Source: Raillietiella orientalis (lineage: Eukaryota). Taken from it: 64,000 nucleotides of DNA. Positions 1 through 64,000 of the stretch are shown piece by piece. Within the stretch, counting starts at the first letter, position 1, and each line of letters starts with the position of its first letter. The position numbers and the translations under genes are program-made. Below the pieces are notes generated by a model. That model ran no database searches. It was not told where the DNA came from and worked only from the letters and a program-made list of their open reading frames with translations. Where the stretch lies: contig JAYWIR010000002.1 in the NCBI GenBank assembly GCA_036172245.1, forward strand, positions 5,580,001-5,644,000. The letters run 5' to 3'.

Positions 1-1153
1 CGTCGTCTCCCGCCTTCCGGAAACCGACGCAGCTTCCACGTTCGTGGATCTTCGCTCGGAGAACGCGGGCGGCTCTCATCCGCGAGCTGAGGACGCAGAG
101 ATGAAGGTGGCGAGCGTTCCTATCCCCTCCCCCCGTCTGCTCCCTCGCCCTCGCATCCTTTGAACGGCGGTCGGCATCCCCTCCGACGTCCTTTGATCGC
201 GGAGACCCTTGTCGGCGCCGCTTCCAGGCGCAGCGGTCTCTCTCGAGGCTCCTTTCTCCAGAGGGCGGCTAGGAGCGCTTGGCGGGAACGGGTTGGTGCA
301 CCCCCCTCCCATGCCAGCCTTTGAACCGCGAGGGAGATCCGCGCTGAGGGGAGAATCTGTCGCTCAAGCGGCGTGCGAAGCCCCTCTTAGCAGACGGACG
401 AGGGCCAGAAAAGAGTGGACACTGGGCCGGCCCTCTTTGCCGGCTCCCTCCGAGGAGACGGGGGGACGTCCTTCAGCAAATCCGTCCGGGCGAGGGAGTT
501 CCCCGTCCGTTTCCCTGCCTCGCGACAGGGGGTCTTCGGGAAGGCATGCTGGTCCTCGAGCTCTGTGCATCCTTCCAGATTCCCCGGGAAGGACCCTGGT
601 ACGGATGCAGCGGCGGATTCATTCACGGGAGGGGGAGGGAGAACACTGGCATCCCTTCCCCTTTCTCAAACGGGGCGCCTCCCGTTGGTTCCTGGAAACT
701 GGAAGAAGAGGTCGAGAGCTCTTGTCGGCTCCTTCCTTGTCTTCGTATCAGGACGATTCCCCCACCCACTCCGCGAAATCCTGGGAAGGAAGGGGAGGTT
801 GCGCTTTCGCCGCAAAAGCACCGGAGGACGTTACGTGGCGAAGTGCAGGCACGGAGATCCTCTACCCCCCCTCGAGAGCCGCGGGCGCTTGTCGACGGCA
901 GCTCGAAGAGTCGCGAATGATGGCGTGGCAGGGGGACAGTCAAAGAGGAGACGTCTTTCTCCCGATGGAGCCCCAGGCAGGTTCCTCCACGGGAAGCCGA
1001 AGGGGCTTTGAACGGGGAGGGGAAAGACCTTCCTAGCGGAGCGCCCAGGGAACTGTCGCCCAGTTCCCTGGGCGCTGGCGCAGTATGCTGGGAATCGCTT
1101 GGCGGAAGCATCTGCCGTCGGCACGGCAAGAAACGCCATTCAGTGAGAACGTT

Positions 1154-1250
1154 GGTAACAATGCTTGCGGTTGCAGCGGCGGCGACGGAAACGGAGTCTC
1201 CCGGGGAAATGCACGGAGCGGCCACTCCGGCAACGATGCTTGCGGTTGCC
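1154..1250. repeat. Short direct duplication
   Basis: ggtaacaatgcttgcggttgc and ggcaacgatgcttgcggttgc, ~75 bp apart. Confidence 0.6.
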
Positions 1251-4200
1251 GCAGAGACCAATCCTGGTGACGCGTCCCCGGTGAGCGCATGTTCTTCGCA
1301 GCGAGACGATCGTCTGCTCCTCGTCGCCGCTCCCCTTCATGGAAAAACAGGAAGGAGGGGGGGGCAATCGCTGGCGGTGAGGAGAAAGTGGAAGCGCTCT
1401 GAACCCGGAACCCCCTGGTCCCAGCGCTACCCTCGTCCCTGCTCCCTCCTGCTTCCTTTCATTCCTCTTTCGAAGCGCCCCTTTGCCTGGCGGGCTGGAG
1501 GGTCTGCAGGGGAGACGGACCCCTCGCCTTTGCCTGATGCTCGCGGCAGGGCACTGGGGAGGCTGGAAAAGGGGAAGGAAGGACCTTGCGCCTCCTCCTC
1601 CTCTCCCTCAGGGTGGAAGGTGAGGGGAATGGGGAGTCCCGGTCGGTGTTTGTTCCTTAGGCAGTTGCGTCTCTATGAGACTGCCCCTCAGGGCAGAGAC
1701 CCGCCGCTCCTCCTCCCTGGGGGGAGGGGCAGGAAACACGTCGAGAAGTCACGGACAGGGGAGATTGGGCTCCGGCTGGCGGCGCTTCCCTTTCTGCGTA
1801 GGCCGCCCTCTCCCCCGCGGAACCACCAAGAGGGCAGAGGACCACCCGTGGAGGGAGAACGGCCGCGCCTGTCCCCCTCCCCCTCGCGCATAACCCTGGG
1901 CGAACGGGACTTCCCGCGCCGGACCTGTGGGTCTGAGGGACGCTTCTCCTGAGGCACTGCTGGGAGATCCCGGCCGGCGGCCGAAAGGCACGCTGATCCC
2001 GAGTGGCTCCGGTGGAGGTGGAGCCAAGCGATTCCCCTGGTGGCTTCCCCCACAACGACCCTCTCCCCTTCGCAGCTAGCGATCCGGGAACGGTTTCCGG
2101 GAGTCGGACGACGGGTCCGCGGGAACGATCGCGGAGCCTCTGGGGTCCCACAATACCTCGCGCGCACTAGGGGCAGCAGGGGCGAAATGGGGCGGGAGTG
2201 GCGCTGGTGCGAGAGAGCCGCAGCGGCGACGCTTCCGGGACATCCATCATCCCCCTGCCCTCATTACCCTAATGCGCCCCCGGGACGCGTTCCTCCTGCC
2301 GCTGATTTCGTCGGAATGGAATTTCAAGCGCGGGAACGCAACCCGGTGCGCCCTCTGCTGACGCGCGCAGTGGCGCCCGCCACCTCCGGGAGCCAACGCC
2401 CGGAATTCCCTCTCGTTTTTTTGGTCTTTTTTTTTTTTTTTTTTTTACACGCATTTAAAAAACGATCAATAAGGAGGGGAGGGGAGGAGGAGGAGGAAGA
2501 GTGAAGGAAGGGAGCGAAGGGCGAGTCGGACGCTGCGGACCGAGCGTTTTCCAGGGAACTCCTCCTCGCAGTCAGCTGATCGGGAAACCGGCGTTTCGGG
2601 AGCTGCAAACGGGGAAGGGAGGGGAGGGGAAGGACGTGCCTTTCCCTCCTTTCATTTGAAATATGGCGTATCGCGCGCGCGGCCAGGCATTCCAGGAAGT
2701 GATTTCGCAGCCACGTCCTCTTCGCTCCCGTTCGTTATGAACTCGGGCTGCGAATTCGCGTCATCGGGATGCATCGCAAGTAGCGCCTCGTTTCGCTCCC
2801 GAAGTTAGATCCTCCGCCGAGGGGATCCTCCGCCAATGCGCCGCCGATCCGGCACGGGAAAGGGGGAAAGAAAGAAAGAAAAAAAAAGGAAAAAAAAACA
2901 CGCCGGTCACGCGATCGGGACGTGCGGGGGTTCCCTTCCAGCTCGTTCGCGCGTCCCGATGAACCTCTCCGAATCCATCCGTGACAAGTGAACCGCCTCC
3001 GGGGCGCTCCGCGCCGAGCCGTGCGCAACCCGCGCCCCGCCCCTGCTTCCTCAAAGAAGCCCAGAAAGATGGGAGGAGGGGGAGGTGCTCCTTCCTCAAG
3101 CCGGGAGGTAGGGAAAATCCCGCTCCGCCAGCCTCCGAAGCTGCCGCGCGCACCCGATGCCGCGCGCGCGCTATCGATAATCGTTACCGCATTGTGACGT
3201 CAGCGCCTCAGGGGATCCGCACTGTTGCGGCGACACCGCGCAGGAAGCGGTCGGCGGCGGTGTGTGCGGAGCCGCCGCTGTCGTCCCCTCGCCCGCGAGA
3301 AGCCGCCCCCCCGGTCTCCACCGGACGCAGCTCTTGGCGCGGGGTGGTGCGCGGAAATGGGAGAGATTTCGAGCGGCGACCGTCCCTCTCCCTTCCCCCT
3401 CGGCAGCCCTGCAGGGAGCCGTCCGCCGCCTGCGACTCGGTCGGGAGACATCTCGGGAGCAGCGACGGCGGCGGCTTCGCGCGATGGCGCTGAGCGCACG
3501 CGGCGCTCGATAAGCTGCTCGAAGCGAAAGCCCCCGGCTCTTCCCCAGCAAGTCCGGGGCGGCCAGCGAGCGCGCAAAGTGGGGCCGCCGTGCTCCTACT
3601 TTCTCCGCATAAGGACGGGAAGACCCCAAATTTAATAATGGGGCGTCGTTTCGGAACGGGGAGGGAACTAGGTGGACGGCGGGGAGGGCATTGAGCCAAT
3701 TGGCGCGGAGGCGCAGGAGCGAGCTGCCGCAGCCATGGAGACGGAAGCGGGATCAGATCCGATTCACGCGGAAAATTGCACCCCAAGGGATGGGGACCGT
3801 CGATGCTCAATTAATTCGCATTTTACGATGGCACGTGAATGAGGAGACGAGGAAAGCGAAGGATCCGGGATGACCGGGGAAAAATGTCCTTTCGCTGTAA
3901 TGGGCACCGATGTTTTGTGCGCCCCTCGCGGATGACGTCTGATTCCGGCCCCCTCCTCCCCCCCCGCCGTGTGCATTTCGCGAAGTCCCGCTGCGGGGAG
4001 TTCCCGCAGGAGCGTTCCACCAGGATCCACTCGAGGACAGCCGCTGCGTGACGCTCGCGGACCCGTCCTCGGACCTCTGGGGCTTCCTCTAGCGAGTTCC
4101 ACCCCACGTCCGTCCCCCGCGGGGCGCCCGTTCCGGCTGGCGTACGCCTCGAGTGCCCCTCCGCGGAAGGAGAGCGGAGGACGCGCATGCAAACGGACGG

Positions 4201-6291
4201 AACGGCTGGATGTGCGTGCCGTTCCTCGTCCCGCCTGCTTTTCGCTCCCTCTTCGCCCCGTTCGCTCCCTCCGGATAGCTGCCGTCTACCGGAACTCCTC
4301 CCCGCCCCCCTTTGGAAATCCCCCGGCAGCCGCAGTTCGCCAAATCCGGTGGCGCTCGCGGTTCGCCAGCTCTCGAGACGCCGAGACCCCACGTGCAAAG
4401 TGCCCACTGAGGGGAGGTTCCCAGTGGCTCCTTTCCGCCCGCCTTCGAAAAGGGAAGCAGCGAAACACCCCGGACGGTCCAGGTGCACCATCCATCATGC
4501 AGCTTAGTGTTCCGCGTGAAGGAAAGGGCGACGTGTTTATCCCCGGGCCTCCCTTGCTAGCAGATTTTCATTTCGTTTCATTACAGGCGGATTTGCCCTC
4601 CTTCGCGGACGAACTGGTCCGAGGCGCGGAGTGCGCGGAAGGCCATAAATCTTCCGAAGAGACGCCGATTATCCTCTCCCGTTTGCATGCCGATGTGCCT
4701 CTCACACATCCAAATGAGGCTGTTCATTAGGACCACTTCATCCTTCTGCATGCACTCTCGCCGAGAATTTCGGATGCCGTTGGCGGATCCCCGCACCTCC
4801 ACGCTCCGAGGCTCTCGTTCGGAAACAGATGCTTCCCGTTCAGGACAGAGCGCTCCCCCTCCCTGCACTCCGCGGACGAACTTGATGTTCCAATCCACCT
4901 CCCGTGCGCGCTGTGACGGGGAACCCCTCCGAATGCTGCCTGCGGCCTGCCGCGTTCCAAAGTGACCACGCGAGGCGGGGGGAGGCGAGGAAACGGCCTT
5001 CCTTCCCACCAGCTCCGGACTCGTCTCAGGCGTTGGATAGATCCCCGTCCTGCCGCACGCTCCGCGCTGGCCGCGAAGGGGCTCGCGGGGGGGGAGACAT
5101 GGCTCGAGGGGGCGAGACGGCGCGCGCGCGAGGCTTCCGCAGGTGCCGTGCGCCGACGAGGGCGCAAGGACGCGCGGCTGAGGAAATCGGCCGCGGAGGC
5201 ACCGTTTCCTCCCCTCAGCGTCGCGGGCCCGTCCGTGCATTGTTGTCGTCGCCTGCAGCCCAGCCTCGCGCATTGTTGCTGCCTCTCGCATTGTTGGCGC
5301 GCGCGCTTCGCAAGCGCTTTTCCTGCTCTTCCGTAACCCGCGTCGGTTTGCCGGTCATCCAGGAGGCGCTTCCGGATTCCAGTTGCAGCCCTCCGCGGGA
5401 AAAGCTGAGAGAACGCCGCCAGCGGGCGCGTTACGGGCACGCCGCGGTATGGAAGGCGAGGTGGAGTTCCGCCCCCTCCTCTCCAGGTGCCGCGTTTTGC
5501 TCGCGAGCGGTTAATCCACGCTACCCGGCCGCTTGCCTTCCTCGCCCGCTTCCTGGCAGCCCTCGAGCGGCACGCAGGCATCCGTCCCGCTGGTGAGGCG
5601 CTCTCTCTGAGGAGCAGCCGAGCGGGAGAGGGGGAAGGGGTGAGGCTCCTCCTCCCTCCCGCGGGACGAGGAGGTTTTTCGGTTGTCAGGTGCGGAGCGA
5701 AATCCCCCTTGCTCAAGCACGCAGGGCGTCTGCCAGAACGGATGCCCTCCCTGGAAGACGTTCCCGGATTCCCAGACGCCCGAGAGGGCACATCGCTTTG
5801 GCGCCAGCGAACCCAAGGTACGCGACTGCGCCCAGCCCTTGCTCCGTCCTCCCTGGGGGCACCGAGGAGCTTCCGTGCCCGAATGCTCTTCGAGGAGGCG
5901 TGGCCCGGACGGCTTCCCATCGCTTCCCCTGCGCCTGCAGGCATGCGCACGGGCAAGGCGCCCCGAGGTTCACGGCGGTCACCTATCTACCTCTGCAGAG
6001 GGTGAAGAGAGAAAGGCGTCCAAGTGGTTGCGCGAGGGACAACCGCTTCGTTGTCCGGGAGATGGAAGGAGGGCCAGTGACCGCTCCTCGCATCGGGGAG
6101 GCATCCGGGCAGGCGTGGGACCCTCCCGATGCGGGTGGCGTCAAGCGGGTTCCTGGAATCCTGGCGCCCCTTCGGGACGACTGTGGCCGCCCCCCGCCAC
6201 CACGCGCGCGCGCCTCACGCGAACGGCGGCGGCGGCGACGGCGGCGGCGGCGGCGCGCCCGCAGTACCGACCGACGGGCAGCCCCTAGCGG

Positions 6292-9200
6292 ATGGCCGAG
6301 CGCAGCAGCAGCAACAGCCGCCGCCGCCGCCACGCCAGCCGGAGCGCGCCGACGAGCAGAGTAAGCGGTGGTGGGAGGGGTGCCACCGCTGGGGACGGGG
6401 GAACGGTAGATCCCTGGACGTTTTCCAGGTCGGCCTCCCAACCTCGGGGTTAAAGCTGTAAGGGGTGTGCACTAGAGTGGCCCCTGGTGGGAAGGGAGCG
6501 GTGGCGCCTCCTGGATTTTCCACCTTCCATTTCCTCCCACCTCTCGGCCCGCCCCACGAGCGGCAGTGCGCGCGTCCGCCACTGCCTCAGCCCCCGACCC
6601 CTAGCCTCTCTGCTTTCTGTGGCCCATGACTGACGGGGTGCCGCTCTTCCAGGTGCCACCGACCCCGGAGGGGACGTTACCATCTAGCCCTCCCCTCTCC
6701 CTTTCCCCTTCCCCCGCCTCCGACGAGCAGAGCGGAGCACCCAGGATGAGGCCCGAGGGCATCCTGAGGGAGCTGGTTGCTGGCGCCGACCGCGACCACG
6801 CCCTGCAGCCGAAGCCGCGGAAGCTGCGAATCGTCGTCATCAGCACGTTCCCAGGTAGGGGGGCACCCCAGAATGCTTCCCCGGGGATCTGCGGGCCTGA
6901 GGGAGATTTTCCGGGCACACAAGGGGAGGGCAAGGCAGATCAGGGGAGGAGCGAAGGCTGGGGGCTGTCCTTCCCCAGGGGTCGGAGTTTCCATCAGACG
7001 AGTGGATGGGTCCGACCAGGGTAGGTGGCCACCGCGCGGTTCCCTCGGGCCGCTTCCTGGGAGGGAGCAGCCGTGTTCCCCTCCACATTTCTCCCTCCTC
7101 ATCCTAGAGGAACCTTTCCCAAGGGGGTGCTTTCGGTGCCGGCTCTCTGACCAAGGTCCTCCTCTTCGGAGAACTGGACCCTTCGGCGTGGACAGGGAGC
7201 CCCGGGTAAGGCCCCGGAGGAGAGGACGAAGGCCGCGCTCGGATCCCCGCGGAAGGGCGGGGGCAGGACGGGCCGAGTCGCCCTCCCGGAACTGCTCTTC
7301 CGAGGGAAGACGCTGCTGTCGCCCTACACTCTCCACTGATCTGCGCGTGACTCCTCTCCGGAAAACCCGAAGACTCTGCCCTGCCGGGGAGATCCGGGAG
7401 GCAGCTCCGCGCCCTTCCCAGGTCAGCGGCCCTCTTCTCCTCCCGCTGTCGCAGAGGCTCCATCCACTGCGAGTCCTCCGTGTCTCCCAGGGGATCCGCG
7501 GCGAGGGGCGTCCTAGAGTTGCCTCTGTCTTGGAGGCCGCCGATGAGAGGCAGCACCTTTGACTGGGATCCCTGAGAGGCACCGGAAGTGCTGCCACTCA
7601 GGGGTCAGGGGCTTGCGATGTCGATTGGCCTCTGCCCTCCCAGGGGAACTCCCTCTTCCGGCCTTTCCTTTCTCTCCTGGAGGGTCTCCAGCGGCTCCCA
7701 CTGAGCGCGGACGTTGTGTTGCAGATTTCGTCCACGAGAGGCGCGTCCTCCACGACCGAGTCATCCCAGAGTTAAAAGGGTTCTACGCCGCCTTGGGAAT
7801 CGAGGTAAGGGGGCGTCCCGATCTCTAGGGGGAGGGTGGGCGGTCCAAAGGAAGCCGGGGATGCTAGCTGAGGGAGAGGAAGGGAGGAGGGGGATCCTGT
7901 TCCTCAGAGTTGCCGACGCTCCCTTCCGACTGCGACCCGCGACCCGCCCCGGAAGGGAGTCCTCAGCCCTCTCGAGGAAAACCGACTCTGCGATTCCAGG
8001 GTAAGGGTGGCCCTCTCTTGCGTTCCTCCTTCCTCCGTTCGGAAGCAGCAGGATGGGCGTCTGTCCCTCTTCCCCCCTCCTTCCCTTAGGTGTTTCTGTC
8101 TTGCAGGGCCCCGAGTTCGGAGGGGAGCTTTCCTGTGGGAGCAAGCGCGTGCAGGAAGATGAGTTCGCGGGATCGTGAGGGGGCTACCCGACTCGGCCCG
8201 TCTCAAGGAGCCGCGGCAACACGCCAGTCGCACTTCCTTGTAGCCGGAAGTCGCCGACATCCCCGGGAAATCTCATGTTTTTTTCCTCGAATCTTGGGAA
8301 CGTACCCCTGGCACCTTGGGGGCCACTTCCCGGGAGCGGAAGCGCGCTGTCAGGAGTCTGGAGATCTCTCTCCGCGTGCGTGGCAGAACCGCTGGATCTT
8401 CGAATTGCCTTTGAGGATGAGTTCATCGGAAAAGGAAGCCTCTCGTCTAGAAGTAGCAATCTGTTGGTGCCGTGCGAAGGAAGACACAATCGATCACGCG
8501 TTTTCCCTTGCACCTCCCTGAGAGAGAGAGGGGGGGAGCGGGGGGGATGATGTCAGCTGAGAGACTGCTGCTCTCTCATGAAGGGACGAGAGAGAGGACT
8601 GACCTTAATATTCCGCGGAAAGCATCTTTTATTAGGCAGTCTCCGAGGTTCCAGGGAACCGTGGAATGTAAGATGACTCCCTCCTGCCTTTGGTAGAGAA
8701 GGTTGCGTTGAGCCGACAGTCCCTTGCGCGACCGCTGCGGAAGCGCGAGCGTGCAACTTCCCGTCATCCTTCGTTCCACCTCCTGAGGTGACGACGGTCA
8801 ATGAAAAGTTCCCGCACGTGGACCTGACACTTGTCCTTTTGCCGAGGACTGAATGAGCGATCGAGTTAGTAGCTCGGCTCCGAAACCTTGCTGTGAGAGA
8901 GCGCAGACCTTTCCCTTTCTCAGATGTTTGAGAAGGGACGAAGGAAGCCTTTGTGGAGCGATGGGAAGACGCATGCTTTCTCTGTGACGGTCCGTTCCAT
9001 CACAGGGCAGATTTCACTTTCGTTCGTTCCTCGTATCCAGCTGCCACCCAACCCTGTTATCCTTTCTTTACATCATCGATAAGAGGCAGCGGTCGATTCC
9101 TTGCACTTTCACTATCAAGAAAGCGAAAGATTATGATCGCTTTCGTACTTTCACTGCCAACAATGGAGGGCGCCCGTCTCGGTCTCGTGTTCCTGCTATC

Positions 9201-12200
9201 AACAATGGAGGGCGCCCGTCTCGGTCTCGTACTCCCTCTGCCAACAATGGTGGGTGTCCATCTCGGTCTCGTGCTTCCACTTGTGAATATCGAATCTCGA
9301 CTCCATCAGAAAATTCCTATTCCTACCAGCTGGTAGTGGCTTGCATGAATTCTTTTCATTCTTGCACCCTGTGCCTCAGATCGCCAACAAAAAAGCCCTA
9401 AGAAATGCAAGGATCTCCATGCTCGTCGTTTTACTTGCGCCAAATGCACTGCGAAGTCGGGTCGCCCCTCCGGTGAATCCGAACGCGGGGATGCTGCCTA
9501 GAAGAGTCTCTCCTAGTAGGGTTGCACGGCCGTCCGGAAGGGCGGCGACAAGTGGCTATTCTTGGTGCGCCTCGTGCTCGAAAGATCCCTTCACGACCTT
9601 GGTGACTCCCACAACTCGTTTTCAGGGCCAGCGGCAGCGCTTGCCAAGAAGCGAAACTCTAAAGCCACTCCTTTCATTCCCATCATCGGACTTCATCGCG
9701 TTCCCATGACCTGTCGCTTCCTTGTACCCGACACGAGGAAAGGAGAGCGACACTACAAGGGAGGGATGTGCTTCCTATGGGTCCACCGAGGCCCCGCGAT
9801 TTGAGTCCCACTCAGGCTTCTGACCTTCGAAAACAAGGCCGAGCTCGGCTGGGACAGGAGCCTCTTGGCAGAGCCATCTCGAGAAGGCGCCTCTAATGGC
9901 CTCAGATGGCGCGGTTCCTGGCACGACCGTGCCACAACGCTGAAGATGAGGCTCGAGACTCGAGCACTCCAAGCATCGCCAGGGGTGGTCGGTCGCGAGG
10001 GTGGATGTTCGAAGACGAAGGGCTCCAGTCGGAAGGGGAGGAGAAGGAGAAATGGGAGACGCGAAAGGGCAGCAGCACCCCGCGAGGCACGCTGCTCTGT
10101 CTGGATCTTCGGCCCCCTGGGAGAGACCGTGAAGGCCACTTCTCAGGCGTTCGGTCTCACAGCGTCCGAGACCCTCCCTTGAGGTCCCCTGCGAGGTCGC
10201 GGCTTCGCAAAAGTCCAGATCCAACTCGCGACATCCTCCTCCTGCGCAAAGTTGCAGCCGCTGCTTTCTCCTCGCGAGGCTTGGGGGCTCCAGGAGTGCA
10301 GCAGCGTCGCTCACAAGTCGATTGGCCTCCTCCGGACGTTTCTCCGCCTTTCTTGCACTTTGCCGGTCAACGCGCGGTCCCCTCGTGTGGCCTCCCTCGA
10401 TCTGCGGCGGCGCATCCTTCGTGCAGGCCGGTCCGGATGCTAATTCGCACGCTCCATCTCGTCTCCCAGCTACCAGCAAGCACGTCTCCGGATCTGCCGT
10501 GGCGGCCGTTCCTTGCCCTTCTCACTCCGCTTCCCCTTCCGCGTTCCCGGACTGCGGCGCCATCCGAGTTTCCGGAAGTCCAGCGCTCGGTGGGACAGCA
10601 GGGAAGAGGAGAGGGAGCTTCTCGCCGCTTCGCCTCCGCCCCCGCGGGGGAGGGAGGAGCAGCGGAGCCCGAAGAAGATCGAAAGACGAAGCGCCTCGCG
10701 CCTGTTGCATCGTCCTGGAGAGTCCCCACTTCCCGGCTCCACAGGTCCCTTCGCTTCCCCCGACGCCGTCCGGCGGCTCAGTCGGACTCTTGCGCTCCAC
10801 GCACGGGGGCGGCGCCCGTCGGTCGGAGAGGGGTGGGGGTGGGTTCCAGTGGAGGCATCCCTGGGTGGCTGGACAGGTGCCGCCATGCTGCCCGTGGCTC
10901 CGCGCAGGTGTCCCGAGGGCGCGCTCCTGGAGTGAGGACCTTCCTGGAGGCGGCAGCGGGTCCTCCCAGGCGGGGAGGCTGAGGATTTTCCGGGCGTGAG
11001 CGAAGAGGAGGAGGAGGAGGAGGAGGAAGGGAGGCTTTGAGCGCTGGGATCGGCTCTGACGCAGAGGCTGGGCGACAAGGGGGGGGAGCAGAATTGGAGA
11101 GTCGTTTCCCCTCCTCTCCCTCGCCGGGTCGCCCTCCTCCCTATCTCTCCCCAGCGGCTCCCCAGGTGGCCTGGGGTTATCGCCGAGAGTCAGCAGTTCC
11201 AGGGAGCAGAACCAGGAAGGTCCCGGACCGAACTCCGGGCGGATGCCCGGGGCGCTTCATTGTATGCCCTACTTCCAGGTCCACTTCGTTGACTTCGGCG
11301 CCATCTTCCCGTACAGCACGTCATCCGCAGTGAGGACACAGATGAGGGAGATCCGAGACTCCTTCGAAGCGAGCATGGGATGCTTCCTCGTGGTGAGTTT
11401 TTCTCGTAAAGGGGGGTCCTCTCCTTCCTCCGGAGCCGAGAGGCCAGCATCCTGGGCGCCGGACAGCCTCCCCCCTCACGGAAGAGCCCACTCCGAGGGT
11501 GTGCGCCTCCTCGCTTCCCCTTCCCCGTCCTGGATCAACCGACAAAAGCTCCTGCTCTCTCTCTGACTCGCCGACCTTTCCCGGACCCCAACCCCCGGAG
11601 ACTCCCTTCTTGCGGACCACTCCCTGATTCAACGCTTCGCCGCCTGTCCCGCTCCCTTTCCCTTTCCCCCGGGAGGGAAGGGGATGATCTTTTCCGCCGT
11701 TCCCACCTCCGTCACCTTCGTGCCGTCCACAGGGGGAGGAGCACAAGAACGACTTTCCTTCCCGGGGTCAATGCATACCCTTCCCTGGGCTCCCTGGATC
11801 GGTGCGGGAAAAACTTCAGGAGAATTGACTCCACCATTCCCCTCCCTACCCCGGACCTTCCGAATGTAACCACACGGAAGGCATCGTGGCACGCCCGATG
11901 GTTGTGGGGACGCACAAAGGAACGGCGGCGTTCCTGGCACCTCGGTGCACGCCGTTCCTGGGAAAAGTAATTCGGGCAGAGCGAGGGGAATACCGGAGGG
12001 AAGGGACGTATCCCGGAGGGAAAGGAAGCCCGGGAGCGTCCGCTTTCCCATGGCCGTCGGGTCGGCACCTAGTGGGCCGACCCGAGACGGAACGGGAGTT
12101 CTCGTTCCGGGAGGGAAAGGAGTCGCTGTTTCGAGGAGCGTTTTTCTGCAGGGAACCAGGGAATCTCTCCCGAGAGAGACAGGATCTAGTTGGGACTCTC

Positions 12201-15200
12201 CCGGCCGGGAGAGGCAACGAGCCAAGGATGCTTTCCTGCGCTACGGGATCTCGGAGTTCCTTCAGGAGAGGGGAGTCCTTCTGGGATGCTTCCTTTCCTG
12301 CTCGTTCAGGATTTTCTCGGTCGACTCCTGGGCTCGCTCCAGGGAAACCAGAGCCTTCATCCCCTTCCGGTGTCCTGATGATTTTTCGCCCCTTCGTATC
12401 TGGTCCTCCCTTCCTGCTTGCGCTCCCATGATCCTTCCAGTTCTTCCTGGTAGAGCTACTCCGTTCCCAGGATACGGACGTTGGATGGGAGGAAGCGCAA
12501 GCAGTCCGCGGTGGTGCCAGGAATCCCGAAAACAGTCTCTCCCTAAGGAGAACCGCTCTCCGTATCCTGGGGACGTGCTCCTCTCCTCCTCGGGAAGTCC
12601 CTTTTTCCCCGGAACTCGAGCCGTGGGCGTTTGGAGAATTTGGAGGGCTTTCGGGTTTTTTTCCGGCGGCCAAGGAGCTGCGCCATCTGTGAAGACCGAA
12701 AAAGGGAAGGAGGGAAGCTCTCCCTGAGGGAGACGCGGGCACTCTGAGGAGTCAGCGCAGGTTCGCGACGACGCGCGAGGTTCCCCACGAGCATCGCAGT
12801 CCCTTCCTTCCAGGGGACGGTGCCCTGGCTCACGGCTTTTTCCTCTCAGTGAAGGGCGCCTCTCGTGGAGCCTCCCAGGGAGCACTCCCTCATCCACCAC
12901 AGCTCGGAGACGTCATCCGCGGCCGGTTCGCAGTGAGCGCCCTCCGCTCCGCTGCTGGGGAGGAAATCGGCGAGTCCGGGAGTTCCGAGGTCAACCTCAC
13001 GGTCTTCGCGAGGCGGGGGGGCTGGTGGTGTGTAACAATGGAATGAAGACGGCGAAGTCACAAAATCGAGCCTGTAGCCATGGCGGCGCAACAATGAAGG
13101 AGCATCCGCCCCGGAAACAATTGTCGTTTCGGCGAATGCCATGGATACGCTGCCGAGCTGCACCCAGCCACCTGGTGATCGGCCACGTTGAGGGGATCGC
13201 GGAACGAGAGGGAGAGAGGATGGGGAGGACGGCGGTGGATGTGCATGCAAGGATGGAGTGGTCGGGAGCGGGGTGGCCGTGGCCCGCTACCCGTGAGGAG
13301 CGGAATCACGACTCAGGTGTGTGTCTGTCGCCCTTGAAGGGGTGGAGGTAGCGACATCGGCCGTCCTGCTGAGCAACATCAGAGGGCGGCGAGGCTCTCC
13401 CGATTTCGGATCGCTTTCCAGGAGCAGAGACAAGGTCTCCCCTCCCTCGTCAGGGAACCACGGTCGAGGCTGGGACAACGTTCAAGACCTGCGTAGCGTC
13501 CTAACCCCTCGCGATGGCGTTCCCGGACCTATTCTTTTCTTCCGGAGGATGGCGCTCTCCCCGAGATGACACGGTAGGGCCTTGGGAGCGAGAGATAGTG
13601 GGACTCTGAGTCTGCCCGCTGAGCGGGCGCTCGCGAGCTCCTTCGGTGCCACCGTAGACCGTAGTGGGAATCCTGCAAAGGACACCGTAGGACGATCCGT
13701 CCGGTAAAGACGGGATGGGCCCTCTAGCGGAGTAGTGGTGCGTCCCCTGGACTGCTGCAAGGAGAGAGTCGCGAGGCAGGCCTCGAAAGGCCGCCTCTGG
13801 TTCGGTCCCTTCGATCTTTCTGTGGCAGCATGCCAGATCACGCTGCGAGCCTTCCCCAGCGGCGGCAGCGATCTCTGGCGGGCTCCACGTGCGTCGCTTC
13901 CGTTTCCTTGCATCCACGTCTTCCGCCGCTGAGTGCTGAAGCCTCGTCCGCAGCTCCCTCTCTTGCCGATCCTGCTGCTGCGAAGCCGTCCGTCCGCCCG
14001 AAGACAACCGGAAGACGCCGAGCGTCCTTTCGCTAGGCGTCCTCCGGGCTCGTCTTGCTCTCCAAGGATGCTGAGCCGAGAAATCCCTGGGGAGGCGACA
14101 CGCTGAGGCGCTTGGCACTCGTCTGTCCGAGGAAAGACTCCTCCGTAGGTCCAGACCACACGGTTGAGACCTCCCCATCCCCCAGGAAGAACTCTGGACC
14201 GACAAAGGATGTCTAGTGCGACCTCACTCGGCGAAGGCACTCGGACTCACACGGCCGGCAGCTACTGGACGAAGGGAGCTGCCCCTCACCTGCCTTTCTT
14301 CTAGTCAGTGACCCCGGGTCGTGCCCGTCCCCTACGGATCCGATCTTCATTCCCTGTTGCCTTCCTCCTGGGACATGCGGCGGATCTCCGGGTGGGTGGG
14401 CGGCTGCAGCCTTCGAACCCACTCCCCACCTGCCTGCAAGGAACTGCGAAGTGGTTGGAGGGAATGGGACGGAAGGGAAGTTCGCGTCCCTCTCTGGCTG
14501 CTCTGGGATGCACGCGAGGTGGACGGCGACCCCGTGGGCCTCTGGCCTCATCCTCCTGCCAAGGTACGGCCACCCATGAACCAGGCAATGCCACCTCAGA
14601 AGGTTGATCAGTAGGGAGCAATTGCAATCTCCGAATCGGACCCTGGGTCCTGGACTGTTCCCGGGGCCGCTGCGTGTCCCTTCTGTCTCGAGCCTGGAGA
14701 TTACCCTCCCGTTATTCTGAGACCCATGGGGTCCTCGTCCCTCTGTCGGTTCTTGCACAGGAGCTGATCTGTAGATCTAGGTCACCAGCGTGTCTCTCTT
14801 GGACCCCGGCGGGGATGACCCCGGGGTGCCACCCTCTCCTGCAGCTACTTGAGGGGAAAGGACAGCGACGTCGATAGGGGTTGGGTGGGGCTACTGGGAA
14901 TGCATCCCTTTCTTTCATCCCTCTCTCCGGAGCCGACGCGGAATCCCGGTGACATCCCTGAACGCCTTCTACCGCGCTGAGGCAGAAGCAAGGAAAGCCA
15001 GGGGTCCTTCCGCGTTCCAGCCCTCCTCTGCCTCCCCGCTGCTGCCGCGCTGATCGCCTTCCTGGACGGGACTCGCTTCCCTGCATCGAGCCCCCGAGGT
15101 CACCGGATCTCTCGTTCCCTGCCAGCGCGGCGGGGAGGACTGCCCTCCTTTTTGCCGAGAGAAGGGGGGGAACTGGCGTGGGCATCCCCTAGGCGTGGAG

Positions 15201-18200
15201 GGATCGCCGTCTTCCTCCCACCCCCTTGCACCCCGACCTGAAGAAACCGGCGCCGAGCTGACGGCTTGTCTGAGGGTGCGTTGCGTGTGGGGAGGAAGAA
15301 GGGGGGCGAAGAGAAGTCAACCTATCCGGGACCCTCTTCCCTTGCTACTCACTCCAGGGGGAGCCTGGGCTCCAGCAAGCGCTGCTCTTCTTCCTCCCTT
15401 TCTTCCCAGTCGCTCCTACCCCCGCCGCTTTGGGGGGCTGAGTAGGACTGTGAGCGTCTTTGCCCCAGGCCTTCATCGGAAGCAGCAGCGAGTGGTCCCC
15501 CATGCCGGACCCCATGGGCACGAGGGAGATGGAGTGCCTCACGAGGAAGGCCGCCGCGGAGCTGCCCAACGGAAGGACGGCCGAGCTGCTGCAGAGGTTC
15601 TACGAGCTCGACGAGAACAGCATCCCCCCCGTGTACCGCTGCCATGTCCGAGAAACGAACTGGTAATCCCGTAATCCGGGGTTGCGCGCCACCTTCCTCC
15701 TCTCCAGCGGGGACGGCGGGGTCTCTTCGCGACTTGCCCCGAGCCGGTCTCGGTCCAGTTCCTTTGTTCCCGCGTCTCCGAAACGCGCGCAGAATCCTCT
15801 TCCTCTCGGGAAGGGATGGCTTCAACTCCTCCTTCCGAGCGCAAGTGCCTCTGAGGCGTTTTCCTCCTTCCAAGGGCAGCGAAGGTTGAGGAGTTCTCTC
15901 TCAGCGCCTCTCCTTGCGCCCCGACGCTTCCTGCGACGCGAGGGGGAGTGTTTGAGGCCGAGTGACCTTGCCTCTCGGTTTGCCCCACCACGTGCGAGTC
16001 GGTCATGCCCGCAGTGCGGCCCTCCGCTCGCCCGCCGGAAATTCCTCTTTTCCTGTCCTCCGCGGTGCGCTCTTCCGCTTCCCCGCCCGCCCACAGGAGG
16101 TGCGGAAGCTGGGAGCGTAGCCGGTGCGGCAGCGAGAGCGCCTCCTCGCTCTCGCGCCACGCGGTGGATTTTCCGATTGCTGGAGGGGGAAGGAGGGGGA
16201 GGTGGCATTATTGACCGTTCCACTGTCGCTTTTCTGCCGTTTCCTGTGCGCGCGCGTCCACTGTTGCGTGGGGGTGCGCGCTCACCTCTCCGGAAGGCGC
16301 ACCTTCATTACTGGGGACGGCCGCGTGAGGTGAGCCGCGTGGCTGGGGAGGAAGGGCGGCCGTCCCGGCGCACCCACGCTTTGGAGGGAGCAGCGGCAGC
16401 GCCGCCGTCGTTCCAGCGAGCAAGAGAAGGACTACAGGGAGCTGCAGAGGTGCGTGATGGACCTACTGGAAGCCTCCAGCGGAGAAGCGACCCTCCAGGA
16501 AATGGGAGCGTCTCTGCGCAGGTCACCCATGGAGGTTCTCCTACGGTACGCCATCGGTAAGGGAGCGCGCCCATGGCTGTTCTCCCCCTCCCTCCTCCTC
16601 TTCCCCGATCGCAGCTCCTCGCTTTGTCAGGAAGCTGCGCTCTTCCCCCCTCTGGCCGCCTTTTCTTGGTCCTTTCGAGGTCCCCTACGGGTGGAAGGAG
16701 GCAATCGGCCGGCGCGACTCCTCGCGCCTCAGATGCGAGTGCTGACGCCGGCCGCTCCTCCGGGGAGGCGGCTGACCTTCCCGGAAGTCGCTGCCTCCGC
16801 ATCCCCTCTGGTCCACCCTCTACTTTCCTCGTGCTCCCGGGTCTTGATCGCTCTCCCGTTCAACGCCCCGAGGCTGCCCCCTTTTTCCGTGGGGAAAAAT
16901 AGGGAGGGGGAATGCTCGCTTCTCCCCCCCTTCGGCTGCCTCACCGGGGCTCCTGCGCGCGCCCCTCCCCCCACAACTGATCAAGGAAGACTCGGGGGGA
17001 GACAGACTGGGTGGTCCGGAAGGTCTGGATCCCGTTGCCAAGGAGAGGATCATCGTCCTCATCCGGGAGTTCGACGAGGCGGGAGGCGGCGGCGCGGACG
17101 ACGCCTACTTCGGTTCCAGCGAGTTGCGCCAGGATGCGGAGAGGAGGCTAGGGAGTCTCAAAGACTATGTCAAGCGCACCCTCTCCTCCTGGAACGTCAG
17201 CCACTTCCGGTACGCAGCCCCAGGGCGGGTCGACGTCAACAAGGCTCCGGCGCCCTCCCCCTTCCGCAGAATCCGCTGGCACAAGGAGGGCCTGTACCCA
17301 GCATCCTTGGACCACGACTCCTACCTGCAGCGGTTCGCCCAAAGCATCATCTCCAGAGTGAAGACCATCTCCGACCCAGACGCGGCGACAGCACCCGAGC
17401 TGAAGGCGCTCAAAAAGCCCGGGCAGGTGGGTGGCGGTCGCGCATGCCCGAGGGCGGGCCCTCCAGAATCTTTCGCGAGTCCACCGCCGGGGCCGGCGAA
17501 CCTTGACCCTATTCTCCCTTACGGAGGAGATGGGGCGATGGAGCTCCCGGGAAGGGTCCTCCGTGTCCCCGGGGAAGCCGGCGCCCCCGCCCCGCAGCCG
17601 GAAAGATGGCGGAGTGGGTCATAAGTTGATCTCTCCTCGTTCGCCGCCCGTGCCGCGCGAGGGACCTCCAGAGAAGCTCCTGAAGGGAGGGGACGTCGCC
17701 GCCGCGTCCGGAAGAGGAGGGAGAGAAGGACAGAGGGGCAGTCCCCGGGACGTACCCGAGCGGGCGAGGGAGGGCCGCGTAGCCATGGCCGCGTGGAAGG
17801 CGAGGTCGTGCCTCCTCTTCCGGAGGAACAGGCAGGAAACCGGCGGAGGGGACGATCGGGGGTCGACGTCCCCGGCGCAGGCAGGATCCGGCTTCCGGCG
17901 GAGGGGGCAGGCGTCGACCCCGGCCTTCCAGCTCAGGGAGATGCCTAGCTCGTCCGGCAGAGCGTTTCCCGAGGAGCGAGAGGGTCGGGCGGGCGCTTCC
18001 CTCGAGCGCCCCCGGGAATGCTCCCGGAAAAGCACCCTCTTTCCCTCCCGCCTTTCCCACTCAGGACGTCTACAGGGAGATTTGCAACCACCTGGCCGTC
18101 TGTAAGGAGGCCCTCGGACACCTTCCATCCTTCTCCTTCTGGGGCTCCCTCGTGGACGACGTCCGGGCGGCCCTGGGGCGCATGACCGCCTCCGGGAGCA

Positions 18201-21200
18201 CCTCCGACTGCCCCCGGCAGATTTACCTGATCGGACCCCGGGGATGCGGCAAGACGGCTCTGCTGGCGCGCACGTACCACGATGCTGTGGACTCCGGGTC
18301 GTGCAAGAGGATCTTCAGGTGCGTCAACAGGACGCCTCGGAGCAGCTGCCTCGCCGAGCTTCTGCGCAGCATCTGCCAGCAGCTGGCGGTTCTCCTGGGG
18401 GAGGAGTCGGCACCCGCAGACGCAGTGTCCGAGGAGCGTTGGCTCCTGGACTGGTTCCGGCGGCTGCTTCTGACGGGCGCCGACCGCGGCCAGACGGTCG
18501 CTGTCTTCTTGGACGACGTCGGCTTCCTAAGGACGGCGGCGGGTGACGGCGGGGGCGCTCCCTTGCGCCCGACGCACGCCTCCCCCTCTTCTCCAGCTTC
18601 CTCCTCCCCCTCCCTCTCCTCCTCCGCCGCCGCCTCCTCCTCCTCCGCCGCAGCAGCAGCATTGGGAGGTGGAGGCTCTCCCGCGGCCCCCTGGACGGAG
18701 TGCTTCTTGGAGCTGCCTCCGAACGCCCTCTTCGTCTTCACGTGCTCGCACGCCGCGACGGACGCCGGGGGTGACGAGCTGGCCGCCTTCCTCCGGGAGC
18801 GCGGCGTACCCTCCTGGTGCATCGTGAGGCTGCGGGGGCCGACCAGGGAGCAGACCCTGCGCGACCTGCAGCTGGCCCTGAGCTGGCGGGGGCGGCGCCT
18901 GGGCGAGGCACAGGCGGCAGCCGCCGAGAAGGTCGCCGCCGCGGCCAAAACGGCCTTCGAGCTCGACGTGCTCGTTCGCGCCTGCGCGGAGCTGCCCTCC
19001 TCCGACTGCGCCTTCGTGCGCGCTGTTGAGGACGACGGCTGCGCCGGCCTCTTCCAACACTGTTTCGAGGGTCTGCACGCGGTCTGCCCCGCGGCCCTGC
19101 TCAGGCACTTCTGGACGATGCTGATGAACTCGACCTACGGGCTCACCGAGGAGGAGATCTGCTGTCTGGTGTCCCTGGGCACCCTCAAGCAAAGGGACCC
19201 CCAGCATGGCATCGTCGAGGAGGGTGCCGACTTTGCCCCCTACTGGGTTCTCCTGCAGGACTGCATCGGTGAGCTCTCCCAACACCCCGCGTTGCTCCCG
19301 GTTGCGATCCCGACCTTTCAGCGCCCTTCGTCCGCAGCCGGCGCCTGGAGGACGACGTTGTCTACTGCATGGGCAACCGACTGGCCAGCAAGGTGGTCAA
19401 GCAGCACTACAGCGACTTCTCCAAGGCCGCCCGCAGGTCGTCGGCCATCTTGTCCAACTTCTTCACGTACGGCTTCCTCACCAGCGGCGAAGAGACAGAA
19501 GCCAAGGAGGAGATGAGAAGTAAACGGTCCAGACCCACCCCTCCTCCCCATCGAGACCCCTTCCCTCCCACGCGTCCGCGGCGCCTGGTCTCCGGGAGAG
19601 AGCGACCGGCACTCACCCCGTCTCCCCGGAGGCGTCTCCTTCCCCCCTGGGGAGGGGGGAGCGCCCATCCACCCCTCGTGGCCGATCCCTTCGAAGCGCC
19701 CTCCACGGGAGCGCGGCCTAGGGGCCTCAGACGAGCGCTCTCCATCCCATCCTCCTCGAGGAAGCTCGAGCTGCCTCCGTGTTGGCCCGACCCGCTTGCC
19801 CCTCTCCCTGTCCCTTCCGGCTGCCGCTCTTGCTGGCCGCACTCGGGTAGGCTGCCGATGCACGCGGGCTGAGCCCCAGGGAACACGGGGTCACAGGAAC
19901 TCACCCCGGAAGGCATCCGCTTTGCCTGGGGAGAGAGCGGACTCGCGACTCCCTCCCTGGGGGCCTATCGGCAACTGCGAATCTAACACGGAGGATCGGC
20001 ACCTACTCTTCTTGCGCGACCAGAAAAGGCGCGCCTTCAGCAGGTGCGTCCTCGGCGACGTCAGGCGATGGGAAGTCGTCAAGACTGGCGATAGGCGGGC
20101 GGTTAGGGCAGTGCCACAGCACCCATGGAGGCTGGCCTTCGGTGTCCACGGAGGGGGAGAGGAAGAGAGGTCATGCGTTGATGCAGGAGAGTGACGGAGG
20201 AGAGGGGCGCGCGGATGTCGCCAAGGAAGACGCCCAAGTGAATGCCGACTTCGCGGCCGTTCGGGGAGTGAGGTCTCCTGGAGGCGAGGGAAGGCCAGCA
20301 AGGTTGCTCAGAGGGAAGGTCGCGAGAGGCGAGGATCCTTCTGGAGGGAGGGAGACGGCGATCCGCCCACGCGAGTGCTCCTTCTCCGGCCCGGGGTGAG
20401 GAGGTGGGGTAGGCAGCGGCTCCTTCTGCTGGTCAGGGTAGGAAACGTGAGTGGTGCAGCGCGGGCCATCTGCTCCGGAAGGGGACGAGGTCATGTCCAC
20501 CCTCGCGGAGAGCGTGCGGGGCAGGCTCACCAGGATGCGACCTCCGCGCGACCCCAAGGAACTGCGGGCCGCCCGAACGGTCAGAAGCCTCGCGCGCAGG
20601 CGCGGCGATGCGGGTGGCCTCCACTTCCCTGGGGTCACGTGCGTGTGCTTCGGGCACCTTCCGCTAAAACAGAAGCGAATCGGCGTACGCGTCCACGGTG
20701 GCGCAAGGCGCGCAGCAGCGCTAAGCTGCCTAGGGCCGGCTCCCCATGCTCAGCGGTCGCAAGTGACCTACACCCAGGGCTGAGGGCGCCTCAGGACCTC
20801 TCGGCCGAGGTGAGGCGTGCGATCGCTCAGCAATGCCCGGAGGGGAGGCGCACGGGGGGAGGGAAAGGAAAGAGGACAGGGGATACCGCAAGGAAATGCC
20901 CCGGGGCACCTCCTCTCTTGGGTTCCTCTTCCTCCGGGATGACCCGGAGCCACTTCCCTCGCGAAGGCGCGAATCAGCGCGCATTCCCGTGGTGTCAAGT
21001 GGTCTCGGGTCAGCGGTGCCGACCCAGGACGGTCTCAAGCTTCGTGAAGGAGATGCCCTGCTGCCACCAGGGCCGCTCGCTGTTAATGGAGGATTCTCCG
21101 CGGTGTTGGAAGGGCTTCTGCCGAGGGTGGGTAACCACGTGAGGGACGCCAGTTGGGAGAGAGTCGTTGCACGGACGGTTTCATTCCCCCTCCGTTCTGG

Positions 21201-24200
21201 GGCGCGGTGCAGATGCGGCGGTTCCCTGGGCTCCTGCAGCAGCCCAGGGAATGCCCGCTTTGGCAAAATGGCAGCTGGGAAGAGGGAGGGGGGGGGGAGA
21301 GGATTTATTCATCTGCCAGAGAACCCGGGGGAAAGCGTCCAACCCTCCCGCATCAATAAGCCCTCGAGTAGGAAGGTCATCCCTGTTTCCCTCCTTCCCT
21401 TCCAGGACTCCTCAACCTCGAGCTGAGATGCCGGGGGCTGCGCAGCTTCTCCTACCGGCAGAGCTGCAACATCCGCATCCTGGAGGAGATGTTCAACAGC
21501 ATTGCTCAGGCTGGTAAGCAGGCACCTCCTCTCGCCTTTGGTCCAGGCCCCCGACGCTTCTCCGACGTCGTAGGAGAGATCCGGGAGCAAAGGTGGTGCC
21601 CTCTGCCTGGGGTTCGAGTGCGTGCACGGAAGGCAGGTCCGAGGGTAGCCGTCGCTTCTCCTTCCGGGAGGTCACCCCGCCGCGTTGGGCAGCCCTCGGG
21701 GTGGAAGACAGAGTTTCCTGCGCAAGCCAGGTCCGAAGTCGCGCGCATCCCTCGCGGCGAGCGAGCCCGCCTACACCCCTCCCTCTCTGCTCCAGGGGGC
21801 GCTGCTCCCGCCGACTTCTCCCTCACCTGGGGACCACCTCCTCCTCCTATGCGCCGGTGATCCAGAGCAGCCCGGGCCTCGTCCGGAAACTCCCCGCGGC
21901 TCGTGAGCTCCCAGGGAATTTCCGACATCTTCAAAGGAGCAGACGGCGGGATGCCCCGGATCCTCCGCCCCCTATCCGTCCCTTTCGCCCCCGCGGCAGC
22001 TGCGGACCCTGCTGTTCCCGTGAATGCCGAAGGCGGCGGGCACTCCCTGTCGCCCACTGTCCTGGGAGCGTTTACCCTCGGTAAACGTCTTTCTTTTCGT
22101 CTGAGTCCAAGGAACTCCTCCCCCGAGCGTAGGTGAGGATGCATCGCGTGCAGCCATTTCGGAAGGATTCGCATCGAAAGGGCCGCGTTGGGGGCATAAG
22201 AGCGTGATGCCCGGAGGCGCCATCTCGTGGGATCGCCGGGACGCAGACCTCGCCCGGAAGTCGCGAGATGGTACCACGTTGGCGCCAACGCCCGCGCCCC
22301 CTCGGCGAGCGGCTCCTCCACCGCAGCGTCCAACCAGACCGCGACTTCTTGCGGGGCGTGCCAGCCCAGTCGCTACCCGCACAGCGGCCTCAGCTCGATC
22401 CCTCGGGCACTGCGGCGGCGCAACCCGTGGGTCCGAGGATTCCTTCAAGGGGACGGAGGCTGCGATCCGGGAAGGGACAGCAGGGAGCGACGGGGCCTTT
22501 CCGGAGGCTCCAGGGGCCACAGCCCCTGCAGCCCTTCCGCTCTTCTCCAGGAAGCGGAGCCAGTGTGATGTAATAAATAAATTATGTCATTATGTTACAT
22601 AAAAAATATTTATGTTACATGATGATATTAAAATTATGTAAATTTACACTAAAATATATTTACATTAATTAATTAATTAATATTAAAAATTAAGTTTAAA
22701 TTAATATTAAACATCAGGAAGAGTTTCTGTCCACATGGCACGAGAGCCTCGCACTGGGCGACTGGTAGCCTTCGACCACCATATAGGTACCCAGACTGAC
22801 TTTCGAGGGAACCCAACTCTGAGAGAGCCCTGGGGTGTTCCCGTGTCCTTCCTGGTTCCCCACCCGCCACTGCAAGTCCTCTGGCGCGACTCGCCCCGAC
22901 CTCTAACGAGCGTCCGTCGGATCCTGCCAAGCCCTCACCGGAAAGGAACTCCCCACTGCCCCTTCCTCCGCCCCCTTCCTGGAGGACACCTCCTTCCCTT
23001 TCCTCTCGAGTTCCGCGTCGTCCCCGTTCCTTCAGCGTGGCTGCCCGCCGCCCTCTGCCGTTCCGAGGGGCGAAGGAGGGGCCATCCCGGTCGGCTGATG
23101 GGGGGGGAGGAAGGAGAAGAACAGCGAACCCTACCGGGAGAACTCGGCGGGAGCCTCTCCCGCCGGGCGCGTCCGGACGCTGCGTGTTCTCTCGAACCCG
23201 CGCCACGCACGCCCTGCGAACCGGACCCTCCGTCATTCCCCGGCGCCGCCAGGAGTCTCTCCCTCCCTTCGGAAAGTCCCCCCTCCCGTGGCAGGGTGCA
23301 GTCCGCGGCGGGCAGCTTGGCGCCGCGCGCGCGTGCGGTCGCGTTTCCTGCCAATGCCTGCTGGGTTTTCCGCCGCCGCGGACAAGTCCTCATCCGAGGT
23401 CCTCCCGCGCTTCTACGGCCTCCCAGCTCTTGGATCGCTGGTTCGCGGAGCGCGCAATAACGACGACAGACCCGACGCCTGGCTGCTTCTCCCTGCATGG
23501 CGCCTTCCTCGCGCTCCCGGTGGCTCCAGCCTTGAGAAGGGGGTCCGGGAAGAATGGCGGGTCTGGCAGCCGCGAGAAAGAGGAGTGCCCCTGGAAAAGG
23601 CGCGCGCGACGGAAAGCGGGGCATGGTCCAGCCCGGAAGGACGGAGACTCGTTCCTCCTTCTCTCTGCTGGGCGTCCCTCTTGGCAGAGGGCGACAGCTG
23701 TCTTCTTCCCCCACTTCCTTCCCGTTGCGGAAGAACGAGTGGGATCTGGGACGCCGAAATCTCACTCTTTGCTCTTGTCCGTCCGGCCAGTGGACTTCCA
23801 GAAGCTCAAGCTGGTGACCGCCCTGAATTTCGACTTCCTGCTGATCACAGTTCAGGGGATATCCGTGAGCTATGCCATCAACCTGGTGACGGCCATCCGG
23901 ACGCTGGCACTGGACTGGGAGATTGAGATCATCCACTACCTGCTGAGCCAGGCGACCACCGTGCTGGGGCGGAACCCTTTGCAGCTGGCCCCCGAGCTCA
24001 TCGCATGGCTGAGGCCTCTTTCTGGTGAGTGAATCGGTGTAAGGCGTGCTCTTCTCCCAACGCGACTGGTCGACATGGCGCGCGCGATTCTTTCCGCTCC
24101 CGCCAAGGCACGCTCGGGGGAGAAGGGGGCGAGGGGGAGGGGGAGAACAGAAACCTTGATGAGTCCAACCCTTTCAGAGAACTTCCCGAAGAAGTTTGAA

Positions 24201-25482
24201 AACCTGGTGCTGCAAGCGATGCAGTGGTGCGACGGCTTCAGTCACCCCCTGCTGGTGGCGCTGTCTTCGTGGCTCCCTAAGCCCATCGAAGAGATGGTCA
24301 TCGGTACGTCCATTCCTGGTGCCAAGTGCGTTTCGCGGAGGTACACGAAATCGGTGCCGCCGACGGGTTGGCTGCGCCGTTCTTTCCGATCCAAGAGGGA
24401 ATTCAGTTCCGCGTTGCCGGTGCGGAAGGGGGGGCTGCGCCAGCTGGGATCTCATGGGCAGACCGGCGGGTGAACCTTCCTCAGCCGCGAGAGCATCTCA
24501 TCCTGTCCGGCCGCTTTCGTCCCGAAGGAACCAAGGCTAGCTCTCCTTGGATTTCGCCGCCGGCGCGCTTCGCTTCGGGGGGCGGAAATCGGACCCATGC
24601 TGGGCAGCGCGCGGGCTCAGAGATTTAGGGGTCGAATCGTCTCCAGCCCCTCCCTGGCCAGCTCGCCCCGCAGCTGGTTCCCGGCAGCTTCGCGGGATCC
24701 GCGCTCCGGCCGCGCTTCCGGTCGACCATTGCCCGCCATTCTGGAGCGTGTTGTGGGACTCGCGCGTCGCAAACTTTCTCTCAGAGACGACGTCATTACG
24801 GACGTCGCGTAGACGTCGGATGCAACACGGAACGCGTTTCCATCGGAAAAGTAATTACCCGGCGAAATGAATTCACGCTGTGCAGATCACCTTGGTAAGT
24901 GTTCTTAACGAAGGGAAACGTGCCGTCCACGTGATTTCGACTGCAGATTGAGCGCGCTGAAGAAGAGGCACTCGAGATTCTTCTGCCCGTCTTTCTGGCT
25001 GAGTTGGTCGGAAAAGTTAAGGAAAGTCTGATGGGTGTGCGCTTGGGGGAGACCGCGCCGAACAGATGCTGATGATGCACCGCTGCTGTGTTTGATGGGG
25101 GAACGGATGAACGCACGAACGCTGATTTCATCAAAGTAGGTCCACAAGTTGGGTCCGGTTCGATAACTTTGCTCAACTTTACACGGGAACTCTTCGAGTG
25201 CGCCAACTTTTTCCACTCTCGTTCGTTCATCAGTGGGCTCCTAAATCCAATTTTGCCATCCCCTTCCCATGTCTCTGCTAATCCAGCCTTAATCGCAGTG
25301 ATTCCTCACAATCGCCTTTCGACTGCTGGTTTACTTTCTCTGAACGCGGAAGTCTGGATGCTTTTCCTCCGGCCCCTGGCAGTGTGGTCCCGATTCTTTC
25401 GGTGTTCCTGGCTCGCGAGCTTCTATTTACTTTCCGAACAAGGTTAAATAAAAACGAAGAAAGCAAACACGCGCGCGCGCGC

Positions 25483-25513
<31 letters not shown>

Positions 25514-28500
25514 ATGCGACAGCGTTCGCAGTGTTGCACTCTGCCCCTACCTTGTTAGAACCCAGAACGCCATATTGTTCCTGTTCATAATCTCAAGGGC
25601 ATTCCAGATAATATTTCGATCTGCATCCGATGCGTGTCTTCGGTGTTATGTCCAACCGAATGAGATGCAGCTTCCGTGAAAAAACCTCATTTTTTTCTTA
25701 CCAGACGTAAAACCATTTCCTCCCTAACCATGCTTGATCCACTGTCATCTTTCTCTGCAAATGTGTCGCACAATTACCATCTTCCCCCCTCCCCCCGTCT
25801 TCTGCTGGCAATGGACCAGGCACGAAGTATTAGATCATTCTAGTTATTAAAGTGACAGACGCTGCAGCGTCCAATAAAGTTTTTATCAGAAATTTTTATT
25901 AACACGGCACACAACGGTTCCAGGATGGTCAACGAACCAGAAAATACGGACAGCCATTCCCACTCCTTGTGGTCAGAAGTGTGTGGTTATTAATAAGGAA
26001 GGGACGGCTCAGATTTGGAACACCCGAAAGCGTGCTCCGGTGTGCACCCTGAAAGGTGAGCATTTTGCGTGCCCCCTGCGTGCACCCGCGAGGGGACGGG
26101 TGCTCTTCCGCGTGCAAGGTGACCAGCCTTCCCGCCTGCACAGCCGCGCTGAGGGAATTTTCTCGCTTCCCGGAAACGGGCGTTCGCCTTCTCTCAACAG
26201 CTCCCGCTTTCGCTGCTCTCGGAAGAGCGTCCTTGCCTGCACCGTAAGAGGTCACGCGCCCTCTTTCCGCAGCCAAGGCGATGGGGTTATTAACGAGCTT
26301 TCGCGACGAAATTAACAGCGATAAGGAGAAAACAAAAGCAGTGGGAAATGAAATTCCTTTCCCCATTTCCCTCAAAAAAAAAAAAAAAAAAAGGAAAGAA
26401 GGGAAGAAGCAAAAAAAAAAATAAGGACAAAACATCGTGCGTTCGCGCTTCCCCCTTCCCTTTCAGAGCGTAGACTCGCTCCATCCCTTCCGCTCCGTAC
26501 CTGAGCCGAAAATAAATCACTCGTTACGCTGTTCCGCCATTAACTCGTTCATCGATCAGCCTCGACATCGGAGTTCTGTTTGTTCTTCGGGTCCTCATGG
26601 AGACGGTTGCTTCGCAGCCGGGATTCGCGTGGTCTCGGAACACGAAGGGCAGAGATGCTTAATGCTGGCTTCCGCGACCAGACACATGCGTGCTCGGCCC
26701 GTGCAAGTCGCTGGCGTGCATCACGGGGTCCAATGGCTCTCGGGGAGGAGAGGGGTCGCTGCAGCTTCCGCTTTCAGCCGCGCGCGCCGGGCTTCACGCC
26801 GCCTTCCTCGCTGTTTCCTCCAGGAAGCCGCGCTCCCTCTTCTCCGCTTTCCGTGACCAACCGACCGCTCTCTGCAATACTTCCCGGAAATGCGGGAGTC
26901 TCCCTCCTGGCGGTCGCTGCGCTCCTCTTCCGAAGGACCGGCAGGAGAGGGGGCGCCCGAGCTCCGGCCGTGTCCGCTGCCGCCTCTGTGCCGGTTCGAC
27001 CCCTGAGGCCCATGGGTCGCCTTTTCCCCGTCGGGGTGCAGGGAGGCCCATTTCCTAGGAGCGGTCCTTTCCCGGGACCCCGCTGGCACCTCCGCTGTCC
27101 ACTGGGATTTCCCCTCCTTCCCGGGGAGGACTCGAGTGTCTCCTCCGAAGGTATACACTCCTGAGGGCATCGGGTCCACAGTTGCAGCAGTTTCCCCCCC
27201 TCCGGGCTGGACTGTGGTCGATGAGACCACTTGAGGCACTGAGGATCCCTCTGGGACACGTCCATGGACAACGCAGAGGACTTGTCCTTCCCCTCTTTAT
27301 TCCCTCCAGCCCAGCAAGTGCGTCCACGGGAACCCCCGAGCCATTCGGGTGACCCCTTCCGCCTGAACTGCATCTGCTCTGGCTGCTCGTCTCGCCCTCC
27401 GAAACAACGACCCCTCTCCTCTCCTAGAGATGCGGCTGCCGGCTCCGGGAACGCAAGGAAGAGGGCGACGTCTGGACTTGCCGCCGTGCCATCCGCAGAG
27501 AGAGTCCCTGGCTTGATCCGCCGATCGCGAACGGCCCTGGGGGTGTCTTCCGGAGTCGACTCAGAGGGTCATCTGGGCCTCTGACTCTTGGGTGGGCCCG
27601 GGTGGCAGGTGGTAGCCCGCTTCGTTCCCGGCTGACACCTGCCGTCGGGCAACTCGATACCGCCCGCTTTGCTCCGTCCCCTCCTGTCCCGCCCAGCGCC
27701 TCTCTCCTAGCTCCCGGAGGCACCGCACGAAAGACATCCGTCCTCTTCCACCCGGAAGCAGCCCTAGTGGCTCCTCATCGCCCTACTGGGGGCTGCGGCT
27801 GCTACTGCGGAGGACCCGTTTCTCCTCCTCCTTTCCGAGGGCCACAAAGGCCACCCAGGGGCCATCCGAACAGCGCACGGCATCCCGGGAAGGGGCGAGT
27901 CATTCCATCGCAACCGAGCTGGCGAGGTCAGGTAGCTGGGGCCCGCAGCCGCGGGGGCCAGCAAGCGCTTGAAAGCGGAGGAGGTGACGTCGGCGCTCAC
28001 GCAGTCGGGGAATCCGGCGGGGGGAATGGTAGGGTCAGCCGGAGGGGGGATAGGGAACGCATCTCCAGCGACCTCGGCTGAACGCTCCGCGCCAACCCAT
28101 GTGACCACGTGGACCCCGCCCAGTGACTTCTCCCTACGAGGAAGACCCTTCGTTTCCGTAGGGGGCACGCCGAGGGTCATTTGCGGGTCGGGTCCGGTGT
28201 CTCGGAAGGTGTTTGCCCTTCCTGCCTTCCTCGCGCGCGCACATCGGGCTGCAAGAGCTCAAGGTGCCTGAGGGGTGCGCACGGCTCCTCCCCTCCTCTC
28301 TTCCAGACCAGAGGTCCATCCAGTGCGTCCACGTGACCTCCAGCGGACGCTTCCTGTTGACTGGCGCAGAGGACACCTCGGTCGCCGTGTGGGACACCGC
28401 GACCTGGAAGCTCCTCCACAGATTCTGGTACTGCCGACTGGGGTCTCCCCGGTTCTTCCTTCCCTCCTGTCCCAGGGCATGCCAACACCCGTTGGCGGCG

Positions 28501-31500
28501 CTGCAAATGGTCCCTCATGAAGAGGGGAGGGAACGACCCACCGGGGGCCCCGACCACTCCCTGGTCGGGAGCAGCGCGCGCGCGTCGCCCGTCAGGACTC
28601 ACCGCCGCCTCGTGAGGGCACGCCCTCTAATCAGCGCCGTGCTATTACCCCTAGAAGGGGACGGAGGCAAGGACGAGTGGAACCCTCCGGGCCTCGGTTC
28701 TTCAGCCCCAAAGGCAACGTCAGCCGTGCCGAGGGCGCCTGCCAAAGCCAGGGGTTGTTCCGCGTCCTGGGGCGATTCGCTCGCTGCCAGCCGAAGGGCC
28801 TTTCCTAAGCTCTTCGGCCGCCGCAGATGATCCCTGGGTCTCGCCCCCCCCTGCATCTTCCAGGGGCTGCGGCGGCGGCCGGAGGGAATCAAAGGCGGCC
28901 CTCTCCCCTCCCCCCCTCCTCTTGTTCTTCCCCTGTAGCTGGGTTCCCTCTGCAGTGAGCACATCGCTCCCGTGACCTGCTTGACCTCCAACCGGGACGG
29001 ATCCACGTTCTGCAGCGGCGGGGAGGACAGCCGGATCATCGCGTACTCCATGCTGAGGAAGGAAGCTGCGGCCAAGCTGGACCACCACCGCGGACCGTTG
29101 ACGTGCCTGGCCATCAGCTCGGGCGAGGACATCCTGGCGGCCGGTAGGGGTGCGGGCACGGGGCGTCCTCGGGGAGGCAGCGGACGCGCCCACAGGCTCT
29201 CAGGACGGAACCGTCTCGCTGTGGTCCATGGACGCCTTCTCCCTGCTCAGCAGTGTGGACGTCCACTCCCCCGTGCGCTCCCTCCTCATCTCCTACGATG
29301 ATATCTTCCTGGTGGTCAGCTGTTCCGATGACAGCATCCTCATCAAGTCTCTGGCCACGGGGTCGGACGTCCACTGCATCCGCAAGCACATCTCCAAGGT
29401 AATGCCGCGGAGGAAGAGGGCTGGGGAGACTCTCGGACGCCGGAGGGGAGCCGCAGCCTCCCAGGCCGCGCAGCTACCGGCGGCGTCGCCTTTCCTCCTC
29501 TTCCTCCTCCCCTTTTTTGCAGGTGAACTCCATGGACGCGTCCCACGACAACCAGAGGCTAGCGGTCGGGTGCAGCGACGGTAACGTCTACACATTCGAC
29601 ATCAAGACCACGGCCCTGGTGAAGGTGATTTCGACCGGCAACTCCAGCCCGATCACCGGACTCAAGGTCACGAGCGACGACACTTTTCTGTTCTGCTCAG
29701 GTAGATCATGGGGGCGAGCCCAGTCGACTCCGCAGGGCACCCGTTGCCCCCAGACGAGGAGTCACTGTACGTCTACGACTTCGTGCCCGACCCGGTGCTG
29801 AACCGCAGCTACCTGCCCCCGAGCGAGAGCCCTCTGGGCAAGAGGAACTCCCAGGTCAACCACGACCTGGCCGTCGTGTGCATCGACATGGACCGCGACG
29901 GGACGCTCGCGGCTTCCGGTAAGGGCAAGGGAGGAAGGAGCACCTGGCGCTTCCTCCGCCAGCCAGCGGCGGTTCCTCCTCCGCCCGTCCTCCGCCCCTC
30001 TCCGTCGCCAACGCCCAATTCCCTCCCTCCCTCCTCCCCCTCTTCCCTTCCTGCTCCTCCTCCCTCCCCATCTTTCGCTCCTCTTCCTCCCCTTCTCGCT
30101 CCCCTGCGTCTCCTGGCAACGGGTCCATCGATCCAGCGAGACGTGTCCCTGCGTCGTTAAGGATTCGCGTCTCGTGCCCCGTAACGAACCTGCGGAGGCT
30201 GCTCATCCTGGAGAACTCCCTTCCGCCCCATCAATAAATCCTCCCAGGGGAACGAGACGCTCCCTCATTCCTTCTCGGGGAGCGCGGGGCCGCCCTTCTT
30301 GCGCGCTTTGCCTCCTCGCCTCCCTCTCCGGGACCCCCCCACTCGATGAAGCGAAAGCCGATAAAACTCCAGGGCGGTGTTTCCCATCCTCTCTGAGACC
30401 CCTAGGCCCTGAGGCATGGAGAGTTCCCAGGACGCCCCTCCTCCGGCGCGTGCCTACCACCTCGCCCTCTTCTGCTGCGCCCGCACGGGCGAGACGATTC
30501 GGGGAGGGTCTGCTGACTCCCGCACCCTGCGGGAGGGGGCAACGCCTTGGGCGGTCGCTCCGCAGCGACGAATCGGAGACGGCGGAAGGGGCGAACGGGA
30601 GGGTGCCAAGGAGACGCCTTCCGGCCGCATCCGCAGCGGCTGCCGGCGGCGATGCCTGTCGAAGGTCTCCCCTCGGAAGGGCAAAAGGGCTTGTGCCGGT
30701 CAGCAGCGACATCAGGAAGACCATCGATCCCCGCTGCATCGCCTGCGTGGAAAGAGGAAAAGGGAGCGGCCTCGCCCGGTCGACCCTTCCCTGCGGAAGA
30801 GAGTCGCCCGCCGGCCGGCCGAGAGGACGTCCGCTGGCGAGGCCCACCTCCGAAAGGCGCGGAGGTCTTTCGTTCCCCTCAGGAGGGGGGCAGGGGCCGA
30901 CCGGGATCCCCGGAGATCTAACCCGCCCGCCCTGCCCTTCCAGGTTCCCTGGATTGCCTGGTGAAGGTGTGGCATCTGTCGCGCAACGAGCTGCACTGCA
31001 CCCTCCGGGGGCACGGGGGCTCCGTGACTTCGCTGAGCTTCTCGCCCAACGGCTTGTTCCTGGTCTCCGGCTCCGAAGACACGACCGCCCGGATCTGGGG
31101 GCTGACTCTAGACATGACTGTCCAGGCCTTCAAGGTGAGCTGGGTGTCCCTTCTGAAGTCTCGGCGGATGGAGGGGGGGAGGAAAGGTCAGAGCCGGGTC
31201 GGGATGCACTCCAGAAACCCTCTGAGGCTGTTCCAGATCGCGGAAGTGATCAGCGGCCGACTTCTGAGGAAGGAGGTTCGCAGTGGGGAGGGGAACGCCC
31301 GCGCGCCATCTGTCTCTGGTCAGGCCCCGCTAAACAAAGGATCGCCCCCCGGATCCCATGTGGTCTCTGACCGGTGCGTGTCCCCTTCCCCCCTGCGAGG
31401 CGGGGTGATTCGCTGGTGCGCAGGTCACAAAAAAGACCGGGTTTCCAGGAAGAAGCCCATCTTTCTCCTTCCCGCGGTTTGCCAGCGCCACCGGCGCACC

Positions 31501-34500
31501 CGCGGGCTCCTCGGAACCGGCGTCCCTCGGCAAGATTCCGGAGGGTCAGGTGGAGGCTACCGCCGCCATCTGAGCTCTCCGGAGACGGTGCAGAGTCACT
31601 CGCGTTCACCCTGCGCCGCCACTCGATGGCTTTAAGAAGCAGCTCCCTGGCAACTGCAGTACGCGCCCACTGCCTCCCGCGCTCGACGAAGGACCAAGTC
31701 CTCTCTCTACTCTCTCGTGGGTCCGTCGCATGGACCTCGTGCCCCCTCGGCCCCCGTCCCGTCCCGCCCCCGGGGTTCGGCCGCGGAGGGCTCCTCAGAG
31801 TCCGGACGGGAGGCGCCCGAGGGCCGGCGAAGGGAGCGAAAGGCGGGACTCTTCTTATTGGGGAACGGCAGAGCTTCCGGGGTCAGCGAGCGAGGCAACG
31901 CGCCCCGACCTTTGCAGGGCCACAAGTTCCCCGTCTCCTGCGTAGCGACCTTGGAGGACAACAAGCGCATCGCTTCTGGGGACGTCGACCTCTGTGTCCT
32001 CATCTGGCAGGCGGACTCCTGCGTCATCGTCATGAGGTGCTCCGCCCCGACGTCGTCCATCACGGTGACCCATGACCTACTCCACGTCATCTGTTCCGGG
32101 AACACGCGAAGGCAGGCGCGCGAGCGCCGCGCAGCGCGCGCGCACTGACGGCACCCCTTGCAGCCTGTCCGTGTGGAGCCTCGCCAACCCGGAAGCGCGG
32201 TACCAGGTCTCCCACAACGACAAGATCACGTGCTTCACCGTGACGGCCAATTGCCAGTACCTGATAACGGGGTCCACGGACAGCTCCCTCAAGATGTGGC
32301 TGCTGGAGGGGGGGAAGCTGTCTCAGGTACACTCGCGCGCGAGGGCAGTGGGAGCGGCCCGTCTATTAGCCAGCGCCCTTCTTCCCACAGGGCGGTCCCG
32401 CATGTGGGTCGCGTCTTTCGGGGGCATCGGCTCGCCGCACCCGGAGGAAGAGTCAGCGGTGCACGTGCACCGACTCCCCGCCGCCACTGAGGTCAGCTCG
32501 CGGGGGAGTGGGGAGGAGGAGGGGAAGGAAGGGAGGAAGGGAAGAGAAGGAGAAAGGAAAGAAGAAGGGAAGAGGAGGAGAAAAGGAAGAGGGGGCCGCC
32601 AAAGAGTCCGGGTCTTCCTCTGCCCGGATGCACACGGCGTCGGACGGCTAGCGTTTCCTGATGCACCACTCGTCTTCCTCCGGCGTCGTCTCTGGGCAAC
32701 GACTTTTACTCTGTCCCGTTACCTTGTGCGTTTCGTTTGAGCTTCCCGCCGGCTGCGCCAGCTAAGACCGCAGTTCGTCGTGGCACGGAGATCGATTCCG
32801 GTCTCCAGGCATTGATGTCCTTTTGTGACGTCACATTGCTGCCTCGTAAGAGCGCGGCGGGCCATGCCAATAGCCCCCAGTGTTTCGTCGGGGAGCGCTC
32901 TGGCCTCGAGAGGTACAGCGGCAGCAGCACCCTCTCGGCGACCTCCCGTCCTACCCTCCTCCCTCTCCTCCCATCCATGGAGCTTTGAGTCTCTTCTCGA
33001 AGATCCGCCTCCGGCCCCGGGTTGCCCCATGGACCAACCGCTTGCCGCGTCTCCGGGTCCTCGGAACTTCCCCCTCCGACTCATCCCTACTCCCGAAGCA
33101 ACGTAGAGTTCGCAGCATCCGGAGACGCCTGCCGAGCACGCGCGAGCGCCTGCTCGTGCAGAGACATCTGCATGCGGGGAGGGCAACGAACCAGGAAAGC
33201 GGCTGCGTGCCCCGCTGGAGGCGCAGGCGGCCGAGAGGCATCTCGTCCGAGCGGCCCGAGGGCCTCCCGCGTGCGAGCTGAGTGTTGATTTCAAAGGCGA
33301 AGTGGGGAAACAGGCAGGGGATCCGGGGAAAGAGGGTCCCCTGGGTCGGGCCTCCCCCCGAGAGCGTCCGCACGCCTGTGGCCCTATCAAAAGGCAAGGC
33401 GGGGTCCGCGGTCAGCAACCTTTCTATGCTCCGTCGTGCCGGTCGAGATTCGCACGGAGCGAGGCCGCCCCTCCGCACTCCTGACGACGGAGCCAGTTCG
33501 CTCCTTCCCTAGCCCCCTGCCGGGAGGTCCTCCCGGACCGCGAGGCTCCAGACCGGAGCTTCGTGGGGGCATTCAGCCCGAGGCGACCATCGAAAGGCGT
33601 TGTCATGGCGAAGAAAAAGGGGAAAGGGAGGAGCGCGCGCCCGCCACCTCCATCGGGAGCATTCCGCTTCTTCCCGTGCCGAGTTCTGCGACTTCGAGCC
33701 GGCAGAGGGGGGGAGTGGGGGAGCAGGAACGCCGGCGTCCAGGAGCGTCCCCTTCATTCAGCCCCCTCCTTTGGGTTCCCTGACTCCGACGCCTCCATGT
33801 GACGGTTGTCAAGGGCACAAGAGTCCCAGACCTGCAAGGCGAAAGGGGGACTGACGAAAAAATTGGGGTGGGAGCGGACGGAAGGCAAAGACCAGGATGG
33901 TAACCCTATGGGCGAAGGTTTGGGCGCTGCCGCTGCTGCTAAGGAACGCGGGCCGCCGCAGGGCAGAAAGAAAGCAGACGCAGTCGCGGCCTCCAGCCGA
34001 GGGTTCGGATCAATGGCCCGCGGGCGGGCAGGCGAGGACCGGACTCGCCCACCGGTGCCCCCCTTTCGGTCCGTCAGGGGCGTTCCCCCTTTGCCTCTCC
34101 CGGAGAGGAGGGGCTGCTCTTCCTTCTTGCAGCGGGGTCGCGCGCCCCCGCCGCATGAGCAGCTAGGAGCGGGACCGAAAGCGGCTGCTTTGCCATGAGA
34201 GGCTTTGCCATGGAGGGAGACGAGAGGGATGAGGGAGTGGGCTCCTCCTGCGCGTGACGGTCGTCCGCGCCCTTCTCCAGCTCCTCTTCCCGATGGCGGG
34301 AGTAGCGAACGCGGGAGACGCTGAGCGCGCCTGTCCTGCTGGAGGGGACGCGTCGGGGAGGGCCGGGGCTGCGGAGCTCCTGCAGGCCCCGAAGGGGTCG
34401 TCGACAGAGCAGCGGGGAGGTAAAACGAGGAGCACCCGGGGGAGATCCGCCCTGCCCGCGTGGGCTCGCCAGGCTGACGAGAGGAATCAGCATATCCCGC

Positions 34501-36570
34501 AGGGCCAGCTTGGTTCCCCCGCGCCATCGGATGCCGCATCTCAGGGAGCAGCGAGGGTCGTCGCCGGGAGGGTGGATCCCTGCCGCCGGCCGCGCATGCC
34601 TGCTGCCTCGGGGGTAGAACCCCCTTTCCCTCTGACAACTGACGGGGGAAGCTGCGGGCGGCATCGGCAGACGAGGAGGGGGAGGAGGCGCCTTCGATCC
34701 CATCGATTTCTTTTAACCTCGCATCCGGCAGCCGATACCCGGGCAAAGAGGCGACTGGTGCGGAGCGGACTGCGGCCAGTGCCTGAGGGAGAAGGGGCCA
34801 GCCGGGATTTGGGCGAAGGAAAGGAACGCGGAGGCTTTCCGGCTCGGATGGAGAGAGTTCCGCCTGTCGGCGCAGCGACTCCCTCGGCGGAACCCCGCTC
34901 CGAGGAAGGGAGGGGGAAGATCGCCCGCGCGTGGAAGAGAGCTTGGCGGCCGCGCGCCTGCGTCAAACAGCCCCGACGCCGTTGCGAGCCAGGCCCTCCC
35001 CGCGATGCGTATTGCAGGTCCTGATGGGCCACGAGGAAGAGGTCACGTGCGTCGCGACCTCCCCGTACAACCAGTCCCTTGTCGTGTCTGGCTCGAAGGA
35101 CTGCAGCCTCATCGTGTGGGACGCGGAAGCGGGTGCGGAGGTGTTTGTCCTGGAAAGTCACAGCAAGCCGATCACATCGGTTCAGCTGACGGCCGACGGC
35201 ACCATCGCAGTTTCCGGTAGACCTGCTGGCGCCAACCTGCCGGCTTTTCATTGTTGGTGCCTGTCTTTGTGATGCAAGGTTCCTTGGACTGCATGTTGAT
35301 CGTCTGGAACGTCAGTCAAGGAAGGGTCATAACCCTCTTCAATCTGTACATCCCGATACTGGAGGTCGCCATGTCTTACGAAGCCTCGAGGGTCGTCGTT
35401 CGATTAATCGATAACAAGAATATGCCGATTCTGTGCTTGCACAACACCCCGGCTCAAGGGCTGGCGGAGCTGCTGAAGAAAACCGAATCCGAGAAGCCGA
35501 CGGTGAAGCTGGTGAAACTCGCGGGTGAGCAGCGCACGCTCTTCAGAAAACACTGACTGTTGCTGCCGCCGCACTCAGACACGTCGAGGAAGTACCCCAA
35601 ACTGGAGAAAAGAGGGCTGCTGAAGAAGGAAATATCCCTGGACACGTACACCTGGCAGAGGCGGTACGGCCACATCTGCGCTTCCATCGAAACTCCCCAG
35701 CAGACTTCCTCCGAGGAAATCACGCCACCACAGTCCTCTGCGGCCCAGCAGGTAACCCCGAGGTCGCCCTCGGTTGCTGACAGATGTGCTCTGCACGAGC
35801 ATACTGCGAAATGTCAGCGGCCGTCTTCCTCCTCCTTCCAGCTAGCCGCGCACTTTCTAGAGTACTCGATACTTTAAACCGGCCATGTTCCTTGCACAGC
35901 TAGTGGAAGTGGGGATGGGCCCTTGAGAAAAACAGACAGCAAACACGCGTCGTCAAGATGCACTTTCGCCGCGCAAACAACACGGGCCCTCTGTAGCCAA
36001 GCTGGGCTTCCGGGACCCCACTCCAGAGAAAAAAGAAAAGAAAAAAAGGGGTACACAGACACAGGTGCCGCACAGAGGCGCTTGCGCAGTTTCGAGACAA
36101 CCACGATCGCTTCTTTGATTTGCATCCGCCTTGTTTACACCACGTTTTTTTATTCTTCGCGTGCGCGCAGAGAGCTTTTTCTCCGCGCGCCCTCGGTGCA
36201 CACATCTCCTGGTCCCGAATGACACGCTGGTGACCTTAGGGAGGGAAACGGACTGCCGAGAATCAGGACGAGCACTTCGAGAACTTGCAGGCGACGTGGA
36301 AGAAACTCGATCCGGCCACTCGGAAGAAAAAGTACTTCGCCAACGCGGCCAAATGGAAGGTCAGTTTCACACATCCCGAGGCGGGTGGGGCAAGCCATCT
36401 CGTTCCGTCCGCCGCAGACGTACGACGCCTTGAAAGTGATAACGAATTCCATGAAGGAAACGCTGCCCTCTTTGTCGACCACGTACGAAGGGAGCTGCGG
36501 GGAAGACGCCCTCTTCTCCAACAGAGCCACTAACGTCTACGTGAATTCCAAAATATGCACCATTCTGTGA
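6292..36570 (+). CDS. NACHT and WD40-repeat protein (NWD1/NWD2/qui-1 family), 26 exons, ~1832 aa; the first exon is the least certain
   Basis: Hand-assembled exons with consistent phases: 6292-6360, 6653-6854, 7725-7804, 11279-11392, 15469-15662, 16417-16556, 17023-17426, 18065-19268, 19322-19519, 21406-21513, 23791-24024, 24178-24303, 25924-26055, 28307-28427, 28956-29143, 29196-29398, 29523-29700, 29754-29918, 30944-31134, 31918-32111, 32164-32326, 35018-35216, 35279-35524, 35579-35751, 36240-36359, 36418-36570 (sum 5499 nt). N-terminal motifs RIVVISTFPDFVHERRVL..VIPEL and FYELDENSIPPVY; Walker A GPRGCGKT (18233-18256); Walker B VAVFLDDV; NPLQLAPELIAWL; many GH...GS.D..(V/I)W WD40 repeats. 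Confidence 0.9.
8974..9400 (+). mobile_element. Decayed retroelement gag/ORF1-like relic in intron 3 of the NACHT-WD40 gene
   Basis: CFLCDGPFHHRADF is CX2CX4HX4C with the last Cys changed to Phe (TGC>TTC). It is followed by a repeat reading NNGGRPSRSR in one + frame. GC is lower than in the flanks. Confidence 0.4.
9143..9275. repeat. 42-bp tandem repeat, ~3 copies
   Basis: caacaatggagggcgcccgtctcggtctcgt at 9158 and 9200; a diverged copy starts at 9242. Confidence 0.9.
22566..22716. other. 151-bp AT-rich island (17 G+C of 151) bounded by TGATGT...ACATCA
   Basis: Direct count. Internal direct repeat tatgttacat (22591, 22611) and a (TTAA)n run; the flanks are strongly GC-rich. Confidence 0.9.
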
Positions 36571-36592
36571 CCGGAGATTTCGAATTCAGATG

Positions 36593-39500
36593 TCATTTGT
36601 TCTTAATAAACTGGGCCATCGGATCGTTGTCCCTCTGCTTCCTCATGTAGTAGGCCTCTATGTCTTCCTCCGTGAGAGGCTGCACGTCGTACTTGGAGTT
36701 GTACGGCTGTTTCCTAGGGTCCGTGGCGACAAGCTTCTCTGCTTTCTCCTCTTCCAGATCGTGACGGAGGAGTGCCTGGATGCCGAGCTGGCTGAGTACG
36801 CCCACACGGGTGCCGCGGCCCTACCTGTTGCAGCTTGCGCCGTTTCTCCTGCTCGGCGTCTTCCGCATCATCCGCTTCTTGCTTCTTAGAACGCTTGTGC
36901 TTTTTGGAAATTTCGGAAGGCACCTAAGGAACAGGGCAGAATTGCCAGCGTACTGCGAGGCAGAGGGAGAAAAGGGCAGAACGAACCTCCGACGGCTCTT
37001 CTTTGGATTCCGACCCGGTTTCGACGGCCTTTCCTTTGTCACCAATGCAGTAGGAATTCTAGCAAAACAAAATGCATCTGGATAAAATGCCTGGTGCACG
37101 AACACACACGTGAGCAATGCGATATAAGGACAAAACCTGAAATGCCACAAAGCGAACGAGCAAAGAGTCGACACGGGGAATTTTCCTTGGAAAGCCGCAC
37201 GAGTGCCACGAAACCGCGTACTTTGTGCTCGTTCCAAGCAAATTAAAAAGAAACTCTGAGGGTCCAGCAACCCTCCCAAAATCACGATTTTCTTTAAAGA
37301 AAAAAAAAAAAAAAAAAAAAATTTTGACCACGTTCTCGTCGGCCGTGGTTCACGATGCTGATGGTTAAAACCTCGGATAATTTAAAACATCGTCTTTATT
37401 CACCTGACCGTTGGAAAATCAAACGGCATTTGCTCGAGGAGGAAAAGGAGTTAATCGTGAACATCAAACGCCGATAACACACAGGGGGAAAAAGAAAAAA
37501 AAAAAAAAAAAAACACCTTTCGAACTCGCACTCTGCACTGTTTCTTAAAGTGTGCACCTGGAAATATGCAAAAGGTCAAAACGAGCATTTAATATTTAAG
37601 CGTTTCACGGGCACCCTGTAATGAAGACACTGGGGGAAAATGTCATCAAGGCGTCACTTTGGCAGTGGTGTCTCTCCTCCATGACTGAGCAATCCATCTA
37701 CAAACGTCCCTGAATAAATGAGTCTGCTCGCTTATGCGATCCTGAATTCACAATGCGCCCGCTAATCCGTACGGATGTGCGCTCCCTAGCAATCATCGTC
37801 TTCGTTTTAAGGTCTGAATACTTGCAAGACTTTGAACAGAAATGCAGTGTTGCGCAATGAAAGCTTTTATCCCGCCATGAAATCTTTAGCGCTGGAGGAA
37901 GACCTGCGATTCCAGCACTACCAGACTACACGCAACGGTGTTGTTACTTTTAACTGTGAAAGTAACAGCACCATTACTGCACAGCAGTCACTGGGAACAA
38001 CATCCTTCGGTGTTCACCACCAGAAGCGGGTGTGAAAAGAAATGAAATACAGAAAGCTTCCTTTAACGGGGTTGGAGGACAGTTGGAGGTGCGCAGCACA
38101 CCGAAGTCGCAGGAGAGTGATGCAGCCTGAATTTGAATCCACCCTTTATGAAAATGGCTGCAGAACAGCCTACATAACACCCAACAGACATTGAAAGACA
38201 TGTAGCTCGCCTCCTAAAGAATGCCACGTCAAACAGTTTAAAAGGTGCTGAAACCAAGCCACAGGAGGCACACGAGAACCCTGCCGACTGAAACTAACCA
38301 TCACAGAAGTTTCCCTTATAGTTCACTTGTCTGCATCACTCGTAAATATCGTTATCACTACACGTTGTAGCTTGCCCTCAGTTGGAAAGTCAGATCACGA
38401 AACACAAATATCCCTACGGTTCGGTTCACTTTAAGACTTATGAAGACAAGAGCGATCACATTGGGAGAGGCTTCTGAAGAATCGTAAATGTTTGTTTTCT
38501 TTTAATAAAGGGAAATCATTAAAGCAGAAAAAAAAAGGACCCCCCTCCCCCCCCCACACACACCATACCTTAACGAAAGATCGGCAGCACTTGTAGCCCC
38601 ATCTCCCGTCTTTCCAAAAGGATCCCCAGACAGAGGTGTGATTATTTATGTACACATCTTCTTCGTATCTGGACTGAACCTTTGGCCTCACTTCACCCTG
38701 GAATAACGAAGCAATTTATTGTGTGCAAGAAACAAACAGAAACAGGAAAAAAAAAAAAAAAAAGAATGAAGACACGCCATCAACACGTTATGAATGTTTA
38801 AGCATGGACGTAATTAAGCCAGTGGATGATGCCCGCAGCACATCGTATATGCATGGACAGATAAAAAATAAAACAGGCAGTAGAGTGGGTACTGGGGCTG
38901 TCGATGCATCCGATGCATTCCAATAAACGTGGCTCCAAAATAACGAGTATTAAACAGGCGGTGCCACAAGATTAACCAGGTTAGAAGGTGTGCACCAATT
39001 CCGGAGATTTACGGTTCAGTGCAAAAGTTGTATCGGGTGAACACAACCCCACCGGAACACGAGATGATGGTGTTGGTACCGAGCCAAACATCAATCTGAA
39101 ACGTACTCGAGCAACGAGAGGAAAACGTAAGAAATCAGGTGCCCTTACTAAGCAGGAAAATGAAGGACGAAACGGAAACCAGGATGCGGGCGTTGAAATT
39201 TATAGTTTTCATTTTGCGATATACAAAAAAATACACACGTAAAAAGCGCGTTTGGATGAGCAAAGACCGTACCACGACTCGCTGGCTGCAAAACGAACTC
39301 TTGAGGGCAAAGGCTGATGCAGAAATCCGACCGCGGATCACAGCACCGGCAGAGGTGTATTTTGAGGGAGGGAATTCGCCACATGCTCACTGGGTTCAGC
39401 TGAGATCGACAGGAGGCACAACAACAAAACAGAAAGGTAAACAAAAGATCGGACACCAAGTACCTTACGAGGCGGATACGTGAGAAGGAACCAAAAAAAT

Positions 39501-40762
39501 TACCTTGATGATCTGTCCTTGGCGTGAGTACTCCACATAAAACTCGGTTTGTGCGGGACGATTATGCGGTGGCAGGGCACACAGGTATTCCTTGCCTCCA
39601 TAACACTCCAGCACTTGGTTCCTCACGCTGCCTTTAAACTCATCCTTTACTTTATCGTATTCTCTTTGAAGAAGCTCCAATTTCGTTGGTTCGGCCAAGA
39701 GATGGACGTCTACACCACGTTCGTAAGCTTCCCAGGCAAACAACTGGGAGCTGGAATGTTTGCGAGTATCTCCAGTGAACCGGACAAAGTTTTCCCCTGC
39801 GTAGTCGACTTCTTTGCCTTCTTTAGAAGTGTTTAGGTACGGATTGTCACGCATGGATCTCGTCTTGGGATCATAGTATGCAGACTCGGGATCCAAGTTA
39901 CGTAGATATTTGGCAATGTCTTCACGGATTCGAAGATTTCGAACCGTAATTCTTTGTTTGCTATCCACTTTGGTTCCAGGCATGTCAACTTCATCCACGT
40001 ATTTATCTTCGTCAACGTTCTCTTCCTCGTTCTCTTCCTCTTTCTTTTGCTGCCCGATATCATCGTCGTCCAAGGCTTCCGTATACATGTCTCCATCTTG
40101 TTCTGTTCCACCTTCACTCAACCTTTCCGCTTTTAGCTTCCGTTTGGCTTCCTCTACTTTGTGAAATTCGCGCACAATGGCGCTGTGTTCAGATGGGTCG
40201 TACCCATTCCATCTATCGCGTTTGCCATCATAATCATGGGGAAGTACCGGCTGAACGAATTCATCTGGCGCAATGTCCGCATTCGTATACTTAGCGCCCA
40301 CTTTTCGTGGACGCTCGAAGCAGTCCTTTCGGGAGTGGGTGAGTGCACCACAATTTTCACAGGCGCCTTTGCGATATTTTCGAGACACAGGTCCCTAACT
40401 GAACAGTTACCACACCATATGTGTGGAATGGGGTGAGATACCTGTGTTACTCCTCGGTGATACCATTCTTCGATCTTCGCAAAAACCTTTTCCTTTTCTG
40501 GCTGAGGGCGCTGATGCTTTAGGGTCGGTACTTTGGAACCAAAATACCATGGAGCGGTAGCAATATACTGAGGTATATGAGGATTTATGTCTTTTCCTTC
40601 CTCATCAACTGCAGCTGGTGCAGTTCCAGCCTTTCTGGCCTCCTCCAACTCTTTGGCTTTGCGCCAGTCTTCACGAGACTTTTTACGCGGTTCACCATCA
40701 CCTATCTCTTTATTACAAATTATCTCTGATACCGGAAGAACTGCAGCCATTGCTGTTTTCAT
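36593..40762 (-). CDS. SLU7: Pre-mRNA splicing factor SLU7, 6 exons, ~564 aa
   Basis: Exons 40762-40442, 40394-39504, 38697-38569, 37058-36987, 36923-36825, 36775-36593 (1695 nt, GT-AG introns). Hallmark motifs [27 protein letters not shown], zinc knuckle [53 protein letters not shown]. Alternative ATG at 40750. Confidence 0.96.
36605..36610 (+). terminator. Candidate AATAAA polyadenylation signal for the NACHT-WD40 gene, inside the last SLU7 codons
   Basis: First AATAAA, 34 nt after the TGA at 36570. Confidence 0.5.
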
Positions 40763-40766
40763 CGAT

Positions 40767-40773
40767 CTGAAAA
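40767..40773 (-). promoter_or_regulatory. TTTTCAG splice acceptor 4 nt before the SLU7 ATG (candidate trans-splice site)
   Basis: Minus strand reads ...ATG TAA TAAATTAATGCATATAC TTTTCAG ATCG ATG AAA; no splice donor lies between it and the SERAC1 stop. Confidence 0.6.
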
Positions 40774-40786
40774 GTATATGCATTAA

Positions 40787-40792
40787 TTTATT
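40787..40792 (-). terminator. AATAAA polyadenylation signal of SERAC1, overlapping its stop codon
   Basis: TAATAAA on the minus strand; the TAA stop is at 40793-40791. Confidence 0.55.
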
Positions 40793-42903
40793 ACATGGGA
40801 CGCACGATTCCAGATTTGTGTCCACATTCCCTTTCCTCCCCCCTTAACTGCATCATTTTCTTCTATGATGGCATAAATTATCTGGAGCAGCTTGCTGTAT
40901 ACAGGTGAGGATCTTGAAATGCACATTGATTAAAAGAGCGCCACAGATTCCATTCTAATTACTTGTTCTCGGGTTTACATATATCCACATGATTCAAGGG
41001 AAGCTCCAAAAACTCCCCTATCCCTGCATTGGCTTGTGGAGGAGGGACAAGGCATGCCTTTATGTTAAGAGGGCGAGATAAAGTTACTTCAAGGGTTTCA
41101 GCAAAACTGATCACTTTAATAGTGTACTTGGCTGCAAGTGAAAGAAATGATTTGTGCTGATCCACCAGCATGGCTGCATCTGAAATTTTTTTTCCATCAA
41201 AAGCAAAACCAAAATGTTGCAAATAAGTCCCTTTAGAAAAGGATAGCTAATTGCTTTTTATGCAAATCTACAAGATGACATGTTTCATTTTAAGCTGTTA
41301 ATCGCGTCCGACTCATTATACACACCTCTATGTAGAGCCAAAACGTCATCAGAAGGCTGAAGTACAGTGGCCATTGTACGGGATAATGCTTTGCTCGATC
41401 CTTGGTGCGGAACACTACAAAAAATAATTCCTTGGGTATTCTGAATTATCTGGCCACGTCTCACATCGCATGATTTTTCGGCTGAAAACTTCCATGATTT
41501 CCGCAAACACTTCTACATTACGAACCTTCTAAAAGAAGCTCTTTCACAAGAAGGCCACCCATAGAATGAGTAACCCAAATAATGGGTCTCTGCCCCACAC
41601 CTGCAATTTCCAAGCTCTTGAGAATTGATTCACTTCTACTCTTTAAATTGCTGGTTACATCTGAAGATGAAGGCTCTGAATGCCAGCGACTTATTCTGGA
41701 TTGATAGTCGATAGCAAAAATTCGTAATTTAGGGCAATCTTTAGCCAACCAATCACGTGGCCACAAGGGTGTCCACATATCATCATTGTGCTTTGAACAA
41801 TCTCTTTGCCTCCATGTATAAAAAGCTCCGCCATGTAAACCATGGACAAAAATGACATCTACCAGTGAGTTCATGGAACCATTTAACCAAATTGGATGTA
41901 GCTGATATAGACCATGAGAGAGAACATAAGAGCAGTTCTTCTTATCCAGATTGAACAAACATCGCTGAGCTGGTAGTGCCACAGAAACATCTTGGTTTCT
42001 ACTCCACTTAGCCAAAATACCAATCCAACCTCGAAGGAAATTAAAGAAAAATGGTACTCAAAAGAAACGAAGTCTTACCTGCTTCGAATATTTTCTGATG
42101 AAACTGACTATGGATACAAACGTTCCCAATGATCTGTGCTATCAGACTTTGCACACTGGGGAAATCTGGATAGCTATGAAGCAATCTAACTAGGATGCCT
42201 AGGGTTCCCAAATGAACCAGTTCTGCTGAAAAATGTCGGACTGCCTGTTAGAGGTTCAACAAACTTGCACATCTATCCTCATCAACAGAATGATTCAAGA
42301 GTATTTTTAAAAACTGCACTGCGAACTTCTCTTCTTTAGGAACAGCTTTACGCATCTTAGTTTCATCCCAGACTGAATCCAAAGAAAAAAGATCCTAAAA
42401 TCATTTGTTAGAATTCACATTATAAGCAGCAATTGATTTTTACCATACATCATCTTGGGAGTCTCCTAAGTCATCATTCAGGGAAGCACGAATGACATTC
42501 TGAGTAAAAAGAAGCAAATTACTGATCGAATCAGATACTGAAATATTCTGGAGAAGATCTCGTATCTCACCCATCTTCAGTGGACCTCTTTATATCCTTC
42601 GTTCATAAATCATGTAAACTTAAAAAACAACTTACTGATGAAGCAATGTTATTGGGGGTGGCAAAAATAAACGCAAATCTGAATCTGGATATCTAGCTAA
42701 TTGAATTGCAGTATGTATATTAAGGGTTTGTGCTATTCCTAGTAACTGCCAATCTGCTAATTTCAGTTCTACCAAACGACGTATGCTAGCTTTGCTCAAA
42801 AATGTATCCGATGTCTGTGCAAGTTTCGCAAGATGAAGGATTTTATTGATCTCTGCATCTCGAAATGACCAACACGGATGAGAGCTTTGAGAATATGATT
42901 CAC
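40791..42903 (-). CDS. SERAC1: SERAC1-like serine active-site alpha/beta hydrolase (5' end unresolved; a possible first exon lies near 45224-45264)
   Basis: DWQLLGIAQ...[16 protein letters not shown] (exon starting at 42903); [48 protein letters not shown] (nucleophile elbow); [21 protein letters not shown]; last exon 40912-40791 ends in TAA. Confidence 0.9.
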
Positions 42904-45900
42904 CTACAACAGTAAATAAAATAAAATGATACTAAAGCATGTATGCAGAACTCATTTCCAAAACATTTAGCTTATAATCATAAAAGCTTACAGCAATAAA
43001 AGGCTAACAAAACAACAGAAAAAGCAGAATTTAAAAATAGGGATGAGTTAGTTAAAATTTAAGAGTTCACAGAAGATACTTAATAAGACAGTCAGGACGA
43101 ACTTTTGGAGTTTCACATGGATTCCACTAAACATTAATGCGGTTTTGATAGCTAAACACCAATTTCAAAAGAGACATCTGAATACCAGTCTTAAAAGCCT
43201 TAATTGTTTTATATCTGCACTAATCATTTGCAATGAAAACTTTTTATAATCTGCATGAAATTAACAGTAGACCACCACAAGTTGGAGCATATTTTAATGT
43301 TGATGACTGTTATATGGAAAGTTGGTTAACATGTCAAATATTCCATTATCGTGAGAATGACATAAAAAAGATAAATGATGACAGTATGCCATCACCTATC
43401 TGACAAAGGACCTATTCATCCAATAATACTGAACCAATAATATTTCACTGAAAACAAACAAGCAAGTAAAAAAAAAACCCTAACATACGCAGCATGATGA
43501 ACTAGAGTATGTTATTGACAGATGCATATACTGTTTCACTGTTAAAGTAACTGTATGCAATGAAACAAGAAAGCAACTACAGGAGTACCTGTATTAAACA
43601 AGTCAATAATAATTTGATTTACAATAATAATCACACTGCTTTACAAAGATATATCTTGGCTTCTTACAAATGTCCCTATGAAATCTTTGTAAGGATCTGG
43701 AATGCCTTTTTGCATTTTATGTAACAGTGGCACAGTTCATTTGTTTATGTAGTAACACATGAAAACTAAGTCCCTGTTATGCAAACATCACCATGGTTCA
43801 ACAAATTCATCACTATGGTTTTTGAAAGGGAGTATCTCCATTAAAGAATGCAATTTATAAGTATATAATCGAATGCAATTTATTTGGATGAAATTGATTT
43901 GTGTGCACCCTTCACAATATTGCATCATACTCACACAGAACTGAAAAATACTCATTGAAAAATACCAATTAAAAATGTCATCCACTGGTGTGTCACAAAG
44001 CAATCATTTATAATGGTTTCAATGTTATATCTACAATTTTTGATGCTGCAAATTTTATTCATACATAAATACGGAACTTCATATCTACCATGTTAAAACC
44101 TGTTAGAAGTTCGGAAAGCAGTTGTATTACTAATTACACTTTAAATGCACACATAAAATTTTGATATTTTCTAACTGTAAACCCAAGGAAACCAGCCTTC
44201 AAACCTAATGTCACCAGTGATTAAATATCAAACAAACAAACATAACTTTAAGATATGAATAAAGACCTTCTTATCATGACAGAGAGTTAAGCTTTCACAA
44301 AAGAGAGAATGAGATTGGAGTGAAACTGAATCTTAAGAGAGGCAAAAATGAAAAGTGTTTTCTGAAATAATCATTAATATTTGAATTTAAAATTGAAGGA
44401 TACCACTGAACTACCTGGATTATTGCTAACACAGATGTAACTTGAAGATTTGCTACTATCTTGTCGGGGATCATCATGAAAATCTGTGCCATATACACGA
44501 AATATATAATTTGCTAAGTATCTAAAAGAAAACAAAAATTCCATATTGAAACAACTTTTAAATATTTAGAATCTTGTCCTTGCATCTAAAATGTATGGAT
44601 TTTCAAAGGACTGTGGCAATGCATCATAATAAATATGAATTATAATCATTTAAACATGAATGGCAAGATTAGACTACAAAAATGAAACAAAATTGTGCAT
44701 CTAACTTATTGGCTGAGAAAAATGCTGATACTTCTGATAAGTTTGCAAATTTGTAAAGTAGAACGAAGTCATGAACATCACCGTCAGAACAAAGTCATAT
44801 TTTTCATCTTTCATATTTGGTATATGAAATTTCTCAAGGGAGGGGCTGATTTCGATTTTACTCGGCTTTCATCAGATCACAGTTCGGTTAGTGACTACAT
44901 AAAGTTATGAAACATAAATTTGAAATTTGCTAATAATGTCCTCAACAAACACCAACTGTCATCTTGGCGGAACAATGGGTTCCCCTGGAAGTTTCAAAAA
45001 GCATCCCTCGTGATTAATAAGTTTGCGTAATTACTCAAAAGTCTCACGTACTTCCATACAAAGTAACATTCTGACAAAAATTTATTGTTGCAAACCACAT
45101 TGTTATTGACATTTTCAGAATGATCATTCTGAAAATGTCAATATCTTTGAGACTAACATAATGTTGTACGCATTATCACAGTTTTGAAATCATTTTTTAC
45201 TAAATATGATTTTAGAAACTTACCCAGATCCCAAAACTCCTATAATATAAGTCAGTCTTTTCATTGACCGAGAATTGAATAGAACTATTATTCGGTTGCT
45301 TAAAGTAATATTATGAAACAGTTTGTGACACATGTTGCACATTTTGGGTGAACCTGCTTGGTCATTTCGAGAAATAAAAAATTTCTTATACACTACTTCG
45401 CCTGTGCAAATATCCAGTGCGACTCATTATTAATGCATTAATAACAAGTCCAACTCCTAAACTCAATGGCACAAGATCTCAAGAATTTAATTTTCCTGTT
45501 ACGTGTAACTTCATTTTCTAACGTCGAAATTTCCATTAACGTCTTCATAAGCTTTTCATAAGTCATCAACAGCTAGGATTAGTGCTAAAAGTTATTTCTC
45601 CGATGTTGCACGTTCTCCATCCATTAGCGCGCGGTTCACCTTTTAACTTTAATCTTTTTCATACAGTATTTTCTTTCCTACAATCTATTCTGCAGTGTGA
45701 ATCACGAACTTCGAGACGAACGCTGATACACATTTTTGCAGTTCTGAACTTTGTATTCGCCATGTACAATCGACAAAAACTAATGCGCATTTTAATGAAG
45801 AAGGGATGCCAAGACTGTGAAACAAAAGTGAGGCTCTCGATAATACAATGAGAAAAATGCAAAAAATGCAAACACGAAAATATGTATCTGAAGTTAAACC

Positions 45901-48479
45901 AAAACAGCTATTCCGAACAGAATTGTTTGAATCAAAAAATCAATTTCTCTTCCAGATACTTATACGATCAAAAATTATACTGCAGATTTGCCATCTTTTT
46001 TAAGACATGCATATTGATTTCTAATAAAAACTTATTCGATACAATTTATTTGGTGTTTCATTACTAAGCTGAAAAAGGAATCCAGTCAGTTAAAAGATCA
46101 AATATGCACATAAGAACAAGTATTTGATAGGAGCTTGCCTTCAAATAAATAAGAAACTGAAAATAAAGCAAGTTTTGCCATTTTGCTTATTTGTGAGATC
46201 TGTAATAGGAAAAATGACTTAAAGGAAGTCCCACGAAAGAGAAAAGAAGGAACGAGATTAGATTCTAAAAGGTCATAGCTCTAATTTCATTTACAAATAA
46301 AATAGTTGAAAAATCTATGCTAAACACACTCTTTGAAGTAAAATCCCTCTGTTATCAAACGCAGCTACTTGGAACAGTTCCTAATAGTGAGTTCATATCA
46401 GAAAAAAGTGATGTGTTACAAGATTCCCATTTGAAGGATAGTACAGCAAGTGACAATCCTTAGGGATCTTTAGTAGTGAAATGAACGAGAAATCAAATTA
46501 AGAACTCCTATTACAGTAAAAACAAAGAACCAAAGAGAATGGGATAGTGAACTGATTATAGGATAATGGGATTTCATTTAACATATAATGGGATTTTATT
46601 TCACCTGGAAGTTTGAATTCAGACAAAATAATTCGTACCAAGTAAAACTGAGGGCGACGAGAAGGAAATATCTACAAACTTGCACATTAAATTGTCTCCA
46701 AACTTTAAACAGCCTCCAAACCAATAACCACTGACAAACCGAACAGTTGGAGTTGGTATGAGAATTATTTTCATATTTTGCGGATGCTAAAGTAAGCATA
46801 GACATTCAAACTACTTTTTATGTTTGTCGGCTACGAAATTAAAGAATGAATGTGAGAAAATATCAGAAATTCTAGGTAAGCTGATAATGTAGTTTAAAAA
46901 AGATGGAAATGCTAGATTCTAAATTGTGCAAAACTAAACTGTAGTTAAATGTCGGAAAAGCAGAGTATAAAAACTGTAGTCTCTTAAACCAAGGCTTTGG
47001 GCCGGAATATTGCAATTGTAGATAGCGAATACCCACATTACATTTTTAATTTGAGAACAAAAGATACTGTTTACATGAAAAAAAAATGTGATTAACAGCT
47101 TCTGAAACAAGTACGGAACAACATTTTCCCCCTAAAATCTCATATTTCATTAGAAAAGATTTGATCATATGACGGCCGATATGCTTCATGAACCAAATAG
47201 CTGGGAAAGTACTCCAAAGATATTTGCAAACATTCCTAAGATAAATGTAGGAATGAACCCGAAATGCTAAACTGGAGAGTATTATAGGAACTTATTCCCT
47301 ATAACAGTTTTTCAAAGGGAATTCATCATGATTTGCTAATAATACATGAAAAGTCAAGAAGCATAGCTTTTAAGGCCACTTGTTCCTTGTATTAAATTTG
47401 TGTTTTGGTACAGTTCTGTTGCTGCCAACTCCTTTATCCCCCAAATCCCAGATAACCTGATTCAATTCGAAAATAATTACATCTTTTTAATTTTCCTTTT
47501 TCCTTTTACTTTGCGGTTACGTGTCATGAATTCCTTTATTTGAACCACTTTCGAGGATTCAAGAAAGTGAATTTAGAAACGCAATATTTCTAATGGACAT
47601 ATGATTTTCTCGATATGATTGTTCAAATTCTCTGTTGAGAACTGAAATCTGAAAACTGTGCGTTGAGAAGACTTCTGAGAGATGACTTTCGCTAACTGAC
47701 TCTGATCATGTTTGCAAGGGATGAAAGATGCCAAGAAAAAAAGAGTTGCATGTTTCCTGTAACTGAAGTGCTGTTAACCATTTTGCTAGACTTCCGAGAC
47801 AATAATTTCGAAAAGACCAATTTTGAAGTACTCGTCTCTTCATACTGGGGTATGCTCAAGAGCTAAGTTTTGCAGGGGATAGGTGAAGAGCGTGCACGTA
47901 ACCCTAGAAACGTAACCCTTTCACGTAACTCCTCGAAAAGTTTATGAGAACTTTCCTTCCAAATGGGTCCCGTTGTGTATATAGTGACTTCTTGTTTACA
48001 CTACTCGTTTCAGGAAGCAGATGCGAAATGCCTACCAATAGACACATACCCAAAAGGAAATGGATCCGCTGTCGCCAGAGCAAGCGGTTCGCTTTCCTGC
48101 TTTGTTGGCAAGAAAGAAGATGACGCTGCTTGATTAGCATCGAAGGGAGAGCCTCATTAAAGGAGAAGCGTAAGCTGAAAATCTAATCATCTGGCACTTG
48201 AAAAGATCAGAAAGAGTCCCTACAGTAGATCCATAAGGACCCACGGAAGACCTCAATTTGCTCTATGCTCAAGCATCAATACGTCTCCAGGTTAACTGAC
48301 ATAGACTCCACAATAACAAGTTTATTTATTTTTACATCTTTACATTATGCTGACAGAGAGTGTCGGAAGGGCTCTCTCCGCCACTTCCACTGTTTCCTCA
48401 TCCTCTGTACCGACTCACGCAACCGTCCATATAAGCTTCTTATCACGGCCGATGTCCGAGGAGATGGTTTCAAGGATGT

Positions 48480-49100
48480 CAACTGAACGGGAACATGCAA
48501 GCTCCTTTCTGATGTTCTTCCTACGTGATCTTGAATTTTCTTAACACAACATCGCTTCTCGGTCAAGAATCCTAAGACGAATGTTCCGGTTGACGCAGGG
48601 ACTCCCCTCAACCACAAATGGAGCAACGGTTGCCTTTCTTTTCTTTGCCCTGGCTGTCTGCAAAGGCACTGAAGAGCTTTCAGAAGCACAGCCGGCATCC
48701 AGAATGGCAGCCTGTTCCTTCCCTCGTAGCACTGAGTTAGACGTGAGCAGGTAATCGACGTCCGGAATAGGCTGACCGCGGGCCATCAGCTCTCGGTTCT
48801 ACTAAAAAGCCTTTGGAAACGTGCTGCTACCTTCAGGTCTTGCCTGATAGTGGTTCAGAGTAGGCTACGGATGCAGTGATTCAGGATGAGCGCACGCGCT
48901 TCTTTCCACGCGCTGCATCATCCATGCTCTTGTCTGCACCATTCACCCATCTTCCGCGTAGCATGCACCAGCGGGAGGTGCTTGAAGAGCGCTGCATAAG
49001 TGGACCGGCAGTCGCCGGCCCCACTGTGCTATCTGCTGAAGAGGAAGGGTTTCTGCGAAGCCCGCAGACCATAGGCAATCTTCCCATCGATTTCAAACCT
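48480..49100 (-). mobile_element. Degenerate 3' end of an RLE-type non-LTR retrotransposon (R2/NeSL/Utopia-like), copy 1
   Basis: Frameshifted motifs in the expected order: DCLWSAGFAETLP (CCHC-finger remnant), PD...AILDAGCASESSSVPLQTARAKK, TFVLG. Confidence 0.6.
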
Positions 49101-49144
49101 GGACCACGAGCTAAACAGCTTGCTTTCTTCTCGGGATCTCTCTA

Positions 49145-49720
49145 TCAGATCACTTTTTGAGAAGACTGTGGATGAATGATATTGATGACCCAGCTTTCGT
49201 ATGGTGAGAGACGATTGTCTGGATTCTCCGGCTGGCTGTCGGTTTTCCTTGTGACGTGAGCTGCATATATATCACTTGAATATCGGGTACACACAGCCAC
49301 CATCCGGTGCCTCAGTTCCAACGGCTTCTTTGGTATTCCTAGATCTTGTAATACTTCTACATTACCAGGACCCCAATATCCCAGAGAGTCAATGATAAGC
49401 CGTAGTGCTACGTCCTTGTATTTTGTATTTTCCTTCCTTGTTCTTCCTGGCTGTGCTGGATGCCTCTTTAGTATGGGCAGCAGACGTCTAGCACACATAT
49501 CTGGTATCTGGTTTCCTTTCTGAATGATCAGATCCGGTTTTAGGGTGGAATTTGTTCTTGGGACTCTCTGTTTTCTTGACACAAGACTCCACTTTGCTTC
49601 ATCCACTGCGACCTTTCTGATTATTTCCTGAATCGCGTCGTAAAGTGCCATGGACAGAGGAACGTGTTTCTTAGGTCTATGAATGGATGGCCTAGAATGA
49701 TGCTTTCTTTCTTCTCAGTC
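49145..49720 (-). mobile_element. Degenerate 3' end of an RLE-type non-LTR retrotransposon (R2/NeSL/Utopia-like), copy 2
   Basis: ORF 49145-49651: YDAIQ, LKPDLII, KENTKY, IIDSLGYWGPGNVEVLQDLGI, SSDIYAAH match restriction-like endonuclease C-terminal motifs. Confidence 0.8.
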
Positions 49721-50004
49721 TCTTCTCAAGGTCTTCTTCCTTCCCTTAGATCCAATCTAATGGATGTAAGATCTCCCTTGTAAAATCACCATCGCCTCTT
49801 TGTCTCCTCTACTTATTCGACTGAAGACTCAGGCATAGTTCTTAGCCATTGTTATGAAGATCCATAGGAGAGCAGTGACCCTCCACTTTAGGTTCCGCCT
49901 TCATACTTGCTGAGAGCGCTTCTGTTCACTGATCTTATTCTTTTGAAGTGATTCTGAGGAAGAGGTTACTTTAAATGCATCCAGAAGTGACCTCACTCTC
50001 TAGT

Positions 50005-51460
50005 TTATCCCGTCGCGCCCCCATATACGTCCACGAAGTCTTGGATTTGATGAGCACCCCAAACTGTCAACATTGCTCGATTGGTTTCAAGAAGCGGTTT
50101 GAGCCTCTGACTGATGATGATCTCAAAGGCTGTTGCAAAAGACACCAGAACAAAGCGAATTTTTGAACGGATGTTTACTCCGTACCACTCGAGTGGAAGT
50201 TGCTGGTGTTTGCACTGTAACGAGAAAACCAGGATAATCCAGGGTAATCCGTGGGTGCTGTAATCCGGACCGGTTTTGAACGTGCCCACACCACAATTTG
50301 GAATCTCATCTTTAGTTCTGGTGCATTTGTAGAAAAACTTTGGAGTTCTAGTGTTGTCAGTGACATTAGGCGACTGTTCCCTGAAGACTTGGCATCCCTT
50401 CTTGAAGACCGGTGCAAAGAGACCAGGAGGAGTGGAGTCCTTCAGTGAACAAATAGGAGGAAGTTCTTGTATTTTCCATATGGAGAGGAAGAATTCTCTC
50501 CTCCATCTAGAGAGGAAGAATTGGCTTGAGTCCACTTTTTTCCTTTCCACTTTCAGAGAGATCGACTCCAGGTTGTGGATGGGGCGTATCAGGATTGCGT
50601 CTGTCCGCATTGTGCAGGCCCAGGTGTCCACTACTTAGAACTGATGTGTATTGTAGTTTGAGGGATGGCAGGAGATTCAAGGGTGTTCCACAGAACGGCA
50701 ATCTTTCTCGGGGGAAATCCAAGCGTCTTCGGGTTGCGGTTGCGAGGCAACAGGGAAGCCAATCCCTGGCATCCGACCGAGGGCCTGAGGATGTCTCTCG
50801 CTAGAAGGCAGGCACCAATGCTTCATTGCATTTTCATTGAATAAAGCAAACTTTTTCAGTAGGACTTGCATCTCCATCCTTTCCAGCGTTAGGAAGCCAA
50901 AGACGACACCCCTTCTCGTGGAGAAGACGTCTTTCGGCCACACCTTCGGTCTAGCGGTGCCCTACAATGCCTACCGAGGCATACTACGTCAGGAATCTGT
51001 GGGAGGGTTGAAATAAAGAAAACAGGTTCAGAGAGCGGGCAACGCAGACATTCCAAATTGAGGCCATTCCGGCAAGACGAGACTGCCATAGAAACGGGAA
51101 TAGCGCCCTTTGTGCTTTCTAGAAGAAGCTGGACCCGACATCTGCGGTCCAGAAGTCTCCTAGGATCACACCAAAACATTTCCCATGGAAACGACCTTGG
51201 TCCTGTTCACGCTGCTGCCAGCTCACCGGCGTGTCATCTCGTGGAAACCCTCAAGAGACGCCACCGGGGTCCACATAAGTAGTGAAAGAGCGACTTCGTC
51301 CGCGTAAGCTGACACGGTCGGAGTACAAGGACAGGAAGATGGCAGAAAAGTCGGTGTTTTCTGAAACTTGTTCAGTAAAAACTCGAGAAAAGTACTAAAA
51401 GGGTAAGTATTTGACGAAACTGGATCAGCAAATCCTTTCGGCCCATCCTCCGGCACACGG
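50005..51460 (-). mobile_element. Decayed L1/Tx1-like reverse transcriptase fragments
   Basis: FLEFLLNK...TVSAYADEV (YADD-like motif near 51300); RRGVVFGFLTL (resembles GGLG); IISQRLKPLL near 50100. Heavily frameshifted. Confidence 0.55.
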
Positions 51461-51469
51461 CCTCCGTGC

Positions 51470-52200
51470 ACGTGGCTGCGTGGACGAGAATCAACGGCAC
51501 GCGCTTGAAAGAAACGCGATGTCATCAGTACTCCAATTACTATCGCTGCTCGTTGAAAGGGATCATGGAACGCCCCAGGAAGATCCCATGGGTCCAAGGA
51601 ATCCTTCTTGCTGCGATGCTGCCCACCCTTCGAGGGAACAGTGACAGTGACGGCATGACAAGTTGGAGGTGTCCTGTGACATCTCAGGACGGAAAGACCA
51701 GCTGCGTTATTGGACAGCACGTCAGCTGGCACATGCTTCCAAAGAACATGCTCTTTCCCGGAAGTAGCAGGATACGGCATTGCAAGTGGTGCATTGGTAA
51801 GTACCATGCCACACTGGGACTGGACCAGGGGAAGCGTGTCCCCGCATCGTGATAGGTGCGGCTGCGAAAGGGAAACCTTCCCACACCTGATTTTCGAGTG
51901 TGCTGCCCTGCGGAGTGTTTGGCAATGTTTGGAAGTGTTCCTATACTCAGTGAGACACGAAGCGAGCAGAGTGCTGAGAGACTTCCTCACTCTCGGAGGA
52001 ATGTCGCCTGCAGCGTCGCTGCAGGAGATTTTCCAGTATGACCTATATCCACAATTTCCAACAGTTGTGTCTTGTGCAAACACATTCGAAATACGTGGTG
52101 TTTTCCAACACCTGTTTTGAAGCAGAAATGCCGAAAGCGCCCTTTCGAAACAAAGTATCACCAAACCATCGCTGAACATTTCTTTAGGATCAACGAGGTA
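51470..52200 (+). mobile_element. L1/Tx1-like ORF2 C-terminal zinc-finger fragment
   Basis: RCGCERETFPHLIFECAALRSVWQ matches the C..C...ET..H....C......W motif of non-LTR ORF2 C-termini. Confidence 0.7.
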
Positions 52201-52532
52201 GCATTAAGAAAAACAGAAGCGAGAATAGATGAAGGTGCAGCGGATGCGTCATCATTTCACTTCCAAAAGCATCCTGTATTCCTCTTCGGAGGGTGAAACA
52301 ACTAGGGAGGTTCCTAGAACACAATTGGGCACATTTCAGAACTTCTCACTGCATCTGTCGCCAGCATTATCGCAATCATTGCACCGTTCACTCTTTTTGA
52401 AAATTTTGTGCACGTGGATTCTGAATCCTCGTTACCCGGACTGTGCGTGTTCATTCGGTCCATTCTTCGGCAAATCGAAAATCTAGGACGGAAAGCAGGG
52501 AGCCCATTCATGACAGCGCCATTAAGGAAAGG

Positions 52533-54735
52533 TCAGTACTGCGGAAGCATTGCTCCATGCGTATCCTCGATCCGTTTACGATCACGCGCCTGTGCCGTTT
52601 GGCGTTCCTTCGCAATTTCTTTCATGGACTCATTGAGCCACTGGCGCAGTTCAGATGCCGCTCTTTCGTGACAGCACTCCGGAACGCGCGTTGGAAGGTA
52701 GCTGTATTCTCTATTGCTTCGGGTCACGGCTCGAATTGGGTGAAGCGCGAATACGCGAGCACGCACACCCGACACGATTCCACAGAAAACATCAAATCTC
52801 AATACGATAATCGGAGTGTTCTCGGCGTTCCGTGTTTTGACTCGTCTAGTTCCAGAATGCACTGCATTTCTCCGGAAAAGAGCACAAAGATGCAGTGGAA
52901 CCAAAAACAAAACGAACCTCTAAAAATGCAAGGCCACAAAATGACTCCAAGAAGAATGGTCAACGAAAGAAGTCCAAAAAGAATAAGGATGATCTTCGTG
53001 AGCGTATCCAAACCTGGAAAATACAATATTTAAGCGATGAGCTTCCGAAATATCCTGAAACTGCGTCAAGAGCGTTTCCTCAATTAGATGCGCAAATGAT
53101 TTTGAGAGATTGGAGACGGAATCATGAGGGTGTTCCTGAGTTGTTTTACTCACTCCATTTTCTAGTTTCACAGAAGGATCCTTTGTATTCCGCAGGACAG
53201 CTACAATTTACTCCACTCTTAAACTTCGCTTCGCATTTCCCCCCGTTCATACACGGACATCCTAAGGCAGAAAGACACATAAGAGCCCCTTGGCATCGAG
53301 AAGCATTCGAAGTATGGCACACTCTCGGTTTTTCTTTTTTATCGTGGGACAAGTTAGCATCCGTGTTGGTCACTTGGCAAACGCACGCTTTCTACAAAAC
53401 CCCAAACGTGGGAACAGTTTCCCTTTTTCAAGCTGGATCAACTGTTCCAGTTATTCGCTGTCCATGAAATCTACAGTCCAATGACGTCCAGGTTTCCATC
53501 TTGTGATGTGAACAGCAACTGACGAATGCAAGGGTGGAACTTACTGCATAGCAAGAATCCTGTTCTTTCAGCCTTCAAGCAGTAATGTTGGCACTCCGAT
53601 GTGTTCGTGCATCCACAGCCATCTGGATAAGGCGCTCGATGGCACTGAACTAGGAGCAAGTACCGTTTACTACTTTGAAATCCTCTTTCGAGGTAGATGC
53701 AAGCTACAGAAGAAATCATTACCGCACTTTTTGAAACCTGTTGCAAACACCAGCAAACAGGAACGGCTGGCGCACTGGTCGTTCGTCGTGCAAGCGCAAC
53801 CATCGGGTAGATGCAATCCCAAGCACAGACCTGATTTCAATAGGCAAAAAAAAAGGTGAAAGCATCCACTATTTTCGCAAATGCTGTCGACAAAATTCTC
53901 TCAAAAGGAACTTCAACTCGCTTAGCACATGAAAGATAAGGAATCGCCAGCGACGCCCTTGCATGAATTGCGTTGGGCTTGCAGCAGCACCCTTCGAGTG
54001 CTTCCAAACTTTGTACCAAATGATTTATTTTTGCGTCTTTACGATGAATGCATGGACACCCCTGATTTTCAGTGCTTCTCCTTTCGAAAAGATAAGGTGC
54101 CGACTGCAATCCGCAACAGTGCCGTCATTCTTAGATGCACGACCAAAGTCTTCGTCCAGGTCTGCCACGCACACGAATGACAGTAGCGGCGCTATGAAGG
54201 AGCTACGAAATTTCGGAAGTGCGCCGACGGCGGAGGGTACAGAGGGAAGACTGGGTGCGTTTCTTTCGGCTCTACGAGCGAAGCATCACTTTCGACAGAT
54301 GATTTTTGGAGGACGTGCAATGGGAGCGGGTAAGAAAGCAACAAGCGCGAGTTTACTTACTCGGATCACATAGTCCTTTGATGCAGTGATGGAAGCAGTC
54401 GCCATCGTCTTCGCAGGGACATCCTGTAGGTTTCGGAATAACAGTGCAGTCCTCTGCAAATCGTTACATTACTGAAGTTTATCCGTTCGAATTTTTTCTT
54501 CTTATATGAAACACGAGACTTCTACTTTTCGTCACACCCACAAGATCTTATTCTGACAGCGGGTTCGATTCACAAGGCAGCTTCCGTCATCTCTTTCCTG
54601 TTCACTCTTTTGCCTGCCATTATCTGGACGCTGACGCGGTGATTCTGAGCTTATGAACTGGGCCTCACGCTCTCTTTTGAACCCTTGTCTGCCACTTACA
54701 GAAGCAAGCACGAATAATTGATGATAATTAATGGC
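52533..54735 (-). CDS. Cys-module + EGF + single transmembrane helix + cytoplasmic tail protein (a separate gene, or the 3' part of the upstream array)
   Basis: Modules CTVIPKPTGCPCEDDGDCFHHCIKGLC and CHRAPYPDGCGCTNTSECQHYCLK; EGF exon 53261-53154 CPCMNGGKCEAKFKSGVNCSCPAEYKGSFCE; TM exon 53013-52918 IILILFGLLSLTILLGVILWPCIF; charged tail ending at the stop at 52533. Confidence 0.72.
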
Positions 54736-56259
54736 TAGGTGAGAAAAGGAAGCACTTTTTCCGAGAAGGAAACTAACTGAAGTTTCAGACTTTCATCGTT
54801 CACTTCCCTTCAGAGAACGAGAAATGCTATCTGGCATGCCACATTTCTGATGCAAAATTATCGTCGCATTTGATCTTTCATCAGGCATCTACATAATGAC
54901 ACGTTCCTCCTAAATTAGCTGTGGTTTCTTTATCAACAAATCTTTTGACAATGCAGTTTTGCTCGTTTGCGGAAAGCATCCATCAGTCTATGAGAAAATC
55001 ACATGAATCGAGGTGAGAGGAACACGTTTTTCCAAGAAACAGTGTAATCCAAGGTGAGTCGACAAATAAATCTTCATTTTGAGAAATGCCGATGTGTGTG
55101 CAGACGAATGAGAGAAAGCGGTTCATTTGGGGCAGAAAGACCATCTTTTGGATACATCTCTTCCAGAACACTTAGGGGTACATTTCTTAAGGGTCTTCTT
55201 ATCTTTACTTAAAGCATATTCTCTGGGAAGAAGAGCAATTTTTTATTCCTGTGACTTCCTGGGAACGCCTGCATCTACATAAGCACTGCCCACAATCCTC
55301 CTCTTTTGTTCTCCAACTAGACTTCATTCAATAGGGATCATTGGCTAGAAGACAATAGTCCTCTCAGATGGAACATCAAGAACAAAAGAATTCTTTTTTG
55401 CTTCTTCCTATAAATCATCAATGAGGTTTGCTGTCTCTTAAGAGGGACTTCGTTTCCCAGCTTGTTTAAGTGAATTGTTCCGTGGCAGAAGGCACCCTAG
55501 ATTCACTTGCAGATGGTACTTCTTTCATTAAAAGAGATATTTTCTCAGTAGCAGCAGTTCTCATGTCAGGAAGAACCACTACTCAAATCAATCCTCTTAC
55601 TGAATGTTTTCTACTACATTGGTCCATAGGGAGAGATGCTTACTTTTTTGGCACGTCAAACTCATAGATTTCCTTTGACTCTCCTATGGTGTTGATTTCA
55701 CAAATCTTATGGAACATTGGCAAATTTCATTCTGACTGGCACAACAGAAAATGTCGCTTCCTGATCAACCACCGGCAGTATCGAGTTTGGCATGAGTAAA
55801 AAAAAACGGCATCAAATTGACAAGTGGAACAACTATTTCGCTAGGCCTGTTTTAAAGATGAAGGTTCCACTAATGTTCAGAAGATAGGACTGAGTCCAGA
55901 ATTTGCTTGTGATCACCAAGAAGCCGAAACTGCAGAGAAGCGTAACGAAACCGGAAGGAGAGTATCGAGCAAGACCTGCGGAAACCTGTGTACGATGTAC
56001 AATCATCATGACTGAAAGCACAGCTTTACACCAATACAAAAACGGAGAAGTCAAAAAACTGAATAATTAGTAAAGCATTTGAGATTCCTGTGCTTTTCTT
56101 CAGAGCAACCTCTTTCCCCTCAGATTCGTTCTAGTCTCAAGTGATCGCAGCTGCGGTCTTTCCCGCTTTTCTGCATGCACAGTTTTATGCGAATTCTCGA
56201 TTCTCGACTTTTAAGTGCGAAATGTCTACTTCAGTGCATAGCCAGCCAGATGGGTTTCA

Positions 56260-59200
56260 GTCAAGGCAGAGGATTGCAGGGCCAACTGGTGATCGAGATG
56301 ACACTTTTGAATTTTCCGTTTTCATTCATGGGTTTTTGTACAGTCTGATTCTGCTGGTGACCTGGGTCTTCAGAATAACGTCCATCATAAACTATCAACT
56401 AGGAAAGTCCCACGGGAACGACTCTGTGCCACATAAGGAAACCTGCGAAACGGGCCATGTACACGGTTCACGTCATCTGGCATTACGCACAACTCCCTGA
56501 AGGAAACGTGCCCGAAGCCAGTGACAAAACACACGTGTCATCAAGTCACTGCACACGGATGGAATGGAGAGTGTCTCATTCGCCCGATCATCATAAGCCT
56601 TCGCGGTTTTTCCGTCTGCAGAAACGGTAAATTAATGGTTAACAAACTCCCGGAAATCGTTGATGCCTTCTTTCAACTATAAATCATTAAATCTCTCTCG
56701 TCCAGGAAGAATCCGAGCACAGCAAAGTCCTGACTCCAACTTTAACCGACATACAACTGAGAGAGTCATAATTCGTATATCTTCATGGCCTGGCAATACT
56801 TTTGTTAGATAGTTGAGAGCAGTAACGTTCACAATGACAAAATACGGGATCGCAATTTCGAATTGCACAGGCAGTTCAGAATCGGCAATTTTCGTTGGAA
56901 TTACGACAGTTTGTTTATTTGCTAGCTGCTTCCATATACAAGTAGGCCGTAGAACGCAAAGAGGCGCGAAAAGGCAAGATTTCTGTTCAAGAGATGCGCA
57001 ATTTGGAATAATGACTTTGTAAAACCTCCCCCAGTTCCATCTTAGTTGAACTACTTGGTCAACATTCTCAATCTCACCGCAAGTTCCTGTTGTTTTGTGG
57101 CACTTCATCCACCTGAGGCACTGAATATCTTTAGAGCACGGGCATCCTTCCGGTAAGAGTAGGGCCAAGGAATGTCCGATGTGAAAGCAGTACTCTGAAA
57201 CATCAAACGACAGAATGGCAAATTTTGATGAGAACTCGGGTTTCCTGAGGGACGAATAGCTTCTTTTCGCGGTAGACAGTCGCAAAAAAGGAATGCAAAC
57301 GCGTTCTACCTGCGCAACTGAGGCCTTTCGGAGACTCGCTCGGGACGCATTTTTTGGAGAAGCACTGGTCCGATACGGTGCAAGGGCAACCGCTTGGCCG
57401 CCACTTGTGCTTGGAACATCCAGAGTCTGGAATGCAAGAATGCTCACTTGAACTCTCAAAGTTAAAGAGGAAAGTTTGAATTGCGATCGTAACTGCGGAT
57501 TCACGCCAGACTGCGCGTCCACGGCCACACACAAGTGTGTTTGTGGATGCGCAGCAGTGTGAGTGCTTCGCAAGATGGTGGATTCAAACGCTTTCTTCCC
57601 TCCAGATCATGGAGACACACGTTGAATTCCACTTGAATGAAATCCAAAGAGAATTTTGAAGAATAGTCGGGAAACACGAGCAGCTCCAGGCTCTTTCTCA
57701 GAGTACCTGTACAGCGGCGTCTCCTGCAATGGTGCTTGCAATGTGCATTGGAGGTACAGGGACAACCAGGAGATCGAGGAGCAACATCACAGTTTACTAG
57801 AATAAAAGAACCATTAGCACAAAGAAGGCTGCTTCGCTTCCAAGAGGAGAAAGCGATGAAATGTACGTACCGCAAACTTTTCCCATCTTGTTTCTTCCAC
57901 ATACGTTGCTTTTACAGTCCTTCGGAGACTTGCATTTGCAGGAGGGAGATTTGGATGGCACGTTGCAGTTTGCATCTGCAACATGGCATTTAAATTAATC
58001 TGGAAAGGATGCAGGATTATCGGATTGTTCGTTCCCCCCAGAGTAACAAGGAATCGGTGGCATCGGCCAGCGACAGAGAGCGGAATCACCCTGCATCAAC
58101 CCGTCACATGGAAAACCACGATCCTTGACATTCTAGTGGAAATACAGAGACACTAGAACAAGAAACGTCTTCAAGGTAAAGAGGGAATAAAAAGTTCATC
58201 CGGAGAGGACGCGAAACAGCTAAAAGCTGCGTGAGGATTCATTCACGAAGAATTTTTGCAAGTCTTTTGCAGCCTCCTTCTCAGCATGCAGACTCCTCAG
58301 CACCGCGACTGCGTGATAGCCTCAGTTGGTCAACTCACAGCATGTTCCAAATACTGCTGCTGGTTCGGTTTTCACACAAAATCCAGAGTAGCACTGCTCA
58401 TCTGCCACACAAGAGCAGCCGTCCTGTTTTCTCTTGGAACACTTGGCTGCGGTGGAAAGCGGGAATGAGCCACTTGCAGCGAGTTTCCGAAGCCTTCTGG
58501 CCATCGGCACGTCTACACGTACCTCTTCCTCCGCAACTCAGAGAACCTGTCTCTTCGTTTCTCTCGCAGAGGTTGAAGCATTCTTCTGGGGAGGAGCAGA
58601 CGCACCCATCCGGGTAAGGTGGAGAGCAACCTACGAAGCGCTCGCACTCTCGGCTCGCGACAGCAAGGCTTACCGCATGCCTTCCCGCTGCAAAACTTTT
58701 CTTCGCATTCGCCGGGATGCGTACAGGGACATCCGGGAGGTCTCACATGCTGCTCACAGATTCCTGAACAGGATGCAAGCAAAGAGAGGACAAGGAAACG
58801 CAAATTGAGAACACCGAATGCACGTAGCGGGCACAACCTCCATCGCAAACGTATCCTTTCGAGTGAATTATGCACACAGGGCACTCAGGACTGCAAGGGC
58901 AACCACCGTTTTGGGGGCATGCTGACCACAATACGTTTGTAGAATATGGCAAGGCTGCTTGAATACCTGTGCATTTCTTGAGGTCATTAAGAACCGAGAG
59001 GCAATGTTTGTTTCCGCAGCTCTTTGAGTCGTCGCAAGGACAGCCCTCAGTGTTCCCATGGGAACATTCATCCTCAAAGCCTGAAGGTGCGCTTTCTGAA
59101 CACGCCAATCATGGAAAACGAACTTGCCATACCGCAAATGTTGTTTAAGCACAAAGAGTTCAGGCAGTGACTGGGATGTGCACACCTACATGTGGGTGAT

Positions 59201-62200
59201 TTGGACGCCATCTGTGTACACGTGTCTAATAAGCAACAAGTACGATTGGGAAGCCCTGGAGTTGTACTGACCGTCATCTAGGAAGCAGAGATTGTCAACG
59301 CATTTTAAGCTCAGGCAGGAATCAGGATTGCTGCATGGGCAGAAGGGACTGAAGGGTGTTTTCTTGCAGTCTCCTGAAAATAGAGTTTGAGCTCGTTGAC
59401 TACGCTATCTTGACGTAGCAGGTCAAAGAAAAAGAAATCTGAGGGATTACACTGGCTTGGTTCAAAGACTCTAGCAAGACTCGGCGAAGTTACGATACTG
59501 ATGAGAAACAGATGGCGCGAAGGACTGTAATGCAAACAACTTCTTACCGCAGTAGCTAGAACCTTTGACAGTCACACATTCATGCCGGCATGCTGTTTCC
59601 TTGTTATAGCAAGTGCATCCTGGAGCTCCAGAGAATTTGCAGAGAGTGTCTAAAAGACAAATGATTCAAAGATCTGATTCCCGCTCTGTGAAAAGGCATG
59701 TGCAATGTGAGCCCAAGAGCTCCTGTGCTAGCCCTGCACTTTGCGCGCTCTAATTTCATGGTCCAAGAAGGCATGCAATTCGCACATGGCAAAAGCCGCT
59801 TGATGGATGCATTCGTTTCGGGAGGCTTCTTGTTTTCGCCAGAGTGCCGTTTGGCATTCCCTTACCTGGAGTGCACTTCAGCTCGCTTAGATTGCATACT
59901 CCTTTACACTGTCGAGAGTTACTGCAAGAGCAACCAGGGGCGAAAGGGTGCTTGCAAGTTTCTGAATCTCACATGAACGAACCGGGAGAGGAAAAAGAAA
60001 CCTACGACAGTGACAACCGCTGCAAATCCTTCCCGCGAGGCAGTCACTATTGTCTTCGCAATTGCACGGTCGTCTGTTGCATTCAGAGGAAGCCGCAACT
60101 GTTGGAAGCCAGATTAGTTTGTGGAAAACCATCAAAAGGTAAAAAACATTCAACATTCCAAATGCTACTAGCGTGCTTCTCTGGAAATGCTAGCATGTCA
60201 CGCTAGAATGTCCAGCGTCTCGACACTGGGCCCATACACGAGTCTGAAGCTGACGGTAATTTTTCAGAGCCACAATCAGATTATTGGCCTTTCTCGTGTC
60301 CATGAAAGCAGCAAGTACTCGTCTGTGCTTTCCAACAAGTGAGGTGCACATGGCAGACAACAAGAGAGCTCAACAACAGAAGACTCGATTCGGAAACTGC
60401 AACGGACGGCTACTCGGAAGAAGCGATGCTTTCCAAACTGCAGTCACTTACCGCACTTTGCTTTGTAGCATACTCCGCAAGCACACTGAGAGTGTTCCGA
60501 GCAGTCGCATTCCGGAGGAAATGGAGGATTTGGAGGGCACGTTAAGCGACCTAGGGTATCACATTTTGTTTTTTCCTGGTTTTACATTGAGAAGTTGAGT
60601 GCATTCTTGCACACGACAAGTCCGTGGTGATGAGGAACTTGATCAACCGCCTACATTTCACCGTTACTATATGATTCAAAAGATCAAAGTTATGAGAGAT
60701 ACACATTTTGTTCGTTGCTGATCAACTGCACAAACTAAAAAAAAAAATAGCCTTCCTGTTCCGGCTGTGATTCAGAAACAGTGAACGAACTGAACGCGTG
60801 TTTCTTGTGATCACCGCGCACGTGCATAGGCTCGTCTTTGCAGAAACTTCTTACTCTAAGAGACAAACAAAGATTCGAAAAAAAAAAAAAAAAACAGCAG
60901 GCCGGTAGCTGCTGGCAGTCCGATGGAACAGAAACGGAATCTTGAATGCAGTTGCAAACGTCAGTACTCACTGCATATTCCTTCTACGCATCTCAAAGAT
61001 TTCTTGCAGTCTTCGTGCTTTTCACATTGGCAGTATTCGTCGCGATTCTCTTTACGGCAAATGTCTACAGAAGATCAGTTTCTTCTTCGACTCAAATGAT
61101 AAATGGTTAAAGGGATTTGAAGGGAACGAATATACCCCAGAATGAGTTGAAAGGTTGAAAACAATTCTGTCCTACCACAAATTCCGTCGATACATGTTCC
61201 ACTTGCACACTGGAAGCTGGATTGGCAAGGACAGTGGGGTAACGACACTTTAGCGACGCATGCATCATCTTCAAGGCATAGTCCAACTGCTGAGTTCCTT
61301 TCTAATGACCGTGTCTTACCGCAAACCCCGCTGAAGTCATCGTAGTATCTGCAAATCAGTTTCCCCTCACAACTCGAGGGAACTGCACAAGGGCAGTTTT
61401 TTGGCGCTGGATACACACATTTCACTAAACGGAAAACTCATTTGCTTAATGCTTCTGATGGGTAGATGGAATAATACCGCATGGGCAGCCAACTTCACAG
61501 CGCTTGGGATGGGGACAGAGGCAAGTGCTTCCTGTCGATTTGCACACAGCAGATGGAACTTGCAAAACGACCATCACAACAGTCGAACGAGAAAGGACAA
61601 ATGAATCCGCTCGAAAAGTCGCACCATCGAGTTAAGCGGCAAGAAATATTCAAGAACGCAAAAGTGAACGGAAATTTGGGTCATGCTGTTGAATAAATAC
61701 TGAATAAATGAGCAAACATGGGGAGGTTTCGAGTGATTCAACGAAAAAAGAGGAAGGATGAACGTAGTTTCAAAACATGAGTTTATCGGAACTGATTGCG
61801 CACAATTCAATGATCCGAAATGCGAAGGTGTTTCAGTGGACCGGGACGAGAAGGATCAGTGGCAAAATGAAGATCCCATCGTCCGTGTTGTCTGACGCTA
61901 CTGGAACCTGATGCTACGAAACCTATTCTTGCAGGTGGACGGTTGAAACATACTGTATATCTATCTATAGACGAACCCACGAGTATCTACGAGAAATACG
62001 CACGAATCCGTCAAGGCCCATTCTGACTATGGAATCTCTGTTTCCCCAGAGTGCCATTTGCTTGCAAGGCGTAAATTGATCTCGAGCGATATGCTATCAA
62101 AAGAATACTCACCACATATTCCTTTCGTACGAGTCCTTACACAGGAGTAACCTAGAGGACAAGATCCACCTGACTGAAGACGCTTTCCAGTGCTGCAGTA

Positions 62201-62870
62201 GTAAACTAGAAAGAACAGCGCGCGGTGTTCAGTTCCCATGAATCTGAGTTCACGAGTGTTTTCAAGTCTCGGATCAAGGAGATGCACTGATATGCTTTCA
62301 TTTCTGCGCACAAAAACCGTCGATTCTAACTGACGGCCGTTCCGAAGGGCTTTAGCAAACTCAGCGAAAACGCGGGCAACTTGCGCTATGAATTCGAAAG
62401 AGAAAAGCCTGCACTCGACGGAGCCGGTAAACTGGATGACTTTATGAATCACTCAAAGAATCTGCCACTTTCTTTTAGTCGGATTCCAGTCACATATTGG
62501 GATCGAGTCCCTCGTGTTTTCTCGGTTGCTTTGGAAATAACAAGTTGCCGAGATTGCAGATTCATCCCCATTCAGCGATCACTTTTCACGAAGGCATTCA
62601 TATGAGAAGAAGCAATATTTAAATTCAGTGAAGTAATCATCTTACTGCATGCTGCTGCCACTGAATCACATCTTCCTTCGCAATCATCAGGAACTGCACA
62701 GGCACAGTTCATTCCTCCTACTTCTTTGGTGCAGGGAGCTAGCAAAGGAATGCATCGTTGAAAAGACAATTTGCGATACCCTGCACCTTCCAGTCATACT
62801 TTGCAAACAGATTTACTTGGTCTTGTGCACTTAAGAGTGACGCCATTCAATGCTTGGCGTCTACCTAAAA
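56260..62870 (-). CDS. Multi-exon cysteine-rich repeat protein (about 20 small Cys-module exons); both ends uncertain
   Basis: GT-AG-bounded phase 1-1 exons, e.g. 61424-61320, 61064-60972, 60550-60452, 58763-58674, each encoding C-x(6-9)-C-x-C-x5-C-x(3-5)-C-x(4-11)-C. Confidence 0.75.
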
Positions 62871-63329
62871 CCTTCTGGGATAAAGCTGCTTCTTTCTCCA
62901 CAGCATCCTATTCGAATGTTTCGAAAACTGATCTTTCCTTTTCTAAGGCAATTCTCAATTTCTATATTTTCGACGGTTACAACACCATTCATTGCCCATC
63001 ACACCAACAGGATCTCACAATGAGAACACTGCGTCGTTTTCCGGGCCTCGATGGAATCTTTTCTAGTGCCCCTTGACTGCAGACCACCAGTTGACAAGTC
63101 GTCACGGAAAGACACAAATGGAATGCGCGAAAAGAAAAAATGAATTATGCTCCAAAGGAGGCAAAAGGTTTCTGGATTCAGCCCTAGTTCTCTTCAGAAA
63201 ATCGTTCATTAGCTGGGCCTGGGAACAAGGATCATACATGGACGACATAGTGAACACGGAAAGTCATCAAGAAACGTCTCCATCTTCCAGAGAGATCACG
63301 CAACGAATACTAATGTGGCGACCGCTTTA

Positions 63330-63600
63330 AGGGTTTTTTGAGACATGACAGTCCATCTGACGTTCTTGTCATCGACAGGTGCTTCGAGCTTTTTCCGTCT
63401 CCCGACCCCGCAGTCTTGGACCTTGCTCGGACACTCCGCGCTTCGTAGGTTCCAAAAGAACGATTGCTTTATCAAGCGGCGTACAGGAAGGTTCATGAGG
63501 TTTCCGGCCATGTCCCCGGACATGACCGGAAAGTTTGCCCGTCCGAGTGGTGGATGTTCGCCGTTTGTGGACAAAGAGCCGTGAGCCATGCTAGACTCTA
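63330..63600 (-). mobile_element. Possible LTR-retrotransposon integrase zinc-finger remnant
   Basis: RRLIKQSFFW...SKVQDCGVGRRKK resembles the R..FW....V..C..C.R segment of Gypsy/BEL integrases; degenerate. Confidence 0.3.
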
Positions 63601-63634
63601 AACACAGTAGTGCTCGATACAGCTGAACGTGCAC

Positions 63635-63735
63635 GATGGATTGAAATCAGCTTGGTATGGTACGGTGTATTAGGATGATATGGTATTCAGCTTGGTATTG
63701 ATGGATGTATTGATGGGAGTATTGGTATGGTGTCT
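63635..63735. repeat. G/T-rich low-complexity repeat
   Basis: tcagcttggtat at 63647 and 63687; repeated ggtat/gtatt/gatgg units. Confidence 0.6.
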
Positions 63736-64000
63736 ATGACGACCGAGAGCGATGAGAAGGAATCAACGTGATTTGCTTTGAATCCCGAGAGATTCAGCCT
63801 CACCACGAAACGGTTTCAAACCAATTCGTGCAGTCGACGGACCCGTTATTTGATCAAAACCGTGCAGCAATGTCAACTCTTCCAACTCAAGGTGAGTCTG
63901 AGGAGGTAGTTGGCTGTACAGTCTGTTTCAGGCACGCGACCCATTCAGTCTCTTTCAAAAGTTTCGAGGACTTTCAAACACATCGTCGGTTATGCTGAGG

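Follow-up and report, generated by a model that had tools for sequence, protein, structure and literature searches.

Candidate hemicentin-type head on a membrane-anchored stalk of 41 one-exon cysteine modules in Raillietiella orientalis

The window analyzed here, a 64,000-nucleotide stretch of Raillietiella orientalis DNA, takes in the 3' half of a single gene, 45 kb long, that starts about 33 kb outside it. The DNA establishes the exon chain, the open frame, the fixed order of the modules, purifying selection, and the motifs of the tail. The gene is probably a constitutively spliced member of a lineage-specific family, encoding a type I membrane protein some 2,100 residues long, with a hemicentin-derived head on 41 fixed mini-domains, that would act as a cycling adhesion or capture receptor.

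Within the window, 24 cysteine-module exons run along the minus strand from 62738 down to 53545, followed by an EGF exon and a membrane-span exon. The original prediction spoke of more than 20 minus-strand mini-exons, most with six cysteines, and all five peptides it quoted are present in the minus-strand translation. Six cysteines are encoded by 21 of the exons: M18 (62646..62738, 93 nt), M20 (61478..61558, 81 nt), M21 (61320..61424, 105 nt), M22 (61176..61268, 93 nt), M23 (60972..61064, 93 nt), M26 (59866..59961, 96 nt), M27 (59548..59649, 102 nt), M28 (59272..59373, 102 nt), M29 (59133..59225, 93 nt), M30 (58967..59080, 114 nt), M31 (58838..58921, 84 nt), M32 (58674..58763, 90 nt), M33 (58523..58630, 108 nt), M34 (58339..58446, 108 nt), M35 (57871..57975, 105 nt), M36 (57707..57796, 90 nt), M37 (57310..57426, 117 nt), M38 (57078..57194, 117 nt), M39 (54361..54453, 93 nt), M40 (53723..53830, 108 nt), and M41 (53545..53649, 105 nt). 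M24 (60452..60550, 99 nt) and M25 (60006..60098, 93 nt) encode seven, as they do in all six intact copies of the gene. M19 (62113..62205) is atypical, with four cysteines and a weak match to Lustrin_cystein (E 0.018, below cut-off). M35 and M36 carry mean net charges of +5.7 (six copies) and +4.8. M36 has a four-arginine run that could suggest a furin site, a reading rejected because only four of the six copies have the run and it is situated between cysteines.

Exon lengths range from 81 to 117 nt, and all 24 are multiples of 3 in phase 1-1, as had been claimed. Among 261 module matches in eight loci, strong AG..GT pairs in phase 1-1 accompany 162, against none in phase 0-0 and none in phase 2-2, with identical cut-offs for all three phases. 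The module exons are therefore not a product of chance.

Downstream on the same strand, the EGF-like exon (53154..53261) matches Pfam EGF above cut-off (E 2e-5; 25.2 bits versus 21.5), and the transmembrane exon (52918..53013) yields the strongest hydropathy peak. The array thus ends in EGF and membrane span, as foreseen. The last exon then proposed, a tail frame with its end at 52533, lacks conservation among copies; it gives way to a conserved last coding exon at 52252..52313 (minus strand). This exon supplies the final 19 residues of the cytosolic tail, in which YxxL and ExxxLL motifs overlap, and then a stop. YxxPhi is found in seven of eight copies and strict [DE]xxxL[LI] in six; C17 has lost both. 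These are the AP sorting consensus motifs given in the excerpts used of PMC2173715 and 10.1101/2023.07.24.550379. The tail thereby carries the motifs of AP-sorted membrane proteins, and a sorting role is predicted. AATAAA lies 122-160 nt past the stop in six of eight copies; the 400 nt after the window copy's stop contain none.

The interval at 54454..57077 (minus strand) is a 2,624-nt intron and not a gene boundary, so that it gives no support to a paralog pair in the window. It is present in all six intact copies, at lengths of 410-3,767 nt, and portions of it match contig C67. Nor does the array begin at 62870, as first proposed: 17 further module exons (M01-M17) and a 12-exon head lie upstream of the window (contig C2, 5644094-5677405). 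A candidate 5' exon near 62863 aligns with one paralog only, which carries a deletion there, and was discarded. The complete model of 57 exons is open over 2,093 codons with a single terminal stop; its start-codon exon was not found. It predicts, in order: a signal-like stretch; a hemicentin-type vWA head; one Ig domain; a CUB-like domain; 41 modules; an EGF domain; a membrane span; and a short tail. With no start exon located and a gene model drawn from DNA alone, the continuity of head and stalk rests on phases and conserved linkage. The evidence supports the proposal that a symmetric exon carrying one module was duplicated to give an extracellular protein anchored in the membrane. That first reading had missed the hemicentin-type head, the membership of a multi-gene family, and the tail with its sorting motifs. 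Neighboring genes in the window include SLU7 (63-69% identical to the proteins listed, mostly from arthropods) and SERAC1 (at most 54%; Trichinella SERAC1, 44%).

The head is best read as hemicentin-type: a vWA domain whose metal site is MIDAS-like, then the 'hemicentin' beta region, a single Ig, and a CUB-like domain, with vWA and GBD scores below cut-off. Two of three paralog exons scanned match the VWA_4 profile (E 3e-4 and 2e-3), the better match being confined to one exon and to profile positions 2-48 of 169 (20.8 bits, below the cut-off of 27); the vWA exon of the window copy matched no Pfam family. Genome-wide there are three VWA_4 matches, every one a locus of this family. A word-based search of longer proteins with the vWA exon alignment scored none of 8,000 candidates, which is weak evidence. 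Set against the MIDAS consensus, the metal-site motif reads DxSxS in C2 (the window copy) and C17, and DxTxS in C97, C29, C13, and C6a; C89 has lost it. PET and SDA motifs further on are conserved. The vWA-to-Ig spacing is 227 residues, versus 222-226 in hemicentins, and the region between matches a jelly-roll fold (Z 9.8). By eye it contains look-alikes of hemicentin-region motifs II, III, and IV, as outlined in extracts from PMC3707829; none was seen for motif I. The GBD_Hemicentin profile reaches E 0.15 on the head, below cut-off, and a search with it across the genome found nothing, as did genome searches for Col_cuticle_N and SL1 RNA, whose controls failed to register as well; Atlas clusters containing GBD_Hemicentin appear at 0.85-0.86, as leads only. 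The Ig and CUB-like domains were assigned by eye, and a Pfam profile scan gave no match.

The repeated module has the spacing C-x7/8-C-x-C-x5-C-x3/5-C-x4/13-C. The earlier view that it is no named domain holds: none of 64 modules scanned matched a curated Pfam family over cut-off, EB and Dickkopf_N included. The best family is LEAP-2 (4 of 64 members, E 0.009); below cut-off, Dickkopf_N (E 0.16), DUF7107 (E 0.067), and Dumpy_DPY (E 0.069) each match one module, and EB none. Run against PDB sequences, the module profile gave three matches at E 0.1-0.75, none significant. An AlphaFold2 model of M33 (pLDDT 84) aligns over 27-35 residues with ICK peptides, SOTI-III, colipase, DKK1, and LEAP-2. The module thus models as a knottin/colipase-like mini-domain, a likeness that the AlphaFold and Foldseek check suggested with the original prediction does bring out, at weak scores: the best structural match has Z 3.9 (rmsd 1.9, 34 aligned), with colipase at Z 3.0 and DKK1 at Z 2.8, and the best Foldseek E is 0.22. 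An ESM Atlas search with M33 peaks at 0.81, again a lead only.

In ICK peptides three disulfides, I-IV, II-V, and III-VI, form the knot, and adjacent CC is typical. The module spacing, unlike that of ICK peptides, has no adjacent CC. Moreover, cysteines 1 and 2 are jointly absent from M07, which hints at pairing 1-2, 3-5, 4-6 rather than the ICK pairing. The tandem CxC six-Cys pattern recurs in 48 copies in the barnacle protein Amphibalanus amphitrite XP_043214807.1 and in bacterial FecR-domain proteins (10 copies in MEW6202761.1, three in MEW5945610.1); 8 of 19 profile matches in protein collections carry the full pattern. A module with such occurrences could be curated as a family.

The gene family, on the best reading lineage-specific, comprises six intact and three decayed copies; all three of the latter have stops and two have large stalk deletions. 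C29 reads open like the window copy, as do C17 and C97 after correction of one mis-set donor; C89 yielded neither exon V2 nor the 21-nt linker exon. Every intact copy has 41 modules with identical cysteine counts and no module gain or loss, and in 1,222 of 1,230 cross-paralog best module matches both modules occupy the same position. Cysteines apart, identity among modules of one gene is 0.19, but a module compared with its positional counterpart in the most distant copy reaches 0.48. Such fixed order across six copies suggests a stalk of fixed length, not mix-and-match splicing. The 246 modules (six copies of 41) are natural variants of one small disulfide scaffold.

The dN/dS check suggested earlier, run here between paralogs, indicates purifying selection: stalk ratios are 0.15-0.21 in all 15 pairs, and 0.25-0.34 with cysteines removed. 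Positive selection was found in no region; the single ratio above 1 rests on dN and dS of 0.02. Four-fold-site divergence is 0.44 in modules versus 0.45 in other exons. Outside the cysteines, identity stands at 0.53-0.56 for the head and 0.54 for M01-M17, and is higher, at 0.64, only in M18-M41; a faster divergence of the head than of the stalk as a whole is not seen once cysteines are removed. Heads of the six copies are 34-73% identical. In the vWA tree C2 groups with C17, and the trees of other regions shown are rejected (AU p 0.001-0.003, from fewer replicates than the program asks for).

As a cycling receptor, the protein would use the metal site of its head to bind ligands, either of the matrix or foreign. 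The stalk may serve as a protease-resistant spacer, its beads presenting position-specific surfaces; at 2-2.5 nm per bead it would reach roughly 80-100 nm if extended. The YxxL/ExxxLL tail would recruit AP clathrin adaptors, and such recruitment would imply cycling between surface and endosomes, as in an adhesion or capture receptor. Variety would then arise as genes duplicate, diverge, and undergo exchange with their paralogs, rather than by shuffling of exons in the mRNA. If the tail acts as predicted, the long-stalked capture receptor is the lineage's own invention.

The original prediction pointed instead to combinatorial skipping of module exons, giving many stalk isoforms in secreted and anchored forms. 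This is unlikely, although occasional skipping may occur. All 41 exons are indeed symmetric, 11-20 of 861-903 skip junctions create a stop, and single-module skips create none; but phase 1-1 symmetry is a common signature of shuffled metazoan modules, according to excerpts of PMC6547436. Acceptors of module exons are slightly lower than those of other exons (7.1 versus 8.5 bits, p 0.11), whereas their donors are if anything stronger (7.9 versus 6.9, p 0.03). M25 has a low four-fold divergence (0.19, 53 sites). The odd cysteines of the neighbors M24 and M25, kept in the copies, suggest an inter-module bond, which would be broken by skipping either module. No 10- or 12-mer common to C2, C13, and C89 occurs in any of the 40 stalk introns (short or degenerate elements could escape); repeated intron words are near shuffle level, except for one T-rich 8-mer in seven introns versus a mean shuffled maximum of 4.7; and no long inverted repeats were found. 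For a secreted form, no alternative last exon is conserved; the one tandem donor lies at M31, whose weak donor is non-consensus in the five copies shown and is followed 3 nt downstream by a second, use of which would yield a stop in three of five. With module number and order fixed and synonymous divergence ordinary, the genomic evidence gives no sign of combinatorial splicing, of a paralog pair, or of a secreted form. Similarly doubtful is a variable receptor system in which endocytic hemicentin heads recombine between paralogs, knottin-like stalks are varied by regulated in-frame skipping, and a soluble form arises via the M31 tandem donor.

More tentatively than the cycling receptor, the same protein may be a static, non-cycling tether from epidermis to apical matrix or cuticle (compare dumpy, MUA-3/MUP-4, and membrane-bound hemicentin), possibly with a few regulated splice forms. 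The head would suit such a role, as would a spacer of fixed length; six of the 41 modules, including a bare four-cysteine one, have the exact DPY spacing Cx5Cx5Cx4C; and dumpy offers a precedent, described in part of PMC2930355 as a giant modular membrane protein with alternative splicing shown by RT-PCR. There is, however, neither a ZP domain nor EGF-DPY alternation, the EGF is single, and a purely structural role leaves unexplained both six copies with such dissimilar heads and their conserved sorting motifs. It is very improbable that head and stalk are two co-transcribed genes, or that the window copy is a young pseudogene. The missing start exon and AATAAA, the three decayed relatives, and tight operon-like gene pairs in the genome (SERAC1 and SLU7 lie about 100 nt apart in the window) would be consistent with one or the other. 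Yet in all six intact copies the CUB-like exon ends in a phase-1 donor, without a stop, 502-860 nt ahead of M01, which no signal peptide precedes; and across 6,282 coding bases the window copy is free of lesions despite a synonymous distance of about 0.8 to its nearest copies.

The cycling receptor favored here shares parts with several known systems. Its head resembles those of hemicentin (him-4, HMCN1/2) and VWA7: a signal-like stretch, a candidate VWA_4-type vWA at the N terminus, a 220-230-residue 'hemicentin' jelly-roll region, then Ig. Hemicentin, as portrayed in sections of PMC3707829, is built from about fifty Ig modules, with EGF/fibulin ends, and resides in the matrix. The present protein has a single Ig followed by a CUB-like domain, and then the 41 six-Cys modules, a lone EGF, the membrane span, and the cytosolic tail; it lacks the fifty or so Ig modules, the EGF run, and the fibulin C-terminal module, and it has an anchor.

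Drosophila dumpy (DPY), avian CREMP, and Chironomus Sp185 likewise consist of long strings of small disulfide-rich modules, and the last four cysteines of the present module match the DPY spacing or come close to it. Each DPY or CREMP module contains two disulfides, whereas this one has an extra N-terminal cysteine pair with CxC; EGF-DPY-EGF triads are missing, and the modules are divergent and fixed by position. The uncharacterized barnacle and bacterial proteins differ: their copies are near-identical or scattered and belong to other architectures, which have no vWA head; shared ancestry and convergence are both possible. Dscam1-type variable exon clusters also place numerous small related exons in a surface-protein gene, but there is no trace here of docking or selector elements, and the exons are successive, position-specific domains fitting one frame. 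Neither protein collections nor a full-text literature search yielded this architecture of hemicentin head and six-Cys membrane stalk. The head of a secreted matrix protein appears to have been transferred to a membrane-bound stalk whose six-cysteine module is unnamed, and the combination is kept by purifying selection in six copies.

The array of cysteine-module exons is real, and the gene that carries it encodes a new form of exon-shuffled mosaic membrane protein. Between 62738 and 53545 of the window lie 24 cysteine-rich exons of 81-117 nt, all phase 1-1 (21 with six cysteines, two with seven, one with four), and the five peptides quoted in the original prediction are all present in the minus-strand translation. 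Strong phase 1-1 splice sites accompany 162 of 261 module hits at eight loci; each of the other symmetric phases accompanies none. The proposed EGF-transmembrane ending also holds: the EGF exon exceeds the Pfam cut-off, and a membrane span comes next. The frame thought to end at 52533, however, is not conserved. It is intron, since the sole conserved exon downstream of the transmembrane exon is 52313-52252, with AATAAA 122-160 nt past the stop of this exon or its counterpart in six of eight copies (absent at that distance from the window copy and from C6a, a paralog on contig C6). Nor does the window hold a paralog pair, as had been suggested, because the gap of 2.6 kb turns out to be a normal intron.

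Modules continue upstream of the window to C2:5655846 (C2 being the contig, with the window at 5580001-5644000), and exons conserved in paralogs reach C2:5677405. The resulting model spans 57 exons and 45 kb, is open for 2,093 residues, and encodes 268 cysteines: a signal-like hydrophobic stretch; a vWA domain (four exons); two beta regions (three); an Ig-like domain (two); a CUB-like domain (three); a stalk of 41 module exons, M01-M41, plus one 21-nt linker exon; and finally EGF, transmembrane span, and tail. A start-codon exon was not found for this model. The Ig and CUB assignments were made by eye from sequence patterns and are presumptive. Splice phases and linkage in six copies support the joining of head to stalk. 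(A long inverted duplication, noted by eye inside the intron upstream of M13 at L009:3160-3980, or G000:C2:5647160-5647980, is likely a foldback element.)

A search of the 210-Mb genome located at least eight further copies, on contigs C17, C97, C29, C13, C89, C6 (two), and C73, with fragments on C11, C40, and C43. Six copies are intact (C2, C17, C97, C29, C13, and C89), each with all 41 modules and identical cysteine counts, although in C89 the linker and one of the head exons could not be placed. Three others, C6a, C73a, and C6b, contain stops or frameshifts. All observed changes in module number occur in these decayed copies: C6a lacks M14-M17; C73a lacks M19-M31 and other modules; and C6b is a recent C89-type copy with a single 26.7-kb deletion. 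A 5.2-kb segment (G000:C73:358100-363300) matches the C89 head region at 99.5% identity and is either a recent partial duplicate or a second haplotype.

Stalk positions are fixed among intact copies: in 1,222 of 1,230 comparisons, a module finds its best match in another copy at the equivalent position. Non-cysteine identity is 19% between modules within one gene versus 48% between positional counterparts in C2 and C89. Stalk dN/dS is 0.15-0.21 in all 15 pairs, and 0.13-0.60, where defined, for the vWA and beta regions. By region, non-cysteine identity is 0.53 (vWA), 0.56 (beta), 0.56 (Ig-CUB), 0.54 (M01-M17), and 0.64 (M18-M41, the in-window part), the last with a bootstrap interval of 0.61-0.66 that overlaps no other region. 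The head was considered as the faster-diverging part and rejected, because it resembles M01-M17 and only M18-M41 is higher. The vWA data favor C2+C17, with three other region trees shown rejected (AU p 0.001-0.003), and proximal stalk data reject the vWA tree (AU p 0.017); both tests carry a program warning of too few replicates. C97 and C29 are 94% identical in Ig but 71% in vWA. These discordances suggest exchange between paralogs. In all six intact copies, the neighbors M24 and M25 (60550-60006) each retain a seventh cysteine, possibly forming an inter-module disulfide.

What the DNA establishes is one long open exon chain, a fixed stalk, purifying selection, and a conserved tail; that the locus is a split gene or pseudogene is very improbable. 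The cytosolic tail carries YxxPhi in seven of eight copies and [DE]xxxL[LI] in six, motifs described as binding AP adaptors, and the stalk has a basic patch at M34-M37. On balance we favor a head that would bind metal-dependently, held far from the membrane by a protease-resistant string with its basic patch, the protein being internalized through its tail. A static dumpy-like tether is a distinctly weaker candidate. Combinatorial splicing of module exons, the central idea of the original prediction, now appears unlikely. The exons can indeed be skipped in frame: of the 861-903 skip junctions in each copy, 11-20 give a stop (the sole single-exon skip giving one is loss of the linker), and dumpy, a comparable protein, is described as alternatively spliced (PMC2930355). 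But PMC6547436 describes phase 1-1 symmetry as typical of exon-shuffled modules in animals, and genomic signs of regulated splicing are missing: divergence at four-fold sites is 0.44 for modules versus 0.45 elsewhere; 10- or 12-mers common to three copies are absent from all 40 stalk introns; words recur among introns about as often as in shuffled sequence; and long inverted repeats were not found. Module exons score 7.1 versus 8.5 bits for other exons at acceptors (p 0.11), and 7.9 versus 6.9 at donors (p 0.03). Pointing the other way, synonymous divergence is low in M25, on few sites, and M31 has a weak donor, with a tandem donor 3 nt on (58838-58835). Use of the second would bring a stop into the junction in three copies (C2, C17, and C97), and none in C29 or C13; a soluble form could arise in this way.

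Elsewhere in the window, SERAC1 (42900-40800) and SLU7 (40743-36600) lie on the minus strand with about 100 nt from the SERAC1 stop to SLU7 and TTTTCAG directly before the SLU7 ATG; the pair looks operon-like. Neither protein has a close counterpart among the relatives listed for it. G+C content changes sharply, from 54-68% across the first 36 kb to 32-34% between 42 and 48 kb; over the module gene it is 43-51%. The G+C-rich part includes a plus-strand NACHT/AAA and WD40-like gene (15500-35300), which we take to be NWD1/NWD2-like. Two minus-strand frames downstream of the module gene, 49145-49714 and 51223-52203, have no significant Pfam match; part of the latter recurs near paralogous loci and is probably repeat-derived.

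The module was not originally recognized as any named domain, and the Pfam scan agrees: among 64 modules (36 from C2 and 28 from C89, atypical ones omitted), the best match of any family has E 0.009. Commonest inter-cysteine spacings in the 36 six-cysteine C2 modules are 8 or 7; 1 (36/36); 5 (32/36); 3-5; and 4-10. Searching 1.84 billion representatives with the module profile gave 19 hits. Eight have the full pattern, including bacterial FecR-domain proteins and one barnacle protein that carries 48 copies; the module is thus unnamed yet, by sequence pattern, not unique. None of the 19 has the architecture of this gene, and a search of literature listings, largely outside subscription journals, found no paper on it. 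A PDGCxC motif is common to M33, M40, M41, and bacterial or metagenomic six-cysteine modules (P0002, P0011, and P0009).

The AlphaFold2 model of the module (pLDDT 84) has a C-terminal hairpin and resembles knottins, SOTI-III, colipase, DKK1, and LEAP-2, but at Z ≤3.9, too weak for membership. The probable fold is a disulfide-directed hairpin, with putative bonds 3-5 and 4-6, and a loop that 1-2 would close; 10.1101/485722 describes two hairpins of this kind in colipase. In 6 of 41 modules the final four cysteines show the DPY spacing, and M07 contains no others.

The head resembles that of hemicentins. At scores under its cut-off, the VWA_4 profile picks out the first vWA exon in C13 and in C97; across the genome it has three matches, each at a family locus. 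The first half of the vWA-Ig stretch, for which GBD_Hemicentin is a lead-level match, models as a jelly-roll (pLDDT 66), with Z 9.8 to a GOLD domain and a subtilase C-terminal domain. This stretch is 227 residues long, compared with 222-226 in the hemicentins described in PMC3707829, and contains, by eye, look-alikes of hemicentin motifs II-IV as presented there.
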